From the IMG/VR virus record IMGVR_UViG_3300037145_000020, positions 1 to 59,133 of that record: 59,133 bases of DNA. The stretch is one strand, 5' to 3'. Under the pieces are notes generated by a model. That model was not told where the DNA came from and made no database searches. It was given only the letters and a program-made list of their open reading frames with translations. Below are positions 1 through 59,133 of the stretch, in pieces. Position numbers and translations under genes: made by a program. How positions within the stretch are numbered: the stretch's first letter is position 1; the number at the start of each line of letters is the position of its first letter. Source of the DNA: a virus (Duplodnaviria; Caudoviricetes).

Positions 1-11
1 CTTTAACGATC

Positions 12-45
12 AGGGCCGCTCAGTTTCCCGAGCGGCCCTTTTCTT
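12..45 (+). terminator. Rho-independent terminator-like hairpin
   Basis: AGGGCCGCTC...GAGCGGCCCT inverted repeat followed by TTTCTT. Confidence 0.6.
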
Positions 46-120
46 GCGGCGCCCTTGAGGGGGTAGGGGGCTGGGGTGAGCCGGGCGCCAACGTTGTGAC
101 CATGGCACTAACGCCTGCCC

Positions 121-405
121 TTAGCAATGGTCTGGGATGTTAGTGTTAGTGGATTCTGTGGATGGCTCTCGAATTATCCACACTCGATAGCGCCTACCAG
201 ACTCCGCAACCGACCTAATGCGCACGCCGAGTCTGGCTGTTCTGGCTTCCTCGTTGAAATGCTTGATATGCATTCTGATGGTGGATCCTGGGTAGTTTGG
301 ACCGCCGTCTGCCCTGCTCGCGTAGAGAAGCTCGACTAAGTCTGGCGTCGCGAGGCCCGTCGGGTGCTCGCATAGCGCGTCAAATATTTTCCAGCGTTCT
401 GTCAT
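121..405 (-). CDS. winged-helix DNA-binding protein (putative)
   Basis: KIFDAL...LVELLY...GGP...TIRMHIKHFN...G..Y pattern resembles OmpR-type wHTH phage proteins. Confidence 0.5.
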   Translation of the reverse strand: MTERWKIFDALCEHPTGLATPDLVELLYASRADGGPNYPGSTIRMHIKHFNEEARTARLGVRIRSVAESGRRYRVWIIREPSTESTNTNIPDHC

Positions 406-406
406 T

Positions 407-481
407 TGGTGCCGGTGCTCGGAGTTGAACCGAGTTCTATTGCTTACAAGACAATTGCATCACCGCTAATGCTTCTCCGGC
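407..481 (-). tRNA. tRNA-Thr(UGU)
   Basis: Minus strand GCCGGAG-AA-GCAT..ATGC-A-ATTGT-CT[TGT]AA-GCAAT-AGAA-CTCGG-TTCAACT-CCGAG-CACCGGC-A-CCA; cloverleaf with encoded CCA. Confidence 0.9.
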
Positions 482-483
482 TT

Positions 484-561
484 TGGTGCCTAGGGATGGA
501 CTCGAACCATCTCCCCCGCCTTACCTAAGGCGGTGCATCACCAATCAATGCTTCCACCGGC
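484..561 (-). tRNA. atypical tRNA-Thr(GGU)-like with 8-nt anticodon loop
   Basis: GCCGGTGG-AA-GCAT..ATGC-A-CCGCC-TTAGGTAA-GGCGG-GGGA-GATGG-TTCGAGT-CCATC-CCTAGGC-A-CCA; D arm nearly the same as the neighbouring tRNA-Thr; imperfect acceptor stem. Confidence 0.75.
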
Positions 562-566
562 ATTTT

Positions 567-680
567 GCGTGAGTCGACAGCCTTGAACGGGGGTGAGTCA
601 CTGGACCGAATGCAGGCCGCAGGCTGCCTTTCTGAACACCGAGCCTCACGCTACCCGATGCAGTGTTCCCGCATTCGGTA
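567..680 (-). ncRNA. putative structured RNA upstream of the tRNAs
   Basis: Several complementary pairs: ACCGAATGCGG/CTGCATTCGGT, GAACAC/GTGTTC, GCGTGAG/CTCACGC, GGCAGCCT/AGGCTGTC. Confidence 0.4.
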
Positions 681-684
681 ACGG

Positions 685-719
685 AAAAGGGCCGCCTGGG
701 AGGTCCATCCAAGCGGCCC
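685..719 (-). terminator. terminator-like hairpin
   Basis: GGGCCGC...GCGGCCC followed by TTTT on the minus strand. Confidence 0.5.
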
Positions 720-1136
720 AACTCTACGCAACGCCACGCGTCTGCTGCGTGGTGCGAGGTAGGGGGGATTCGTGGCGATCTCATGGCTTATCGGCGCTCA
801 TTTACTTCAGCCAAGATACGCTGGATTTCTGCAACATAATCAATGCTATCTGGTGTGGCGGCACCGAGGTGCGTACCTCTTGGGGTGCCTTCAAGTTCAC
901 GGAGCTTATCGCGCATGTCGGCGCGCGCCATTTTCTGCATGAGTTTTCGACCGGCCCAATTGCTCATCCGATCTCGATCTCCTCCGTTCGGAACAGGGCG
1001 GGCAGGCGGTCGGCGATTTGCTTCGCTTCCACAATTGCCTCTTTCATCATCCGATATCCGTTGTAGTCGGATGATCGGCGTCGCTTATTGCCGTAAAGAA
1101 CTTCGGCGATGCGCTCCTCGAAATCGGCTCGGTCGA

Positions 1137-1796
1137 TCATCGGTGGCTCGGAGCGAAATCAGATTCTAAGGCGCATGACAGTCTGACGCGCGCCAGTGGT
1201 CTAACCATCGAGATAAGCGCATCACGAAATTCGATCGGTGTCGCGTTCCTGACTTTGGTTTTGTCTTTGCCGCCGATCATTGCCATCATGCCTATGCGGC
1301 GCGCCTTTGCATATCCGTGTTTTTCGAGCGCTACCGGATGTAGTCGTTGTGGCCCGCGCCCCCAGCGAAGCGGCGGCGGATTGAAGCCGGAGGCGTAAAG
1401 CCAAGTCGGCTTGCGACTCAGGTGGCCGTACCAGCCCTGCTCGACATAACAGGTCCAGCCATCATCGCATCGAATCCAGCCGCCGCCACGAGGAGGTTTT
1501 GGCAGGCCAAATGCCCCCCATGCGCGGCTGTCGGCCGGATGTTCCAAGATGCCACCAAAAACCATGACAGAGCGAAGCGCGGCCTCAAAACATCCGCCGT
1601 CGTCACCGAGTTCGAATTGATGAGGTTTTCGTGTCGATCCATGCCAGAACCGTCCCCATCGCTCACAAGGCGGATGAGCGATAACCGGCCACGGACCGTC
1701 ATATCGCCGAGCGTCGCGGCTTTCGTCCCACGGTTCAATGCCCGGCAGGCCGTAATAGCAGCCGCCTTTCTCGACGAAGAGGGCTGCTATTCTCAT
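1137..1796 (-). CDS. C5 cytosine methyltransferase-like phage protein
   Basis: VIAHPPC (motif IV-like), ILEHP (motif VI-like), RKPTWL; no clear FxGxG. Confidence 0.55.
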   Translation of the reverse strand: MRIAALFVEKGGCYYGLPGIEPWDESRDARRYDGPWPVIAHPPCERWGRFWHGSTRKPHQFELGDDGGCFEAALRSVMVFGGILEHPADSRAWGAFGLPKPPRGGGWIRCDDGWTCYVEQGWYGHLSRKPTWLYASGFNPPPLRWGRGPQRLHPVALEKHGYAKARRIGMMAMIGGKDKTKVRNATPIEFRDALISMVRPLARVRLSCALESDFAPSHR

Positions 1797-2419
1797 CCCG
1801 CCGCCGCCTTGACCAAGTCGAGTTCCTCGCTCGTGTCGATCTTGTAATTCTTCGTGATCTTGATCGCCATCTCTCTGGCGGCGATGGCTTCCTCCAACGT
1901 TTGAATCTGCGCTTCGATGCCTCGGAGGCGCTTCTCGAACATGCGTTCGATCGGCTTGGCTTGGTCTTTCCCGCTGATCCTCTTCGATAAATCCTCAATG
2001 TAAATCTTGACGGCTTTCCCGCGCTCGATTCCGACCGTGGTATCACGTATTTCGGCCTGCAGTTTGATCCGGAGTTCGCCCAGGAGATCGCGGCGCCGCG
2101 GGTCAACGATGTATTGCTGGCCCTGATTGTTCACGTAGGCATCGATCTGTGCGGCGAGGAACGCTTCGATGATCTGCAGCGCATTGGTGCGGACGTTGTC
2201 GGGCTTTTCGTCGGCGAATCCGGTTTCGTCATATTGCCTGCGCTTTGCCGAGTCCGTCAGGATGGCGACGGCGCGGCTCGCCCGCATCATCTTCTCCGCA
2301 CTGCCGTTCTGCTTGTCGGGATGCACTTGCTTGGCTCGCTTCTTGTAGGCCGACTTGATTTCGTCCGTGGTCGCGCCTCTTGGCACGTCGAGTTCGGCGT
2401 AGGGGTCGAGGTCATCCAT
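1793..2419 (-). CDS. J-domain (DnaJ-like) protein
   Basis: N-terminal DPYAEL..IKSAYKKRAKQVHPDK..RRQYD, HPD motif; coiled-coil C-terminus. Confidence 0.85.
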   Translation of the reverse strand: MDDLDPYAELDVPRGATTDEIKSAYKKRAKQVHPDKQNGSAEKMMRASRAVAILTDSAKRRQYDETGFADEKPDNVRTNALQIIEAFLAAQIDAYVNNQGQQYIVDPRRRDLLGELRIKLQAEIRDTTVGIERGKAVKIYIEDLSKRISGKDQAKPIERMFEKRLRGIEAQIQTLEEAIAAREMAIKITKNYKIDTSEELDLVKAAAG

Positions 2420-2427
2420 TGAGGTGC

Positions 2428-2793
2428 CTAAAGTGCCGGGACGTGATGATCCTCTCGCTCGGATTGCCGGTCCAAGCGCTCAATCTCGGCAATGAGAAGC
2501 GCAGCAGCGACAATCAAATCTCGGCGGGGATTTTTCGGCTTCCAGTGTCGGGTGTCCCACGGCCATTCGTTGTTGGCGCCGGCCGCACGATAGAAGCCAA
2601 TTTGCGTCTCGGTATTTGCGTAGGCTTCGCCTGTGGCGGCCTGAAGCGCGTAGCATGCGCCAGCGCGCGCAAGTTCTCCACCATCGTGCTTGTCGTCGTG
2701 TTCTTCCGTCCAGCCCTCCGTGTCGACTTGGCGTCGGCGCTCGGCAATAATCTCGGCTGTCACATTCGCCGTCTTTTCGTTATTCCACGGCAT
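2428..2793 (-). CDS. conserved phage hypothetical protein
   Basis: ERRRQ..EGW..EHDD.H..GELA.A..CYA..WPW..WKP..RRDL..AAALL.AEIERLDR, a common phage family; GGAGG RBS. Confidence 0.8.
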   Translation of the reverse strand: MPWNNEKTANVTAEIIAERRRQVDTEGWTEEHDDKHDGGELARAGACYALQAATGEAYANTETQIGFYRAAGANNEWPWDTRHWKPKNPRRDLIVAAALLIAEIERLDRQSEREDHHVPAL

Positions 2794-3337
2794 TTGGTTC
2801 CTCCTGTGGTTTTCTCGCTGTCCTGGCTGCACGCATCGCCGTGGGCACGTCCATGGGCTTGCTCGGAATCTCCGTCCACTGGCCGTTTTCAGCCATCGGC
2901 GGTGCCACCAGCACGATGCTCTCGGTCGAATTGTAGCGGATCACCGCGACCGCACCATGCTCGGTGGCGATCTTGAGCAGGAATTCCCGGAGCGCCGGGT
3001 CACGATGGGCATGGGGATAGGCTGGGTCGACCCACACCTGGACGGCCTGCACCTTTTGCCCGTTTACCGGGTCGTCTCCGAGGACAATGAAATCCGGCAT
3101 GATGTCGACCACGTAATGGGATCGATCGGGCCGAGAGAGCTTCGCTGTATCCGGGTCGCCGAGCCACGCGCAATTCCAAACGCGGCAGCTGTTCGGGTAG
3201 AAGAACCGCTTTTCGTGAATCTTACACCCGACGCCGTACTTCTGGTGCTGGCAACGCTCGCCCGTTTTCTTCCCGATTTCCTTCACCGGGAGCAAGGAGC
3301 AGCAGGCCTGACAGGCTCCGCATTCGCGCTTCATCAT
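2780..3337 (-). CDS. YkgJ-like cysteine-cluster (Zn/Fe-chelating) protein
   Basis: CGACQACC..C.H....GC.IH...P.SC..W.C.WL. Confidence 0.65.
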   Translation of the reverse strand: MMKRECGACQACCSLLPVKEIGKKTGERCQHQKYGVGCKIHEKRFFYPNSCRVWNCAWLGDPDTAKLSRPDRSHYVVDIMPDFIVLGDDPVNGQKVQAVQVWVDPAYPHAHRDPALREFLLKIATEHGAVAVIRYNSTESIVLVAPPMAENGQWTEIPSKPMDVPTAMRAARTARKPQEEPNAVE

Positions 3338-3543
3338 CCGCCCTGTGCGATGGCCACGACAATGTTTTCGAGGGCGGTGCATAACTGGTCGCGCGTCCAT
3401 TCTGCGTCGGCTTTGGTTTCGCAGGCAAACGACGTGACGCAGAAGCTTTGCGACCCGACCTTGAGAAATACATTGTGCGCGTCGGGCTCGCCTTCCACGA
3501 CGCACGGTTTGATTTCGGTGAACTGTTCCATTCGGTGTGTCAT
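3334..3543 (-). CDS. hypothetical protein
   Basis: Coupled to the downstream gene by ATGA overlap; AGGA RBS. Confidence 0.6.
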   Translation of the reverse strand: MTHRMEQFTEIKPCVVEGEPDAHNVFLKVGSQSFCVTSFACETKADAEWTRDQLCTALENIVVAIAQGG

Positions 3544-3639
3544 GTGGGTCCTTATGGAGATTATTTTCCCTGCGCGCTAGACTTGATTTGTTAACGTTAG
3601 TTGGATTACGGGGAAAAGTGCTGCTGCAGAGGTGTTGTC

Positions 3640-3939
3640 ATGATGTCAGTGCGTACGCGTGATCTGCTAATTGCCCATATGGACGGCCCCGTCGAAATCC
3701 CCTTCGGCCGAGAGCATAGCATGATGCGGGCCATCGTCTCCCGCGCCATCGTCAAAGGGTGGATTGAGCCTGTTCGGTATCGGCCCAAATTCACGCAATT
3801 GACCGAGGCCGGTCGCAACGAATTGGCAAAGGTGCTCGCCAATTGGGCCGAGGCAATCCAAGCCGCTCAATCGCTGGCCGAGGTTCGCGCCGAGCGGGCC
3901 GAACCGGCTTCGGCGGGTCCAACCGGCATTAATTGTTAG
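3640..3939 (+). CDS. hypothetical protein (wHTH-like)
   Basis: GAGGT RBS; KGWIE...LTEAGR winged-helix wing-like motif. Confidence 0.55.
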   Translation: MMSVRTRDLLIAHMDGPVEIPFGREHSMMRAIVSRAIVKGWIEPVRYRPKFTQLTEAGRNELAKVLANWAEAIQAAQSLAEVRAERAEPASAGPTGINC

Positions 3940-4038
3940 TCTCGCGACTGGCCATCAGATTTCATTTGCAAGTTCGACAGAACCACGCTTTTGTCTGTGG
4001 GCGCCGGGACGGTTACTTCCCGCCGATAGGAGCTTCAA

Positions 4039-4437
4039 ATGACCCAACCTCGTTTCAGTGTTGTGACCGCCGAGCTTCCTCGCACAATGCGGGACCTCGG
4101 ATTCGTTGCCTATGTGCGCGACGCCAGGCATCCAGACGGCGGGGCGCTTTCCATGTCTTGGCATCAGAGCGTCCCAGATGCCGAGCGCGTTGCTTACGCG
4201 ATGAACCTCTATCCCAACATGCGGGTTGAGGCGGGAATGTACATGGCTTACACCAGCGCGAAAAAGGCTCACTTGCTGGAAATAGACCAGCACAATAGCT
4301 GCCTGCAAATCACACTGAGCCGCAATAGCGACGGCGAGACAATCGTGGGTGAATTCGACCTGCGAGACGCTGAGGAAATCGCCGCCGATGTCGCGGCGAT
4401 CTGCCGAGACATTCGTCATCGATGGGGCGAGAAATGA
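4039..4437 (+). CDS. hypothetical protein
   Basis: AGGAG RBS, 132 aa ORF. Confidence 0.6.
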   Translation: MTQPRFSVVTAELPRTMRDLGFVAYVRDARHPDGGALSMSWHQSVPDAERVAYAMNLYPNMRVEAGMYMAYTSAKKAHLLEIDQHNSCLQITLSRNSDGETIVGEFDLRDAEEIAADVAAICRDIRHRWGEK

Positions 4438-4600
4438 TCGTCATCGGCTCAACCAAATCCATCCTCGCCGGCATGTTCCGCCAGAACGATGCCCATGTGG
4501 TCGCCTTCTGGCGCTGGCGCTTCCTTTACCAGCATGGGATTTGCGACCGCTCTGGTGTGATCCTTGTGGGTCGCCGGGCCGGACAGAGAGTGAGGACGCC

Positions 4601-4771
4601 ATGAACCTCACCGAGATCGTCCGCACCCGCTTCGAGATCGTGGACCCGGAGTTCTTCTCCATCCCTCTCAAAAAACTGGCCATTGAGAGCAATCCAAATA
4701 CCAATCGCGTTTACTTCCTCAGAGGCGACCGCATCGTTGCTGTGGGGCTCATGAAGGACAAGGACCGATGA
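4601..4771 (+). CDS. hypothetical protein
   Basis: GAGG RBS, ATGA coupling on both sides. Confidence 0.5.
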   Translation: MNLTEIVRTRFEIVDPEFFSIPLKKLAIESNPNTNRVYFLRGDRIVAVGLMKDKDR

Positions 4772-5598
4772 GCAAACCGACTTCATTGGTTGACCTATAC
4801 GAGGAAGAACCGACTCCTGCGGAACCGAGCATCCTCGATTTATGGGCACATGATGGGCCATCTCCGCCTGCACCTCCGCCCCCCTCTAGAAAAGAGCGCG
4901 CTCTCGCGTTCTACCGCGAAGGATACAAGCCGGCCGATATCGCGGCTCTTGTGGGGTGCTCAGAGGCAACAGTGCGGAGTTGGGCAATAACTGCTGGAAT
5001 CTGGAAGCCTTGGCGGTCGGCGCGTAACCCGGCCAATAAGCCTCCTGAAATTCTAATGCGGGATTCTGAGATAGTGCGTCGCTACTTGGCTGGCGAGAAT
5101 TCCCAAGCCCTTGCGGATGCCTTCAGCGTCTCGCGTGAGCGCATCTGTCAAATCCTCCGCCGGGACAACATCATTGAGCACCGCAATCAACGGAAGGCGG
5201 AGGCACGCGCGGCGCTCATAGCTGAAGCCGACGCAATCAAAGCCGAGGCCCGGCAGGAGACGGAGGCAAAGGCCGCTCGGGTTGTTGAGGCAGTGCGCTC
5301 CGGGATGAGTCTTGCGCGCGCCGGGCGTCTTGTCGGTTGGACGCCGGGTCTCGTGGCGCACGCTTGTGCGAAGGCGGGCGTCGCTATGCGGTTGCATGGA
5401 CGCTGGAAACGAGATGACTATCCTGCGCGTTTTGCCCGTATCCGCGAATTGCGCGCCGCTGGGGCGGCATTGTATGCCATTTGCCACACGCTAAAAGCAG
5501 AAGGAAATAGCTGCAGTCTCACTTGGATTTACAATCACTGGCAGGAAATCTGGCCCGGAACACTTCCGCCTCGCGACAAAAATGGAGCAAAGTGGTGA
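4768..5598 (+). CDS. multi-HTH DNA-binding protein
   Basis: Repeated HTH motifs: GYKPADIAALVGCSEATVRSW, GENSQALADAFSVSRERICQIL, GMSLARAGRLVG. Confidence 0.7.
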   Translation: MSKPTSLVDLYEEEPTPAEPSILDLWAHDGPSPPAPPPPSRKERALAFYREGYKPADIAALVGCSEATVRSWAITAGIWKPWRSARNPANKPPEILMRDSEIVRRYLAGENSQALADAFSVSRERICQILRRDNIIEHRNQRKAEARAALIAEADAIKAEARQETEAKAARVVEAVRSGMSLARAGRLVGWTPGLVAHACAKAGVAMRLHGRWKRDDYPARFARIRELRAAGAALYAICHTLKAEGNSCSLTWIYNHWQEIWPGTLPPRDKNGAKW

Positions 5599-6068
5599 AC
5601 GCCGCCGGCCCCCGCGAGAAGGCGCTCCGCGACATGCGCGAGACCGCTCCGAAACCAAAACCGCGCGCCCGCGCGGCTCAACCGGCCGCCAAGGCGGTCA
5701 CGAAGGAGAGTGTTATGTCTGCTGCTGTCGAAACCGTTGACGTCGCGACGTCAAAGCCGCCGAAGCCCAAGAAGACCGCCAAGCCCAAACTGCCGAAGGT
5801 CGAGAAGGTGCTGGCGAAGAAGGCCCCCAAAAAGGCCAGTGCCAAGAAACCGGCCGCTGATGCGCCCGTTGCGGAATCGAAGGTTAGGCGCGGTTCGAAG
5901 CTCGCGCTCGTCATTTGGCTTCTGACGCGCGGCGAGGGCTGCACCATGGCCGATATAACCTCGGCCACTGGCTGGAAGACCATGAGTTTTCCACAACAGG
6001 CTAAGGCCGCTGGCCTCACTCTCCGCAAGGAGAAGGATGGCTCTGTCTCCCGGTACTTCGCATCGTAA
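5595..6068 (+). CDS. DUF3489-like protein with Lys/Ala/Pro-rich N-terminus
   Basis: RGSKLALVI.LL.R.EG.T.ADI..ATGW...Y C-terminal domain. Confidence 0.7.
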   Translation: MNAAGPREKALRDMRETAPKPKPRARAAQPAAKAVTKESVMSAAVETVDVATSKPPKPKKTAKPKLPKVEKVLAKKAPKKASAKKPAADAPVAESKVRRGSKLALVIWLLTRGEGCTMADITSATGWKTMSFPQQAKAAGLTLRKEKDGSVSRYFAS

Positions 6069-6163
6069 TCGGTCGTGGGCAACCGCAGAGGCGCCTTAAC
6101 CGGGTCCATGGGCTTCATAAGCGCTGCAGTGGGTGAAAGCCCCGCACAATTCGGAGGAAAGCT

Positions 6164-6349
6164 GTGGGTCATAGAGACGCTTACGTGAATGGACTCCGGG
6201 CTGCCGAGGCTGAAGGTTTCGCGCAAGGTAAAGCGGGGCTTTCGCAGGATGCGTGCCGATTCAATCGCCACGAGCATCGGTGCGCTTGGTATGACGGATG
6301 GATGCGTGGCCGAAAGTCGGCGGGTCCAAAGGACTCGGATCAAGATTAA
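6164..6349 (+). CDS. ribosome modulation factor (Rmf)-like small protein
   Basis: EGFAQGKAGLSQDACRF...RCAWYDGWMRG resembles Rmf G..AG..G.S...CPY...R..W..GW; GGAGG RBS. Confidence 0.55.
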   Translation: MGHRDAYVNGLRAAEAEGFAQGKAGLSQDACRFNRHEHRCAWYDGWMRGRKSAGPKDSDQD

Positions 6350-6446
6350 TATTATCGGCCAAAAACACGACTTGCATCACCACAGAAAGAGAGCGTTACT
6401 GGCTGCGCGCCGGGACGCTCCCGCCTCCCGCCGAAAGGAGACGAAA

Positions 6447-6692
6447 ATGGCCGATCCAATCGCCGCCCTCGCCGACAAACTGATGCGCGCCGTCGTCAAT
6501 TCTGGCGCCATCCGCTCCGCCGATCAGGATGCCGATCTCGCGGTCCGCGTCATGCGGGAAGAACTGAAATCCTTCATCGCTGGCGACAAATACGCCGAGG
6601 AGCGGGCGCTCGTTTCGACTAATAGCGCTCTCGCGTTCGGTTCTCTCACCGCGGAATGTATCCGTCGGATCGCGGTGGAGCGGGGGGTATAA
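6447..6692 (+). CDS. hypothetical protein
   Basis: AAGGAG RBS upstream of ATG. Confidence 0.6.
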   Translation: MADPIAALADKLMRAVVNSGAIRSADQDADLAVRVMREELKSFIAGDKYAEERALVSTNSALAFGSLTAECIRRIAVERGV

Positions 6693-6751
6693 CTGGCTGG
6701 CATCCGCACAGCCACGTCACATGCACTGCATATTGGCCGTGGTGCGTCCCA

Positions 6752-7177
6752 TCAAGCGTCCCGAGCGGCAGCCACCCGAGCCGCAGATACCCGTCCACCT
6801 GTGCGAGCGGCGCGTACCGGTGCAGGCTTTCTCTTTCGGTGAACTTCTTCGAGGGTTTCACCTGTCGCCTCCAGTGTTGCGTCTTGGCCGACGAGCTTTT
6901 GCCAGCGCCCGATGATGACTTCGGCATAGGTGGGATCGATCTCGAGGCCGTATGCTCGGCGTCCAGTGAGTTCCGCTCCGATCAAAAGAGTCCCCGACCC
7001 CATGAAGCCATCCGCAACGATCTCTCCTGGCTTGCTTGAGTTCTCGATCGCGCGGCGGGCGAGCTCCACTGGCTTCTGCGTCGGGTGCTCGTATCCTGAT
7101 AGCCATGAAATCACCTCCGCATCGTAAACATCCCCGCTCACGCTGCAGTATCGGACGTTATCGGCCGTCTTTGGCAT
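6752..7177 (-). pseudogene. truncated N4/N6 DNA methyltransferase (C-terminal SAM-binding part only)
   Basis: HPTQKPV..DGFMGSGTLL..GLEIDP; no DPPY catalytic motif. Confidence 0.6.
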
Positions 7178-7424
7178 CGAACCACTCCTCAGTCATAAGA
7201 TCGGCCTCGTCTAACTCGCTTAGGATTTTCACAGCCAACGCGAGATCGGTGATCTTGTCGTCGGAAAAGCGGCGCATAGCAAAACTCTCGGCGCTTTCGT
7301 TAGTGCCCCACCACTCCTCCCTCAAAATTCGCGCCATTTCGGCGGCTCGAACGCTCATGATTTTGGTCCGAGGATTTCCTTGATGACGCGCTCTGGCGGT
7401 GGTCCGAAGGCGGCTTCCAGCCAC
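7158..7424 (-). CDS. hypothetical protein
   Basis: ORF in operon order; start uncertain. Confidence 0.4.
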   Translation of the reverse strand: MAGSRLRTTARARHQGNPRTKIMSVRAAEMARILREEWWGTNESAESFAMRRFSDDKITDLALAVKILSELDEADLMTEEWFDAKDGR

Positions 7425-7524
7425 TCTTTTGCCCTATCAATTTCGGCAAAGGCAGCGAGGAGAACGGAGGTTTCTGGCATCGGTCGATCGCGCCGCGAGT
7501 GCCGGTGGGGGAAGCCGGGCTCGT

Positions 7525-8424
7525 TTAGGATGCTGCCGTCTCGGATTGTTCGCATGCCATGTCTCCCGGGAACTGCCGGACTCGAAGATAGTGCGGCCAT
7601 TCGGCCGGATCGCCACCCTTTTTGCTGGCAAGATTGAATTCTGTCGCCGAGCCTAATTGCTTCATGAAACAGGCCACGTTTGCGGCCTTGCATTGATCGA
7701 CGAGAGAGCGCGCCCAAGCTAACTCCATGGGTCGCGCATGTGGTCCGCTCTCGCCACCAATAATTGACCAGTGGAACGCGCCGGACTCCAGCGCTCCCTT
7801 AGTGTCGATTGGCCCGATCAATGGCTCAAATGAGAAGAACCTCACGGCTGCCGGCGTGCTACCTAACCATGTGTGTCGCTCGTCAAACTCCTGCTGGCGC
7901 TCGCAGGACGTCCCCAACCACACGTTAGGATACTCGTAACCTTTCCATGGGACTCGGCCGTCGTGGTCGCCGCAGTAATTGCAGCCCATGCCGTCGCAAA
8001 GTTGGTGCCGAAAGCGTCGGCCAGGCTCGGTGAGGAAGCGCAGCATGCGCTCCGGGCGCTTGGTCAAAATCTGATAGGTGTGCTGCGGCGTCTGGCCCAT
8101 CACGTTGAAGACCATCTCGATCCAGGCGTCAGGAGCATCTTCATGGAAGAGATCGCCCATCGAATTGACGAAAAACATCCGCGGTTTTGTACGCCGGATC
8201 GGCTCGGCCAATGTCTTGTCAGATGCTAGCGCGAGCTTGCCAGTCCATACCGCGTTGCCATTCACCTTTTTGGTGGTGCCGTCGTAATGCCGCACTATGC
8301 CCATCGCTTCGATCCGCGCCGCCATGCGCATCGCGTAGCAGTTAGTGCAGCCAGGCGAAACGATGCTGCATCCGACGATGGGATTCCACGTGTCCTCGGT
8401 CCACTCAATCACTGATTTGCTCAT
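7525..8424 (-). CDS. phage Gp37/Gp68 (DUF5131) family protein
   Basis: IEWT..TWNP..GC..VSPGC.NCYA; FVNSMGDLFH; QILTKRP; NVWLG; SFEPL; IIGGESG. Confidence 0.92.
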   Translation of the reverse strand: MSKSVIEWTEDTWNPIVGCSIVSPGCTNCYAMRMAARIEAMGIVRHYDGTTKKVNGNAVWTGKLALASDKTLAEPIRRTKPRMFFVNSMGDLFHEDAPDAWIEMVFNVMGQTPQHTYQILTKRPERMLRFLTEPGRRFRHQLCDGMGCNYCGDHDGRVPWKGYEYPNVWLGTSCERQQEFDERHTWLGSTPAAVRFFSFEPLIGPIDTKGALESGAFHWSIIGGESGPHARPMELAWARSLVDQCKAANVACFMKQLGSATEFNLASKKGGDPAEWPHYLRVRQFPGDMACEQSETAAS

Positions 8425-8445
8425 GGCGGCGTCCAATCCTTCCGT

Positions 8446-8904
8446 TCATCCTAGTCCGAGGCGTCCGCCGCCTCTAATTCTGAGGTAAACCGTGTAGGAT
8501 ATCCAGATCCCGTTGATCTCTCGGCTCGGTGATTTTCCCCGTTTCCACTCGCGCGGGTCGACGCCTTTGCCGCGAATGTATTCCTCGATCGCGGAGTAGA
8601 TCGGCTGGTCTGAGGCGAAAAAGGTGTTGGCAAAGCATCCGGACTCTTTCGATACTGGAATGTAGGTGTGGGCGCGGGGTTTCACCCACGGTTTCGACAT
8701 GGCCGCGATGCGCCTCATCTCCACTTCGCAAGCATCGCTCATTTCCTTCACCGAGGGCGGAAAATCGCACCTTGATTGGATTCCTGTCCGTGGGTCCGTC
8801 ACATACTCGACTATGCTGCGCGGATACCCCGAAAGCACGAGGCCGATGGCGGCTGCGTATTGCTCAGGATTCGCGGCGTCCTCCCTTCGGTAGCAGGAGA
8901 ACAT
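8446..8904 (-). CDS. putative replication accessory protein (helicase-loader-like position)
   Basis: Overlaps the 3' end of the initiator gene; DPRTG....FPPS..E motif; start uncertain. Confidence 0.5.
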   Translation of the reverse strand: MFSCYRREDAANPEQYAAAIGLVLSGYPRSIVEYVTDPRTGIQSRCDFPPSVKEMSDACEVEMRRIAAMSKPWVKPRAHTYIPVSKESGCFANTFFASDQPIYSAIEEYIRGKGVDPREWKRGKSPSREINGIWISYTVYLRIRGGGRLGLG

Positions 8905-9730
8905 TATTTCCGCTCGCTGCGTACAATAGGCTTGGTCTAACCGGTCTTGGCGCGAACGTGAGCTCTCCGCTTTCAATCTGCTTGGCGAGTCGTCCGGCTG
9001 CTGCGGCGGCTGATCCACGCTTCCCTCCATTGTTTTCGGCGGGCTGATCTTGCCAGCGGCCCTGATTGAGCCACGTGGACGGATTGCACCATGGCCGATC
9101 ATCCGTCTTGGTAGTGTAAGAGCGCAAGCCAGCCATCAAATCCGGAAACGCAACCCGTCCGGACTTACGAGCCTTTTCAAAAGCTGGTCGCGCGGCATCT
9201 TTGCCGACCTTGTGCGGGTATAGCTTCCAAAACTCATCGAAATTCCACCCGCGCCCACTAGACCTCTCCTCTTCAACTACCTCTAAGCTTAAACAAGAGT
9301 CTTCCAGAGGAAGTAAGAAAGAAAGAGAAGAAACCTCCGTTTTTGCCAGTTCTTTAGTTTTCAATGGCTTAGAGGCGTGATCCCCCCTACTACTAGGGGG
9401 GGGTGTAGCAGGGGTCTGCGGGGGGTCTGCGGGGGGTTCGACTAGGGTTCGTTTCTGAGAACGGGTCAATTCAGTGGCGGCTCTCGCGTTCATTATCTTA
9501 CCGCTCTCAACCCGAAGTTTCCCTCTTTCTATGAGCTTTGCAAAATTGCGACGGAAGGCGAGGACGTGCTGGTTACAGCGACCGGCAATGCCGCTCTCGT
9601 GAAGAACAATGGGGCCGTTATTGAGGTAAATCAGTTCACAGACTACGTGGTAGGCGCGGTACTCCCCGTCAGAGAGGCTTTCAGTGCCGTCCATCCATGC
9701 TGCAATGTCGTGTTGGTAAGAGGCAGCCAT
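8864..9730 (-). CDS. phage replication initiator (YdaU/DUF1376 N-terminus)
   Basis: Y.H.I..W..GT..L...EYRAY..; C-terminal FDEFWKLYP.KVGK..A and P.TWLNQ.RW.D. Confidence 0.8.
   Translation of the reverse strand: MAASYQHDIAAWMDGTESLSDGEYRAYHVVCELIYLNNGPIVLHESGIAGRCNQHVLAFRRNFAKLIERGKLRVESGKIMNARAATELTRSQKRTLVEPPADPPQTPATPPPSSRGDHASKPLKTKELAKTEVSSLSFLLPLEDSCLSLEVVEEERSSGRGWNFDEFWKLYPHKVGKDAARPAFEKARKSGRVAFPDLMAGLRSYTTKTDDRPWCNPSTWLNQGRWQDQPAENNGGKRGSAAAAAGRLAKQIESGELTFAPRPVRPSLLYAASGNNVLLLPKGGRRES
9396..9440. repeat. G-rich direct repeats inside the initiator gene (possible iterons)
   Basis: GGGGTCTGCGGGGG repeated, in the initiator linker region. Confidence 0.35.
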
Positions 9731-9746
9731 CAGCCTAACCTAATCC

Positions 9747-9867
9747 CTTGGCGGCTGAGACGATTGACCGGAACATAAAATGGCGTTAATTCGTTCCAAT
9801 CTCAGATCGCAATAGCCGCCAAGCAATGTTGCGATCCGCGCCGGCAGGTTAACCCCTGGCCGGCGCA
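9747..9867. promoter_or_regulatory. structured initiator leader / putative counter-transcript
   Basis: CTTGGCGGCT (9747-9756) is complementary to AGCCGCCAAG (9814-9823), which lies in a GATCGCAA/TTGCGATC hairpin loop; second hairpin 9838-9866; TTGACC-17-TAATTC on plus strand. Confidence 0.45.
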
Positions 9868-9971
9868 ACTCATTTATGGACTCGGCTTGGGATGAATTTC
9901 AAGCCATACAGGTAGTGGGTCGGTGGTGATTGGACCGCTAGAGGGTTTTTGCTGGCTTTGATTTCGTTGGA

Positions 9972-10610
9972 TTAGATCAGATCGCAGCCCAGAAACTGGC
10001 GGTCTGTCGCGCGGCACGCCTCGAGGACCCCGTAACCACCAGCACATGGATCGACCACCAAATCACCCGGCTTGGTTATGGCTTTGATTAGCCGTTCGGT
10101 TAGCTTTTCGGGCTTTTGGTGAGCGTGGAGGCGAGTCTCGCGCGGCTCGGACCAGCAGTCTGGTATCCCGCGGTCGGTCCAAATGTCTTTCGCGCGCAGT
10201 GGGGGCTTCTGGAAGATCATTAGGTACTCGGTAGTGCAGCGGGCTCGGCGGCCCATGCCGATCTTCATCTTGTTCCAGGCGATCAATTCCACCGTTTTGA
10301 GGTTCGGGGCGTGCTGCAGCCAGACGGTGAATCCGCCGGTGGCGAGCAAGAACTTGTCCATCCAAATCGCAGCGTGGCCGCTTGGCTTCACTACGCGCTC
10401 TATGTGGCTCATGAAGACCTGAATTTCGGCGGTGGTCAGGTGCGGGAGTTTTGCCCGTTTCTTCTGCCGTGCACCCTCATTGCCAAACTTGAGCCGGTCT
10501 AGGACCTCCCGATGTTGGGGATCATAGATCACCAGTGCGGCGCTCTCGCTCTCCAATTCGGCCAGCATGTGGAGGCCGTCCATGCGCTGTCGGGCGTTGC
10601 GCTTAAGCAT
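9972..10610 (-). CDS. N6/N4 DNA methyltransferase
   Basis: IYDPQH (DPPY-like), HAHQKP, VVDPCAGGYG. Confidence 0.8.
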   Translation of the reverse strand: MLKRNARQRMDGLHMLAELESESAALVIYDPQHREVLDRLKFGNEGARQKKRAKLPHLTTAEIQVFMSHIERVVKPSGHAAIWMDKFLLATGGFTVWLQHAPNLKTVELIAWNKMKIGMGRRARCTTEYLMIFQKPPLRAKDIWTDRGIPDCWSEPRETRLHAHQKPEKLTERLIKAITKPGDLVVDPCAGGYGVLEACRATDRQFLGCDLI

Positions 10611-11400
10611 GGGGTGCCGTCGCGCGTTCGACAAACATATCGCCTTGCTTAAGCGCCTCGCTGATGCGTCTGCAGGCCGTCTCGAAATACTGCGGTACGA
10701 TTTCCATGCCGATGAACGGATGGCCGAGTGCCACCGCAGCGAGTCCAGTCGATCCGCTGCCCATGTAGGGATCAACAATCGGCATCTTGGGGGGTAATTG
10801 CATCTGGCCGATGCACCACTTCATGAGCGCGACGGGTTTTTGGGTAGGATGAACGCGCTGTTGACCCGCCGTTACCTCATCGCGTGCCGCAGAGCCGACG
10901 CAAACGCCGTCCCAAAGTAGGCGATAAATGCGCAAGGGGCGCGTCGGTCCGCTCATCCATGCGGCTTCGCCGTCGCCCTGATCTCTGACCTTACCGGTCG
11001 GCACCTTGTCCCAGACGAGCCAGGAGCCCGCTGGGAGGCGGTCGGCGAAGCGGTGTGCTCCCCAAAAGAGACAAAGAGGTGTGCATCCGAGCCAGTTATC
11101 AGGCTCGAATGGGCGGTCATCACCGACGATGCCTTTCGGCCACTCAACGGCGATGCCGCTTCGATGGAGACCACCTGCCGCCTTGCGCGCTCGCTGTACG
11201 TTCGCGATTGCTCGAGAGCCGCACCCGGGAGGCGTGACGGCACGTAAACCACCAGCCCCTCTCACATTCGTATTCTGCTGCTGTCCGTAGGGTGGGTCAG
11301 TGACGATCGCGCAATTGCCGACCGCTGGAAGGACCATGTAGTTGTCCCCCAAATATAGCGTTACGCCATCGCCAAGTTCTTCTTTTCGCGGCTTGATCAT
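10603..11400 (-). CDS. N4/N6 DNA methyltransferase (beta class)
   Basis: VTDPPYG, HPTQKPV, DPYMGSGSTG. Confidence 0.9.
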   Translation of the reverse strand: MIKPRKEELGDGVTLYLGDNYMVLPAVGNCAIVTDPPYGQQQNTNVRGAGGLRAVTPPGCGSRAIANVQRARKAAGGLHRSGIAVEWPKGIVGDDRPFEPDNWLGCTPLCLFWGAHRFADRLPAGSWLVWDKVPTGKVRDQGDGEAAWMSGPTRPLRIYRLLWDGVCVGSAARDEVTAGQQRVHPTQKPVALMKWCIGQMQLPPKMPIVDPYMGSGSTGLAAVALGHPFIGMEIVPQYFETACRRISEALKQGDMFVERATAPHA

Positions 11401-11457
11401 GATTCGACCTGTCGCTTAGCCGCGAGAATGTCCAGCGCGAAGTTGAAATGATTCCCG

Positions 11458-11904
11458 TTATCCCAAGAGGGGCGGCGTCAGTGGGGTGACTTCGACGCGG
11501 AGCCGCGGGCGTTCGTCGTAAACCTTGATTACGCGGCCGTCGACCACCTGGGTATCATCGACCCACACAATGCCCTTGATCGCGTCGGAAGCGTTCTTTC
11601 CGTAATTGTCCCAATCGTATTTGACCGTGGGTCGGAGGGTGCCAGCGAGCGCCATATCCCGCTTCTTTCGGCTCCAGGATGGAGGGACGCGCATGAATGC
11701 CGTCACCAAGAGGCATAAAGCGCCCGTGAGTGGCGGTTTGCTCCGCATGGCCACTTTGGCGGTCAAAGCGAGGGCGCGTTGATAGGCGCGCGTTTCTGCG
11801 GGAACGTAAATTGTGGCGAAGGGCTTGCCGTGGTTGGGGGTGACCACGCGGAGGCCGGTTCGCTGCCAGCCGCGTGGGTCGCCCTCAAGTTCGAAGACGA
11901 TCAC
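11458..11904 (-). CDS. rusA: RusA-family Holliday junction resolvase
   Basis: K.DWDNYGK..SDA..G.VW.DD.QV. Confidence 0.85.
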   Translation of the reverse strand: MIVFELEGDPRGWQRTGLRVVTPNHGKPFATIYVPAETRAYQRALALTAKVAMRSKPPLTGALCLLVTAFMRVPPSWSRKKRDMALAGTLRPTVKYDWDNYGKNASDAIKGIVWVDDTQVVDGRVIKVYDERPRLRVEVTPLTPPLLG

Positions 11905-12272
11905 TCAGCGGCGACCGATTCCGGCCGCTCAAGGCGGTGGACGTTCTCCCCGAGGTCCATGGGGTTGACCGCGTCGGCGCGCTCCTTGATGCCGCTGACG
12001 TCGAGGTAATACTCGAAATTGTCGAGGAAATCGCGGATTTTCTCGGCTTCCATCATGTCCAATTGGGAAATGACGTTGAACGCCTTGCGGTGGAGGTGGT
12101 CGGATTCAACCGCATTGGCGATCTTCTGGCCCAAGGCACCGGCGATCTCGGCCGTGTCCTTTTTCGCCGCTCGCTTTTCCTTCAGGAGGTTCTTGAGCTT
12201 GTTCGTTGAAATCACCTTTGTGACGTCGGACGGCTTAGCTGCTTCAGTCGGTGGCTTTGGCTTTCTCGCCAT
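11901..12272 (-). CDS. GapR-like (DUF2312-like) DNA-binding protein
   Basis: Helical pattern L..L......K..I..........H.KAF.....L..M........YL...G resembles GapR. Confidence 0.45.
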   Translation of the reverse strand: MARKPKPPTEAAKPSDVTKVISTNKLKNLLKEKRAAKKDTAEIAGALGQKIANAVESDHLHRKAFNVISQLDMMEAEKIRDFLDNFEYYLDVSGIKERADAVNPMDLGENVHRLERPESVAAE

Positions 12273-12281
12273 GGTTCCCTC

Positions 12282-12512
12282 TCAGTTGAGATTGAGACCG
12301 CGTGAATCCTTCACGCCGTCCCAGAATTCCTGATCGTCCAGTAGGTCGGCCAGGAGTGATCCTGCGGCCTCGGCCTGGTGCTGGCCAGTCATCTCCGCAA
12401 GCATGTTGAGGCGATCCCGCGTGGTGGGATCGACTAGCACTGGTACGAGTGTCATGTCCCGGTGGCTCATACTGTGGGGCGGTACATGAGTCGGCGGCAC
12501 GGCACAACCCAT
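12282..12512 (-). CDS. hypothetical protein (ribbon-helix-helix-like)
   Basis: VPVLVDPTTRDRLNMLAEMTG; start uncertain. Confidence 0.45.
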   Translation of the reverse strand: MGCAVPPTHVPPHSMSHRDMTLVPVLVDPTTRDRLNMLAEMTGQHQAEAAGSLLADLLDDQEFWDGVKDSRGLNLN

Positions 12513-12528
12513 AGAGAAAAGTTTTCCT

Positions 12529-12786
12529 TTACTCCTGTGGGTAGCGTCCCATGGAGATCATCCGAACCGGCGGCCAGTCGACTCCCACCGGCCATTCGTT
12601 ACGGAACATCGTCACCATGTCGCGCGCCGTATCGAGGGTGATCGATTGCTTGCCGCGTTTGAATTTCACGAAGAAGTCGGCGCTTCCGTAAAAGTGCTTG
12701 CTCGCCCAGGCCAGACTCCTGCCCGTCGCTCGGCAGTAGGTTGTGACAATGTCCATGATGTTAGCGCGGACGATGCGGTCATTCAT
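12529..12786 (-). CDS. Cro-like regulator
   Basis: YC.ATGRSL..AS....GS..FF....G.S.T....W; first gene of the leftward operon from the divergent promoter region. Confidence 0.55.
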   Translation of the reverse strand: MNDRIVRANIMDIVTTYCRATGRSLAWASKHFYGSADFFVKFKRGKQSITLDTARDMVTMFRNEWPVGVDWPPVRMISMGRYPQE

Positions 12787-13013
12787 CGCCGTTCCGTAGC
12801 ATGGCGCGATTGTGATTAACAGGGGTTAGCGTTAGCGCAGACTTGACGCGGGGATAAAATTCTCCAAATGTCCGTTCGCGGCGCAGCACCAAAAGGGAAG
12901 CGCGAGATGGACGGCCTTCCGAACATCGTTATCGGCTTCCTCGCTGGCGCGGCCTTCGCGCTCGCTTACGCTGCTGCGCCTTATGTGGTCGCGGCCATCT
13001 GGGTAGTGGTGCC

Positions 13014-13415
13014 ATGACTGAAAAAGTAACGCGCACCCGAATTTGCGACCAATGTGGGACTGATCTGACACGCACGTGCAGGACTTACGGGTGGCACTAC
13101 ACCCTCTCTGGCTCTTTCACTCCGTCGGATAGCTGCATCGGTTATGATCCGCATCCTGAGCCGCCAGAGGACCTGCATTTTTGTGATGAGGAATGCCTCG
13201 CGCGCCACGTCGGGGTAACTTTCGGACACCAGATTTCCTCTGAAATGTTCGATGCGGGCGGCAAGGTGATCGCCGAAACCGGCGAATTCGGAACCGCAGG
13301 AAATTACGCCTCTCAGCGCAAGCTTGCCATAGCTGTTTTCAAGGCGATGTGGGCCGCGCGCGACACGTCATTAGGACGCGATGAAAAGAAGGAGCTTCCA
13401 GATGCCTCTACCTGA
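13014..13415 (+). CDS. hypothetical Zn-binding protein
   Basis: CDQCG..HFCDEECL. Confidence 0.6.
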   Translation: MTEKVTRTRICDQCGTDLTRTCRTYGWHYTLSGSFTPSDSCIGYDPHPEPPEDLHFCDEECLARHVGVTFGHQISSEMFDAGGKVIAETGEFGTAGNYASQRKLAIAVFKAMWAARDTSLGRDEKKELPDAST

Positions 13416-13839
13416 AGGTTACCGGCCCCGGAAGGGAGACATTCTCGTGCTGCACGGCGTCGTGAAGCATGACGTCCATCCTGGCGAGGAATCCGTATTT
13501 GTCACGATTGACGGCCACTACGGCACCGAAAGCGTGAAACTCGACGGCATCGCCAGTCTCTTTGCACGCGCCTGGAATAAAGGCGAGCGCGTTCGGCAGA
13601 ACATCATGTCTACTAATACTGGCGACGGTGAAGTCGTCGCTACATATGGCGACAGGGTTTGGGTCAAATTCGATGTTGATGGGTCCATGGGCACTTTCCG
13701 GGCCAATGATCTTGTCTTGATCCCCTCTGACGATGACCCGCTAAACGCTCATGCCGTACCTCCGCTAGTGCGTTTTCCAGCGTCTCAAGAAAACATTGAG
13801 GTGCCCGGCACTCCGCTGGACGAAGAGGTGCCGCTGTGA
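13402..13839 (+). CDS. hypothetical protein
   Basis: AAGGAG RBS; operon order. Confidence 0.7.
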   Translation: MPLPEGYRPRKGDILVLHGVVKHDVHPGEESVFVTIDGHYGTESVKLDGIASLFARAWNKGERVRQNIMSTNTGDGEVVATYGDRVWVKFDVDGSMGTFRANDLVLIPSDDDPLNAHAVPPLVRFPASQENIEVPGTPLDEEVPL

Positions 13840-14750
13840 GCGACCAAGCGGAAAATCCGCGCGCCATAATCGGTGGCAACGCCCCTCCGCTGGCGCGCTC
13901 AATTGCCGCCGAGCAGGGCGACTTCGCACTGGTCACCACCGCTTTCCTCAATGAGGAATATGCCCGGCAGCCGGGTATTGTGACCTTGCTGCTCAACGAG
14001 GCGCGCGATCTCCCCGAGGTGATCGAAGATGATGCCACCAAGGGCAAGGTGGCATCGCTTATCAAGCGCCTCCGCGATACTGCGAAGGCGCTCGAATCCT
14101 TTAGAGAAAAAGAAAAAATGCCCTACTGGCGCGGGGTGCAAGCGGTCGATCAATTCTTCTTTGGGCTGATTGATCGGGTAGCTCGGCGCGACAAAAAGGC
14201 CAAGCCCGGTGCAGCCGATATCCTGCTGGCGCGACTAACCGATTATGACACCAGGATGCTGGAGGCGGAGCGCGAGCGCCGTCGAAAGGCGGCCGAGGAA
14301 GAAGAACGCAAGGCGCGCGCGGCCCAGGAAGAGGCGGACCGAGCGGCGGCGCAGGCGGAGGAGGCCCGCGTCGCTGCCGAGCGCGCTCGCAAGCCCGAGA
14401 CTGCCGCTGCCAAGGAGGCGGTCGCTGGTGTTCGGGAATCCGCCGCCAGCGACGCCACAGTGGCGGCCGCAATCGCCGCCGGCAAAGCCGAGGCTGCCCG
14501 GATCGATACCTTCGCGAAGCCGGCCGATATCATGCGCTCCCGCGGGGAGGACGGTACGCTCTCCACCATGGCCACGGAGCCGTACGCCGAGATCGAAAAC
14601 GAGGCGTTGCTCGACAAGGAAAAACTCTGGCCTTTCATCGCTCTTGAGGCGAAGGAGCGCGCCCTTCGCAGTTGGGCAAAAACAGTCGGACACGCTCAGC
14701 AAATGCCGGGCGCGAAGATCGGCAAGCGCCCTCGGAGCACTGTCCGATGA
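13836..14750 (+). CDS. coiled-coil phage protein of the recombination module
   Basis: IGGNAPP N-terminal motif and long E/A/R coiled coil. Confidence 0.75.
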   Translation: MSDQAENPRAIIGGNAPPLARSIAAEQGDFALVTTAFLNEEYARQPGIVTLLLNEARDLPEVIEDDATKGKVASLIKRLRDTAKALESFREKEKMPYWRGVQAVDQFFFGLIDRVARRDKKAKPGAADILLARLTDYDTRMLEAERERRRKAAEEEERKARAAQEEADRAAAQAEEARVAAERARKPETAAAKEAVAGVRESAASDATVAAAIAAGKAEAARIDTFAKPADIMRSRGEDGTLSTMATEPYAEIENEALLDKEKLWPFIALEAKERALRSWAKTVGHAQQMPGAKIGKRPRSTVR

Positions 14751-14980
14751 AACGCAAGCAGGTCTCCCGCTACAAATTCAAAATGCTTGATCGGCATCGG
14801 AGGCTGCTGCGGCAGGTCCGTAAGTTCCTCGGCGAGGAGCGTCGATCGCTGTTCGACAGCGTCACGCCCCCTGGCACCGAGGACACTCCGAAATCCTACC
14901 GCGCCATGCGCACCCCTTATCGGGTGGATATGCGCCGGTTCGATGCTGCCATTGCTAGGCTTGATGAGGTGCTGTCGTGA
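14747..14980 (+). CDS. hypothetical protein
   Basis: ATGA coupling. Confidence 0.55.
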   Translation: MKRKQVSRYKFKMLDRHRRLLRQVRKFLGEERRSLFDSVTPPGTEDTPKSYRAMRTPYRVDMRRFDAAIARLDEVLS

Positions 14981-15243
14981 CGCGGAACGAGCGTGATTTG
15001 CTCACCATCCTTGGGCAGATAGCCCACGATCCAGAAGCATTCGAAACTAATCGCGGGCATCTTAAAAAGATCATTCTGGCGCTTGTGGAGTCGATCAAAC
15101 GGGAGGCCATAGAAATCAAGCCGGGCGACATGGTGGCCGTGAAAGTGGTTGCCACGAAAGTGCAGGATGGCTTGATCTATTTCAAATCGGATGACGGCAC
15201 CGAAGTATATCGCCGTGTCTCCGACATAGTATCGCGCCCATGA
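14977..15243 (+). CDS. hypothetical protein
   Basis: GTGA coupling, GAGG RBS. Confidence 0.6.
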   Translation: MTRNERDLLTILGQIAHDPEAFETNRGHLKKIILALVESIKREAIEIKPGDMVAVKVVATKVQDGLIYFKSDDGTEVYRRVSDIVSRP

Positions 15244-15530
15244 GCAAGAGTCTGTTTGCCTTGGTCGGCATGAAACACCGTGGGACCGAGGCGCTCGTTG
15301 CGTCTCTTCCGCAGGGCGAGCCGCTCACCCTCATCCGCGAGCCCGACAACAAGTTCGATCCGAATGCTGTCCAGGTATGGGCGCGCGGGCTGCACGTTGG
15401 GTACATCTCAGCCAAGCAGGTCAAGCCGCTTGCGATGGCGATGGATGCGGCGGCGCTCTGGGCTCCGCAGTGGCGGGCGACACTGGCAATTGATGGCGGT
15501 CACTGGCCGCTTGTGGAGGTGGGGGCGTGA
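15240..15530 (+). CDS. HIRAN-domain protein
   Basis: LVG.KHR....L.L.REPDNKFDPNAV.V....VGYI. Confidence 0.85.
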   Translation: MSKSLFALVGMKHRGTEALVASLPQGEPLTLIREPDNKFDPNAVQVWARGLHVGYISAKQVKPLAMAMDAAALWAPQWRATLAIDGGHWPLVEVGA

Positions 15531-15609
15531 TTTTATGGTTCGGGTGTGGCGCCATTTGCGCCGGAGTTGCTCTGCTGTTGGCGGTCTTTTTGCATTCAAG
15601 GGGATTGCT

Positions 15610-15903
15610 GTGAAAACTCACGAACTCAAATCCTGGCCGCTCTACTTCCAAGCAGTGTTTAGCGGGCACAAGCGATTCGAACTCCGAAATGGAGATCGTG
15701 GATTCGCGGTCGGCGACGTACTGTGGCTGCGCGAGTGGGACGACAAAACCGGCATCTATTCCGGCCGCGAAATCAGGAAGCGCGTCACCTACATTCTTGA
15801 GGGAGGTCGCTACATTCTCGGCGCTGGCGAAGATGGCCTTGTTCCGATCAGTGGTCTCCTCCGCGGCTTTGTCATCATGAGTTTGGAGGACTTCCATGGG
15901 TAA
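15610..15903 (+). CDS. DUF3850 (ASCH/PUA-like) protein
   Basis: HELKSWP.YF.AV..G.K.FELR..DR.F.VGD.L.LREW. Confidence 0.85.
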   Translation: MKTHELKSWPLYFQAVFSGHKRFELRNGDRGFAVGDVLWLREWDDKTGIYSGREIRKRVTYILEGGRYILGAGEDGLVPISGLLRGFVIMSLEDFHG

Positions 15904-16855
15904 GGCGGCAAAGACGAAAGAGGCCGAACCGGCTTTGTTTGATAGCGGTGCTGGCGCAACGGCAGACACGGTTCCTGCGGGCGTACGCCGCAGTGCCCGA
16001 GCCCGAACAGGGGGTTCGATTCCCCCGACCGCTGCCACCGGAAAAGCGGTGTCCACTTCCGTCGTGGCTCAGTTGCCGCCGACCGACCTGCTCACCGCAG
16101 TGGTCCGCGCCGCTGCTGATCCCGCATGCCAGCCCGAGAAGATGCACGCTCTCCTCGACGCCCGCGATCGGTTGATGGCGCAGGAAGCGAAAGTCCAATT
16201 CATGCAGGCATACATCGCCATGCAGGACGAACTCCCGACCATCGACGCGAAGGGCCGGATCGAGATCGAATCCAAGCGCGTCGGCGGGAAGAAGCAGAGC
16301 ACGCCTTATGCGACGTTCCACGAAATCAATCGCATAACCAAACCTATTCTAAAATCGCACAAGTTCGCGATGCTGCTGCTCCCCGACGTCGGCCGCGACG
16401 GGACCGGCGTTCTGATGCGCGGCACGCTCTCCTATGTCTGCGATACCCAATATGGGCGAATGGTGCATTCGGAGTCGTGCGCCATCTCCGCTCCGCTTGA
16501 AACCTCTGGCAGCAAGAACAACGTGCAGGGCGTGGGATCGTCGCTCTCATATTGCAAGCGTTATGCCTGCGTCGCTCTGCTCAATCTTGTGAGTGAGGCA
16601 CCAGAGGACAAGGACGACGATGGTGCCGCGGCTGGGCCGAAGCGGATTGATGGAGTCAAGTCGTCTCCGATCACTGCCGAGAAAGTTCGGGACCTTGATC
16701 TGGAAATCCGGGATTGCGGCGTGTCATTGGCGACGTTCCTCAAAAAGTACGAAATCGAAACGCTGGCCGAGCTCCCCGATGCTCTGTTCAAAGAGGCCAT
16801 GAGTTCCTGCAAGCGCTTCAAGGCCGAGGTGCAGGCGCGGGCGGCGAAGAAATGA
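15896..16855 (+). CDS. ERF-family ssDNA annealing protein
   Basis: MQ.ELP.I..YA....I..KP.L; Q..GSS.SY.KRY...ALL......DDDG. Confidence 0.85.
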   Translation: MGKAAKTKEAEPALFDSGAGATADTVPAGVRRSARARTGGSIPPTAATGKAVSTSVVAQLPPTDLLTAVVRAAADPACQPEKMHALLDARDRLMAQEAKVQFMQAYIAMQDELPTIDAKGRIEIESKRVGGKKQSTPYATFHEINRITKPILKSHKFAMLLLPDVGRDGTGVLMRGTLSYVCDTQYGRMVHSESCAISAPLETSGSKNNVQGVGSSLSYCKRYACVALLNLVSEAPEDKDDDGAAAGPKRIDGVKSSPITAEKVRDLDLEIRDCGVSLATFLKKYEIETLAELPDALFKEAMSSCKRFKAEVQARAAKK

Positions 16856-17532
16856 AGGCCGCAGCAAAAAAGGTGCCTCCGAAGGAGGAGGTCGAATTCT
16901 TCTACGACGTCGAACAGGGCAGCGATGAATGGTTCGAGCTCCGCCGCGGGATTATGACCGCATCAAAGTTTTCTGCGGTCATGGCTTCAGGGAAGGACGG
17001 CGGCGAAAGTCTCACACGCGACAAGTACATGAAGCTCCTCGCTGGCGAACTACTTTCGGGACAAGTGGCTGAGACCTTCCGCAATGAAGCCATGGAGCGC
17101 GGCCGGCAGATGGAGCCAATTGCGCGCGAATGGTACGAACGCACGCGCTTGGTGGATCTCAAGCGCGTCGGCTTCGTGCGGCGGACTATTCCGACTCTCG
17201 ATGGCAGTTTCGATATCGGATGCTCTCCGGATTCCCAGGTTGGTCCAAAGAAGGGCTTAGAGATTAAGACACTCGCTCCGCATTTGCTCATTGACGTTCG
17301 CCTACGCGGCGCGGGCGGCTTTCCTCCTGGCTTCCGCCATCAACTGCAGGGCACCATGCGCACTGCTGGCTGGGACGAGATGGACCTTCTCCTGTTCTAC
17401 ACAGGATGGCCTAATCCTCCGGTGTTTACCGTCGAGCGAGACGAAGCGTTCATTCGGGAGATCGACGAAAAGACCGAAAAGTTCGCATATGAATTGAAGC
17501 AATTGTTCAATCGAATCCTGGCGGCGCAATGA
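16852..17532 (+). CDS. YqaJ/lambda-type exonuclease
   Basis: EQGSDEWFELRRG..TAS; AM.RG..EP.AR; GCSPD; LEIK; Q.QG. Confidence 0.9.
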   Translation: MKAAAKKVPPKEEVEFFYDVEQGSDEWFELRRGIMTASKFSAVMASGKDGGESLTRDKYMKLLAGELLSGQVAETFRNEAMERGRQMEPIAREWYERTRLVDLKRVGFVRRTIPTLDGSFDIGCSPDSQVGPKKGLEIKTLAPHLLIDVRLRGAGGFPPGFRHQLQGTMRTAGWDEMDLLLFYTGWPNPPVFTVERDEAFIREIDEKTEKFAYELKQLFNRILAAQ

Positions 17533-18089
17533 ACAGCCGTCATTATCCAGTCGTCTACAAGTGGTGCATGGTCGACGTTCTCGACGGTGCTGGCGAGGCG
17601 CATGCGACCTGGGCCATGGTGCCGACGCCTCGCTATGAGGGATTGGCATACAAGCAATACGCGGTCGGCGAAGAGTATCCGTTGGTGCTCCTTGAGGCGC
17701 GCTCGCGAGCAAGCCATAATTTCTACTTTGCATCTCTCCAGAACGCATTCGATAACCTGCCTGAAAACATTGCGGCGCGCTTCCCAAGTGTGGACCACCT
17801 TCGCGCTTGGAGTCTGGTGGAAACCGGCTGGTTCGATGAGATGGAGGTGGAACTCGCCTCGGAGGCCGAAGCGAAGAAACTCGCGGCGCGCACGCGCACG
17901 GAAAGCCCCTACGCTCGAATTAGCCGACACGGCCGCAGACTCATCGCCCGCTATCCGAAATCGCAGAGCGCTAAAAGCATGGGGAAAGATTCGTTTGAAG
18001 CCAGCAAACGCGACGTGCTCGAACTACTGGAAGGGATGATCGGCGTGCCGCTCGGCTCGCTGAGCAAGGAAGCGGGAAAGGCAGCCTAG
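17529..18089 (+). CDS. conserved phage hypothetical protein
   Basis: RS.ASH..YFA.L....NLPE....FP..DHLR; KSQS..M....F..SK..VL. Confidence 0.75.
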   Translation: MNSRHYPVVYKWCMVDVLDGAGEAHATWAMVPTPRYEGLAYKQYAVGEEYPLVLLEARSRASHNFYFASLQNAFDNLPENIAARFPSVDHLRAWSLVETGWFDEMEVELASEAEAKKLAARTRTESPYARISRHGRRLIARYPKSQSAKSMGKDSFEASKRDVLELLEGMIGVPLGSLSKEAGKAA

Positions 18090-18275
18090 ATGAGCATTCA
18101 GTCGATTGTTCTTGGTGCCATGTTGCCTCCTGCAAGTATTGCCTTAATTGGCATTTTCGTTTGGCTCATGGGTGCTCTCAATGTTGATAAATTGCAGTTC
18201 ATGATTGGCTATGCGAGCAGCATTGCGCTTCTGGTCATAAGCGCTCTCATAGCCGTGGCAGTGTGGTCTCCATGA
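18090..18275 (+). CDS. small membrane protein
   Basis: Two hydrophobic helices. Confidence 0.5.
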   Translation: MSIQSIVLGAMLPPASIALIGIFVWLMGALNVDKLQFMIGYASSIALLVISALIAVAVWSP

Positions 18276-18590
18276 GCGACTGGCTGTTCGGCATCCTCCT
18301 GGGCTTGGCCTTCGGGCTCGTCATCGTCGGTGCCATCCTCGGCGCGTCGTGGTTGGCGATCACCTGCAAGCCGGGCGATCCGAGTTTTGCCGTCGTGTTG
18401 CTCGGTGGGTGCAAGGGGGCGCAGTGACTCAAATACCTGTTCTATTTTGGCTCTATGCGTCTACCGCGGCATTTTTGCTCGGAATGCATGCTACCGCTGT
18501 CGGGCCGCGACCTTCATTGGCACTTCCTTTGATGTTTGTCTCGTTTGGGTGGATGGCAATTTTCATTGCCTTGCGCGCAATGGGGACTCA

Positions 18591-18920
18591 ATGAGGGCCG
18601 AATTCTCCCCCGAGGCGAAGCTCGAAGTAATCGAGCACCTGATCGAGACGACGCGTCACGCGCGCTCGAATCCAGAGTTGGCCGAGCATCACATTCATCT
18701 CGTCCTGAAGGCGGTTGCGCGGGATCTCCGTGCGGCTCTGCCTGGCGCGGCCGGCGCGACGTTGGGCACGCTAGAATTCGCAGTGAATGCCGCTCGCCGG
18801 TCTCAAACTCAGCTCGGCTTTCTTGAGGTCGGCCATCAACAAGCAATTGCAACGAGAGTCCTGGCGCATTGGTCGGTCATTCGGCTTGCGCTACAAGGCA
18901 GACAGGAGGCGTCGCCGTGA
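18591..18920 (+). CDS. hypothetical protein
   Basis: GGGGA RBS; operon order. Confidence 0.6.
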   Translation: MRAEFSPEAKLEVIEHLIETTRHARSNPELAEHHIHLVLKAVARDLRAALPGAAGATLGTLEFAVNAARRSQTQLGFLEVGHQQAIATRVLAHWSVIRLALQGRQEASP

Positions 18921-19282
18921 GCATGGAATCGTTGGTGCTGGAAAGCCTAATCTCTCAGGTTGAGGATCGGGCAGTCGCGGAAGTGGAAGCAAAAAAGGCG
19001 CGCGGCATGCTTCAACAATCCCAACGCGAACTTTTCGATCTGAACGAGAGATTCGAGCAGGTCGGCGCGAAACTCACCGAGTTGGAAGCGGCCTTGGTGG
19101 AGACCAGAGAAAATTCTGCAGCGGCCTATCGCGCTACGCATGCATCGGACACGGCGCTCGCCAATCTCTGTGATGCTGTGGACGGTTTTCTTAAACGTTC
19201 GGGCCGAGGCAAGAGGGTTGCCGAGGCTGCCTTGCAGGCGGCGCTTGCCGAAGCCCATAAGATCGTTGATGTGCCCTTCTGA
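18917..19282 (+). CDS. hypothetical coiled-coil protein
   Basis: AGGAGG RBS. Confidence 0.65.
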   Translation: MSMESLVLESLISQVEDRAVAEVEAKKARGMLQQSQRELFDLNERFEQVGAKLTELEAALVETRENSAAAYRATHASDTALANLCDAVDGFLKRSGRGKRVAEAALQAALAEAHKIVDVPF

Positions 19283-19451
19283 TGATAACCCGCATCCACG
19301 GCAAGGTCTGGCTCGAATGCGACCGATGCCACGAGACTCTCGACACCGAGACCAAGGAAATCTCGGAGGCTCAGGCGCTCTGGAAAACCGAGGGCTGGTC
19401 GTCGCGGTTACTCGCTGCCGGTGGGTGGCATCACTACTGCCCGAAGTGTAA

Positions 19452-19643
19452 ATGAGGTCTGCGGTGTTCGATAAGGCACTTTGGATTCGGCAGTTCAAAA
19501 GGCGCCTGCGCGACCTGCTAGGGGGCGATTACGACGAAGGCTTCGCATCCGAAATTGTCGAGACTTATTGGGACCGCGAGCGCATGTATTGCACGCCAGA
19601 ACATTGCGCCGAAATAGAAGCGAGCGAGCATGGCCAATATTAA
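19452..19643 (+). CDS. hypothetical protein
   Basis: ORF in operon order. Confidence 0.5.
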   Translation: MRSAVFDKALWIRQFKRRLRDLLGGDYDEGFASEIVETYWDRERMYCTPEHCAEIEASEHGQY

Positions 19644-19965
19644 CTTGCGCCAGCGCCAGCCGCGCGAGACCAATCCTCGCTTCCTCGCCTTCGTCCGCCA
19701 GCAGCGGTGCTGCGTCTGCGATCACTGGCCGCCTGTGCAGGCCAGTCACATACGGATGGGCAACATTACGCGCGGGGTGAGGAAGGTCGGGATGGGGGAG
19801 CGTCCGAGTGATTGCCACGCCGTGCCCCTTTGCGCGGATTGCCATTTGGATGGGCCCGGTGCGCTCCACAAAGTGGGCGAGGCTAAATTCTGGGCTAGGA
19901 AGGGCATAAACCCCTTCGTCATCGCCGAGGCGCTGTACACTCAATTCCATGGCACTGAGGCATGA
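19630..19965 (+). CDS. DUF968/HNH-like Zn-binding protein
   Basis: FL.FVR...CCVC....ASH..G.G.RPSD..AVPLC..CH...H..GE..FW. Confidence 0.8.
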   Translation: MANINLRQRQPRETNPRFLAFVRQQRCCVCDHWPPVQASHIRMGNITRGVRKVGMGERPSDCHAVPLCADCHLDGPGALHKVGEAKFWARKGINPFVIAEALYTQFHGTEA

Positions 19966-20612
19966 CGCAACTATCGCTCGCGATTCCCGAGGTCATTGCG
20001 CGGTCGCGGATGCCGGCCGAGCCCATCATTCGGGATGCTGAGATCGAGGATGGCTATCGCTGGACGCTCAAGCGCGCATGGGGTCCAGGGCCCTGCATCA
20101 TGTGGTGTGGACTCAATCCATCGCGGGCGAATGCGCTCCGGGATGATCCAACCATGCTCCGGGAGATCGGCTTCTCTTATCGGTGGGGCTTTGGCTCGCT
20201 GATCAAGGTCAACATTTTCCCCCTGATTACGCCGTCGCCCAGAGAATTGCACCAATGGCTGCGCCAAGCAAACCGGGAGCCGCCGGTTATGAGCGGCATC
20301 TGGCCCTATTCGAAGCAGCCCATCGCCGCGATAATGCGTAACCATCAGGCGGTGCGCATGGCCATCAAGCAGTCGGCATTGTGCGTAGCCGCATGGGGGA
20401 ACCATGCCGATCCCGAAGAGGTGGGTTTCTTTCTTGACGAGGCGACCTTACAGACTGACGCGGATGGCGATACTGGCGATCCAGCGATCAGCATCCCGGT
20501 CGAATGGAAGTGTCTTGGCATCAATGATGATGGCAGCCCGCGGCATACACTGGCGCGCGGCAAAAACCGCATCCCCGATGACGCCAAGCTGATGCCATGG
20601 TCCGCCCCATAA
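19962..20612 (+). CDS. DUF1643 protein
   Basis: YRW.L.R.W....GLNPS.A...DDPT..R; N.FP..TP.P; AAWG; G.P.H. Confidence 0.85.
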   Translation: MTQLSLAIPEVIARSRMPAEPIIRDAEIEDGYRWTLKRAWGPGPCIMWCGLNPSRANALRDDPTMLREIGFSYRWGFGSLIKVNIFPLITPSPRELHQWLRQANREPPVMSGIWPYSKQPIAAIMRNHQAVRMAIKQSALCVAAWGNHADPEEVGFFLDEATLQTDADGDTGDPAISIPVEWKCLGINDDGSPRHTLARGKNRIPDDAKLMPWSAP

Positions 20613-20795
20613 AGGAACCGCCCCGCCGGTGATGGCGGGGCAGTCTAGTTTGGGAGGCGAAAATCCGAAGGGCAGCAGCCCAGCGGTTCGCTTTTGTCTA
20701 CGATTCTCGGTTGGTGGTCAAACCGTGGCAATGGAACCTTTGCGGCGAATCCGGTATTTATCCACTGTCCCGCTCCGGGATCGGAGGAAATGGCC

Positions 20796-21287
20796 ATGAC
20801 CGGATCGTCGCTGGTCGGCTTTCTTGTGTCGCTGATCGTCTTATCTGGCGTGACTGCAATATTCTTCATTGCCATCGACAAGGTCGCCAAAGACCCGGTT
20901 CTGGCGAAAATCGCCAAGATTGCAGTGGGCTGTCTCATCGTCATCTATTTCGTGTTGGCGGTCGCTGGCGTGCTTGGGTTCGGAGGAGGCGCAGTCAGCG
21001 CCAGCCCATGGGGCGTCATCATCTTCGCCATCGGCGTGCTTGTACTGCTTGCGGTGCTCTACATTGTCGACCTGTTCCTGCCTTGGCTCGCTGGAAAGAT
21101 GGGCATGGGGGCGCCAGTGGTTTCGGACATCCAGTACGTCATAACGATTCTGGCCATCATTGCGCTGCTTGTCGTGGCTGGCGAGGCCCTGCTGTCGGGA
21201 TCTGTGCGCTGGCCGTTTGCTCACGCCAGTTACGATTCTGACAGACCGCTGCCACCGCGGCAGGACCGCGACCTCGGCGTGCGGTGA
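20796..21287 (+). CDS. multi-pass membrane protein
   Basis: Four hydrophobic helices in two repeats; GGAGG RBS. Confidence 0.7.
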   Translation: MTGSSLVGFLVSLIVLSGVTAIFFIAIDKVAKDPVLAKIAKIAVGCLIVIYFVLAVAGVLGFGGGAVSASPWGVIIFAIGVLVLLAVLYIVDLFLPWLAGKMGMGAPVVSDIQYVITILAIIALLVVAGEALLSGSVRWPFAHASYDSDRPLPPRQDRDLGVR

Positions 21288-21526
21288 ACGAGCATCAACG
21301 CATCGAGCGCAAGATGCTCCGCAGCCAAGGAACCATCCTGGGCTGGATGCTGCTCGGCGCATTCGCCTTCGTAGTGGCGATCATGAGTTTCCCGGCCTGG
21401 TGGCCGCTCGTCCTGTACGCATGGCAGAACTGGATAAACCGGTGAGCCGGGACGACCGTAGGCTTGTGCTTGCCATGGTCGTGATGGGCATCGGTGCCTT
21501 GGTGATCCGACTGCTGTTTCCCCACT

Positions 21527-21560
21527 AAAAAAGCCGCCCTGGTTGGGCGGCTCTTTCATT
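21527..21560. terminator. bidirectional terminator between converging operons
   Basis: AAAAAAGCCGCCC-TGGTT-GGGCGGCT-CTTT. Confidence 0.75.
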
Positions 21561-21576
21561 TCAACCGTCGGGAAAG

Positions 21577-21960
21577 TCAGGCTCGGCTGGCGGTCCGCGG
21601 GATGTTGTCGACCACCGTTACCAATGAAACGGGATGGCGCCAAGATGCTTCGCTTGGGACGCGTGGGGCGCGGGCGTGGCGCAGGTAACTCGCGAAGGTC
21701 ACGAAGGCCCATCCCATCTCGGTCAGCACGTCATAGAAGGGCGGAAGCTGCCAAACTACCGAAATGTGCCAAGCGCTGATTGCGAGTACCGCGATCAAAA
21801 AGAGATAGGTCGCGCGGTGGGCTAATAGGAGGAGGGCCACTCGGGAATGCCAGCCGGCGTCCTTTGTCACGATCTGCATAAAGACGATTGCAGCGCATGC
21901 CGCGAGTACCTGCATGGTGATGAGTAGAGTGATCAGGCTGTCCTCGATCGCTATGCTCAC
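21577..21960 (-). CDS. membrane protein (lysis region)
   Basis: Three TM-like segments. Confidence 0.6.
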   Translation of the reverse strand: MSIAIEDSLITLLITMQVLAACAAIVFMQIVTKDAGWHSRVALLLLAHRATYLFLIAVLAISAWHISVVWQLPPFYDVLTEMGWAFVTFASYLRHARAPRVPSEASWRHPVSLVTVVDNIPRTASRA

Positions 21961-22244
21961 TTGCCATCTCCGTTGAGCTTTTTTCTAACCATGTCCTGAA
22001 CCAACAATAACCCTCCGGTTCCGAATGATCCGATAATAAGCGTGATCCAGTTTGCCGGTTTGAGTCCGATCAAGAGCGGCATGTTGGGTCCGAAATAAGT
22101 TCCGACGACGGTGCCTATAAAGACGGTGGCGATGATCGACTTCGCAGTCGGCTTCGTCAACAGGAACGCCGCGCACACACTCCCAAGAAACGCCGCAAGT
22201 ACGTCACCGGTTCCCGCGCCCAGCGCCGCGAGTATTTGTTCCAT
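21957..22244 (-). CDS. putative holin
   Basis: 95 aa, three TM segments, basic C-terminus. Confidence 0.55.
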   Translation of the reverse strand: MEQILAALGAGTGDVLAAFLGSVCAAFLLTKPTAKSIIATVFIGTVVGTYFGPNMPLLIGLKPANWITLIIGSFGTGGLLLVQDMVRKKLNGDGK

Positions 22245-22344
22245 CGTCCCAGCCCCTTAAGTCAGGGAAGTATTTTAGTTCCCTTGGGCTGTAGCACGAT
22301 TCTGCCGCCTTTACTGTACGTCACCCGACATATCAGGGAAGGCG

Positions 22345-22830
22345 TTAGTGGAACATCCTTGCCAAGAAATCCGCCGCTGCAGCGAAAGCCGCTATGGCAG
22401 CAATCACTCCCAAGATCACCGCGCCGAGACTGCTCAAGCCCTGTTGCTTGCCGATGCTGCGTTCCTCATTCTTGGCAATACGAGCCGAAGCTTCCGCTTG
22501 GCGCGCGTCATAGGCGTTCATTCGCTCAATCAAGCTGTTGTGTTGGACTGTGTATTCCGAGCGAGGCATCAGAGCACTTGCTTGGTCTCCTAGAGCCGCT
22601 CGAAATTCATTGACGGAATCAAAGCGTTTTTCGCTCGCTTGGTCGGCCTTGGCCATCGCATGGTCAGATGCGGCCAAAGCAATAGAGACGGCCTTATCCT
22701 GAGCCACAGTACGCTCGTCATATCGCCTTCCGCGCTCATCGAAAAGTTCGCGAAAGCCGCGCAGGCTCGTTTCGAGCGCAACTATGCGTGCGTTTAGATC
22801 GTCCCCCACGGCACGATGATTCCCCTTCAA
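22345..22830 (-). CDS. coiled-coil protein with C-terminal TM
   Basis: Heptads followed by LGAVILGVIAAIAAFAAA. Confidence 0.65.
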   Translation of the reverse strand: MKGNHRAVGDDLNARIVALETSLRGFRELFDERGRRYDERTVAQDKAVSIALAASDHAMAKADQASEKRFDSVNEFRAALGDQASALMPRSEYTVQHNSLIERMNAYDARQAEASARIAKNEERSIGKQQGLSSLGAVILGVIAAIAAFAAAADFLARMFH

Positions 22831-22907
22831 AGGGTCGTCATATCACAACGCAGGGGAGAGGGCCTGTACCGCCGCCGCCAGCACCAACTCGACATTGGTG
22901 GGGAGCA

Positions 22908-23513
22908 TCAGACGAGGCTCGGCGCCGTTGGTTTGTTTGCTGGAGCATTGCTGACGATCTGCGCTCCGGCTGTCGTCTGAGGAATCATGTCGACTATGCG
23001 CTTGGCGACGTAGTCCGGTGTAAGGCCGAAGTGTGCAGCCGCATCAGGGATGCACTGGATGATCTCTTTCGCCGCGGTGGCAAGTTCGGCGCTCGGCACA
23101 GTGACCGTCTTGCCTTCCATTTTCACGAGGCCGTCGGCGATCAATGACCCGGCTTGGTTCTGCAATGCATGAGCAAGCGAGTCCCGGTGCGCTTGGTCGA
23201 TCGTCACTCCGGTACTCTGCTGGAATCGAGTGCAGGCCCATCCGATCGCGGCAAGGATCAGCGCATTGACGGCGGAATTTATGTAGGGGGCAAATGCTCC
23301 GAAGGCTTGCCCGATATCAATGACGCCTCCGCTCGGCGGCAGGACGTAGGTGGGCGAGCCGATCGGTGCGCCGACGACTTGCGCCGGGGCGGCCTGGGCC
23401 TGCGGGACCGGAGATTGCTGGGTGAACTGCGCGTGCGCACCGTAATGGTCTGCAGCGTTGAGGATGAATGCGCAGAGAACCGTCGCGGCGGCGAATGCAA
23501 TGAAGCGCTTCAT
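22908..23513 (-). CDS. membrane protein, holin-like (LL-H-like fold?) with signal peptide
   Basis: N-terminal signal, TM, then ID..HR..L..AL. Confidence 0.55.
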   Translation of the reverse strand: MKRFIAFAAATVLCAFILNAADHYGAHAQFTQQSPVPQAQAAPAQVVGAPIGSPTYVLPPSGGVIDIGQAFGAFAPYINSAVNALILAAIGWACTRFQQSTGVTIDQAHRDSLAHALQNQAGSLIADGLVKMEGKTVTVPSAELATAAKEIIQCIPDAAAHFGLTPDYVAKRIVDMIPQTTAGAQIVSNAPANKPTAPSLV

Positions 23514-23556
23514 GGGGAGCCTCCTAGCCAGAGGCTCCCGTAGCACGATTCCGGGA

Positions 23557-24081
23557 TTACTGCATCAAGGCGCGTTCGAGGCCGCGGGTGATATCGCTCT
23601 CGAAACGCGCCGGGCCTTGCTGGACGATCTTCGGCATTGTCGGGTCTGGCTTGCCGCCGAAATGCGCAGGGGCGCCGCCAATGCGTTCTGTGGGATTGGC
23701 AGGCTTGGCCTCGGTGACGGAAGCGGTGTGCGAGTCCATGAGTCCGCTCGATGCCATCTGCCCTATCTCGCGCAGGATGGACTCCAATCGCTCATGACTC
23801 TTTGAAATGCGGTCTAGGCGTTCGGTCAGACGCTGCACCTGTTTCCGGAGCCGGTCAGCATCGGCTCGCGCATCCAATGCCGCTTGCTCATAGGCGTTCC
23901 GCTCGTTTGATATCCGGTCAAACTCGCGCTTCGCGGTCGCCGCAGCCTGGTCGCCGTCCATAATCATCCTCGCGATGGTCTCTGCTGATGCGAGGGCGGC
24001 CTTGACCTCGGGCCGCTGTTTGATTGCCTCGAACTCATCGGGGAACAGTTCGTGGGATACGGCTTCGAGTGCTGCATTCAT
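23557..24081 (-). CDS. hypothetical coiled-coil protein
   Basis: GGAG RBS; heptad pattern. Confidence 0.65.
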   Translation of the reverse strand: MNAALEAVSHELFPDEFEAIKQRPEVKAALASAETIARMIMDGDQAAATAKREFDRISNERNAYEQAALDARADADRLRKQVQRLTERLDRISKSHERLESILREIGQMASSGLMDSHTASVTEAKPANPTERIGGAPAHFGGKPDPTMPKIVQQGPARFESDITRGLERALMQ

Positions 24082-24293
24082 TTGATGTTTCTCCAAGAGT
24101 GGATATTCGCCATCGCGAATGTGCGTTCCGACATGGTTTCCAGATCAACCGCCTCTAACAGCCACTGCGTTTCAGGATGGTATTCGTTGTTTTCGAACGC
24201 CACCGACAGCGGTCGGATGCGGCGCATGGCACGTTCGCCGCGCCAGTTGGTGTAGTCGATCATGACCTCTTGTTTCGGATCGGCCATGCTCAA
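24078..24293 (-). CDS. stand-alone WYL-domain protein
   Basis: IDYTNWRGE...R.I.P.......HP..QWLL.A.D....RTFA...I. Confidence 0.75.
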   Translation of the reverse strand: MSMADPKQEVMIDYTNWRGERAMRRIRPLSVAFENNEYHPETQWLLEAVDLETMSERTFAMANIHSWRNIK

Positions 24294-24335
24294 AACTAAA
24301 CCGCCCGGCCGGGGTTAATCCAGCCGGGCGGCTCT
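24293..24335 (-). terminator. terminator after outer-membrane protein gene
   Basis: CCGCCCGGC..GCCGGGCGG hairpin then TTTAGTTTT on minus strand. Confidence 0.65.
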
Positions 24336-24349
24336 GTTTGTCCCCGCTA

Positions 24350-25144
24350 TTAGTGGCCTACGCCAAAATCGTATTGAATTCCTACGCGGTACACAGTCTG
24401 CATTGAGGCGCTGGCGCTTACCTGTAGCGGCGCACCGCCTGGTGCAGCAAACACGCCGGTCAGGTCAGCGCCCTTCGTCGGCCATTCAATATCGGCGTGG
24501 ATTTTCAACGAGCCGTTGTTCGGAAGGCCATTCGTGCCGAGCGTCTGCCATCGGTAGCCAGTCGTCACGCCAGGAGCCAAGCCCCATGTCTGTCCGCTGG
24601 CTGAGCCGAAGGTCCCGGCGATCTCATACTCGTCCAAAATGAAACCGAGGTACTGTCGCGGAATCGTCGCGACAGCGATGTTCGCCGGCAGCATCCCCGA
24701 TGGATTGAATGTGGGAAAACTTATGCCGACATTGCCGACTGCCGCGAGGATCGTCTGGAAGACCTGCGCGCCGACGTCGAATTCCTCTCGAATACTCCAA
24801 AGGGAATTGACCGAAGCCCCACCCATCGAGCCGCTGATGTTCTGATACCGCAGATCGACCTCGATCTGACACCACGTCTGCAGAAGGCAGTTGCTCCAGA
24901 TGTATCCGGCATCGACGCCGACCGCGCCGCCATCAGATGTGAGATTGCCGCCAGTGAGGTTGGGAAAGGCGGAGCCGTTCACACTCGAGGAGGCCACGGC
25001 TGCGTCGGTTCCGACTCCGAGGTACCAGCCTGAGCCGGCGGGAGCGAAGGGCTGAATGTACGGAGGTGCCTTCAAGGGCATGTCGGCCGCAAAGGCCGGC
25101 GCGGCGATGAAAAACGCAACGGCAGCGAGAAGTAATTTCCGCAT
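24350..25144 (-). CDS. outer-membrane beta-barrel protein (Omp25/RopB-like)
   Basis: Signal peptide, ADMPLKAPP, GWYLG, C-terminal RVGIQYDF. Confidence 0.8.
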   Translation of the reverse strand: MRKLLLAAVAFFIAAPAFAADMPLKAPPYIQPFAPAGSGWYLGVGTDAAVASSSVNGSAFPNLTGGNLTSDGGAVGVDAGYIWSNCLLQTWCQIEVDLRYQNISGSMGGASVNSLWSIREEFDVGAQVFQTILAAVGNVGISFPTFNPSGMLPANIAVATIPRQYLGFILDEYEIAGTFGSASGQTWGLAPGVTTGYRWQTLGTNGLPNNGSLKIHADIEWPTKGADLTGVFAAPGGAPLQVSASASMQTVYRVGIQYDFGVGH

Positions 25145-25222
25145 TGGTGGTCTCCTGCTGTGATTCGGGATTGCGGGGAAACCGTAGCGCAGGTTGCTGT
25201 GGTTTTTATGCCACAGATAAAA

Positions 25223-26056
25223 TTACTTTGCGGTGCGCAATTTGGCGGTGATCGCGGCCCATGTGGCTGGCCCGGCAATGCCGTCGGGCTGAAGGTGGAC
25301 GTTCTGCTGGAACTGGCGCACGGCGGCTGATGTCGTCCGACCATACGAACCATCCACGGTCAGGGCTGGATTGGCCCCCAGGCGGTTCAGAGCCTCTTGC
25401 AGGGCGGCTCCGCTATGGAGCCCCTGCGGAGGTGGCATCGGGGGCGGAACGCTTGCTGGCGGCGTTTCTTGTGGCGTTACGGCCCCTGCCAACTGGAGGG
25501 CGGGTTCCAGGGCTACCATCCGAAGCATAACTGGCACGATGCCGACCTGCTCATCGATGGCTGTCGCACTCCAGACGTTGTCGCGAATGTACTTCCCGCC
25601 CGTATAGATGTTCGTGCCCGCGAATAGATAGCCAGTGTGCTTGCCGTGCTCTCGGGGGCCGAATCCATTCCAGGCTTCGCCCTCGTACATTGAACGCGGC
25701 CAAGTCCATCCGACCACCTGGTCGATCTTGTCGAGGTGCAGGGCATCGCGGAGGCCATTCTCAAATGCGCTCGGGCCAGTGAATGGACCGCGGCCTCGCG
25801 GGACGTCTGAGGTCTTGCGGTCGAGAGGATCGCCATTGCCAAAATAGGTTCGGAAGATTCCCGCTCCGCCTTCGCGCTCGCCGACTGCGGCAAGCCAGAT
25901 CGCCGGCACTCCCGTCGTGTGGCTCACGTCCGTGTAGTGGGGCAGGTAAGTCAGCAGGCGTTCGGCCGTCTCATCCACTTCGGCCTCGCGCGTCACCACC
26001 ATGCTCGCGAGGAGCGAGGTGTATTCCGCGGAGAGGGTGTCGAAGGGAAAGTTCAT
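25223..26056 (-). CDS. endolysin with C-terminal peptidoglycan-binding domain
   Basis: Lysozyme-like N-terminus (ERE..NGDPL..VP.GRGPF..E..NG.G); LQ.ALN.LG..L.VDG.YG..T..AV..FQ..DGI.GP.TW. Confidence 0.88.
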   Translation of the reverse strand: MNFPFDTLSAEYTSLLASMVVTREAEVDETAERLLTYLPHYTDVSHTTGVPAIWLAAVGEREGGAGIFRTYFGNGDPLDRKTSDVPRGRGPFTGPSAFENGLRDALHLDKIDQVVGWTWPRSMYEGEAWNGFGPREHGKHTGYLFAGTNIYTGGKYIRDNVWSATAIDEQVGIVPVMLRMVALEPALQLAGAVTPQETPPASVPPPMPPPQGLHSGAALQEALNRLGANPALTVDGSYGRTTSAAVRQFQQNVHLQPDGIAGPATWAAITAKLRTAK

Positions 26057-26850
26057 TGCGAGGGCACTGATATCCACAAAACAGTGAGCACCATCGAATT
26101 TTCCCCACCTGATCCGGTGTAGGCGGCATTGAAATTCGAATAGGTCACGGGCTCGTTGACCATGCCTGAGAGGACTATCAAGTTGTTGTTTGCGTAGCTC
26201 AGGCCGATGGCGCTCGGACCACCGCTTGGACCCCCGGATGAGCCGCCAATCGGCACTTGCTGATCGCCTCCGTCGGCCTGAAAGCTCGAACTGTTGTTGT
26301 AATAGAGGCCGCCTGCGCCTCCTCCCGTGAAGCTCTGCCCCACATTTTTGTAGACATACATCGCCTGCACAATTTCGATGACGGTATTGGCACCCTGTGC
26401 TGGGATGATGGTGATTGGGACGGTCGTGAGATTGGCAATTTGGGAATCAGTCAATCGGACTGTAGTGGCATTTACTGGACTGCTGCCGCCTCCGACTGCC
26501 GAGACTTTGCCGCCGCTGCAGGTCGTTGTTGCCCCATCGCAGGACAGCAATCCTTCGACCGAATTTGTCCCTAGTTGAATCGCTGGCGACGCATCGCTGC
26601 GCATGTATGTCGGCGCAGAGCCATTGATCGCGGCTGGGCCCGCCGTTGCCGTTGGATTTCCAGCGGATGGGCCGCCGCCTGACCCACAGGGCGCTCCCGC
26701 ATCCTCGGCTTGGTACGTTCCGAACCACTCCACGCAATTGCCGGGCGTGACGACGCCGTGCTGCTGCACGCCCGGTGGCGCAGAGAGTTGCGCTACTGCT
26801 GGCGAAGCCAGAAATGCGAGAGCGAGGCCGATTAGGATTCTTCGCATCAT
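26053..26850 (-). CDS. signal-peptide-bearing fibre/adhesin-like protein
   Basis: [21 protein letters not shown] signal; MRSDA fibre-type motif; four Cys. Confidence 0.65.
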   Translation of the reverse strand: MMRRILIGLALAFLASPAVAQLSAPPGVQQHGVVTPGNCVEWFGTYQAEDAGAPCGSGGGPSAGNPTATAGPAAINGSAPTYMRSDASPAIQLGTNSVEGLLSCDGATTTCSGGKVSAVGGGSSPVNATTVRLTDSQIANLTTVPITIIPAQGANTVIEIVQAMYVYKNVGQSFTGGGAGGLYYNNSSSFQADGGDQQVPIGGSSGGPSGGPSAIGLSYANNNLIVLSGMVNEPVTYSNFNAAYTGSGGENSMVLTVLWISVPSQ

Positions 26851-27569
26851 TGACCGTCGCATTGGTAATCGAACACATCCCCGCCGAGCACAGTGGCGAT
26901 CACGGTGATTGCAGTTTTCGAATAGGTATAGCCGAAGGCTGCAAGCGTGCTCTGCGATGTCACCCGGCAATGATTATAGGTCGTGAACGGCGTTGCGAAA
27001 GTGGCAGTGCAACTCGTTGCTGTCGATCCTACGGTGACCGTGCCAGAGAGATTGGTGGCGTTCGCGTCAACGCTTGGACTCGTGCCACATGCCGAGAGGA
27101 TAGGAGCGGCGCCAGCGGTGGCCGCGAGAAGCTGGACCGGATTGGCGTATTCGTAGAAAAGACCTGCAGTCGTGATCCAGAAATCGCCCAGCAGAGGCGA
27201 TGTCGGCGCGGTACCGGCCGGAATGTTGAGTCCTGCGGCTCCCGTTCCAGGCGCCACCAGGACAAGCTTCCCCGTGAGGGTCCCGCCAGTCAGCGGGAGA
27301 TATGGACCACCGGTCGCATCGGCTTTTTGCTGAAAACAGAAATTCCACTGCGCGGCCGTCAAGACAGCGCCATAGGCGATGTATGAGCATGCGGACTGCG
27401 CATTCGCCGGGCGCGGCGTGATCGACAGAAACGCAGCGAACGCAAGCGCCATGAAACGCAGCATGTCTCGGCTCGGTATCATTCGTCCCGTCATCTCGCT
27501 GGCACGTTGGACCGGAGCCGCGTCCCGTCGCCGCCAGATCGAGGCAATGAGTCGCCAGATCATCTTCAT
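26847..27569 (-). CDS. tail fibre-like protein with signal peptide
   Basis: [14 protein letters not shown] and [11 protein letters not shown] fibre motifs; hydrophobic leader ending ANA-Q. Confidence 0.7.
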
Positions 27570-29071
27570 CCCATGATCTCTATCAGTTCGAAGTAGCTGT
27601 TGTTGATGCCGCCAGTCTCGGTGCTGCCAATCGTGTTGATGTTGTATGTGGTCGAAGATGTCGAATAGAGCGTGTCCATGTAGAAGCACGTCATGCTCGC
27701 ATCCCCGGCGGCTCCCGTGTTGTTTATATAGAACTGCGTCTGCTGCGTATTGATGACCGTGGACACCCGAAGCAAATTCAACAGCAGCGAATAGTTTCCT
27801 GGCCCTCCGCTTGCAACAAGATTGACATAGGCGCTGGCCGTAACCTTGATGGGGTTTACGGTGCTGGTCGGAACGATCGGCTCTGACGTCGTATCGAAGC
27901 CGACTATGCTCTGGACAGGTTCTCCAGGCTTAGCGGTCCCCTGATCGAGAACCTGAAGCGTGGTGCAGGCAGACGCCCACGTTCCCGCAGTGGTCAGCCC
28001 GCTGGAATATTCGCAATAACCGAGGATGCGGATTGCGTCATTGCTGACGCCAGAAGTTGCGTAAAGCGTTCCAGCGGCCGTCGATGAGCCAGAGATTGCC
28101 GCCGGGCTAGCGCGGTTCGTCTCCCAGGACTTGCACCCATAGATCGTTACGGTGGTGCTGACTTTCGCGGAGCAGGTTGCAACGCCGACCTGTGGTGAAC
28201 CTCCATTGTATGTCTCGAATATCCAAACGCGGAAAGGAGTCGAGTTGATTGTTCCGAGCGTCGCCCCACTCGGTATCGTTACGCAATTCGAGGCCGTGAC
28301 CGTAGTGTTGATAACCGTCCCGGTGGCCAGCGAGGTTGACCGGAATGGAATCACGACCGGGCTGGAAGAGCTAGGCGTCGATCCTGAAGCGGTCGTCACA
28401 CAGACTTGCAATTCTGTGGCCCCGCCGATGGATGCGGCCGAGAGCCCAAGATTTATTGGAATCAGAGACCCGGTCCCATTGGAGGCCGATGTAACTCGGC
28501 CATCCGCTGCGACCGTGAATGTCGGGTTGACGTATGTACCGGCCGAAACGCCGCTATTGGCGATGGTCGGATTGGGAAGCGTGCCGGTGAGCGAGCCGCC
28601 GACCGTGCAACTGTTCAGCCAATTCGCGCCGGCCGCGTCAGGGTTGCTGTTGTTGTTGTCAACCTGAGAGACCCAGAAGCATCCAGGCGATGCGGCTTGC
28701 TGAAGTGTTGCTCCATTCGGATAGCCGCCGATACCAGACTGGAATGTCGCATCGTATTTGACCGCTCCGCCAGCGTTTGACCACTGCGTCCACTGCGAAA
28801 GCTGGCAGAGCACGCCGTTGAAGTCTTGGCCGAATGGAGGAATGCCGCCAGATCCCGCCGGTAGGAATGTCGCGGGCGGAAATCCTGTAGTCCACGATGC
28901 CCGGCCGGGAGTGACCACACCGGAGATCGGAATCGGACAGGTGATATCGCCTCCAGGCGCGGAGACGCCCCAATAACTCGGAATCTTCACCGGGATGGAC
29001 GAGGCGTTCATCGCTTGCGCGACGGAGCAAAGAGCAATGAGACCAGCTAGCGCGGTTAGTATCTTACGCAT
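27566..29071 (-). CDS. main tail fibre protein with N-terminal signal peptide
   Basis: IP..GRASW..GFPP.T..GG.PP.G.DFNG.L..W..AGG..YD......IGGYP.GA, a baseplate-docking domain typical of this myovirus type. Confidence 0.8.
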
Positions 29072-29091
29072 TTTCGTCCTATGCCTTGTGG

Positions 29092-29379
29092 CTAAGCTTT
29101 CTTCGCGATGGATGCGCTCACGCTGACATTCCCGGACAGAAAGGCTGTCGGAGGTTTATCCGATTGCTGCCATCCGAGAGAACCATACATGTTGACGGTT
29201 ATGTGTTCGCCGTCGCGAGGCTCTTGCAGCAAGTTGATGAACGATTTGGCTGCTGTCACCGCTGCTTCTTTGTCTGCTGTATGAGTTGGCTGGTTCGCTA
29301 CAACTTGGTCGAACTCGGCGGCGACTTTCGCAACCGCATCAGCCTTTGATGTGCCAGTAATTGCAAACGAATAGCTCAT
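29092..29379 (-). CDS. hypothetical protein
   Basis: GAGG RBS before MSYSFAITG. Confidence 0.6.
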
Positions 29380-29583
29380 GGGCTTTCCTCGTATCGTGAA
29401 AAACGGCCGCCGGGGACCGTTTTCTATTGGTGGGATTTTCCATTCCGGCTCTGGCTCTCTGTTGTCTTGGTCAGGTCCGAAGCGACGCGAGCCAAATAAT
29501 GGCAGCCCTGCTTCGGTCTCAATGTCGGGGTCGCTAGAGATTTTTCGCTGCAGCCATTCGTCGCCAAATCTCAACATCACGTT

Positions 29584-29796
29584 TCAAACTCCGGGCATCT
29601 TTTTGGTCGCGGGCAGTAAGACCGCCCGGTGTTCCATTTCTAGCGCGAGTCGATCGGCATTGCCGCACTCGTATCCGTCCTTGTAGCGCTGATTCATTTC
29701 GTCTGAGGCTGCCGCCTCTTGAGCGCGGGGCTTTCCGGCTCTCCCATGGTCGACGCCCTTGTCGAAGAAGAATATCCCGGTCTTTCGATCCAGCAT
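29584..29796 (-). CDS. hypothetical protein
   Basis: Coupled small ORF. Confidence 0.5.
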   Translation of the reverse strand: MLDRKTGIFFFDKGVDHGRAGKPRAQEAAASDEMNQRYKDGYECGNADRLALEMEHRAVLLPATKKMPGV

Positions 29797-30005
29797 CAGG
29801 CGATCTCTTTCGATGCCATCGCAGCCGAATATCGATTCCAGTCCGCTTCCATTTTGTCGCGCATCCGCTCGGCGGTGCGCTTCGAACTAAAGCGACCTTT
29901 GACGTTGACGGTGCGGCCGGTCTTTGGGTCGGACTGCGCGACGAAATAGACCCATGTGCCGCCCCAGCACTCCTCGCGCCGCACCCAATATTTGCGCTCT
30001 CTCAT
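29796..30005 (-). CDS. hypothetical protein
   Basis: GGAGG RBS; coupled. Confidence 0.55.
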   Translation of the reverse strand: MRERKYWVRREECWGGTWVYFVAQSDPKTGRTVNVKGRFSSKRTAERMRDKMEADWNRYSAAMASKEIA

Positions 30006-30232
30006 TGCCCCTCCAGGCCAAGTTTTCGGATTAGTTCTGGTGGGATCGGATCATTGGCGCCCATGGAGATCGTTTCAAAGCCGTATAGAGCTTTGACGTT
30101 GCGCGCCGCCGCTATGAGTTCGATAAGCGGCTGAGGCCAACCTGTGGTGGGCGCGAGATCGGCGATCTCACAAACCGGCCTGATGAGATCGTCGATAGTG
30201 TCTTGGCTTGGTCCAGGCTTAGTTTTTCTCAT
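30002..30232 (-). CDS. hypothetical protein
   Basis: ATGA coupling. Confidence 0.5.
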   Translation of the reverse strand: MRKTKPGPSQDTIDDLIRPVCEIADLAPTTGWPQPLIELIAAARNVKALYGFETISMGANDPIPPELIRKLGLEGQ

Positions 30233-30912
30233 GCTTGCACCACCGTTGCTGCGACTCCCGTTGTCCTCGGCAGCACGCCTGAATTCGTCACGATGGCATC
30301 CTGCACCGGAGTGAGCGGGAATTCGAAGGTGTAAGTCATCGTGAGATTGAGTCCGTCAGTACAATAGCAATTCCCGAGGCCAGGGAACAGATTGAGCAGG
30401 AGTTGGTTGATCGACGGAATTGAGCCGTCGCAAATGTTCGCGAGCGCCTTAGCGAAGAGCAGCGTCCGGTATGCGGCGTCGGTGAGGGAGAAGTTTGTCG
30501 TGACTCCTGCGCCTCCCGAATAGAACGGTGCTTGGCCGAATGGCGTCAGTGTCGTCGGCGTGCCCGCTTCCTCGAAGCCGAGATACGGTCCGGAGCCCGC
30601 ATCGGGGACCGAGATCACGCGGGTGATTCCGAGGACCCGTCCTAATCGATCAAGACCGTAACCGATCGCTGTATCAATCGACCAAACATCATCGAAAAAT
30701 TGATCAAAGTTCTCCGTTGGGTCGACGTACTGCGCCATGTTGGTGACAAGCGCCATCAGCGTCGCGCTGTTGGCGTATTGGCTGAGCACGGTCAACCAAA
30801 TGTCGAAGGCCGGAATCGTCCCAACGGGGCTAACGCCGATGGTGAAGGAACCTACGGCATTCGATCCAGCCGGGTTTGGATTAGGATATACGGGACCTGG
30901 ACCGGCTGGCAT
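30229..30912 (-). CDS. baseplate wedge protein (DUF2612)
   Basis: SQYANS..W.IDTA.G.GLD..GR..G..R; L.D..YR.L..KA..NI. Confidence 0.85.
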   Translation of the reverse strand: MPAGPGPVYPNPNPAGSNAVGSFTIGVSPVGTIPAFDIWLTVLSQYANSATLMALVTNMAQYVDPTENFDQFFDDVWSIDTAIGYGLDRLGRVLGITRVISVPDAGSGPYLGFEEAGTPTTLTPFGQAPFYSGGAGVTTNFSLTDAAYRTLLFAKALANICDGSIPSINQLLLNLFPGLGNCYCTDGLNLTMTYTFEFPLTPVQDAIVTNSGVLPRTTGVAATVVQA

Positions 30913-32798
30913 CAGGTCACCGTCACTGCGATGTTGCCGGCATTGATGGTTGGCTCTTGCGCAATGCCCACTGCAACATCGGCCGAGCCAGCAGCAACGG
31001 CGGTGACCGTGACGCCCGCAGTGATCGATGCGCTCGATGCGGTCGTGGCTCCCGAGGTCACATAGACGCCAGCGCCACCCGGCGTACCGGAAGTCTGGGA
31101 CACGATTGTCGTGCCTGTCGGGACGCCCGTGCCTGCGATCACGTCGCCGATGCCGATGGTGCCGGTCACTGAGGTGGTCGTGAGATTGGTTCCCGAGCCG
31201 CTACCGGTGAAAGTCGCGCCGGCAACGGTTGCCGATGCACTGAGGTTGTAGGTGCCGGCGCCGCCTGATCCGCTCCCGAAGCTCACGATTGTCGTGCCAA
31301 TCGGAATGCCGGAAACCGAGTCGAGGCCGGTTACCCACTGCCCGACCGCAAGCGTCCCGCTGACCACCGCAGTAACGGTCAGGACCGTGCCGGCAACGCT
31401 GCCCACCACGACGGCACCGGCCGAATTTGCCGAGCCGACTTGGATGGTTCTGATCGCGGCCCAAGGGCCTAGCGCCGCGACCACTGCGCCATATTGGATG
31501 GCATAGATCACCGAGCCGATGCGCGCTCGAGGAGGCGTGGGGGTGTTTGTGACTGGTGCCGCGGTGATCGTGGTCGACGCCACTGTCTGCGTCGTGTTGA
31601 CCACGTAGGTGCCCGCGTTGCCTTGGCCTGTGCCGAGCGCGGTGATCGTGGTGCCTGGGACAACGTTGGGCCCGGAGATTGTCTGTCCCACACCGATCGT
31701 GCCGGCGCTGATCGAGGTGACTGTGAGCGTGGTGCCGGCGATCGATCCGACGAAGGTCGCGCCGGCCGTGGTCCCAGTGAAAGCCGCGATGATTGCTGCC
31801 TGGACGAGTGCCACTGCGGTGGAGGGCACCAGCGGGCTGTTCGCAATGTTGACAGCGAAGTAAATCGGCAGTGTCGCCGGGATGTTGAAGGTGATGTTGT
31901 AGGTCGGGAACGGCGGCGAATAGGCTGGATTCGTATCCTCCACCGCAACCGTGGTGTTCCCGTTCATCGGGATGCCGGGGGGCTTTTTCTTCCAGATCGC
32001 CTGGGCAACAGCGGAAGCAACGCCTCCGGTCGCGGCGACGTAGACCGAATTTGCCGCCAGCGTGTAGCCGCCGATCGTGGCGGGTGAGTTTGTTGGGTTG
32101 TCGATCACGTAGGCGTCGAGGACGCCTGGCACACTCAGAACTGCCCCGAGGATTGCCGTGTTCGAATTGACCGCATTGGCGGCGACGCTCTGCTGCCTTC
32201 GGAGCTCGAACTGCTGCGAGGTCTCAGTGTTCTGCCCGACGTCGCCGGAGATGACCGTCGCCGTATCCCATCCGGGGATGGTTTGGTAAATCGTGACCGT
32301 CTCTGGGATGGCGAGTGGGCCAGGAACGAGAGCGGCGAATTGCAGCGTGATCGAGCCCCCGCTCGGTATCGTTCCGCCTCCGGTGCATTGGTAGAGATTC
32401 CCGGCCGAATCCACGACCGTTGCGAAGCTGGTCGGTCCGCCGGGGAGGACCGTGTCGTTTGCGCCGACGCAGGCGATCTGCAGGGTGGTCGGCTCGGCGG
32501 AATCCCTCTTCAGAAAGTTGATGCGCGCGATGGCGTCCTGCATGCGCCCTTGGGCGAAGGCAGGATCGGTCTGCGTCACGTAGTACGTAATGATCTGATA
32601 GAAATTGTTGATGCACGCGGCTTGGCTCGATGCGAGTTGGCTTTGCGGTGCGGAGCCATTGCTCCAATTGAACGTGACGTTGAAGCTCTGGTTATAATCG
32701 GCCTGCACGCCAGCAAGAATTGCCGGGCCTGACGGAGCGATGACTCCGAGCGGTCCCCACGACAGTGCTGGAACGTTCGTTGTTCCGACGTTTGCCAT
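30912..32798 (-). CDS. baseplate J-like protein with three inserted beta modules
   Basis: PQ.QLASS..DP..A.GRMQDAI.RI; ET...FE.RR..SVA.N; NS.YV...GG. Confidence 0.85.
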
Positions 32799-33181
32799 CA
32801 ACCGGCCCCCTGCGGACTCGCGACGGAAAAGGAAGCGGCCGAGGCTTGTCCGCTCGTTGAAATGACCTGCACCTGTCCGGAGATTCCACGGTTGTTAAAC
32901 GACGAAATGAAAACCTGCGCTGAGGCCACGTCGGGAACGGTCAGGGCCGCGTTCTGCAGAAGCTCTTTCAGTAGCGTGAGCGGCGGGGTGGCTTGGCCGA
33001 AAATCTGCTGAAGGTAATGGACACCCAGCGTGTTATCCCAGAAGTATTCGGCGAGCCACATGCGAATGGCGCTCGCTGCGTCTTGCGCAAGGCTGTATGG
33101 TTCTCCCGCAACGGCGATGTTGTTTGCCGCGTTGACAACCAAATCCCAGCTTTCGATATCCAGAAGCAGCGTGCTCGCCAC
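32798..33181 (-). CDS. baseplate protein (W/gp25-like)
   Basis: TLLLD..WDL...NIAVA..PY..AQD.ASAIR....E. Confidence 0.75.
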
Positions 33182-33222
33182 GGCTTTCCCCGTCGATTCC
33201 TTCGTCTAGCATGTTTCGGGGG

Positions 33223-33861
33223 TCACGGCACGGTGACAGGCACGCCATTAACCTGAAAGGACACGGTAACGATATTGACCACACCGGGGAGCATTTGGAT
33301 TTGGTTGGCGTTGACGTCTAGGAGCGTCATTCCTGTGGCAGTCGTCGCGATCGTGTTCCCGTTTATGTCGGCGATGACCATTGTACCGTCAGGCTTGAGC
33401 CAGAAGGTGGCGGCCGGGGTGGCATTGAGAATGCCCCCAAGGTAGACACCGTCTGCCACATTCAATCGACGGAATGATCCGGGGTTGGCCTGCGCCTTGG
33501 TGTTTTTGACGGTCGATATGTCCCGGTCCGCACAGATGATGATGCCAATGTCGTTTATGGCTGGGTCGTTGATTACAGCCCACTTGCCGCCCTGCCATCG
33601 GATAAATGGCAATCCGTAGATGATCCCATGCGGCGTAGCGTTAGGCGGATTGGCGAAGTCGATCTGATTCACCAGCGGCTGCACATCGACGGTGCCGGGT
33701 GCCGGCGGGGTGCCCTGTCCAGGATGGACACCTTTGACTTGGACGACCTTCATCGTGTCGATGCGCGAGAGCAGCGCGCGCACGATGAAACTGATTCCAG
33801 TGGAATCCGTGTTCGAGTCGTCGGGGAATTGCGAGCCGTAGCCGACGTCGGTATTCGACAT
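33223..33861 (-). CDS. baseplate spike protein V (Gp138-like)
   Basis: VDVQPLVNQ.D..P..R.QGG..A...DP...DIG...ADRDIS; PGS.R..ADG.Y.GG. Confidence 0.85.
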   Translation of the reverse strand: MSNTDVGYGSQFPDDSNTDSTGISFIVRALLSRIDTMKVVQVKGVHPGQGTPPAPGTVDVQPLVNQIDFANPPNATPHGIIYGLPFIRWQGGKWAVINDPAINDIGIIICADRDISTVKNTKAQANPGSFRRLNVADGVYLGGILNATPAATFWLKPDGTMVIADINGNTIATTATGMTLLDVNANQIQMLPGVVNIVTVSFQVNGVPVTVP

Positions 33862-33867
33862 GCGCCC

Positions 33868-34845
33868 TCACTGCTGCGGTATCGGCCGACCGTAGGCTGG
33901 GTTGTAGCAGTAAACCGTACTCATCCACTGCCCGTTTCTCACCAGCGAATCCAGGGCGTGATCGAGCTTGTAGACGCCCCACACGGAATTGCCATTGACC
34001 ATCTGCGGCGGCTTGAATGTCTGGCTGCTTGATGACGCTGCCGAAAGGGTACCGGAGAGCAGACTGCTGTTGACCTGCACCGTTCCCCCCAAGGCAATCA
34101 GCGGATTAAAAAGCGTTTTGACGATCACGCCCTGCTTGGTGATCGTCGGATATCCGATCATCTCTCCGTTGGGGAGAGGAGAAATAACCGGAGAGGTGAT
34201 TGTGCTATTGCTCCGGACTCCTCCGAGCGGCCAGATTGCCAGCGTGTTTGATCTGGTATCCAGAGCGCAAGCAATGCGGGCGTGATCCTTGACGGCTTGT
34301 ATCTGGTCATAAAGCGTGCCGGGAAAATACGGATTCGGCAGTTGGACGCTGACGCCGTTATTCTCGAATTTCATCCCGAGTTGCCGAGCGAAGCCCGACA
34401 TGATCGTGGCGACGTCTGTGGAGCCCGTGAAGCCTGATGGTGTGGCCGGCGCCACCGCCGAAGCGACTCCGCTGACCGACTCGAACACAAACGGCACATC
34501 GGGCATGCCATCGAAGTCGGGATAGGCGTTCAGGATGGTCCCAGAGAACACCGTGGCCTGCCTGGCGACGGCATCTCCCGCGGTGACCGTGATCGAATTC
34601 TTCGGGACGAGGTTGAAGGAAACGCCCAACGTCGAAAGCTGATAGATCAGGCTCGGCGTCAATCCCCAAACCTTGACCTGTGCCTTTTGCTCGATGACGG
34701 CGCCAGAGTTTTGCACGCGCACGCTTGTGCGCAGGTTCGCAATCGTCGCGGTCGATCCGCCCTCGGAGAAGTTATTCGGCTGGTTGGTGCCGGCGTTGTT
34801 CGCGAGCGCCACCGCCAGCGTGATGAGCTTTTGGGTGAAACTCAT
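33868..34845 (-). CDS. baseplate hub protein
   Basis: MSF..K.I..V.GL..I...AGD..VF.GTI..A; FENNGV..L; MIGYP. Confidence 0.8.
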   Translation of the reverse strand: MSFTQKLITLAVALANNAGTNQPNNFSEGGSTATIANLRTSVRVQNSGAVIEQKAQVKVWGLTPSLIYQLSTLGVSFNLVPKNSITVTAGDAVARQATVFSGTILNAYPDFDGMPDVPFVFESVSGVASAVAPATPSGFTGSTDVATIMSGFARQLGMKFENNGVSVQLPNPYFPGTLYDQIQAVKDHARIACALDTRSNTLAIWPLGGVRSNSTITSPVISPLPNGEMIGYPTITKQGVIVKTLFNPLIALGGTVQVNSSLLSGTLSAASSSSQTFKPPQMVNGNSVWGVYKLDHALDSLVRNGQWMSTVYCYNPAYGRPIPQQ

Positions 34846-35168
34846 GTGGCATATTGTTCGAGGTCAGATTCGCTCAAATACAACAATTGGTATCGCGCAG
34901 TAGGCCCACCGAGGCCGTCGTAGGTCGGGTTTTGCTCGCCTTGCGAGTCGCAAAATGCGAGATCGCCATCAAATCCCAAATAGGAATCGCGAACGATCCT
35001 GACCAAATTTTCGCACAGAACGCTTGCAATAATCAGCGTCGTCCCGACCCACAACGACAAAAATAATCCGTAGCTCGATTGCTGAATCGCAATCGTGCAA
35101 CCCTGCATGCCGAGTTGCACCTGTAGCTGCTGGTTAGGGATTGCATTGAGCGGGACTGTTGACGGCAT
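34842..35168 (-). CDS. baseplate plug-like protein
   Basis: VPL..PNQ..V.L..Q; YLGF.GDL.F.D.QG..P.Y.GLG. Confidence 0.75.
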   Translation of the reverse strand: MPSTVPLNAIPNQQLQVQLGMQGCTIAIQQSSYGLFLSLWVGTTLIIASVLCENLVRIVRDSYLGFDGDLAFCDSQGEQNPTYDGLGGPTARYQLLYLSESDLEQYAT

Positions 35169-35965
35169 CAGTGGAAATCCGGCCCATCTCCCGGAAATCC
35201 GGGGACGTTGGTGGTGAGCGGCATCGACTGGACGTTACCACTGCTCTGCTGGCCGGCCGCTCCTGGGATTTGCGTGTTGCTGAATGCGGCCGATGATGTG
35301 ACGCGGACCTGCACGAAGTAAAGATCGGCGGCGATGAGCGTGGCGCCTTGGTCGTGTCTCCGCGAGAATGAAACCCGACGGCAGCTGCAGCTCGAATAGG
35401 TCCCTTCTGGGGTGACGATGTCAAACAGCGGTGGCGTTGCGCTGCCACTCAGAATTCCCCCGTTGATCGCCGAGGTGATCGAGCCGAGCGCGGAGGCCAT
35501 GGCCGTCGAAATCAGCGAGGACGATCCCAACGGGGAGCCACCGGCAATCGCCAGTATTGCGTTGATGAAGGCTTGGCGGTTGGAGGCATCGCCTCCCGCG
35601 GCGAGGCGCACGCGGACGTCGAAAGGCAGTTGGACCTTGTCGTATGACTGAAAGGCACCTTGCTCCTGTGGATAATCGGAGATCGTGAATTCCTGGTCGA
35701 ACTCGAATTCGATGGTCGAGGCCGCCACGGGGGTGAGGTTCGGGAGGCCGAGCGCGCCGGCCTGGATCGAAAATGGCCCGAGCAAAGCATTGACGTTCTG
35801 CCCGATCGAGGCTGGTTGGATGACCGGGACGCCTTGGTAATAGATGCCCCATGATGGCGGCGTAAATAGAATCCCCATCTGCGTGTCCGCGACCAGCAGG
35901 ACGGTAGGAAGCGCTGAATAGCTATTCAGCGGTGGTACGCCTGGGACATTCGGAACCTCCGGCAT
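35168..35965 (-). CDS. baseplate/tail tube initiator-like protein
   Basis: VP.VPGVP.L..WGIY; ISDYPQEQGAF.SY.KV..PF; VTPE..Y. Confidence 0.75.
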   Translation of the reverse strand: MPEVPNVPGVPPLNSYSALPTVLLVADTQMGILFTPPSWGIYYQGVPVIQPASIGQNVNALLGPFSIQAGALGLPNLTPVAASTIEFEFDQEFTISDYPQEQGAFQSYDKVQLPFDVRVRLAAGGDASNRQAFINAILAIAGGSPLGSSSLISTAMASALGSITSAINGGILSGSATPPLFDIVTPEGTYSSCSCRRVSFSRRHDQGATLIAADLYFVQVRVTSSAAFSNTQIPGAAGQQSSGNVQSMPLTTNVPGFPGDGPDFH

Positions 35966-37743
35966 CAGACGAGTCCCTGATTCCAGGAGCCGAGTGACGC
36001 TTGGCGCTTCAGCGCTTCATTAATATCGCCTGCAATCCCTTTGGCATCCGTAGCTGGCGTGTGGATGTTGATTTCTCCGACCTCGATTGTCGTCGTTCGA
36101 TTCGAGGAACTGTTCGTGTTGTAGGACGAATGCTGCGCAGCCGCACCAGCACCATATGGAAGGACAGGGCCGCCGGGCCAGCCCATCCATGAGCCTGGAC
36201 CATGATCCCTGAGCCATTCTAGGGCAAAGCGATCCTGCTCCTGCCATGTTGACTGATCGCGGGCATTTTTTCCGGTAGCCGCCGTGAATTTGTCGCCCAA
36301 GCCGGGATGTGGATATCGGGCTGATAGCCCTCCGTAATGAAGCTGAAAATCGCCAAATGAGGAATTATCATCGCCGATCTTTCCAGGGAATCCCTCGCGC
36401 CTAGCAAATTGCATCATTTGGTCTGGGTTGACGCCAAGTTCGACAGCAGTTTTGCGGATGAAGGCTTCGCGTGTCGCGGCATCGGCACCGCTACCGCCAA
36501 CGGGCCCTCTCCTGGCGCGCTCTGCCTCGTCCGACTCCCCTGCCGGGCCTGTTTCGACAGCAGTTTTGCGGATGAAGGCTTCGCGTGTCGCGGCATCGGC
36601 ACCGCTACCGCCAACGGGCCCTCTCCTGGCGTGCTCTGCCTCGTCCGACTCCCCTGCCGGGCCTGTCATACCCAATAGAGCACCGATAGGACCGAGCAAT
36701 CCCATTGCTCGACTCCCTGCAACAGTACCCAATCCCCGGATAACAGCCCTGCCAGCAGCCACGCCTGCGGCAGCAGCCGGACTCCTTTCAATAAGAGCCG
36801 TGAACCAATTTGCGGTGGCGGTAAGCGCAGCCCTGCCAGCAGCCCCTCCGACAAGCCATCGCAACAAAGGCAGCCCCCAGAGAGCTGTGAGAACCGCACT
36901 AACTGCAGCCACGCCTGCGGCAGCAGCCGGACTCCTTTCAATAAGAGCCGTGAACCAATTTGCGGTGGCGGTAAGCGCGGGCTCTAAAATGACCCCCAAG
37001 TTGCGCCCGAGCGCTGTCGATGCAGTATCGAGTCGGCCGGTGGCCTTTTGGTACTCGTCGGCAAGCTGTGCGGCTCTGCCGAGCGGGCCAGTGATCGATT
37101 TTATGTCTTTGACGCGCTTTTCGAGATCGGAACGGCCAGCCTGAGCTACGTTTACCGCGCTCTGATCCAAGCCGAGCAGGCCCATGAACAGTCTGGCTTG
37201 CTCTGGGCGGAGTTGGTTGATCGCATCCACGATTTCGAGAAAGAACTGGCCTGGGTCTTTCATCCCGCCTGCAGCATTCCGCGGGTTGACGTTGAGCCGC
37301 GTCGTGAGCGCGAGGAAGTTCTCCGAGGGAATGCCGGCGACAAACTTCTGCATCTCCGTGCTGAGCGTCTGCATCGTTTGAACGGCGCCCTCTTTCGAGC
37401 CGCCAAATTGTGTCCATATGTTCTCCCATGCGGACAGGTCCTCCGTGATCATGTCCATCGTCTTGGCGAAGCGGGCTGTAGCAGCATCGAGATTCGTAAT
37501 GTTAGTGATAAACTCCTTCGTCCCCATCCCGCCGATGAAGATTCCGGTCGCCTCGATCGCCAGACGCTTCATGTCGGAGAAGAATTCGAAGATTTTCTTT
37601 TGCTGCGATTCGACTTGATTGCCCGCGACGCGCGCCGCCTCCACCGTCTGCTTCAGCGAAGCCATGGCGGCTGCTTGGCCCGAAGTCATTTTCGTGGCGT
37701 CGATTCCGAATTCGAGCACGAAAGCGTCAATGACAGACGGAAT
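35965..37743 (-). CDS. tape measure protein with C-terminal lysozyme-like domain; ATT start
   Basis: Position after chaperones; helical Ala-rich body; AGGAGG-5 nt-ATT giving (M)PSVIDAFVLEFG; C-terminal REG..GDFQL..W..W. Confidence 0.8.
   Translation of the reverse strand: MPSVIDAFVLEFGIDATKMTSGQAAAMASLKQTVEAARVAGNQVESQQKKIFEFFSDMKRLAIEATGIFIGGMGTKEFITNITNLDAATARFAKTMDMITEDLSAWENIWTQFGGSKEGAVQTMQTLSTEMQKFVAGIPSENFLALTTRLNVNPRNAAGGMKDPGQFFLEIVDAINQLRPEQARLFMGLLGLDQSAVNVAQAGRSDLEKRVKDIKSITGPLGRAAQLADEYQKATGRLDTASTALGRNLGVILEPALTATANWFTALIERSPAAAAGVAAVSAVLTALWGLPLLRWLVGGAAGRAALTATANWFTALIERSPAAAAGVAAGRAVIRGLGTVAGSRAMGLLGPIGALLGMTGPAGESDEAEHARRGPVGGSGADAATREAFIRKTAVETGPAGESDEAERARRGPVGGSGADAATREAFIRKTAVELGVNPDQMMQFARREGFPGKIGDDNSSFGDFQLHYGGLSARYPHPGLGDKFTAATGKNARDQSTWQEQDRFALEWLRDHGPGSWMGWPGGPVLPYGAGAAAQHSSYNTNSSSNRTTTIEVGEINIHTPATDAKGIAGDINEALKRQASLGSWNQGLV
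36439..36666. repeat. 114-bp tandem duplication in tape measure gene
   Basis: 36439-36552 and 36553-36666 differ at one base seen by eye. Confidence 0.9.
36755..36978. repeat. 74-bp direct repeat in tape measure gene
   Basis: 36755-36828 equals 36905-36978 (ALTATANWFTALIERSPAAAAGVAA twice). Confidence 0.9.
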
Positions 37744-37757
37744 CTAATCCTCCTGTG

Positions 37758-38078
37758 TCACTTCGGATCAGGCGGGATGTCGCCCATGTGCCAATCGGCG
37801 AGCTTCAAGAACTCATGCCATCCGCACCCTTCCGGGTCCTCTGGATAGACCGTTCCGCGTTTGTGATAGAACGAAGCCGTCACTCGGCCGTCAGCGTGGA
37901 CGTGGTGCAAGCCGATCCCGGAAACGTGCCCGCAGTTGCAGCGGATGAGCGGCTTCACGGGCTTGCCGTCTTTTGTGACCTTCCACCATCCGGGTTTTCC
38001 CACGACGGGAAAGTCTTTGTAGATGGATTCGCCATCGGCCAATCGCGGAATGACAAGCGGAGCGTTTGGACTGCTCAT
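37758..38078 (-). CDS. hypothetical Cys/His metal-binding protein
   Basis: CNCGH..H..G.V..S..CGWH. Confidence 0.6.
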   Translation of the reverse strand: MSSPNAPLVIPRLADGESIYKDFPVVGKPGWWKVTKDGKPVKPLIRCNCGHVSGIGLHHVHADGRVTASFYHKRGTVYPEDPEGCGWHEFLKLADWHMGDIPPDPK

Positions 38079-38115
38079 TCATATCCCCATCGATTCGAGC
38101 GCCGCGCAAACCTAG

Positions 38116-38322
38116 CTAAAACCCTTCCAAGTACAGCATGCGCAGATTATATGGCGTCGGCTCTTTCTGTATGACCTTTGGCCGCTTTTCTAAGGGCAGA
38201 CCCAACGCCTCGGCGTCCTTCCACATCTCGTGGAGTCTCCCCTGTTGTTCTGGGGTGTAGCCAATCTCCGCAAGATATGATGCTACCATATCCAAGCGAC
38301 TGCTCATGTTGCTGCCCGTCAT
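38116..38322 (-). CDS. hypothetical protein
   Basis: Coupled small ORF. Confidence 0.45.
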   Translation of the reverse strand: MTGSNMSSRLDMVASYLAEIGYTPEQQGRLHEMWKDAEALGLPLEKRPKVIQKEPTPYNLRMLYLEGF

Positions 38323-38546
38323 GCTGCTTTTTGGAGATCGTCGTGTGCCTTGAGCACGCCGTCGATTACATAGCTCGTTTTCAAAAGCAGGGCTACCCCA
38401 TGCGCAAACTCGGTCGTTGCTTGGTGCGGCGGCTCTCCCTTCGCATCAGCTTCGATTATATTTCTGTATAGAGTTTCGACTAGGGTGCAGATGATCGCTT
38501 CGATTCCCTTGGCCACGCCGTCGTCAAATTGCGGTCGGTTTATCAT
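38319..38546 (-). CDS. hypothetical protein
   Basis: GGAG RBS; ATGA coupling. Confidence 0.5.
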   Translation of the reverse strand: MINRPQFDDGVAKGIEAIICTLVETLYRNIIEADAKGEPPHQATTEFAHGVALLLKTSYVIDGVLKAHDDLQKAA

Positions 38547-38782
38547 TGGTCTCTCCTTCGCCGCGCCTTCTCGGAGCGGTAAGCGTTCTCCGAGTCGATC
38601 AGAGCGACCTCGATCATATCATGAAGGTCCTCGACGGAATAAACGGTCTGCAATTCGTGGAGCGTCGCCGCTTTGAGCGACAGCGCCATTCCGATTATTC
38701 CGGGGAGGTTGGCGTACTCGGCATACTGAATTTCTTCGCTTCTTGGAGTAAGGCCGACAGGGCGTCGGCCGGCGAAAAATCC
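38543..38782 (-). CDS. tail assembly chaperone C-terminal extension (-1 frame)
   Basis: ATLHELQTVYS.EDL.D..EV motif; entered via GGATTTT at 38776-38782. Confidence 0.65.
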   Translation of the reverse strand, partial: GFFAGRRPVGLTPRSEEIQYAEYANLPGIIGMALSLKAATLHELQTVYSVEDLHDMIEVALIDSENAYRSEKARRRRDQ

Positions 38783-39195
38783 GTATGAAGGCGGAATACC
38801 TCCGACCGCAACCACATGATCGTCCTGGGTTCCTCGATGTCATCCTCGCCATGAAGAGCATCGGCGAGCGGGTATTGCGGGTCGGTTGGGTCTTTGACTG
38901 TCGCGACGCGCACAATTTTCACGCACTCCATCATCTGATCGAGCAGCGGTTCGAGCTTTTCGGGGTCGACGTCGGCGGCGAGAATTACATTCAAGCCACA
39001 TAGGGCTATGCCTGCCATCCCCAAGCGCGCGACTTCCAGCGGCAATTGTGCGCTGCTGCCCTTGAGCACGAGGGCCATGCGATAGCCCCACTTCTCCGCG
39101 CGCGCTGCAGGCCACTCAGTTAGCAGGAAATGCTTAGGCGGATTGGAGTCGCGCCCATAGCCGGGCGGGACGGTAACGACCAGTTTTTTGCGCAT
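38695..39195 (-). CDS. tail assembly chaperone
   Basis: GRD..K.F.LTE.PA..AE.W; PLLD.MM.CV; DIEE..T...LR.EV..LH.DF. Confidence 0.8.
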   Translation of the reverse strand: MRKKLVVTVPPGYGRDSNPPKHFLLTEWPAARAEKWGYRMALVLKGSSAQLPLEVARLGMAGIALCGLNVILAADVDPEKLEPLLDQMMECVKIVRVATVKDPTDPQYPLADALHGEDDIEEPRTIMWLRSEVFRLHTDFSPADALSALLQEAKKFSMPSTPTSPE

Positions 39196-39196
39196 G

Positions 39197-39637
39197 TCAC
39201 GCTGTCGGTTGCGGCAGGCAGAGGTTCCACTCGATGCGGAAGCGCTGCGGCAGCACGAGTTTCTTGCCTTGCGGGATAGGTTTGTATCCTCTCAGATAGC
39301 CGTTGATCGTCGTCCACATCTTCTGCAAGCCGGGCAGCGTGGTCGTGCCATTCGCCGTGTAGGTCGTCAGTCCTGATTGCTGGTAATTGTACCAAGCATC
39401 GAACAGCGGGATCGACGGGGAGTTCGCCTGCAGCATAAATTCCTGGATGACAGACTTGTAGACCATGCCGCCCGAGAGATAGCCGTCCACGCCCATCAGT
39501 GTCTCTGTCGGCTCGACTTCCGGCACCTCGTAGACGTCGTCGGCCGCGAAGCCCTGTAAGCGCTGCGGCGTCGTGAAACCAATCCCAGGAATTGTCAGCG
39601 TGATTGAGGCGTTCGCCGCCGTCAGATCGAGCCCCAT
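39197..39637 (-). CDS. tail tube protein
   Basis: T.AN..LQGFAADD..ET.MGVDG.LSGG; LQA.SPS..FD.W; directly after sheath. Confidence 0.8.
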   Translation of the reverse strand: MGLDLTAANASITLTIPGIGFTTPQRLQGFAADDVYEVPEVEPTETLMGVDGYLSGGMVYKSVIQEFMLQANSPSIPLFDAWYNYQQSGLTTYTANGTTTLPGLQKMWTTINGYLRGYKPIPQGKKLVLPQRFRIEWNLCLPQPTA

Positions 39638-39646
39638 TTATCGCTC

Positions 39647-41593
39647 CTATTGGACGAGGATGCTGCTCAAGTCGAGTGTGTTCACAGAACCGTTATCGAT
39701 ATAGAAAAATAGAATTGACCACGGTCCACGGCCGGCGCGCACGGTAGCGCTAGGGATGAGGACTTGCAGGTAGTAACCCTGCGTCTGCAATGCTCCCGCG
39801 ATGTTCGCTCCGGCGAGATTGTTAACCTCGAGGATTTCTGATGCATCCAACGTGTCTGGGCCGAACATGCGGAAATTCAGGCCAGCCTGAATGACCGTCT
39901 GCATGGCACCTGTGATCAGGTCGACGCCGGCTTGGTTGAACGGGATCGACAGCGTATTCGCGAGCAGATTGAGCAGTGCGGTCTGCGCTGAAGTATTGAA
40001 CCAGATTTGGTTCTCATAACTATCCGCCCACTCGAATGGCCCGGTGATTGAGCCATTCTGATTCCAGACGAAGTTCGCGTTCGCCGCGCCATATGCCCCG
40101 TAGAAATTGTAACCGTTGGCGAGCAGGTTCCCGGCCGTGGTTGGGTCGGTGACGTTGGCGGTGATGCCGGGCTGTTGACGGAAGGCGAACGAGGTTCGGC
40201 CGTTGGTGGCGCCGAAATTGGTCGACGCGGCAATGCCGAGATTGAAGGCGCATAGCCCGCTGTCCTGCGTGGCCCCTCCTTCCCAGATCAGCATCGTGCC
40301 GGAATCGTTGTCGGCCTTGAAGATTTGACCGAGGCTTGAAGCCGCATCGCTCGATGCGGCCGGGCTTTCGTCCGGGTCCCAGCAGAAATAGCCGAACCGG
40401 TTTCCGCCGAGAGCGGTGTTCTTCCACGCCGAGAAGGCTTGCTTGACCGTGTTGCCGTTCCCCCCATCGGGGTCGAATAGCGTCATGAAGTTCGCCCAAC
40501 TCACTGACTGGTTGATGAGCGAATTCATGAAGGTGGCCGGGACCGCAGCGTTCGCGCCCTGTGAAAGCGTGGCGCCTGTGGCCGAGGTCAGAAGCAGCGG
40601 AGCCGCGAGCGTCCCGGTGCAGAAGGCCGCGCTCGAATTCGATCCAGTTATTCCCGAGGTGATGACGAATGCGCCGGAGACTGAGTCGAAGGTGACTGTC
40701 GGCGCTGTCGCCGTGCTCGTCATCGCTTCTGGCGGAACGATGTTCTGCTGTGCGCCGCTGATCCGGTAGAGGCCGACCCCACCGGTGGTCCCTGAGATTT
40801 GCGAGAGAATGGACGGCGCCCCGGTCACACCAGAACCAGCAATGGTGAGACCAGCAGTGATCGTGCCAGTGATGGATCCGGTAACGTTGAGGACCGTTGA
40901 GGAGCCAGTGCAGGAGGCCGAACTAGCAGTCGTCGCGACGGATGTGACGTAGACGCCATCACCGCCAGGCGTACCAGAGGTCTGCGAGACGATCGTGGTC
41001 CCACTCGGCACTCCGGTGCCTGAGATCGTGTCGCCCACCGAAATGTATCCATTGGCGACGGCGGAGACCGTTAGGGCAGTGCCGCTGCCGCTCGCCGTGA
41101 AGCCTGCGCCGATCGATGCGGTAAACGATGCCTCGCTCGGATCGGTGAACGCCGCGCTGATCCCTGCGGCTGCTGCGGAGTAGCTGTTGTAACTGGCGAG
41201 GCTGATCGAACTAATGACATGGCTATATCCGTCCATCAAAACGGTGAGCGAGCCCGATAGGGCCTGCATCTGGGCAACCGTATTGATGGCGGCAAAGTTT
41301 CCACCGCGGAGATAGGCGGCGACGGCGCTTTCGTAATACTGCGCGAACAGGAGGGCCGACGGGAGGATAGTCGCGCCAGTGAAGCCGGCGAAGTAGATCG
41401 TCGCGAGCGAAGTCTCAAGCGCTCCGGGACCGAAAAAACTTGAAACCGCTTCCTCGTCCTCAAAACTCTGAACGGTTCCGACTGGAACGCGGGTATTCGT
41501 CGTGAGCATCAAGCCAGTGCCGTCGAGGCCCGTTCCGCCAGCGGAAATGACCGAGGGAACGACATTCACAATAGCCGAAGCAGGAATCGTCAT
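39647..41593 (-). CDS. tail sheath protein (DUF3383) with inserted beta modules
   Basis: IPAS.IV.V.P.V..AGG; A..YF.GF; NGR..AF..Q.G; L.ANGYNFYG.Y; IP.N..G. Confidence 0.9.
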   Translation of the reverse strand: MTIPASAIVNVVPSVISAGGTGLDGTGLMLTTNTRVPVGTVQSFEDEEAVSSFFGPGALETSLATIYFAGFTGATILPSALLFAQYYESAVAAYLRGGNFAAINTVAQMQALSGSLTVLMDGYSHVISSISLASYNSYSAAAAGISAAFTDPSEASFTASIGAGFTASGSGTALTVSAVANGYISVGDTISGTGVPSGTTIVSQTSGTPGGDGVYVTSVATTASSASCTGSSTVLNVTGSITGTITAGLTIAGSGVTGAPSILSQISGTTGGVGLYRISGAQQNIVPPEAMTSTATAPTVTFDSVSGAFVITSGITGSNSSAAFCTGTLAAPLLLTSATGATLSQGANAAVPATFMNSLINQSVSWANFMTLFDPDGGNGNTVKQAFSAWKNTALGGNRFGYFCWDPDESPAASSDAASSLGQIFKADNDSGTMLIWEGGATQDSGLCAFNLGIAASTNFGATNGRTSFAFRQQPGITANVTDPTTAGNLLANGYNFYGAYGAANANFVWNQNGSITGPFEWADSYENQIWFNTSAQTALLNLLANTLSIPFNQAGVDLITGAMQTVIQAGLNFRMFGPDTLDASEILEVNNLAGANIAGALQTQGYYLQVLIPSATVRAGRGPWSILFFYIDNGSVNTLDLSSILVQ

Positions 41594-41673
41594 CTCTGGC
41601 TTCCCCTCGCGCCGAGTCGGCAGGTTTGCTCATTTAGCATAAGGCTTCGCGCTCTACAACGTAACGCCTCGCC

Positions 41674-42231
41674 TTACGGGCGCTTGATGAGCGTGATCGT
41701 GATGTCGAGGACAGCATTGTTGAGGTGCTTGACTGCGTACTGCTTGTATTCATCGTTTCGCGAGGCGATGTCCGGGTCGACCGCGTATCCGTAGGTGGCG
41801 GCAAAATCGAAATCGCATGTGATCGGGTATTGCTGGTGCTTGTTGGCCTCTCGGAAGGCTTTGTTGAACACCAGAAATGATGTCTCGCAGATCGGCGGCC
41901 ATTTGTAGAACGGGTCCGAGACTGACCGCATCGACATCCAATGCGGGGCTTTGATCGTGACCTTGGAACCTGGCTTGAGGATGCGCCAGCATTCCTGGAT
42001 GAATTGGACCCGCTCGGGACCGTCAAGGAATGAGAGATAATAGTTGCAGACGATGTCGCTGACCGAGTCCGCGTCCCATGGCCATGGGTACTGCTTCAGG
42101 TCGTGCTGTTGGTCGGTGTTGTCGAACTTGTGGAGATCGACACCGAGGTAGCCGTCAATCCTATGGTCGCCGCAGGCGAGATTGAGTTTCAATTCCGGCG
42201 CAAGTTCGACTTTGATAGCCGGCTCACTCAT
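41674..42231 (-). CDS. class I SAM-dependent methyltransferase-like protein
   Basis: LNLACG..GY.GVD..HDL..PW..DSV..E.WRILKPG. Confidence 0.75.
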   Translation of the reverse strand: MSEPAIKVELAPELKLNLACGDHRIDGYLGVDLHKFDNTDQQHDLKQYPWPWDADSVSDIVCNYYLSFLDGPERVQFIQECWRILKPGSKVTIKAPHWMSMRSVSDPFYKWPPICETSFLVFNKAFREANKHQQYPITCDFDFAATYGYAVDPDIASRNDEYKQYAVKHLNNAVLDITITLIKRP

Positions 42232-42806
42232 TTCTTCCTCATCACAATGGTGCCGTGAAACACAGCCGCGAATTCACATGTCGAGGCGATGGGATCGTCG
42301 CCTTCCTGTTCGCGCATGATCTTGCGGCATATCTCGGCCAGTCGCGCACCAGCATCGTCGTGAACGATATCCTCCAGAAGATAATAGCCACCAGATGACA
42401 GATGCGGCCAGAGCATGCGGAGGCTGGTCAATTGTTGCTCGGCGCTGTGGCCGCCGTCGTCGTTGATGATGTCGAATGGGGCGTGCGTGGTTATGAGACG
42501 CTGGAGATCATCTGCGTTCGCCTGATCGGCCGTGACAATGCCAATGCGTTCTTCGGCGTATTGCTGTTTGCCTTGGTCGTTATCTAGGCCGACGATTCGC
42601 GCATGGGGAAAGTAGTCTCGCCACATTTTCAGCGACCCACCACCACCGATGCCAATTTCGAGCAGCGTTTTGCACGATCCCATCCATTCGGCCAGAAAGA
42701 ATTCATAGAAGCCGAGATAGTCGTGCCCGGTCGAGCTTTTGTCGGTCCCGTATTGCTTGCCGAGATGATCGAGGAATCCGCGTCCGTACCATCTCACGGC
42801 AGGCAC
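42228..42806 (-). CDS. sugar O-methyltransferase (MycE/TylE-like)
   Basis: YGTDK..H.Y..YE; LLEIG..GGSL.MW..YFP; FDII.DDG.H; GG.Y..ED. Confidence 0.8.
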   Translation of the reverse strand: MPAVRWYGRGFLDHLGKQYGTDKSSTGHDYLGFYEFFLAEWMGSCKTLLEIGIGGGGSLKMWRDYFPHARIVGLDNDQGKQQYAEERIGIVTADQANADDLQRLITTHAPFDIINDDGGHSAEQQLTSLRMLWPHLSSGGYYLLEDIVHDDAGARLAEICRKIMREQEGDDPIASTCEFAAVFHGTIVMRKK

Positions 42807-43009
42807 TCAGCGTGAAATGTCTTACCGATCTCCCATGGCTTATACCAAGGGGCTGGAATGTAAAAAGCATCTTGGTTCCATTCGCAGCCTTTGCCACAGC
42901 CATCGCAAATTCGGACGCCATGGATGACATGCAGGCCCGGTCGGTTCTTTTCATCGACTTGTGCCTGCGCATAACCATCGGCGTAACCGCGTTCATATTC
43001 CTTCACCAC
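42794..43009 (-). CDS. hypothetical protein
   Basis: Small coupled ORF with CDGCG. Confidence 0.45.
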   Translation of the reverse strand: MVKEYERGYADGYAQAQVDEKNRPGLHVIHGVRICDGCGKGCEWNQDAFYIPAPWYKPWEIGKTFHAECLP

Positions 43010-43725
43010 ATGATCTCCTCATCCTGCGACCAGTGCCCAACGCGAATTGAGCAATCCACGCAGCATCGATAGCCGAACTGCCGCCAATCTTGCCATGCCC
43101 AGAGGTCTTGCGTGGCGCATCCTTCCGCAGTGTTTGCTACTGTTCTGAACCATGGCCGCCTTAACTTCGGGTCTTTGAAAATCTCCATACGGAATAGAGT
43201 AAATCCCATTCCGGTCCCGCAGCATTCTCTCAGGCCACCATTCGGGTCGGGAAGCTGCGGCCTGAAATTAATCGGATGCTTGTTCGGATCGCCCCATATT
43301 TGCGCAACGCCGCCATGGCCCTTGGTGAAGTAGAGTCCGCCAATGGCCGCGAATTCCGGATGCGCGTCGGCGCATGCGAGCAATCTAACGAGCCCGTCAG
43401 GCGGTGGCGCATTGTCGTGCTCGAGCGTGACGACGAATCTGAATTTTGAAAGCTCTGGATGATTGACCACAGATTCTATGGTCTGACTGTATGCCTCGCC
43501 GACTTCCATTCCTTGAGCAAACAGGCGTGCCACCTTTTGGTTGGGCGGATTCATCATATTCATCCAATTCGCCACGATCCGCGTTGGGATGCTGGCGAAA
43601 GCCGGGATGATGAGGACCGTCGATAGATCCTTGTAGGCCGCTTCCTCACGCAGCCGGATGACTGTCGCACCGAGATCAGCGCTGTGGGCACCTTCGTCGT
43701 AGCTGGAGAGGATCTGCGGCTTCAT
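43003..43725 (-). CDS. GT-A fold (GT2-like) glycosyltransferase
   Basis: VTLEHDN (DxD-like), GGLY, GTGMGFTL.R.EIF, QDL, GY...VD.SI..GH. Confidence 0.75.
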   Translation of the reverse strand: MKPQILSSYDEGAHSADLGATVIRLREEAAYKDLSTVLIIPAFASIPTRIVANWMNMMNPPNQKVARLFAQGMEVGEAYSQTIESVVNHPELSKFRFVVTLEHDNAPPPDGLVRLLACADAHPEFAAIGGLYFTKGHGGVAQIWGDPNKHPINFRPQLPDPNGGLRECCGTGMGFTLFRMEIFKDPKLRRPWFRTVANTAEGCATQDLWAWQDWRQFGYRCCVDCSIRVGHWSQDEEIMW

Positions 43726-43891
43726 GCTTCCATCCAACGCCACTCGGAAAGCGGCGTAACCACCGTGTGTCCAGGATGATCCAGCAACCCCCAGCCCTTT
43801 CTTGACTCATCCCAAAACACGCGAAACATGTGGCATGGGATGCCAGCTAGAATTATCCGGTCTCTAGGAGCATTTTCCATCGTATTTTCAC

Positions 43892-46779
<2,888 letters not shown>

Positions 46780-46780
<1 letters not shown>

Positions 46781-47586
46781 TAGCTCACGCCGAATTTGAG
46801 CGTGTTGGCCCCGAGCGTCATGACTCCGGTTTCGTCAAAGCAGCCGGCGTCTATAAACGGAATGGTATCGGTGGTGGCCGAATACACATTAGCTCCACCG
46901 CCGCTGTAGTAGTCAGTCCTAGTGGGCAGATCATCCGGCGTGTTGTTGAACCGCATTGCGTCGATCAGAAACAAGTCGGCCTGATTACCCATGGTATCGT
47001 TAACGATCAAGCCGAGGTTGGCTCCGTTGAAGTCGAACTGACTCAATGTCGCGACCGTCGCAAACATGGCACCCAAAATGCTTTCGGACGGCTGAGCCAG
47101 CGTGAGCGAAAAATATGGTTCTATGGGCGGGTTGGTGGTCTTTGGGAATGCATAGGCCGGGATGTTCGCCACCAAGGCGTCGATAGAGATCGCCGTGTAT
47201 TGGTCGCCTCGGTAGTCGGGGCCGACTTGAAAATATCGAAGCGAGCTGTTCCAGGCGAGCAAGCCATTGAAGTATTTATTCCCGAGGACGGTGTTGCCTA
47301 ATTGGCCGTCTCTAATTGATTGTCCGACGGGCGGGGAATAGGCGATCGGATAGCCGCTAAAGCTGTTTGCTCCCTCTGATCCTGAATTGTATAGCGGATA
47401 AGCCTGTGACGAAGCACTGCTCGGCGCTGGGCTGATCAGCACGTTCGACCTATCGGTCACAATCTCCGAATTCGTGTTGAAGAAGCCGTAGAGGATCAAA
47501 TAACGAGAGGCCGAGGCGACCGGCGGGACGAATAGACCGCGCGAGCCACCTGGGCTAATTCCGGGCAGGATGAGCTTGGTGCTCAC
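46780..47586 (-). CDS. hypothetical virion-region protein
   Basis: GTG start overlapping the upstream stop (MSTKLILPG). Confidence 0.6.
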
Positions 47587-47966
47587 GTCGTCAGGTTCCC
47601 TGACAGCAGCCACGTATCTGCGGCCGTCTTGAGCAGTGAAGCTCCCGCGAATTGACCGCCGCTCTGCGTTGCGCTGTTGAATGAATTGAGGGTGACTCCG
47701 GCGCCGGCCGTAAATGCGATTGCGCCCGCTCCTCCCTGGATGACGACGATTGTGGTGCCTATCTCGAAATCGACATCCGTGTCGGGAGGGATGGTCAATG
47801 TGATTGCAGTCGCGGCAGTGAAATTGAGGCACTCGCCGCCTTCGCCACCGGTTAACGCGTAGCTGGTTGCCGCGATGTTCTCTACCGGGGTGAGACCGCC
47901 GTCGCTATCAGGCGGGTACGGCGCTTCGAGGTCGCCGATGTCCGTGAAAAAGTACCGGGTGCCCAT
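47583..47966 (-). CDS. fibre-associated small protein
   Basis: F.IGT.I...Q.GAG.I...GAGVT...L.K...DTW..SG.L, a common fibre-end domain. Confidence 0.7.
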   Translation of the reverse strand: MGTRYFFTDIGDLEAPYPPDSDGGLTPVENIAATSYALTGGEGGECLNFTAATAITLTIPPDTDVDFEIGTTIVVIQGGAGAIAFTAGAGVTLNSFNSATQSGGQFAGASLLKTAADTWLLSGNLTT

Positions 47967-47976
47967 TTGATTCCCC

Positions 47977-48990
47977 TCAGTTCGTCGGCTCGCGCAACTC
48001 GACTCCGCCGTATTCTAGCAGTTCGTTGCCGCCTGTCTCTGCAATCTGCGGAGTGACGCTGATGAGCGTCAGATCAAGGGAATCGGCGAATTGCAGCGGG
48101 ACCTCGATCAACTGGTCGACTTCGAAGCAGGCTTCGAGGACCCATCGCCACTCGTACTGATCCTGATCGTTGACGAAGGGAATCTGCTTCGGGTCGTCCG
48201 CATAGAGGGGGACGACTCCCGCAAGGGCACCTCCGAGTTGGGCGAAAAAATTGACACCGTATGGATCGCGCAGCGCAGTGGAGACAGTCTGTGCAAAGTC
48301 GCCCGCGGTCGTGTCCGAGGAATGGAAGTCAATTTGCACCGTTACCTTGGCGCTCTGGACGAGACTATTGAAGCCCGCTCCCATTACGCCGCTTGAGACA
48401 GTTTGGCTTGGGGTGATCGTGTAGGTACCAGCGCCGCCCGGCGTGCCCGTGAGTTGATTGAGCACCACAGTGCCCGCAGTCACTCCGGTACCGCTGACCG
48501 TCAATCCAGCCTCAAGCTCCCCTGCCCCGATCGAGACCGAGGCGACGGTCATAACCGTGCCGGCAATCGAAGCCGTAAACCGGACGTCCTGTGGCGTGTC
48601 GACGTTCGTCGCAAGGCGCTCGAACCGAATCGGCGTCATCACCGCGAACCATGGATTGACAGATTCCGCGACCCTGTTCGGCTGGCCAGCCACTACCGAG
48701 ACGCCTGTGGCCATCGGCGTTTGATTCGAGATCGTCTGCGAAACCGAAACCGTCCACTTGTTCGAGAATCCGGGGACTGGCGCGACGATGGTCGTGCCTG
48801 GCGCAGCGCCGAGAAGGGGGGCGTTGCTGAGGATTGTCCCCATCTCCAGCGCGCTCACAGTGAGCACTGTGCCTGCGATCGTTCCTGAGAACACGGCAGG
48901 CAATGCGCCGGGAAAGCCTGGCAGCACCTGATTTATGAATGCGGCGAGAGCGGCCTGGACATTTGATTGTGTCGGGGTGATCGCATTCAC
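47977..48990 (-). CDS. tail terminator/neck protein with two inserted beta modules
   Basis: GQ.NRV..MTP...RL.TN; VQ.DF..LRD..PLYADDP.Q.PF......E.RW. Confidence 0.75.
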
Positions 48991-50864
48991 GCCGCTTGAT
49001 CCATGAAGGCCGGGCTGTTGTCGTTGGAAGCGGGGTCAAGGTCGCGCTTGAGCAGATAGTTTGTCGTCGTACGCCCGCGCTGAATGAGCAATGTGCTATT
49101 GGTGAGCGCCACGCCGGCAAGCGTGCCGAGGCCGCCTGTGTTGCCTAGCGTGATCGTTCCATCCCCGTTGCTGTAGTAAGTCACGCCCGGTGTGAGGCCG
49201 CTAAACCCGGCAGCTATGCCACCCGTCGTGACAGTGCACGGATTTCCGTTAGTGCATGCGGTTCCGGCAAATCCGACCGGGCCGTTGTTGATCGGCTCAT
49301 AAGAAACAACACGCATCAAGAAGTTGAGATTGGAGTCGAAAAACCAAGCAAGAACATCGGAACTATCCAGAGGATTGATGCCATAATTCCACGTATTGAG
49401 ATGCTGAATCGGTGGAGAAACAACACCCGCGCCATTTGTCTCATAGAGATCGGAAATGCCATCCACAATCATCAAATTGCTGCCAACAGCGGCCATTGCA
49501 TTGATGGCAATGCTCGACGGCTGATAGCTGGTTGTTTCATTGAACTGTCCGAATACGCCATTGAGAGGAAAGCTCACAGCAGCGTTAAGCCCGATAGAAG
49601 CGGGCACCGTGATGGTTGTCCCAGATACCGTGCATAACTGCGGCAACACACCGCCGAAGCCGAAAGCAACTTGCGTGGTGCCGATCGAGACGGCAGGCCA
49701 CAGTAATTGATAGATGCTGTACGACGGCAGTGTCGAGAAGGCATACGGCACCTGAACGTTGGATGACACGAGGGCAGGCGTGCCCCACGTGATGGTCGTG
49801 CCGGAGATGCTCAAAGCCGCCGCATAGCCGGAAAGGCCGGTATTAGCGACGGCGTTGCCGACTGAGTAGCCCAGAACGACACTTGTTGGAGTTAGTGCGA
49901 CAGGCTGCGAGAAGGCTATTCCAATCGGGCTGAATGGGTTGGACGGGGTGACGCCAGATAGTGCGACGGGCGTGTGAACGGTTGCGGTTGTGCCAGAAAT
50001 GGTGACGACCACGGCAGTGAGCGTATTTGAGTTTCCGGAATCGTCAAAAAATATAACGATTGACGAGGTCGTTAGGGCCACCCCCAACATTTGCGAAGCC
50101 CCGGTGATGGTTGCTGGAGCTCCAAAGGCAATCGTGGTGCCCGACAAGGTAAATGCGGCGACGGTGCCGTTATTAAGCAATGCCACACCGAGCGTCGATG
50201 TAAGGGGCAATATCTGGCGAGCCAGCGCACCTGGATCAGTGGAAGTACCGAGCGTGATCGCGCCGCCGCTGATCGTTCCAGCATAGACAGTAGCAGAGGC
50301 TTCGCTTATCAGGACGAATGAATTGGCCGAAAATCCAGCGACTCCGGCTATGACGATATTCGTCGTTAAGACGTTGCCCAAGGTGAGCGTAGTCCCCGAC
50401 CTGGATAGCGGCACAATCGCCGAGTTCGCGCCGCCGTCCGTAGTCCATGCAACGATTTCGTTTGATGACAATACAGCGGCATCAGCCCAAGCCGGGACAT
50501 TTGCATAGGCATTCGGGGCGATGGTGGTAACCACGCCATTGATATTCGGTGCCGGTCCCCATGTCTGGACCGCCTGACCGGACGAATTGATCGAGACCGA
50601 AGTGCCCGCGGCGATGTTTGTTCCGGCCGTGAGCGTGATCGTATTGCCGCCGCCCCCACATGGCGCGCCAGCATCCTGGATCGATCCACTTGCGAACCAC
50701 GACGCGCAATCGCCCGGAGTGACTGCACCATGCTGGGTGATGCCTCCGCCACCTGAGCTGGGCCCCCCGTTCGGCGTCATGTAGCTGCCGTTGTTCGGGG
50801 CACCTTGCCCGAGCAGCAGCAGAGCGACGACGGTGAGTGCGAGGAAGGTCCCGATCCGCTTCAT
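48987..50864 (-). CDS. signal-peptide-bearing beta-propeller-like protein
   Basis: [21 protein letters not shown]; repeated SGTTIT.G blades; GLTPG..YY..G...AG.AL. Confidence 0.7.
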
Positions 50865-50874
50865 GTCTCAACCC

Positions 50875-51441
50875 CTACCGATAAAAGCTGAGATCGAGAG
50901 TCGCCGATGAGGTCTGCTGAATGACCTCCCAATTCGCGATGGTCGACTGGTAGGTAAATGCCTGCCCGGAGGCGAGCGGCTCACCCACGCTCGCTGTCGG
51001 GGCCTGCAAGTCGTCTCGATAACGGACGGCTGCACCCTCAACCGCAACCACCATCAGCGTCGCTCCGTTCGGAATACCCCCCGACGTCAGAGACGCTGCA
51101 CTCGAAGTGGTCACGTTGTTCGTCGTGTAGACGCCGGCTCCGTTCGGCGTGCCGCTGATCTGTGAAGCGATAAAGGTTCCCGTCGGCACTCCAGTGCCCG
51201 CCAGTTGATCGCCAATCTGGATTCGGCCGGTCACGCTGCTGGTCGTCAACTGCGTGCCGGATCCCGTCGCGGTGAACGATGCGCGCGTGCAATTGGCCGC
51301 GGTGATGAATGTTGCGCTTCCGAGCGAGGTCATCTGACACTGCCCGAGCGGGACGAAGGTCAATGCGGTCTGCGCTATGGCTGCGCTCAGCCACGCGAGC
51401 GTGAGAACTGCGGCGAGCGCGACGGCCTTAAGGTTTCTCAT
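50875..51441 (-). CDS. signal-peptide-bearing protein with inserted beta module
   Basis: MRNLKAVALAAVLTLAWLSAAIAQ; VRYRDD..APTASVG..L. Confidence 0.7.
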   Translation of the reverse strand: MRNLKAVALAAVLTLAWLSAAIAQTALTFVPLGQCQMTSLGSATFITAANCTRASFTATGSGTQLTTSSVTGRIQIGDQLAGTGVPTGTFIASQISGTPNGAGVYTTNNVTTSSAASLTSGGIPNGATLMVVAVEGAAVRYRDDLQAPTASVGEPLASGQAFTYQSTIANWEVIQQTSSATLDLSFYR

Positions 51442-51601
51442 GCAGTTTCCTCTCGCAATCTTACGCCAGCGGCAGATGCTCGGTTCACCGCACAGAAGAA
51501 TGCCGCTTGTGGGTTTGGCGGCAGGATGATGATCGTGGCTGGCTCGCGCGGTGGAAGACGGCTGCGCCTTTCGTAATCGCGAATCTGAACCACCTTTTCG
51601 C

Positions 51602-51919
51602 TCATGATGCCGGTCCCGCAATGAAGCAGCGAATTTGAAGCTGGCCGGTCGAATCGAAGTAAGGCCAAACGATTGCCGTCTTAGCACGGTTCCGCTCGGT
51701 CACTACAGCCTCTGGCGGGACATCAATCCAGCGGTCCGAAAGGCGGACGCGGTAGTGTCCGTCCTTAGTGTCCCAATCGATATCCTGAATTGCTGCTCCA
51801 TCGGCGAAGCTGCAGCACAGCCCTTTGTCGCTGCGCAGGCTGTCAAACCAATCGTGGAGTGCGTCGTTGGCCCATTCCGGGTTTTGCGAGAGCAGGAGCA
51901 GAACGATAATGATTCGCAT
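51602..51919 (-). CDS. secreted Cys-containing hypothetical protein
   Basis: WF.SL....CCS.ADG..W...GHY.V....W..VP..AV..N....VW..IRCF. Confidence 0.7.
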   Translation of the reverse strand: MRIIIVLLLLSQNPEWANDALHDWFDSLRSDKGLCCSFADGAAIQDIDWDTKDGHYRVRLSDRWIDVPPEAVVTERNRAKTAIVWPYFDSTGQLQIRCFIAGPAS

Positions 51920-51925
51920 TTCGCA

Positions 51926-52537
51926 TCAGTTCCACTCAAGGAAGGCCGGCGTCGACCCAGCGCTGGCGATGCAATTCAACTCGCCCGAAGGGACGCCCCC
52001 GGTGTTCGGGCCCCATGCTGCAGCAGCTAGCGGGGCAAGCTGGAACGATCCGGCCGAGTTGAGCACTGCGGTACCGCCCCAATTGCAGGCGATCGACGCA
52101 GTCGTGGAGGTGTTCTGGATTTGCACGAAGGTTACGGCGGTCGCCGCGGCAAGACATATTCCGCTGCTGGTGCCGACCGTGCAGCCAGGGAAGTGGCGCG
52201 CCGCCGGCGGGAGCGATCCGACCGAGATTGGGACCTGTGCGCCGCCGAGCAAGCCCTGGATGGTCATCGCGTAGGCGCTCGGCGTGCCTGCCGGGCCGAC
52301 CATTGCGTTGCCGTTGTAGTCGACCGGGATTGAGGAGAAGCAGAGATAGCTCCCGCAGGCGAAGCCCTTCACGTTGAAGGTCGTGCCGTTGCTGTCCCGC
52401 AGCACGTAGAACGTCGGCGTCTGCGCAGCGGCGTAGGCGGCAATAATTATTGCGGCCGCAAACGTGAGGGCAAAAGTTATCACGCGGCTGAATGATCCGT
52501 ATGACTTGCGCGGCGGTGCCATCAGAAATCCTCTCAT
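51926..52537 (-). CDS. signal-peptide-bearing hypothetical protein
   Basis: Hydrophobic leader ending AAA-Q; six Cys. Confidence 0.65.
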   Translation of the reverse strand: MRGFLMAPPRKSYGSFSRVITFALTFAAAIIIAAYAAAQTPTFYVLRDSNGTTFNVKGFACGSYLCFSSIPVDYNGNAMVGPAGTPSAYAMTIQGLLGGAQVPISVGSLPPAARHFPGCTVGTSSGICLAAATAVTFVQIQNTSTTASIACNWGGTAVLNSAGSFQLAPLAAAAWGPNTGGVPSGELNCIASAGSTPAFLEWN

Positions 52538-53463
52538 GGGAATCCCCCTCCAAGGCCCGGCACCAGTTCGGCTCCAGCCGGCTTTGTCAGATCGGCCGCA
52601 GGTCCGGTCGGCGGCGGCGGTGCGGACCGTGCTTCATTCTGGAGCGTTAAAACCGCCTTAGTCCACCCCGCCGTTTCGAAGAACGCTTCCAGGGGTTGGG
52701 TGACCAACCAATCGCTGCCGTTCGCAAGCGTGACGATATCGCCGCCCTTGAGGCCGACGCGGATAGCACCGCGGAGAACGCCGCTGATGTAAATCGCGCG
52801 GTGCGTCCCCTGAAGATTCAGCATGTCCATGTGGCGGAGTTCGCTGGCCGCCAGTGGCTGGACCTGCGCCATGATAGCCATTGCCGTCGTCATCGCCTGC
52901 GGGAGCACCGTTTGCTGATCGGAAACCGAATAGAGCCCGATTCCCCCATTCGGCAATTGGCCGTTGAGAGCCGGGAGTTGCCCAGTGATGAGCGTCCCGA
53001 CAAATAGTGCATTCGTGTTGTCGATGAGCGTCTGGCCGGCCTGGATGACGCCTGCGGTGATCCCGGTGACGTTGAGAACCGTGCTCGCCGAGGTGACGGT
53101 GCAGGAGTTCAGCGTGCCTGAAGCCGTCGGCGCGCTCAGGACGTAAACGCCTGTGCTGCCTGGTTGGCCGGTAGTTTGCGAGAGGATCGTGGTCCCGGCC
53201 AGAAGCGAGTTCGCGCCATCGCTCCCAGAGACCGCGTCACCGGGCCACAAGCTGCCCTGGATCGCCGTGACGGTGAGATTGGCCCCAGAGGCGCTCGCCG
53301 TCATCGAGCCGCCTATGGAGCCCGTAAAGGCTCCTGGCGTGGCATAGGCGGGGATCGGCGTGCCGTCAGCCGTGAGTGTGTTGCCGGTGCTGGACCGGAT
53401 TCCGACCAGTTGGTTCGGATTCACGGCACCAATCACAGAGGTGATTACCGAGTGAAGATTGAT
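52534..53463 (-). CDS. head-closure/head-tail connector protein; ATC start; nested beta modules
   Basis: GGAGG-5 nt-ATC giving (M)NLHSVITSVIGAVNP; AQVQPL...L.H...LN.QG..R..Y; KGGD; W....LQ. Confidence 0.75.
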   Translation of the reverse strand: MNLHSVITSVIGAVNPNQLVGIRSSTGNTLTADGTPIPAYATPGAFTGSIGGSMTASASGANLTVTAIQGSLWPGDAVSGSDGANSLLAGTTILSQTTGQPGSTGVYVLSAPTASGTLNSCTVTSASTVLNVTGITAGVIQAGQTLIDNTNALFVGTLITGQLPALNGQLPNGGIGLYSVSDQQTVLPQAMTTAMAIMAQVQPLAASELRHMDMLNLQGTHRAIYISGVLRGAIRVGLKGGDIVTLANGSDWLVTQPLEAFFETAGWTKAVLTLQNEARSAPPPPTGPAADLTKPAGAELVPGLGGGFP

Positions 53464-53481
53464 TCTCGCCTCCGCTGAGTG

Positions 53482-53567
53482 TGGTGGAGCCGCCCCGAAT
53501 TGAACGGGACTGCCGCAGGGAGCAGGCTGACTGGAACTGCCTCAAGCGGATTGCACCAGCGAGCCCC
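53482..53567 (-). ncRNA. tRNA-like element with G3:U70 acceptor, T arm and CCA
   Basis: GGGGCTCG...TCCCG-TTCAATT-CGGGG-CGGCTCC-A-CCA; no canonical D or anticodon arm. Confidence 0.55.
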
Positions 53568-54178
53568 TAGTTCTTGAAGCGGACAAACGCGATCTTGATC
53601 GTGCCGTTGAGGGCCGCAGTGGCGTGGATGTTCTGCACCACGATGACCACCGAGCCAGCGCCGGGGGTGACGGTTGTAATCGCCGGGGTGCCTGTCGTGG
53701 CCGAACCGAGTTGGACGCTCGCCATGACCTGGTCGACCGCGGCAATGTCCGAATTGGTGAGGGTGAGCGTGTACTGAGCGCCGGCTGCGGTTGAGAGCGC
53801 TTCCGAGGTAATGACGCCAGCATTCTTGTTCAGCGTCGCTGCGCCAGCAGTCGCTGCGGCTGTCTTGGTCCCGGTATCGACCTGCAGAGTTGTCGAGGTG
53901 ACCGGTGCCGGAGCGGTGCTGCCGAGAGCTGGTGGCGAGGCAAATAGCGACGTGAAGCCAGCACCGGTGACTGCGCCTGATGCGCTGAGCGTCGTTGCGG
54001 CGACGGGGCCAGTCGTGCCGCTTGTGGCCGTCACGGTGGTGAAGGTGCCGGCCTGCGGAGTGCCGGCGCCGATGACCATGTTGTCGATCGCGCCCGGCGC
54101 GCTCTCAAGCGGCTGCGGTGCCACAAACGGGAATACCTGATCGCCGATCTCGGTGAAAAACGTATTATTGCCGCTCAT
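53567..54178 (-). CDS. head fibre/decoration-like protein
   Basis: IDN.VIG..TP.AGTFTT; ATLN..AG.IT..L..A..TLTNS.I...D. Confidence 0.7.
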   Translation of the reverse strand: MSGNNTFFTEIGDQVFPFVAPQPLESAPGAIDNMVIGAGTPQAGTFTTVTATSGTTGPVAATTLSASGAVTGAGFTSLFASPPALGSTAPAPVTSTTLQVDTGTKTAAATAGAATLNKNAGVITSEALSTAAGAQYTLTLTNSDIAAVDQVMASVQLGSATTGTPAITTVTPGAGSVVIVVQNIHATAALNGTIKIAFVRFKN

Positions 54179-54192
54179 GGTCTCTGGCTCCT

Positions 54193-54645
54193 TCAGCCGG
54201 TCTTAACTTCGTAATCGATGCTGGCCAAGAGCTGGCCTGTATCGACCAAGGGTTTCTCGAATCCCTTCCGCCGTATTGTAGCAGGTTTCAGCGGCGGTTG
54301 GTTTGTGTCGATTATCGACTGCCTGATCTGGCCTGCAACGCCCTGCCCGAACTTCTCTAGCGCTGGTTTGGTTTGGTAGTCGTTGTCTTTCAGCAGGTCG
54401 CCGAGCGCCTTCGGCCATTCGGCTTTGTGCTCGGCAATCGCGTTCCGCATAAAGGGCCGAGGGGGGATTCCAGCAGCCGGAGCTCCGAAGTCCTGAATCG
54501 CAGCAATCATGGCCACCGGAGTGCCGTCCGGATAGCGCGACTTCTCAAGCACGCCAACCCGAAGCGTGCCTGGACTGGCGACTTTCGCCGCGAGAGTCCG
54601 AAGCGCCGCTTCGAGTTTGGCTCCCCCGCTCACAACGACAGACAT
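54193..54645 (-). CDS. neck/tail completion protein
   Basis: LRVG....YPDGTPVA.IA...FG....IPPRPF.R; PPL..TI.RKG..KPL.DTG. Confidence 0.85.
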   Translation of the reverse strand: MSVVVSGGAKLEAALRTLAAKVASPGTLRVGVLEKSRYPDGTPVAMIAAIQDFGAPAAGIPPRPFMRNAIAEHKAEWPKALGDLLKDNDYQTKPALEKFGQGVAGQIRQSIIDTNQPPLKPATIRRKGFEKPLVDTGQLLASIDYEVKTG

Positions 54646-54650
54646 TAGGG

Positions 54651-54917
54651 CTATGCCTTCTCCGGCTCTTTCTTCGCTTCGAGCTTATCGCCCCGCAGCC
54701 ATGCGCCGATGATTGGCTCCCATTGAGTGGGAAATCCAGAGATCGCGGCGACGCGCTTCACCTCGTCTGGCCCGAGCGCTTCCAGGCACTTGACGATGCG
54801 CTCATGGCGGTCGCGGATACCATCATCGTCATCGCCATGGAAGATGCGAATCGGCGCAATCGTTTTAGGTGCCGAGCCTGTGGCGCCGGTAGCGCCCGTG
54901 TGACCTTCTTCGCTCAT
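54651..54917 (-). CDS. hypothetical protein
   Basis: Coupled ORF with short GXT tract. Confidence 0.55.
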   Translation of the reverse strand: MSEEGHTGATGATGSAPKTIAPIRIFHGDDDDGIRDRHERIVKCLEALGPDEVKRVAAISGFPTQWEPIIGAWLRGDKLEAKKEPEKA

Positions 54918-55246
54918 GCGGCGGCTCCGTTTGGCTTCGGAGGGTCCGGTTGGGATTCCTCCGGGGAGTTGTTGCCGAGGATTTCGTTGGCCACGTCACG
55001 CATGGCGTCGGCCTCATCCTCGATCATCTTCAGGGCCTTCCCGACGTTCTCAGCCTCTTGCTGGAAGCGGGCTACTGCGGTCGTTGAGCGGTCCCGGAGC
55101 GAACTTGCGATTTTGCGCAAGTCGGGGAGTCCGACCTTCAAGTCACTCGCGAGCCGCTTCCCGCCGACTTCCGGCATGCCGATTCCCCTGAGAATGCGTT
55201 CCGCCTCGGCCCGGAGCCCGTAAGGGCGGCCGGGCGGGACGGCCAT
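54914..55246 (-). CDS. hypothetical protein
   Basis: TAATG coupling. Confidence 0.55.
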   Translation of the reverse strand: MAVPPGRPYGLRAEAERILRGIGMPEVGGKRLASDLKVGLPDLRKIASSLRDRSTTAVARFQQEAENVGKALKMIEDEADAMRDVANEILGNNSPEESQPDPPKPNGAAA

Positions 55247-55701
55247 TACGCGCCGGCACCCGTTGGGCCGGTGGGACCTGTTGGACCTACCACCGGTCCG
55301 GTAATTCCCGTTGGTGCCGTTGGGCCAGTAATGCCGCTCGGGCCGACTGGTCCGGTGGAAGCAGTCGCACCAGTGGGACCGCTTGCTCCTGTGGCTCCCG
55401 GAAGCGACGCGGCCAGTTGCACCGTCTCGGCCGAGACGTCGGCAGCCTGCGCTCCAATCGCTGCGCTCAGGTTCGAGATGTTCGTGGCTGCCGCCTCGAC
55501 TGCGGCGTCGTTATTGGCGGTGAGCGCTTGCCGCAGGGCGGCAATCTCGGCAGCAATGGCGGCGCTGTTGGCGGTGACATTCTGGGCAAGCGTGGCGACG
55601 CTCTGGGTCAGTACGAGGACGGCGGCATTGAGGTCGTCTATGGCAGCCATGATGGCAACTCCTTGTCTGTGAAGCTCATGCAATTCTTCGCGTAGCCGCA
55701 C
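55246..55701 (-). CDS. coiled-coil protein with collagen-like C-terminus
   Basis: Ala-rich heptads then [17 protein letters not shown]. Confidence 0.7.
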
Positions 55702-55706
55702 CTGGA

Positions 55707-55931
55707 TTACTTTCGCTTGGCGGGCGGCTTCGCCAAGATGCGTGCGATGTTCTTCGCGTGGGTGAGCGCGACTGTGGCTTGCGCGGCTGTCTGCGCTTCG
55801 GTCGGTGCCGGGCCTGTGCCGCCGAGGCGCTCTCTCGCTACATGCTCTTCCCAGGCCCGAAGCATGGGCTCGGCGCGCGCCTTGAATTTCATCAGATCGG
55901 CCACCCGCCGATCAATCACATCGATGTCCAT
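55707..55931 (-). CDS. hypothetical protein
   Basis: AGGAG RBS. Confidence 0.55.
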
Positions 55932-55932
55932 G

Positions 55933-56448
55933 TCAGACTCCTGGTGCGAAGTAGGGGCCGGTGCCCGGATAGATTAGCGGATAAATGCCGTTCACTACTA
56001 GCGTCGGTCTGGCGACGTACCGCGCTGTTCTAAATTGGGCGGTCTGGGCCCAAAATTCGAGGCCATATTTTGTCTGCGCGTAGTAGGCGAGTTGGGCGTT
56101 CGCGCTACTACCCACATTCAATTCAACGCCCACCGATACAGAGCCTTCGCTTGCTTGGTTGATTCGACCGACGAGTTGAGAGGCTGGCGTGCCTGTTGCT
56201 GCGGGATTGCCGTTCGCATCCTTCGGACAACTAAGCCAGGCGATATGGGATGTCAGGAGGTAGAGCAGCGCGGCAAGGTTACCGGTGCAGAAGATCGGAT
56301 TAGCTGTGGCGTTCCAGCAAATCAGGCACGCTCGCGCGAAGTACGCCGCCCCCTGCGCTGCAGACAGCGGCGAGAATTCCGGAAACATGGCTTGCCACGT
56401 TTCGAGGCTGAACGTGACCGGCGGATTGGTCGGGAAACCGTTCGTCAT
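55933..56448 (-). CDS. head-tail adaptor (DUF4054)
   Basis: FPEF..LL.LL..HIA.L; VGRI..ASEGSVSV; QT.YG..FW. Confidence 0.88.
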   Translation of the reverse strand: MTNGFPTNPPVTFSLETWQAMFPEFSPLSAAQGAAYFARACLICWNATANPIFCTGNLAALLYLLTSHIAWLSCPKDANGNPAATGTPASQLVGRINQASEGSVSVGVELNVGSSANAQLAYYAQTKYGLEFWAQTAQFRTARYVARPTLVVNGIYPLIYPGTGPYFAPGV

Positions 56449-56457
56449 CGCCCCTCA

Positions 56458-56973
56458 TCAAGAGGCTGTCGCTTGATCCGGACCGAGCTTGGTGAGACCC
56501 ATGTTGATGGGCTTCGGAACGCGAGGGTCCGTCAGGCGGCCGGTCTTGTCGACTTCGCGGGAGATCGGCTCGAGACCGCTCCGGCTCTTGGCGTGCTCTT
56601 TCGCCCATGCAGTTGCGCTCTCAAGCGAGTCATGCGCCACCACCATGTCGCTTTTGACATAATCGGCACCCGCGTTCTGCTTGAGCCACTCGTTCCACCA
56701 TTCCGTGGGGATGCCAGGGGTCATGGCGTAGCCGCCGACGATGATCGGCTTCTCAGGATAGCCATCGGGCGGGAGTGCGGGATATGCGGGCCCGTGGCAG
56801 TGGTAGACCTTGCCGCGCTTTACCCACATGTCGACCACTTCGATACCGCCCTTCGTGTCGACGTGGCGCTTCACCTTTTCCTGCAGTTGCAGCTGGATCC
56901 CGGTGGGGATTTTGCACGCCACAACGACGGTGCGCGCCGTCGCAGTGACTACGGGTTTTGCCTTGTCGACCAT
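56458..56973 (-). CDS. conserved virion-region protein
   Basis: V.VACK.P.G..L; GGY..T.GI...W..W; SGLEP. Confidence 0.8.
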   Translation of the reverse strand: MVDKAKPVVTATARTVVVACKIPTGIQLQLQEKVKRHVDTKGGIEVVDMWVKRGKVYHCHGPAYPALPPDGYPEKPIIVGGYAMTPGIPTEWWNEWLKQNAGADYVKSDMVVAHDSLESATAWAKEHAKSRSGLEPISREVDKTGRLTDPRVPKPINMGLTKLGPDQATAS

Positions 56974-57144
56974 GGGTCTCTCCTATGAAAGTGCCGCGGC
57001 CTCTGATGTAGGCCGCGGCGATCCAGAACGGTCATGAGGCGCTCTGGCCTTGCGATTCGTGGCCCCGCCGACTGCTGACTGCGTTTTCCCCTTCGGGTCC
57101 GCGCTTACGACGGGGCACTCTCTGGGTGAACCTTTAAACCGGGT

Positions 57145-58281
57145 TTAAACGCCGATCATCTGTACGCCGGCTGCGGGGATGCGCCAAACAGTTCCCCACG
57201 TTCCAGACGTCTGTTTCTGCTTCCAAGCCGAGAGCTCAGGCACGATCTTATGCGCGCGGAGCTTCTCGTTGTAGGCGCAGTACACAACCGTCTGTCGCTG
57301 AAGATCGTCTGCGATCAACTGGACGTAATTGCCGGCGGTCGAGAAGCCTTGCGGGTTGTTCGTCGTCTGCTGCCCGTATTGGGGCGCAGTCTCGATCGTC
57401 ATGTTCGGGTAGCCTTCCTTCAGCAGTGTCTTGACGAAAACGCCGAAGGAGTTCGCGAAGGTCATCGCGATCTGGCTTTGCGGGCTCATCACAAGCTTGC
57501 ACTTGCTGTTGATGTCCCATGCGCCATTGGTCTGCGCGACAAGCTGGGTCACCATCGCAACGATGTCGTTGTAGACCTCATTCGCGGTCGCGGCCGGCGA
57601 GCCGTTGTCGAACCATGAGGTTCCGCCCCATGCCTTCGTGGCCGGGGTAAGCGCAGCGGAAAGCTGCGGGTTGTTCAGCAGGCCGTAGTTCTGCAGGCCC
57701 TGCACGCCGAAGGCGTAGGTGAGGTTCTGATACCGGTTGAGCAAGTCCGCCGCAGCGAGGCCGATTTCAGAAATCCAGTTGATCTTGGCGAGGCCAACGC
57801 GGTCGACCTGCAGTTCGCCATAGCTCAGGATCGTCTGGAACAGATAGCTCTGGAGTTGCGGGAAGTTGAAGTTTGCTCCAGCCCTGCCGTTGTTGACATA
57901 GTCATCGTAAGACGAGACCTCGCCTGTGCTTTCCACATAGGGGAAGAACCATGTCTGATCGGTCCACGTACCGGCTTTTCGTTCTCCCGCAATCTTCGCC
58001 AGTTCGAGCGGGGAGAAGATGATCCGGATGATTTCCGGATCGATCGCCGAAGTGAGCATCCATGGCAGCGCAGCGTTCGGGTCGGTCGATAGAGGGCCCG
58101 GCAAGCCGCCGGCGGCGTCCATCGCCATCGCGGCTGGATTGATGCCTCGACGTTTCTCATCGACGGTCAGGTACCGCTTCATGCTCCACGGGAGCACGAC
58201 GCCTTGGGCGGCAAGCTCTCGGCGGTCCTCATTGAAGGCCACCGTGGCTTCGGAGACCGAATTGAACTGCCACTTATCCAT
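57145..58281 (-). CDS. major capsid protein (DUF2184)
   Basis: AMDA..P..L...IDP; E.K.G.W; E.TGEVSSY.D; QSY..QT..YGE; NYGLLN.P; SGTWG. Confidence 0.92.
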   Translation of the reverse strand: MDKWQFNSVSEATVAFNEDRRELAAQGVVLPWSMKRYLTVDEKRRGINPAAMAMDAAGGLPGPLSTDPNAALPWMLTSAIDPEIIRIIFSPLELAKIAGERKAGTWTDQTWFFPYVESTGEVSSYDDYVNNGRAGANFNFPQLQSYLFQTILSYGELQVDRVGLAKINWISEIGLAAADLLNRYQNLTYAFGVQGLQNYGLLNNPQLSAALTPATKAWGGTSWFDNGSPAATANEVYNDIVAMVTQLVAQTNGAWDINSKCKLVMSPQSQIAMTFANSFGVFVKTLLKEGYPNMTIETAPQYGQQTTNNPQGFSTAGNYVQLIADDLQRQTVVYCAYNEKLRAHKIVPELSAWKQKQTSGTWGTVWRIPAAGVQMIGV

Positions 58282-58311
58282 GTGCCTTGCTCCTGTTCCC
58301 CTTCAGCCGCC

Positions 58312-59133
58312 TTAGCCTTGCGAGCCGACCCAGCTGCCGATTTTGACGATTTGGCCTGTGATGCCGGCGCTCAGGGCGTACCACTTGGTCTCAATATTGG
58401 ACTGAGACGTGATGGTCGTGCTCGAGACAACGGTGTTGTTGTTCACCACCATGGTGCCACCAGAACCGCCAGAACCGGTGACATTGGCCGTGATCGAAGT
58501 GCCCGCCACGACGTTCGTGCCGCTAATGGTCTGGCCGACAGCGAATGGTGCGCTGCTGGTGAGCGTGCCGATCGTCAGCAAGCCGTAGGTGCCAGAGACC
58601 GTAGTGCTCGCGACAGGACCCTGTTGGCTGACCGAAAGCTGGTAGCGACCGATACCGCCCGTCGCCTCGCCGGCAAGCAGCGGAGTTAACTGGAAGCTGA
58701 TTTGCGTGCCAGTCGTGATGCCGGTGCCGCTGGTCGTGGAGCCGGGATAAATCGTGCCGGAACCCACCGCAGTAACGGTGAGGACGTCCGTGGCAATCGA
58801 ACCGGTGACGGAGAAGGTCTCAGCAGCAATCGAACTCCCGGTTGCCACAGCCGAATTGGTTGGGCTTCCCGTGGGGCCAAAGCTGATCGCTCCAGTCGAT
58901 AGATTCGCGTAAACCTTCGATGGCGTCGCGCTTGATCCGACCGGGATGGCCTCGGTAGAACCTGAATTGTAGACCCAGAAGTCGCCTTGAACTGCGAGCG
59001 CGACCGGAAAGCCTTGGGGAATGATAAGGCCAGCCGGTGACAGGAAGTACGTATCGAGCGCCTGGGTGTCGTTGTAGACGAAGCCAGCGACGTTGCCGAC
59101 ACCGAAGGAGTTCGCAATCGATGCAGTACCGTT
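58312..59133 (-). CDS. head decoration/cement protein (partial, runs off window)
   Basis: Open frame to window end: AGFV..Q..GDFWV..KVYA..G; C-terminal ETKW......G..VKI. Confidence 0.8.
   Translation of the reverse strand, partial: NGTASIANSFGVGNVAGFVYNDTQALDTYFLSPAGLIIPQGFPVALAVQGDFWVYNSGSTEAIPVGSSATPSKVYANLSTGAISFGPTGSPTNSAVATGSSIAAETFSVTGSIATDVLTVTAVGSGTIYPGSTTSGTGITTGTQISFQLTPLLAGEATGGIGRYQLSVSQQGPVASTTVSGTYGLLTIGTLTSSAPFAVGQTISGTNVVAGTSITANVTGSGGSGGTMVVNNNTVVSSTTITSQSNIETKWYALSAGITGQIVKIGSWVGSQG

Follow-up and report, generated by a model that had tools for sequence, protein, structure and literature searches.

Predicted Sec-type leaders and paired cysteines in the tail-fibre genes of an uncultured contractile-tailed phage: a possible two-compartment route to the virion

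According to the textbook account, tailed phages are assembled wholly in the reducing cytoplasm. The phage DNA analysed here (the window, a single stretch of 59,133 nucleotides) contains three consecutive genes, referred to here as A, B and C, which resemble tail-fibre genes and lie beside those for the baseplate and for lysis, and all three open with what looks like a signal peptide followed by a cysteine-rich chain. The question raised by the locus is whether these proteins are really exported, and if so, how a fibre that has left the cytoplasm could find its way onto the particle. The features on which the argument depends are collected in Table 1.

Table 1. Positions of the fibre, baseplate and lysis features in the window.
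Feature	Position	Strand	Basis or remark
Fibre gene A, 501 aa precursor	27566-29071	minus	precursor: leader plus mature chain
20-aa leader of fibre A (n-, h- and c-regions; AQA cleavage motif)	29012-29071	minus	read from sequence
Mature fibre A, 481 aa, 11 Cys	27566-29011	minus	PHROG families, AF2, Foldseek, Cys columns
AGGA Shine-Dalgarno, 5 nt upstream of the gene A ATG (29071)	29077-29080	minus	read from sequence
Gene B, short fibre-like protein, 6 Cys	26847-27569	minus	ATG overlaps the A stop as ATGA
Gene C, fibre-like protein, 265 aa, 4 Cys	26053-26850	minus	ATG overlaps the B stop as ATGA
Endolysin, C-terminal PG_binding_1 domain, without leader	25223-26056	minus	ATG overlaps the C stop as ATGA
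DUF2612 baseplate wedge protein	30229-30912	minus	Pfam DUF2612 2.2e-50; predicted docking partner of the A N-domain
Baseplate J-like wedge protein	30912-32801	minus	PHROG 6 'baseplate wedge subunit' 4.8e-30
orf625, late protein with hydrophobic leader	48987-50864	minus	two-Cys N-terminal module as in C

The mature part of A consists of an N-domain (approximately precursor residues 21-175) and a β-rich C-terminal part. It matches the 'tail fiber protein' family phrog_12796 (6.4e-23), with residues 21-218 lying on profile positions 1-203; because this alignment begins at residue 21, the start of the family corresponds to the internal Met of A. Two further families, phrog_38625 and phrog_1396, carry the same annotation, and the N-terminal part is matched by 172 phage records. 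The AlphaFold2 model of mature A is good over model residues 185-481 (pLDDT 80-96) and poor over residues 1-81 and 137-181 (pLDDT below 50), the low N-terminal values being due to an alignment weighted toward C-terminal homologues. Foldseek matches of the model are phage fibre and tail proteins. Those in the PDB are weak, with a TM score of at most 0.2 for the whole chain, and comprise lambda gpJ, a Klebsiella phage baseplate chain and TNF-like jelly rolls. Searching the PDB sequences with the fibre profile of A gave no relative of the N-domain, and no second copy of an A-type N-domain was found elsewhere on the contig.

An earlier, sequence-only reading of this DNA had placed a 20-residue leader with an AQA site in front of what looked like the ancestral Met of A, and had put the ribosome binding site at the upstream ATG (29071) and not at the internal one (29011). 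Both points stand. The AGGA runs from 29080 to 29077, the intergenic gap upstream of A being 20 nt, and no purine-rich Shine-Dalgarno sequence was found within the 15 nt preceding the internal ATG. Leaders were called here by our own heuristic and by eye, and the heuristic finds one in 102 of the best 120 homologues of A. In an alignment of 75 leader-bearing homologues of the N-domain, anchored on the invariant Pro27, the median leader length is 21 residues, position -3 is Ala in 72 of the 75, and position -1 is Ala in 68 (Gly in 4, Ser in 2, Pro in 1). This AxA site sits exactly at the junction that corresponds to the start of the leaderless fibres of cultured phages. In the leaderless relatives the domain Met is often preceded, 0-6 codons away, by a stop codon, which implies that the presence and absence of a leader are discrete states.

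The same reading had seen hydrophobic leaders in B (ANA|Q, 6 Cys) and C (AVA|Q, 4 Cys), and these too can be read directly. The B leader ends in PANA|QSAC, with mature B running from 27398, and the C leader ends in PAVA, with mature C beginning QLSAPPGV...; all six cysteines of B and all four of C fall after the leader. Longer open reading frame calls that start B at 27689 and C at 26970 were rejected as over-extensions, the ATGA overlaps marking the true ATGs as 27569 and 26850. Inner Met codons of B, for example at 27464 (MLRFMALAF...), are alternative starts. By the heuristic, the three leaders have the layout of a Sec signal (a positively charged n-region, a hydrophobic stretch some 8-15 residues long and a small residue at each of -3 and -1), and they are predicted to be of the Sec / signal peptidase I type. 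A Tat route was rejected on the grounds that the leaders are short and strongly hydrophobic and that an RRx-hydrophobic motif is present in only 7 of the 75, and a lipoprotein route on the grounds that a lipobox-like motif is present in only 2. Gene C carries MMRRILIG, yet its leader is short and strongly hydrophobic.

There are 12 cysteines in A, of which 11 follow the leader, at positions 45, 89, 131, 155, 224, 263, 300, 313, 353, 369 and 462. Cysteine makes up 2.4% of the residues of A, 2.5% of B and 1.5% of C. Elsewhere among the virion proteins of the window there are 0-4 cysteines per protein, mostly less than 1% of residues, two small ones being above this (1.2% and 2.8%). The claim that the 11 cysteines lie mostly in local pairs is supported: 45-89, 131-155, 300-313 and 353-369 co-occur among the homologues, while Cys462 has no partner column, and the mature count is odd, unlike the even-count bias of leader-bearing fibres described below. 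Within the N-domain, both cysteines of columns 45-89 are present in 41 rows and those of columns 56-77 in 27, with no row having a single one in either case; for columns 131-155 the numbers are 37 with both and 2 with one. In the C-terminal part, columns 300-313 have both in 71 rows and one in 1, and columns 353-369 have both in 64, one in none and neither in 10.

The pairs follow the leader closely. At least one of the conserved N-domain pairs (45-89, 56-77 or 131-155) is found in 70 of 75 leader-bearing N-domains and in 0 of 123 leaderless ones, which is the co-occurrence of signal peptides and cysteine pairs that the sequence-only reading had proposed to look for. Among complete, non-identical fibres from the loci, the median is 1.72 Cys per 100 residues for the leader-bearing (n=30) and 0.43 for the leaderless (n=110; Mann-Whitney p=1.6e-11), and the mature count is even in 28/30 and 53/110 respectively (binomial p=4e-7). 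The B-type proteins are a second, unrelated fibre family that repeats the split: leader-bearing members (n=34) have a median of 1.19 Cys per 100 residues and an even count in 27, and leaderless members (n=8) a median of 0.20. That so many homologues conserve both the leader and the cysteine feature is far beyond chance. On a FastTree phylogeny of the N-domain, built with the cysteine columns masked out, there are at least 8 changes of leader state. Supported branches carry only 4 independent contrasts, and the sign test on these is not significant (median p 0.25), so that the perfect association between leader and cysteine pairs may rest on few events. It is worth adding that two leader-bearing fibres (L013 and L023) have no cysteine at all, and disulfides are therefore not the sole reason for export.

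Taken together, AxA conservation, the cysteine pairs, the even counts and the second family strongly support the proposal, already made in the sequence-only reading, that the fibres are exported and disulfide-bonded outside the cytoplasm, as far as this can be judged from the protein sequences. DSBA-family genes are present in all 5 host genomes examined, which is weak evidence, as the same Pfam family is present in 8 of 14 control genomes, including those of Gram-positive bacteria and archaea. Among the proteins of the window that were scanned, none is Dsb-like or a thioredoxin.

Three ATGA overlaps (ATGs at 27569, 26850 and 26056) chain A, B, C and the endolysin together. No promoter-like site was found upstream of A, and the sole terminator-like site on the minus strand near the three genes is a hairpin at 25240-25228, after the endolysin. 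Since the four genes are linked by these overlaps, A, B and C are part of a late operon, and their interpretation as morons or lysogenic-conversion genes was rejected. A leader-bearing moron candidate does occur in the window, at 24350-25144. Gene C and orf625 have in common a 33-residue two-Cys N-terminal module, orf625 itself matching no Pfam or PHROG family. Among 15 homologues of C outside the window, about 10 have leader-like N-termini and 5 do not, judged by eye. Of 162 related loci, 55 have the N-terminal module of B (YG.V.T..QW), which in most cases follows a leader. Neither B and C nor two other leader-bearing fibre types (P0013 and P0021) has a match in 50,697 phage records, and no cultured phage matches any of them.

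The gene order in the window is 32798-33181, the J-like gene, the DUF2612 gene, two small ORFs and then A, so that A immediately follows the genes for the baseplate wedge (gp25-like, J-like and DUF2612). In 154 of 162 loci the homologue has DUF2612 as a neighbour, and in 149 the J-like gene. The first ORF downstream carries a leader in 19 of the 29 leader-bearing loci versus 25 of the 111 leaderless ones, and upstream, on the baseplate side, only 14/211 and 72/897 ORFs were flagged with one. A complex of three copies of A(21-175) with the DUF2612 protein was modelled together with three controls. It scored 0.82 against 0.02 for the best control, although part of this score may reflect likeness to solved baseplates, since the sequence relatives of the DUF2612 wedge include the solved wedge proteins 7kh1 gp17, 9zd7 gp89 and 7yfz Pam3 gp23. 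The complex passes the score mark used, as do 58 of 80 solved complexes; of 110 mismatched pairs, 2 do so. At least 94% of contacts are common to the runs, and the pLDDT of the partner is at least 63. The model supports the prediction that an N-domain trimer of A docks on the DUF2612 wedge protein.

How far, then, could the leaders mean something else? That they are non-functional or artefactual extensions, arising from a chance upstream ATG or from gene calling, we consider very improbable. Gene callers do disagree, and the public protein collection has C from its internal Met only (P0121, 183 aa). However, an n-, h- and c-architecture with AxA at a fixed position in 75 homologues, a Shine-Dalgarno before the upstream ATG, the discrete states seen in leaderless relatives and a cysteine signature that tracks the leader all argue against an accident. 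It is also improbable, though less so, that one gene makes two products, an exported form from the upstream ATG and a cytoplasmic virion form from the old internal start. Gene A keeps an ATG at this old start, 29011, and across 34 related loci the codon at +1 after AxA reads ATG in 10, TTG in 7 and CTG in 7, giving a start or near-start codon in 24. The remaining 10 have ATC, CTC, CTA, GAG, ATA or GCC, and the pattern is that expected if an ancestral ATG had turned by single steps into codons for Leu or Ile. Neither in A nor in any of the 34 loci (16 nt each, read by eye) is the internal codon preceded by a Shine-Dalgarno-like run, and conserved cysteine pairs within the docking domain would serve no purpose in a form that stays reduced.

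The alternative that deserves most attention is that the exported proteins are not virion parts but occur free in the periplasm or on the surface of the infected cell, where they might mask receptors or exclude superinfection, act as a decoy that stops progeny from adhering to debris, or serve as a soluble envelope depolymerase. Leaders and cysteines indicate export only and not incorporation. In addition, one MAG has four leader-bearing fibre genes (L085-L088) whose surroundings contain no baseplate genes, and 20 loci already have, besides a leaderless A-type fibre, a B-type protein with a leader, so that the exported protein is not always the only fibre. The B-type protein of locus L111 has a β-helix part resembling tailspike or depolymerase domains, and phage-fibre-like trimers with signal peptides can serve the cell itself, as the MAT proteins of Bdellovibrio show (PMC10769870). 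Against this, the N-domain of A also opens the fibres annotated in cultured myoviruses, whose genes likewise come after those for the J-like and DUF2612 proteins; the baseplate-facing motif of this domain is invariant in leader-bearing members, and the domain is modelled on the wedge with the score given above. The contig has no other copy of the N-domain, and the phage would thus lack such a fibre altogether. The genes are moreover coupled into the late operon and not carried as a moron. On balance we consider it unlikely that these proteins remain apart from the virion.

The reading that we favour, by a small amount over an even chance, is that A, B and C are baseplate fibres or accessories that are made as Sec precursors, disulfide-bonded in the periplasm and joined to virions after the membrane is breached. 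The chain from A to the endolysin is translated late and in a coupled manner, as the gene overlaps show. The precursors would pass through Sec and be cut after AxA, as the conserved motif suggests, which would give them the N-terminus of the leaderless fibres of cultured phages. Folding and trimerisation would follow in the oxidising periplasm, where A would form disulfides 45-89, 131-155, 300-313 and 353-369, as indicated by the co-occurrence of the cysteines, the even counts and the limitation of the pairs to leader-bearing forms. Heads, tails and baseplates would meanwhile be assembled in the cytoplasm without these fibres, since no baseplate protein has a leader. With the inner membrane breached by the holin and the cell lysed, fibres would meet particles, and the conserved GFPP...GG.PP.G.D.NG loop of the N-domain would dock on the DUF2612 wedge, as in the model. 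Attachment at or after lysis is what we infer from synteny, late-operon coupling, the single N-domain copy and the fold model. The likely gain would be a sturdier, oxidatively stapled receptor-binding protein; a second possible gain is that particles could neither engage nor fire before release. A point against this reading is that joining after lysis would depend on concentration.

More widely, we see it as evenly balanced whether a large and as yet uncultured clade of contractile-tailed phages, infecting soil- and plant-associated Proteobacteria and Acidobacteria, has such two-compartment virions, the fibres snapping onto the DUF2612 wedge only after the holin breach. On this view the small, satellite-like elements L085-L088 may export fibres of their own for the particles of a helper. 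If true, an exported and oxidised class of fibres would represent a new assembly route for tailed phages, and the Sec, signal peptidase and Dsb functions of the host would become phage dependency factors. A possible failure of such fibres on cytoplasmic expression, for structural work or engineering, would then also have an explanation. For annotation, gene callers and phage pipelines may trim or ignore leaders, as seen in the public version of C. Prophages with such genes are present in the cultured strains Bradyrhizobium oropedii Pear76 (L135) and Rhizobium freirei PRF 81 (L111), which makes the two-compartment idea directly testable.

No report of exported tail fibres was found in the literature searched, and to our knowledge, as in that literature, the joining of fibres after lysis has never been described for a tailed phage. 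One survey (PMC13507307) gives signal peptides in 5% of prophage CAZymes, tail fibres being excluded. Among the closest known systems are the mosaic adhesive trimer (MAT) proteins of Bdellovibrio bacteriovorus (PMC10769870), phage-fibre-like trimers in which an N-terminal signal peptide leads directly into a conserved β-rich domain, with mosaic C-terminal tips that include TNF-like domains with disulphides. The weak TNF-like and jelly-roll matches of the A model recall these tips, the likeness being one of description. However, MAT are cellular genes of the predator, displayed on its own surface, whereas A, B and C lie in a phage late operon beside baseplate and lysis genes.

The fibres of cultured myoviruses with a J-like/DUF2612 baseplate (PHROG 12796/38625/1396) occupy the same position after the DUF2612 gene and have variable C-terminal parts. 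Two of these, Burkholderia phage PE067 gp25 and Pseudomonas phage Amjad_SA gp42, have the N-domain in common with A (39-41% identity over residues 21-167). They differ in that they start at the domain Met without a leader and have 2 and 1 cysteines respectively, whereas A has a 20-residue leader and 11 mature cysteines, including pairs in the docking domain.

Morons of the lambda lom/bor type also place leader-bearing proteins in the tail and lysis region. Unlike A, B and C, which are ATGA-chained inside the late operon, morons come with a promoter and terminator of their own and are not homologous to fibres. The g3p of Ff phages is a receptor-binding protein that has a Sec signal peptide, is folded with disulfides in the periplasm and joins the virion outside the cytoplasm. 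It has no sequence relation to A, B or C, and Ff particles take shape at the membrane and are extruded there without lysis, whereas here a tailed particle built in the cytoplasm would meet its fibres only after the membrane had been breached.

The fibre gene A, which the sequence-only reading had given a signal peptide, starts with its leader: AGGA lies 5 nt before the ATG at 29071, with nothing comparable before the internal ATG at 29011. Residue 21 of A is matched by position 1 of PHROG 12796 ('tail fiber protein', 6.4e-23), which puts the leader in front of the ancestral Met start. After the leader, A contains 11 cysteines, an odd number, against 6 in B and 4 in C; the remaining virion proteins of the window have 0-4 each. 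For B and C, the long starts in the ORF list are not the real ones. Three ATGA overlaps link these genes, the ATG of B (27569) lying on the TGA of A, that of C (26850) on the TGA of B, and that of the lysin (26056) on the TGA of C. The start of B is the least certain: 27569 gives a leader of 57 aa, and inner Mets such as 27464 give one of canonical length. Gene C is present in the public protein collection only from an internal Met (P0121, 183 aa, window 26053-26604), with the leader missing, an example of how automatic gene calls can hide such leaders.

The window spans one entire virus record (59,133 bases, G+C 59%), whose completeness as a genome is put at 83%. A myovirus structural module lies on its minus strand. 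A, B and C occupy the slot used for fibre genes in such phages, with the endolysin (PG_binding_1 domain) next.

Structural, fibre and leader-bearing genes of the window
Feature	Position	Strand
178-aa protein	58312-58848	-
Major head protein	57145-58281	-
Neck protein	54193-54645	-
203-aa leader-bearing protein	51926-52537	-
orf625, leader-bearing late protein	48987-50864	-
Neck terminator protein	47977-48990	-
Region of the 962-aa collagen-repeat protein	41674-46780	-
Sheath	39647-41593	-
Tube-like protein	39197-39637	-
Tail chaperone	38695-39195	-
Tape measure	35965-37719	-
Hub	33868-34845	-
gp25-like wedge	32798-33181	-
J-like wedge	30912-32801	-
DUF2612 protein	30229-30912	-
Fibre gene A	27566-29071	-
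Fibre gene B	26847-27569	-
Fibre gene C	26053-26850	-
264-aa leader-bearing protein	24350-25144	-

A leaderless 962-aa collagen-repeat 'tail fiber' protein with 2 Cys is encoded between the neck and sheath genes, and after it come two methyltransferase-like genes plus two unknown small ORFs. This protein may serve as a second fibre that stays cytoplasmic, or as a head/neck fibre. A repeat matching phrog_21413 and phrog_38233 is common to the J-like wedge, the neck terminator protein and the 178-aa protein.

Judged from the homologues, the leader is a conserved, derived feature. When the best 120 homologues of A in the database were screened with a simple n/h/c-region heuristic, 102 were flagged. 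Of the 18 left over, ten (P0106, P0109-P0116, P0119), with 0-4 Cys, begin right at the domain (M.xS.IP.K); seven match the C-terminal part only and seem truncated or differently headed, and one (P0083) has a leader-like start missed by the heuristic. The fibre family comprises 7494 cluster representatives (E up to 0.001); in a hand count of the best 150, the alignment begins at profile position 8 or lower (leader present) in 68 and at position 23-25 in 82. This ranking is tilted towards leader-bearing members, which supplied most of the sequences behind the profile. Loci were fetched for the best 80 of 562 confirmed viral-contig candidates and the best 80 of 103 from genomes, ranked by likeness to A, so that the shares among the resulting 162 loci, which include two cultured phages (35 with a leader, 123 without, 4 unparseable), are not a census. 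L020 and L026, positive by the heuristic, were moved to the leaderless group after inspection. Many leaderless loci have a stop codon 0-6 codons upstream of the domain Met.

In 75 non-identical leader-bearing sequences, anchored on the invariant Pro27, the residue immediately preceding the old start is Ala in 68, Gly in 4, Ser in 2 and Pro in 1, and position -3 is Ala in 72. Leader length ranges from 18 to 38 aa, with a median of 21; RRx-hydrophobic occurs in seven and a lipobox-like string in two. The conserved AxA has the signature of a signal peptidase I site, and cleavage there would recreate the N-terminus of a leaderless fibre.

The cysteines track the leader, and they come in pairs. Across 200 aligned, non-identical N-domains, columns 45 and 89 are both Cys in 41 rows and one alone in none; the corresponding figures are 27 and 0 for 56-77, and 37 and 2 for 131-155. 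At least one pair is found in 70/75 leader-bearing N-domains, compared with 0/123 leaderless ones. The C-terminal domain, common to 74 sequences, shows the same pattern (300-313 both in 71, single in 1; 353-369 both in 64, single in 0, neither in 10). For complete, non-identical mature chains, the median is 1.72 Cys per 100 aa in leader-bearing fibres (n=30, even count in 28) and 0.43 in leaderless ones (n=110, even count in 53), with Mann-Whitney p=1.6e-11 and binomial p=4e-7. Two leader-bearing fibres have no Cys at all. A FastTree tree built from the short N-domain after masking the Cys columns requires 8 or more changes of leader state and 6 or more of pair state; a sign test of leader against Cys on this tree, with only 4 independent contrasts on supported branches, was not significant.

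The same split between leader and cysteines is repeated in a second family. The mature N-terminus of B is a module, ..YG.VPT..QWN..F..KQD, that is present in 55/162 loci, 3 of which were unparsed; 39 of the 47 non-identical proteins were flagged as leader-bearing and the other 8 as leaderless, as in leaderless MGTSPGWSYAYVPTPAQWN and leader-bearing QSSPNLSYGQVPTAGQWN, the latter preceded by ...AFA. Four rows (L011, L027, L038, L053) were judged by eye to be mis-parsed. The median is 1.19 Cys per 100 aa for the 34 complete leader-bearing chains (even in 27/34) and 0.20 for the 8 leaderless ones (Mann-Whitney p=7e-5). A leaderless A-type fibre and a leader-bearing B-type protein occur together in 20 loci, some of them prophages in cultured strains (Rhizobium freirei PRF 81, Labrys, Methylobacterium and Bradyrhizobium). 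In the R. freirei PRF 81 prophage (L111), the leader-bearing B-type protein (9417-11606) contains 12 mature Cys, and its central region resembles tailspike/depolymerase or endo-N-acetylneuraminidase-domain proteins of cultured phages. Its gene is flanked on one side by a leaderless A-type fibre plus a small ORF and on the other by the lysis genes. Since the strain is cultured, this gene offers an experimental system. The prophage of Bradyrhizobium oropedii Pear76 (L135) has leader-bearing genes of both the A and the B type.

It could be argued that the leader-bearing proteins are not virion fibres. Four small paralogous elements (L085-L088) within about 280 kb of one alphaproteobacterial MAG contig each carry a fibre with a leader (mature Cys 10, 6, 10 and 10) and no baseplate genes, which may count against a virion role. 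The fibre of L087 has a primase/helicase and a large-terminase-like gene as neighbours, and the element also encodes a PEP-CTERM protein and a Gly_rich_2 protein with a leader. All four are possibly phage satellites that bring their own exported fibres. The codon after AxA is to be read in the same way. In 34 loci (L004-L135) it is ATG in 10, TTG in 7, CTG in 7, ATC in 4, CTC in 2 and others in 4 (ATA 1), and is thus nearly always ATG or one step away. This pattern fits single-step drift from an ancestral ATG, of which the ATG-like codons may be a trace, but some members may also start internally, and there the codons may hint at residual internal initiation.

On the other side, the domain, position and neighbours of A are those of known fibres, its N-domain is single-copy on the contig, and the most conserved N-domain motif is retained in leader-bearing members. 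A, B and C are chained into the late operon, with no promoter-like site seen before A and a terminator-like hairpin only after the lysin. The DUF2612 protein has as sequence relatives the solved baseplate wedge proteins 7kh1 gp17 (2.7e-18), 9zd7 gp89 and Pam3 gp23 (7yfz). A docking model of three copies of A(21-175) with this protein scored 0.82, the best of three controls reaching 0.02, and may partly mirror solved baseplates, because the wedge protein has PDB relatives; a search for PDB sequence relatives of the fibre N-domain found none. That mark was reached by 58/80 solved complexes and 2/110 mismatched pairs, a calibration that only roughly fits this job. Contacts agreed by at least 94% among runs, with partner pLDDT of at least 63. 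The model lends support to a predicted binding of the A N-domain to the DUF2612 protein, with the interface on A at residues 41-42, 55-56, 64, 67-82 and 84. The predicted docking loop lies between Cys45 and Cys89, with the alternative pair 56-77 inside, and a disulfide at either pair would staple it. The C-terminal half of mature A is modelled by AF2 as confident and β-rich, and the model matches uncultured-phage proteins, tail-collar and tail fibres and, weakly, TNF-like jelly rolls.

Leaders are found on other proteins as well. Gene C and orf625 have in common a 33-aa two-Cys N-terminal module (61% identity, E 3e-12). orf625 has a hydrophobic leader and 5 Cys; the 203-aa protein has a hydrophobic leader (MRGFLMAPP...AAYAAAQT) and 6 Cys, and neither has a Pfam or PHROG family. 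Both lie between head and neck genes, so export perhaps extends beyond baseplate fibres. The first downstream ORF has a leader in 19/29 leader-bearing loci and in 25/111 elsewhere (chi-square about 19.7, by hand); for baseplate-side ORFs the numbers are 14/211 and 72/897. The 264-aa protein is outer-membrane-protein-like (MRKLLLAAVAFFIAAPAFA followed by AD...); its gene, a candidate moron, is just past the terminator-like hairpin (25240-25228) behind the lysin and has relatives in 5/162 loci.

The observation of leaders and cysteines in the fibre genes is confirmed and proves much broader than first seen. Export and disulfide bonding of the fibres are well supported by these sequence patterns. 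As to export, oxidation and the time and place of attachment, we infer that fibres of the A, B and C types would be exported by Sec and cut at AxA, would fold oxidatively and trimerise in the periplasm, and would dock on the cytoplasm-built baseplate once holin and lysis remove the barrier. Such two-compartment assembly is, on balance and with moderate confidence, the best explanation. Fibreless T4 particles accept fibres in vitro, which makes late joining physically plausible.

The full-text literature searched, in which subscription journals and supplements are thinly covered, described no tailed phage whose tail fibres are secreted or periplasmic. By descent, the closest relatives are the leaderless fibres of cultured myoviruses: those of PE067 (gp25, 679 aa, 2 Cys) and Amjad_SA (gp42, 422 aa, 1 Cys) start at the same junction, but have no leader. 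By working principle, one of the closest systems is the g3p adsorption protein of filamentous phages. The other is the MAT fibres of Bdellovibrio, which likewise have a signal peptide, then a conserved β-rich domain, and then mosaic tips that bear disulphides (PMC10769870).
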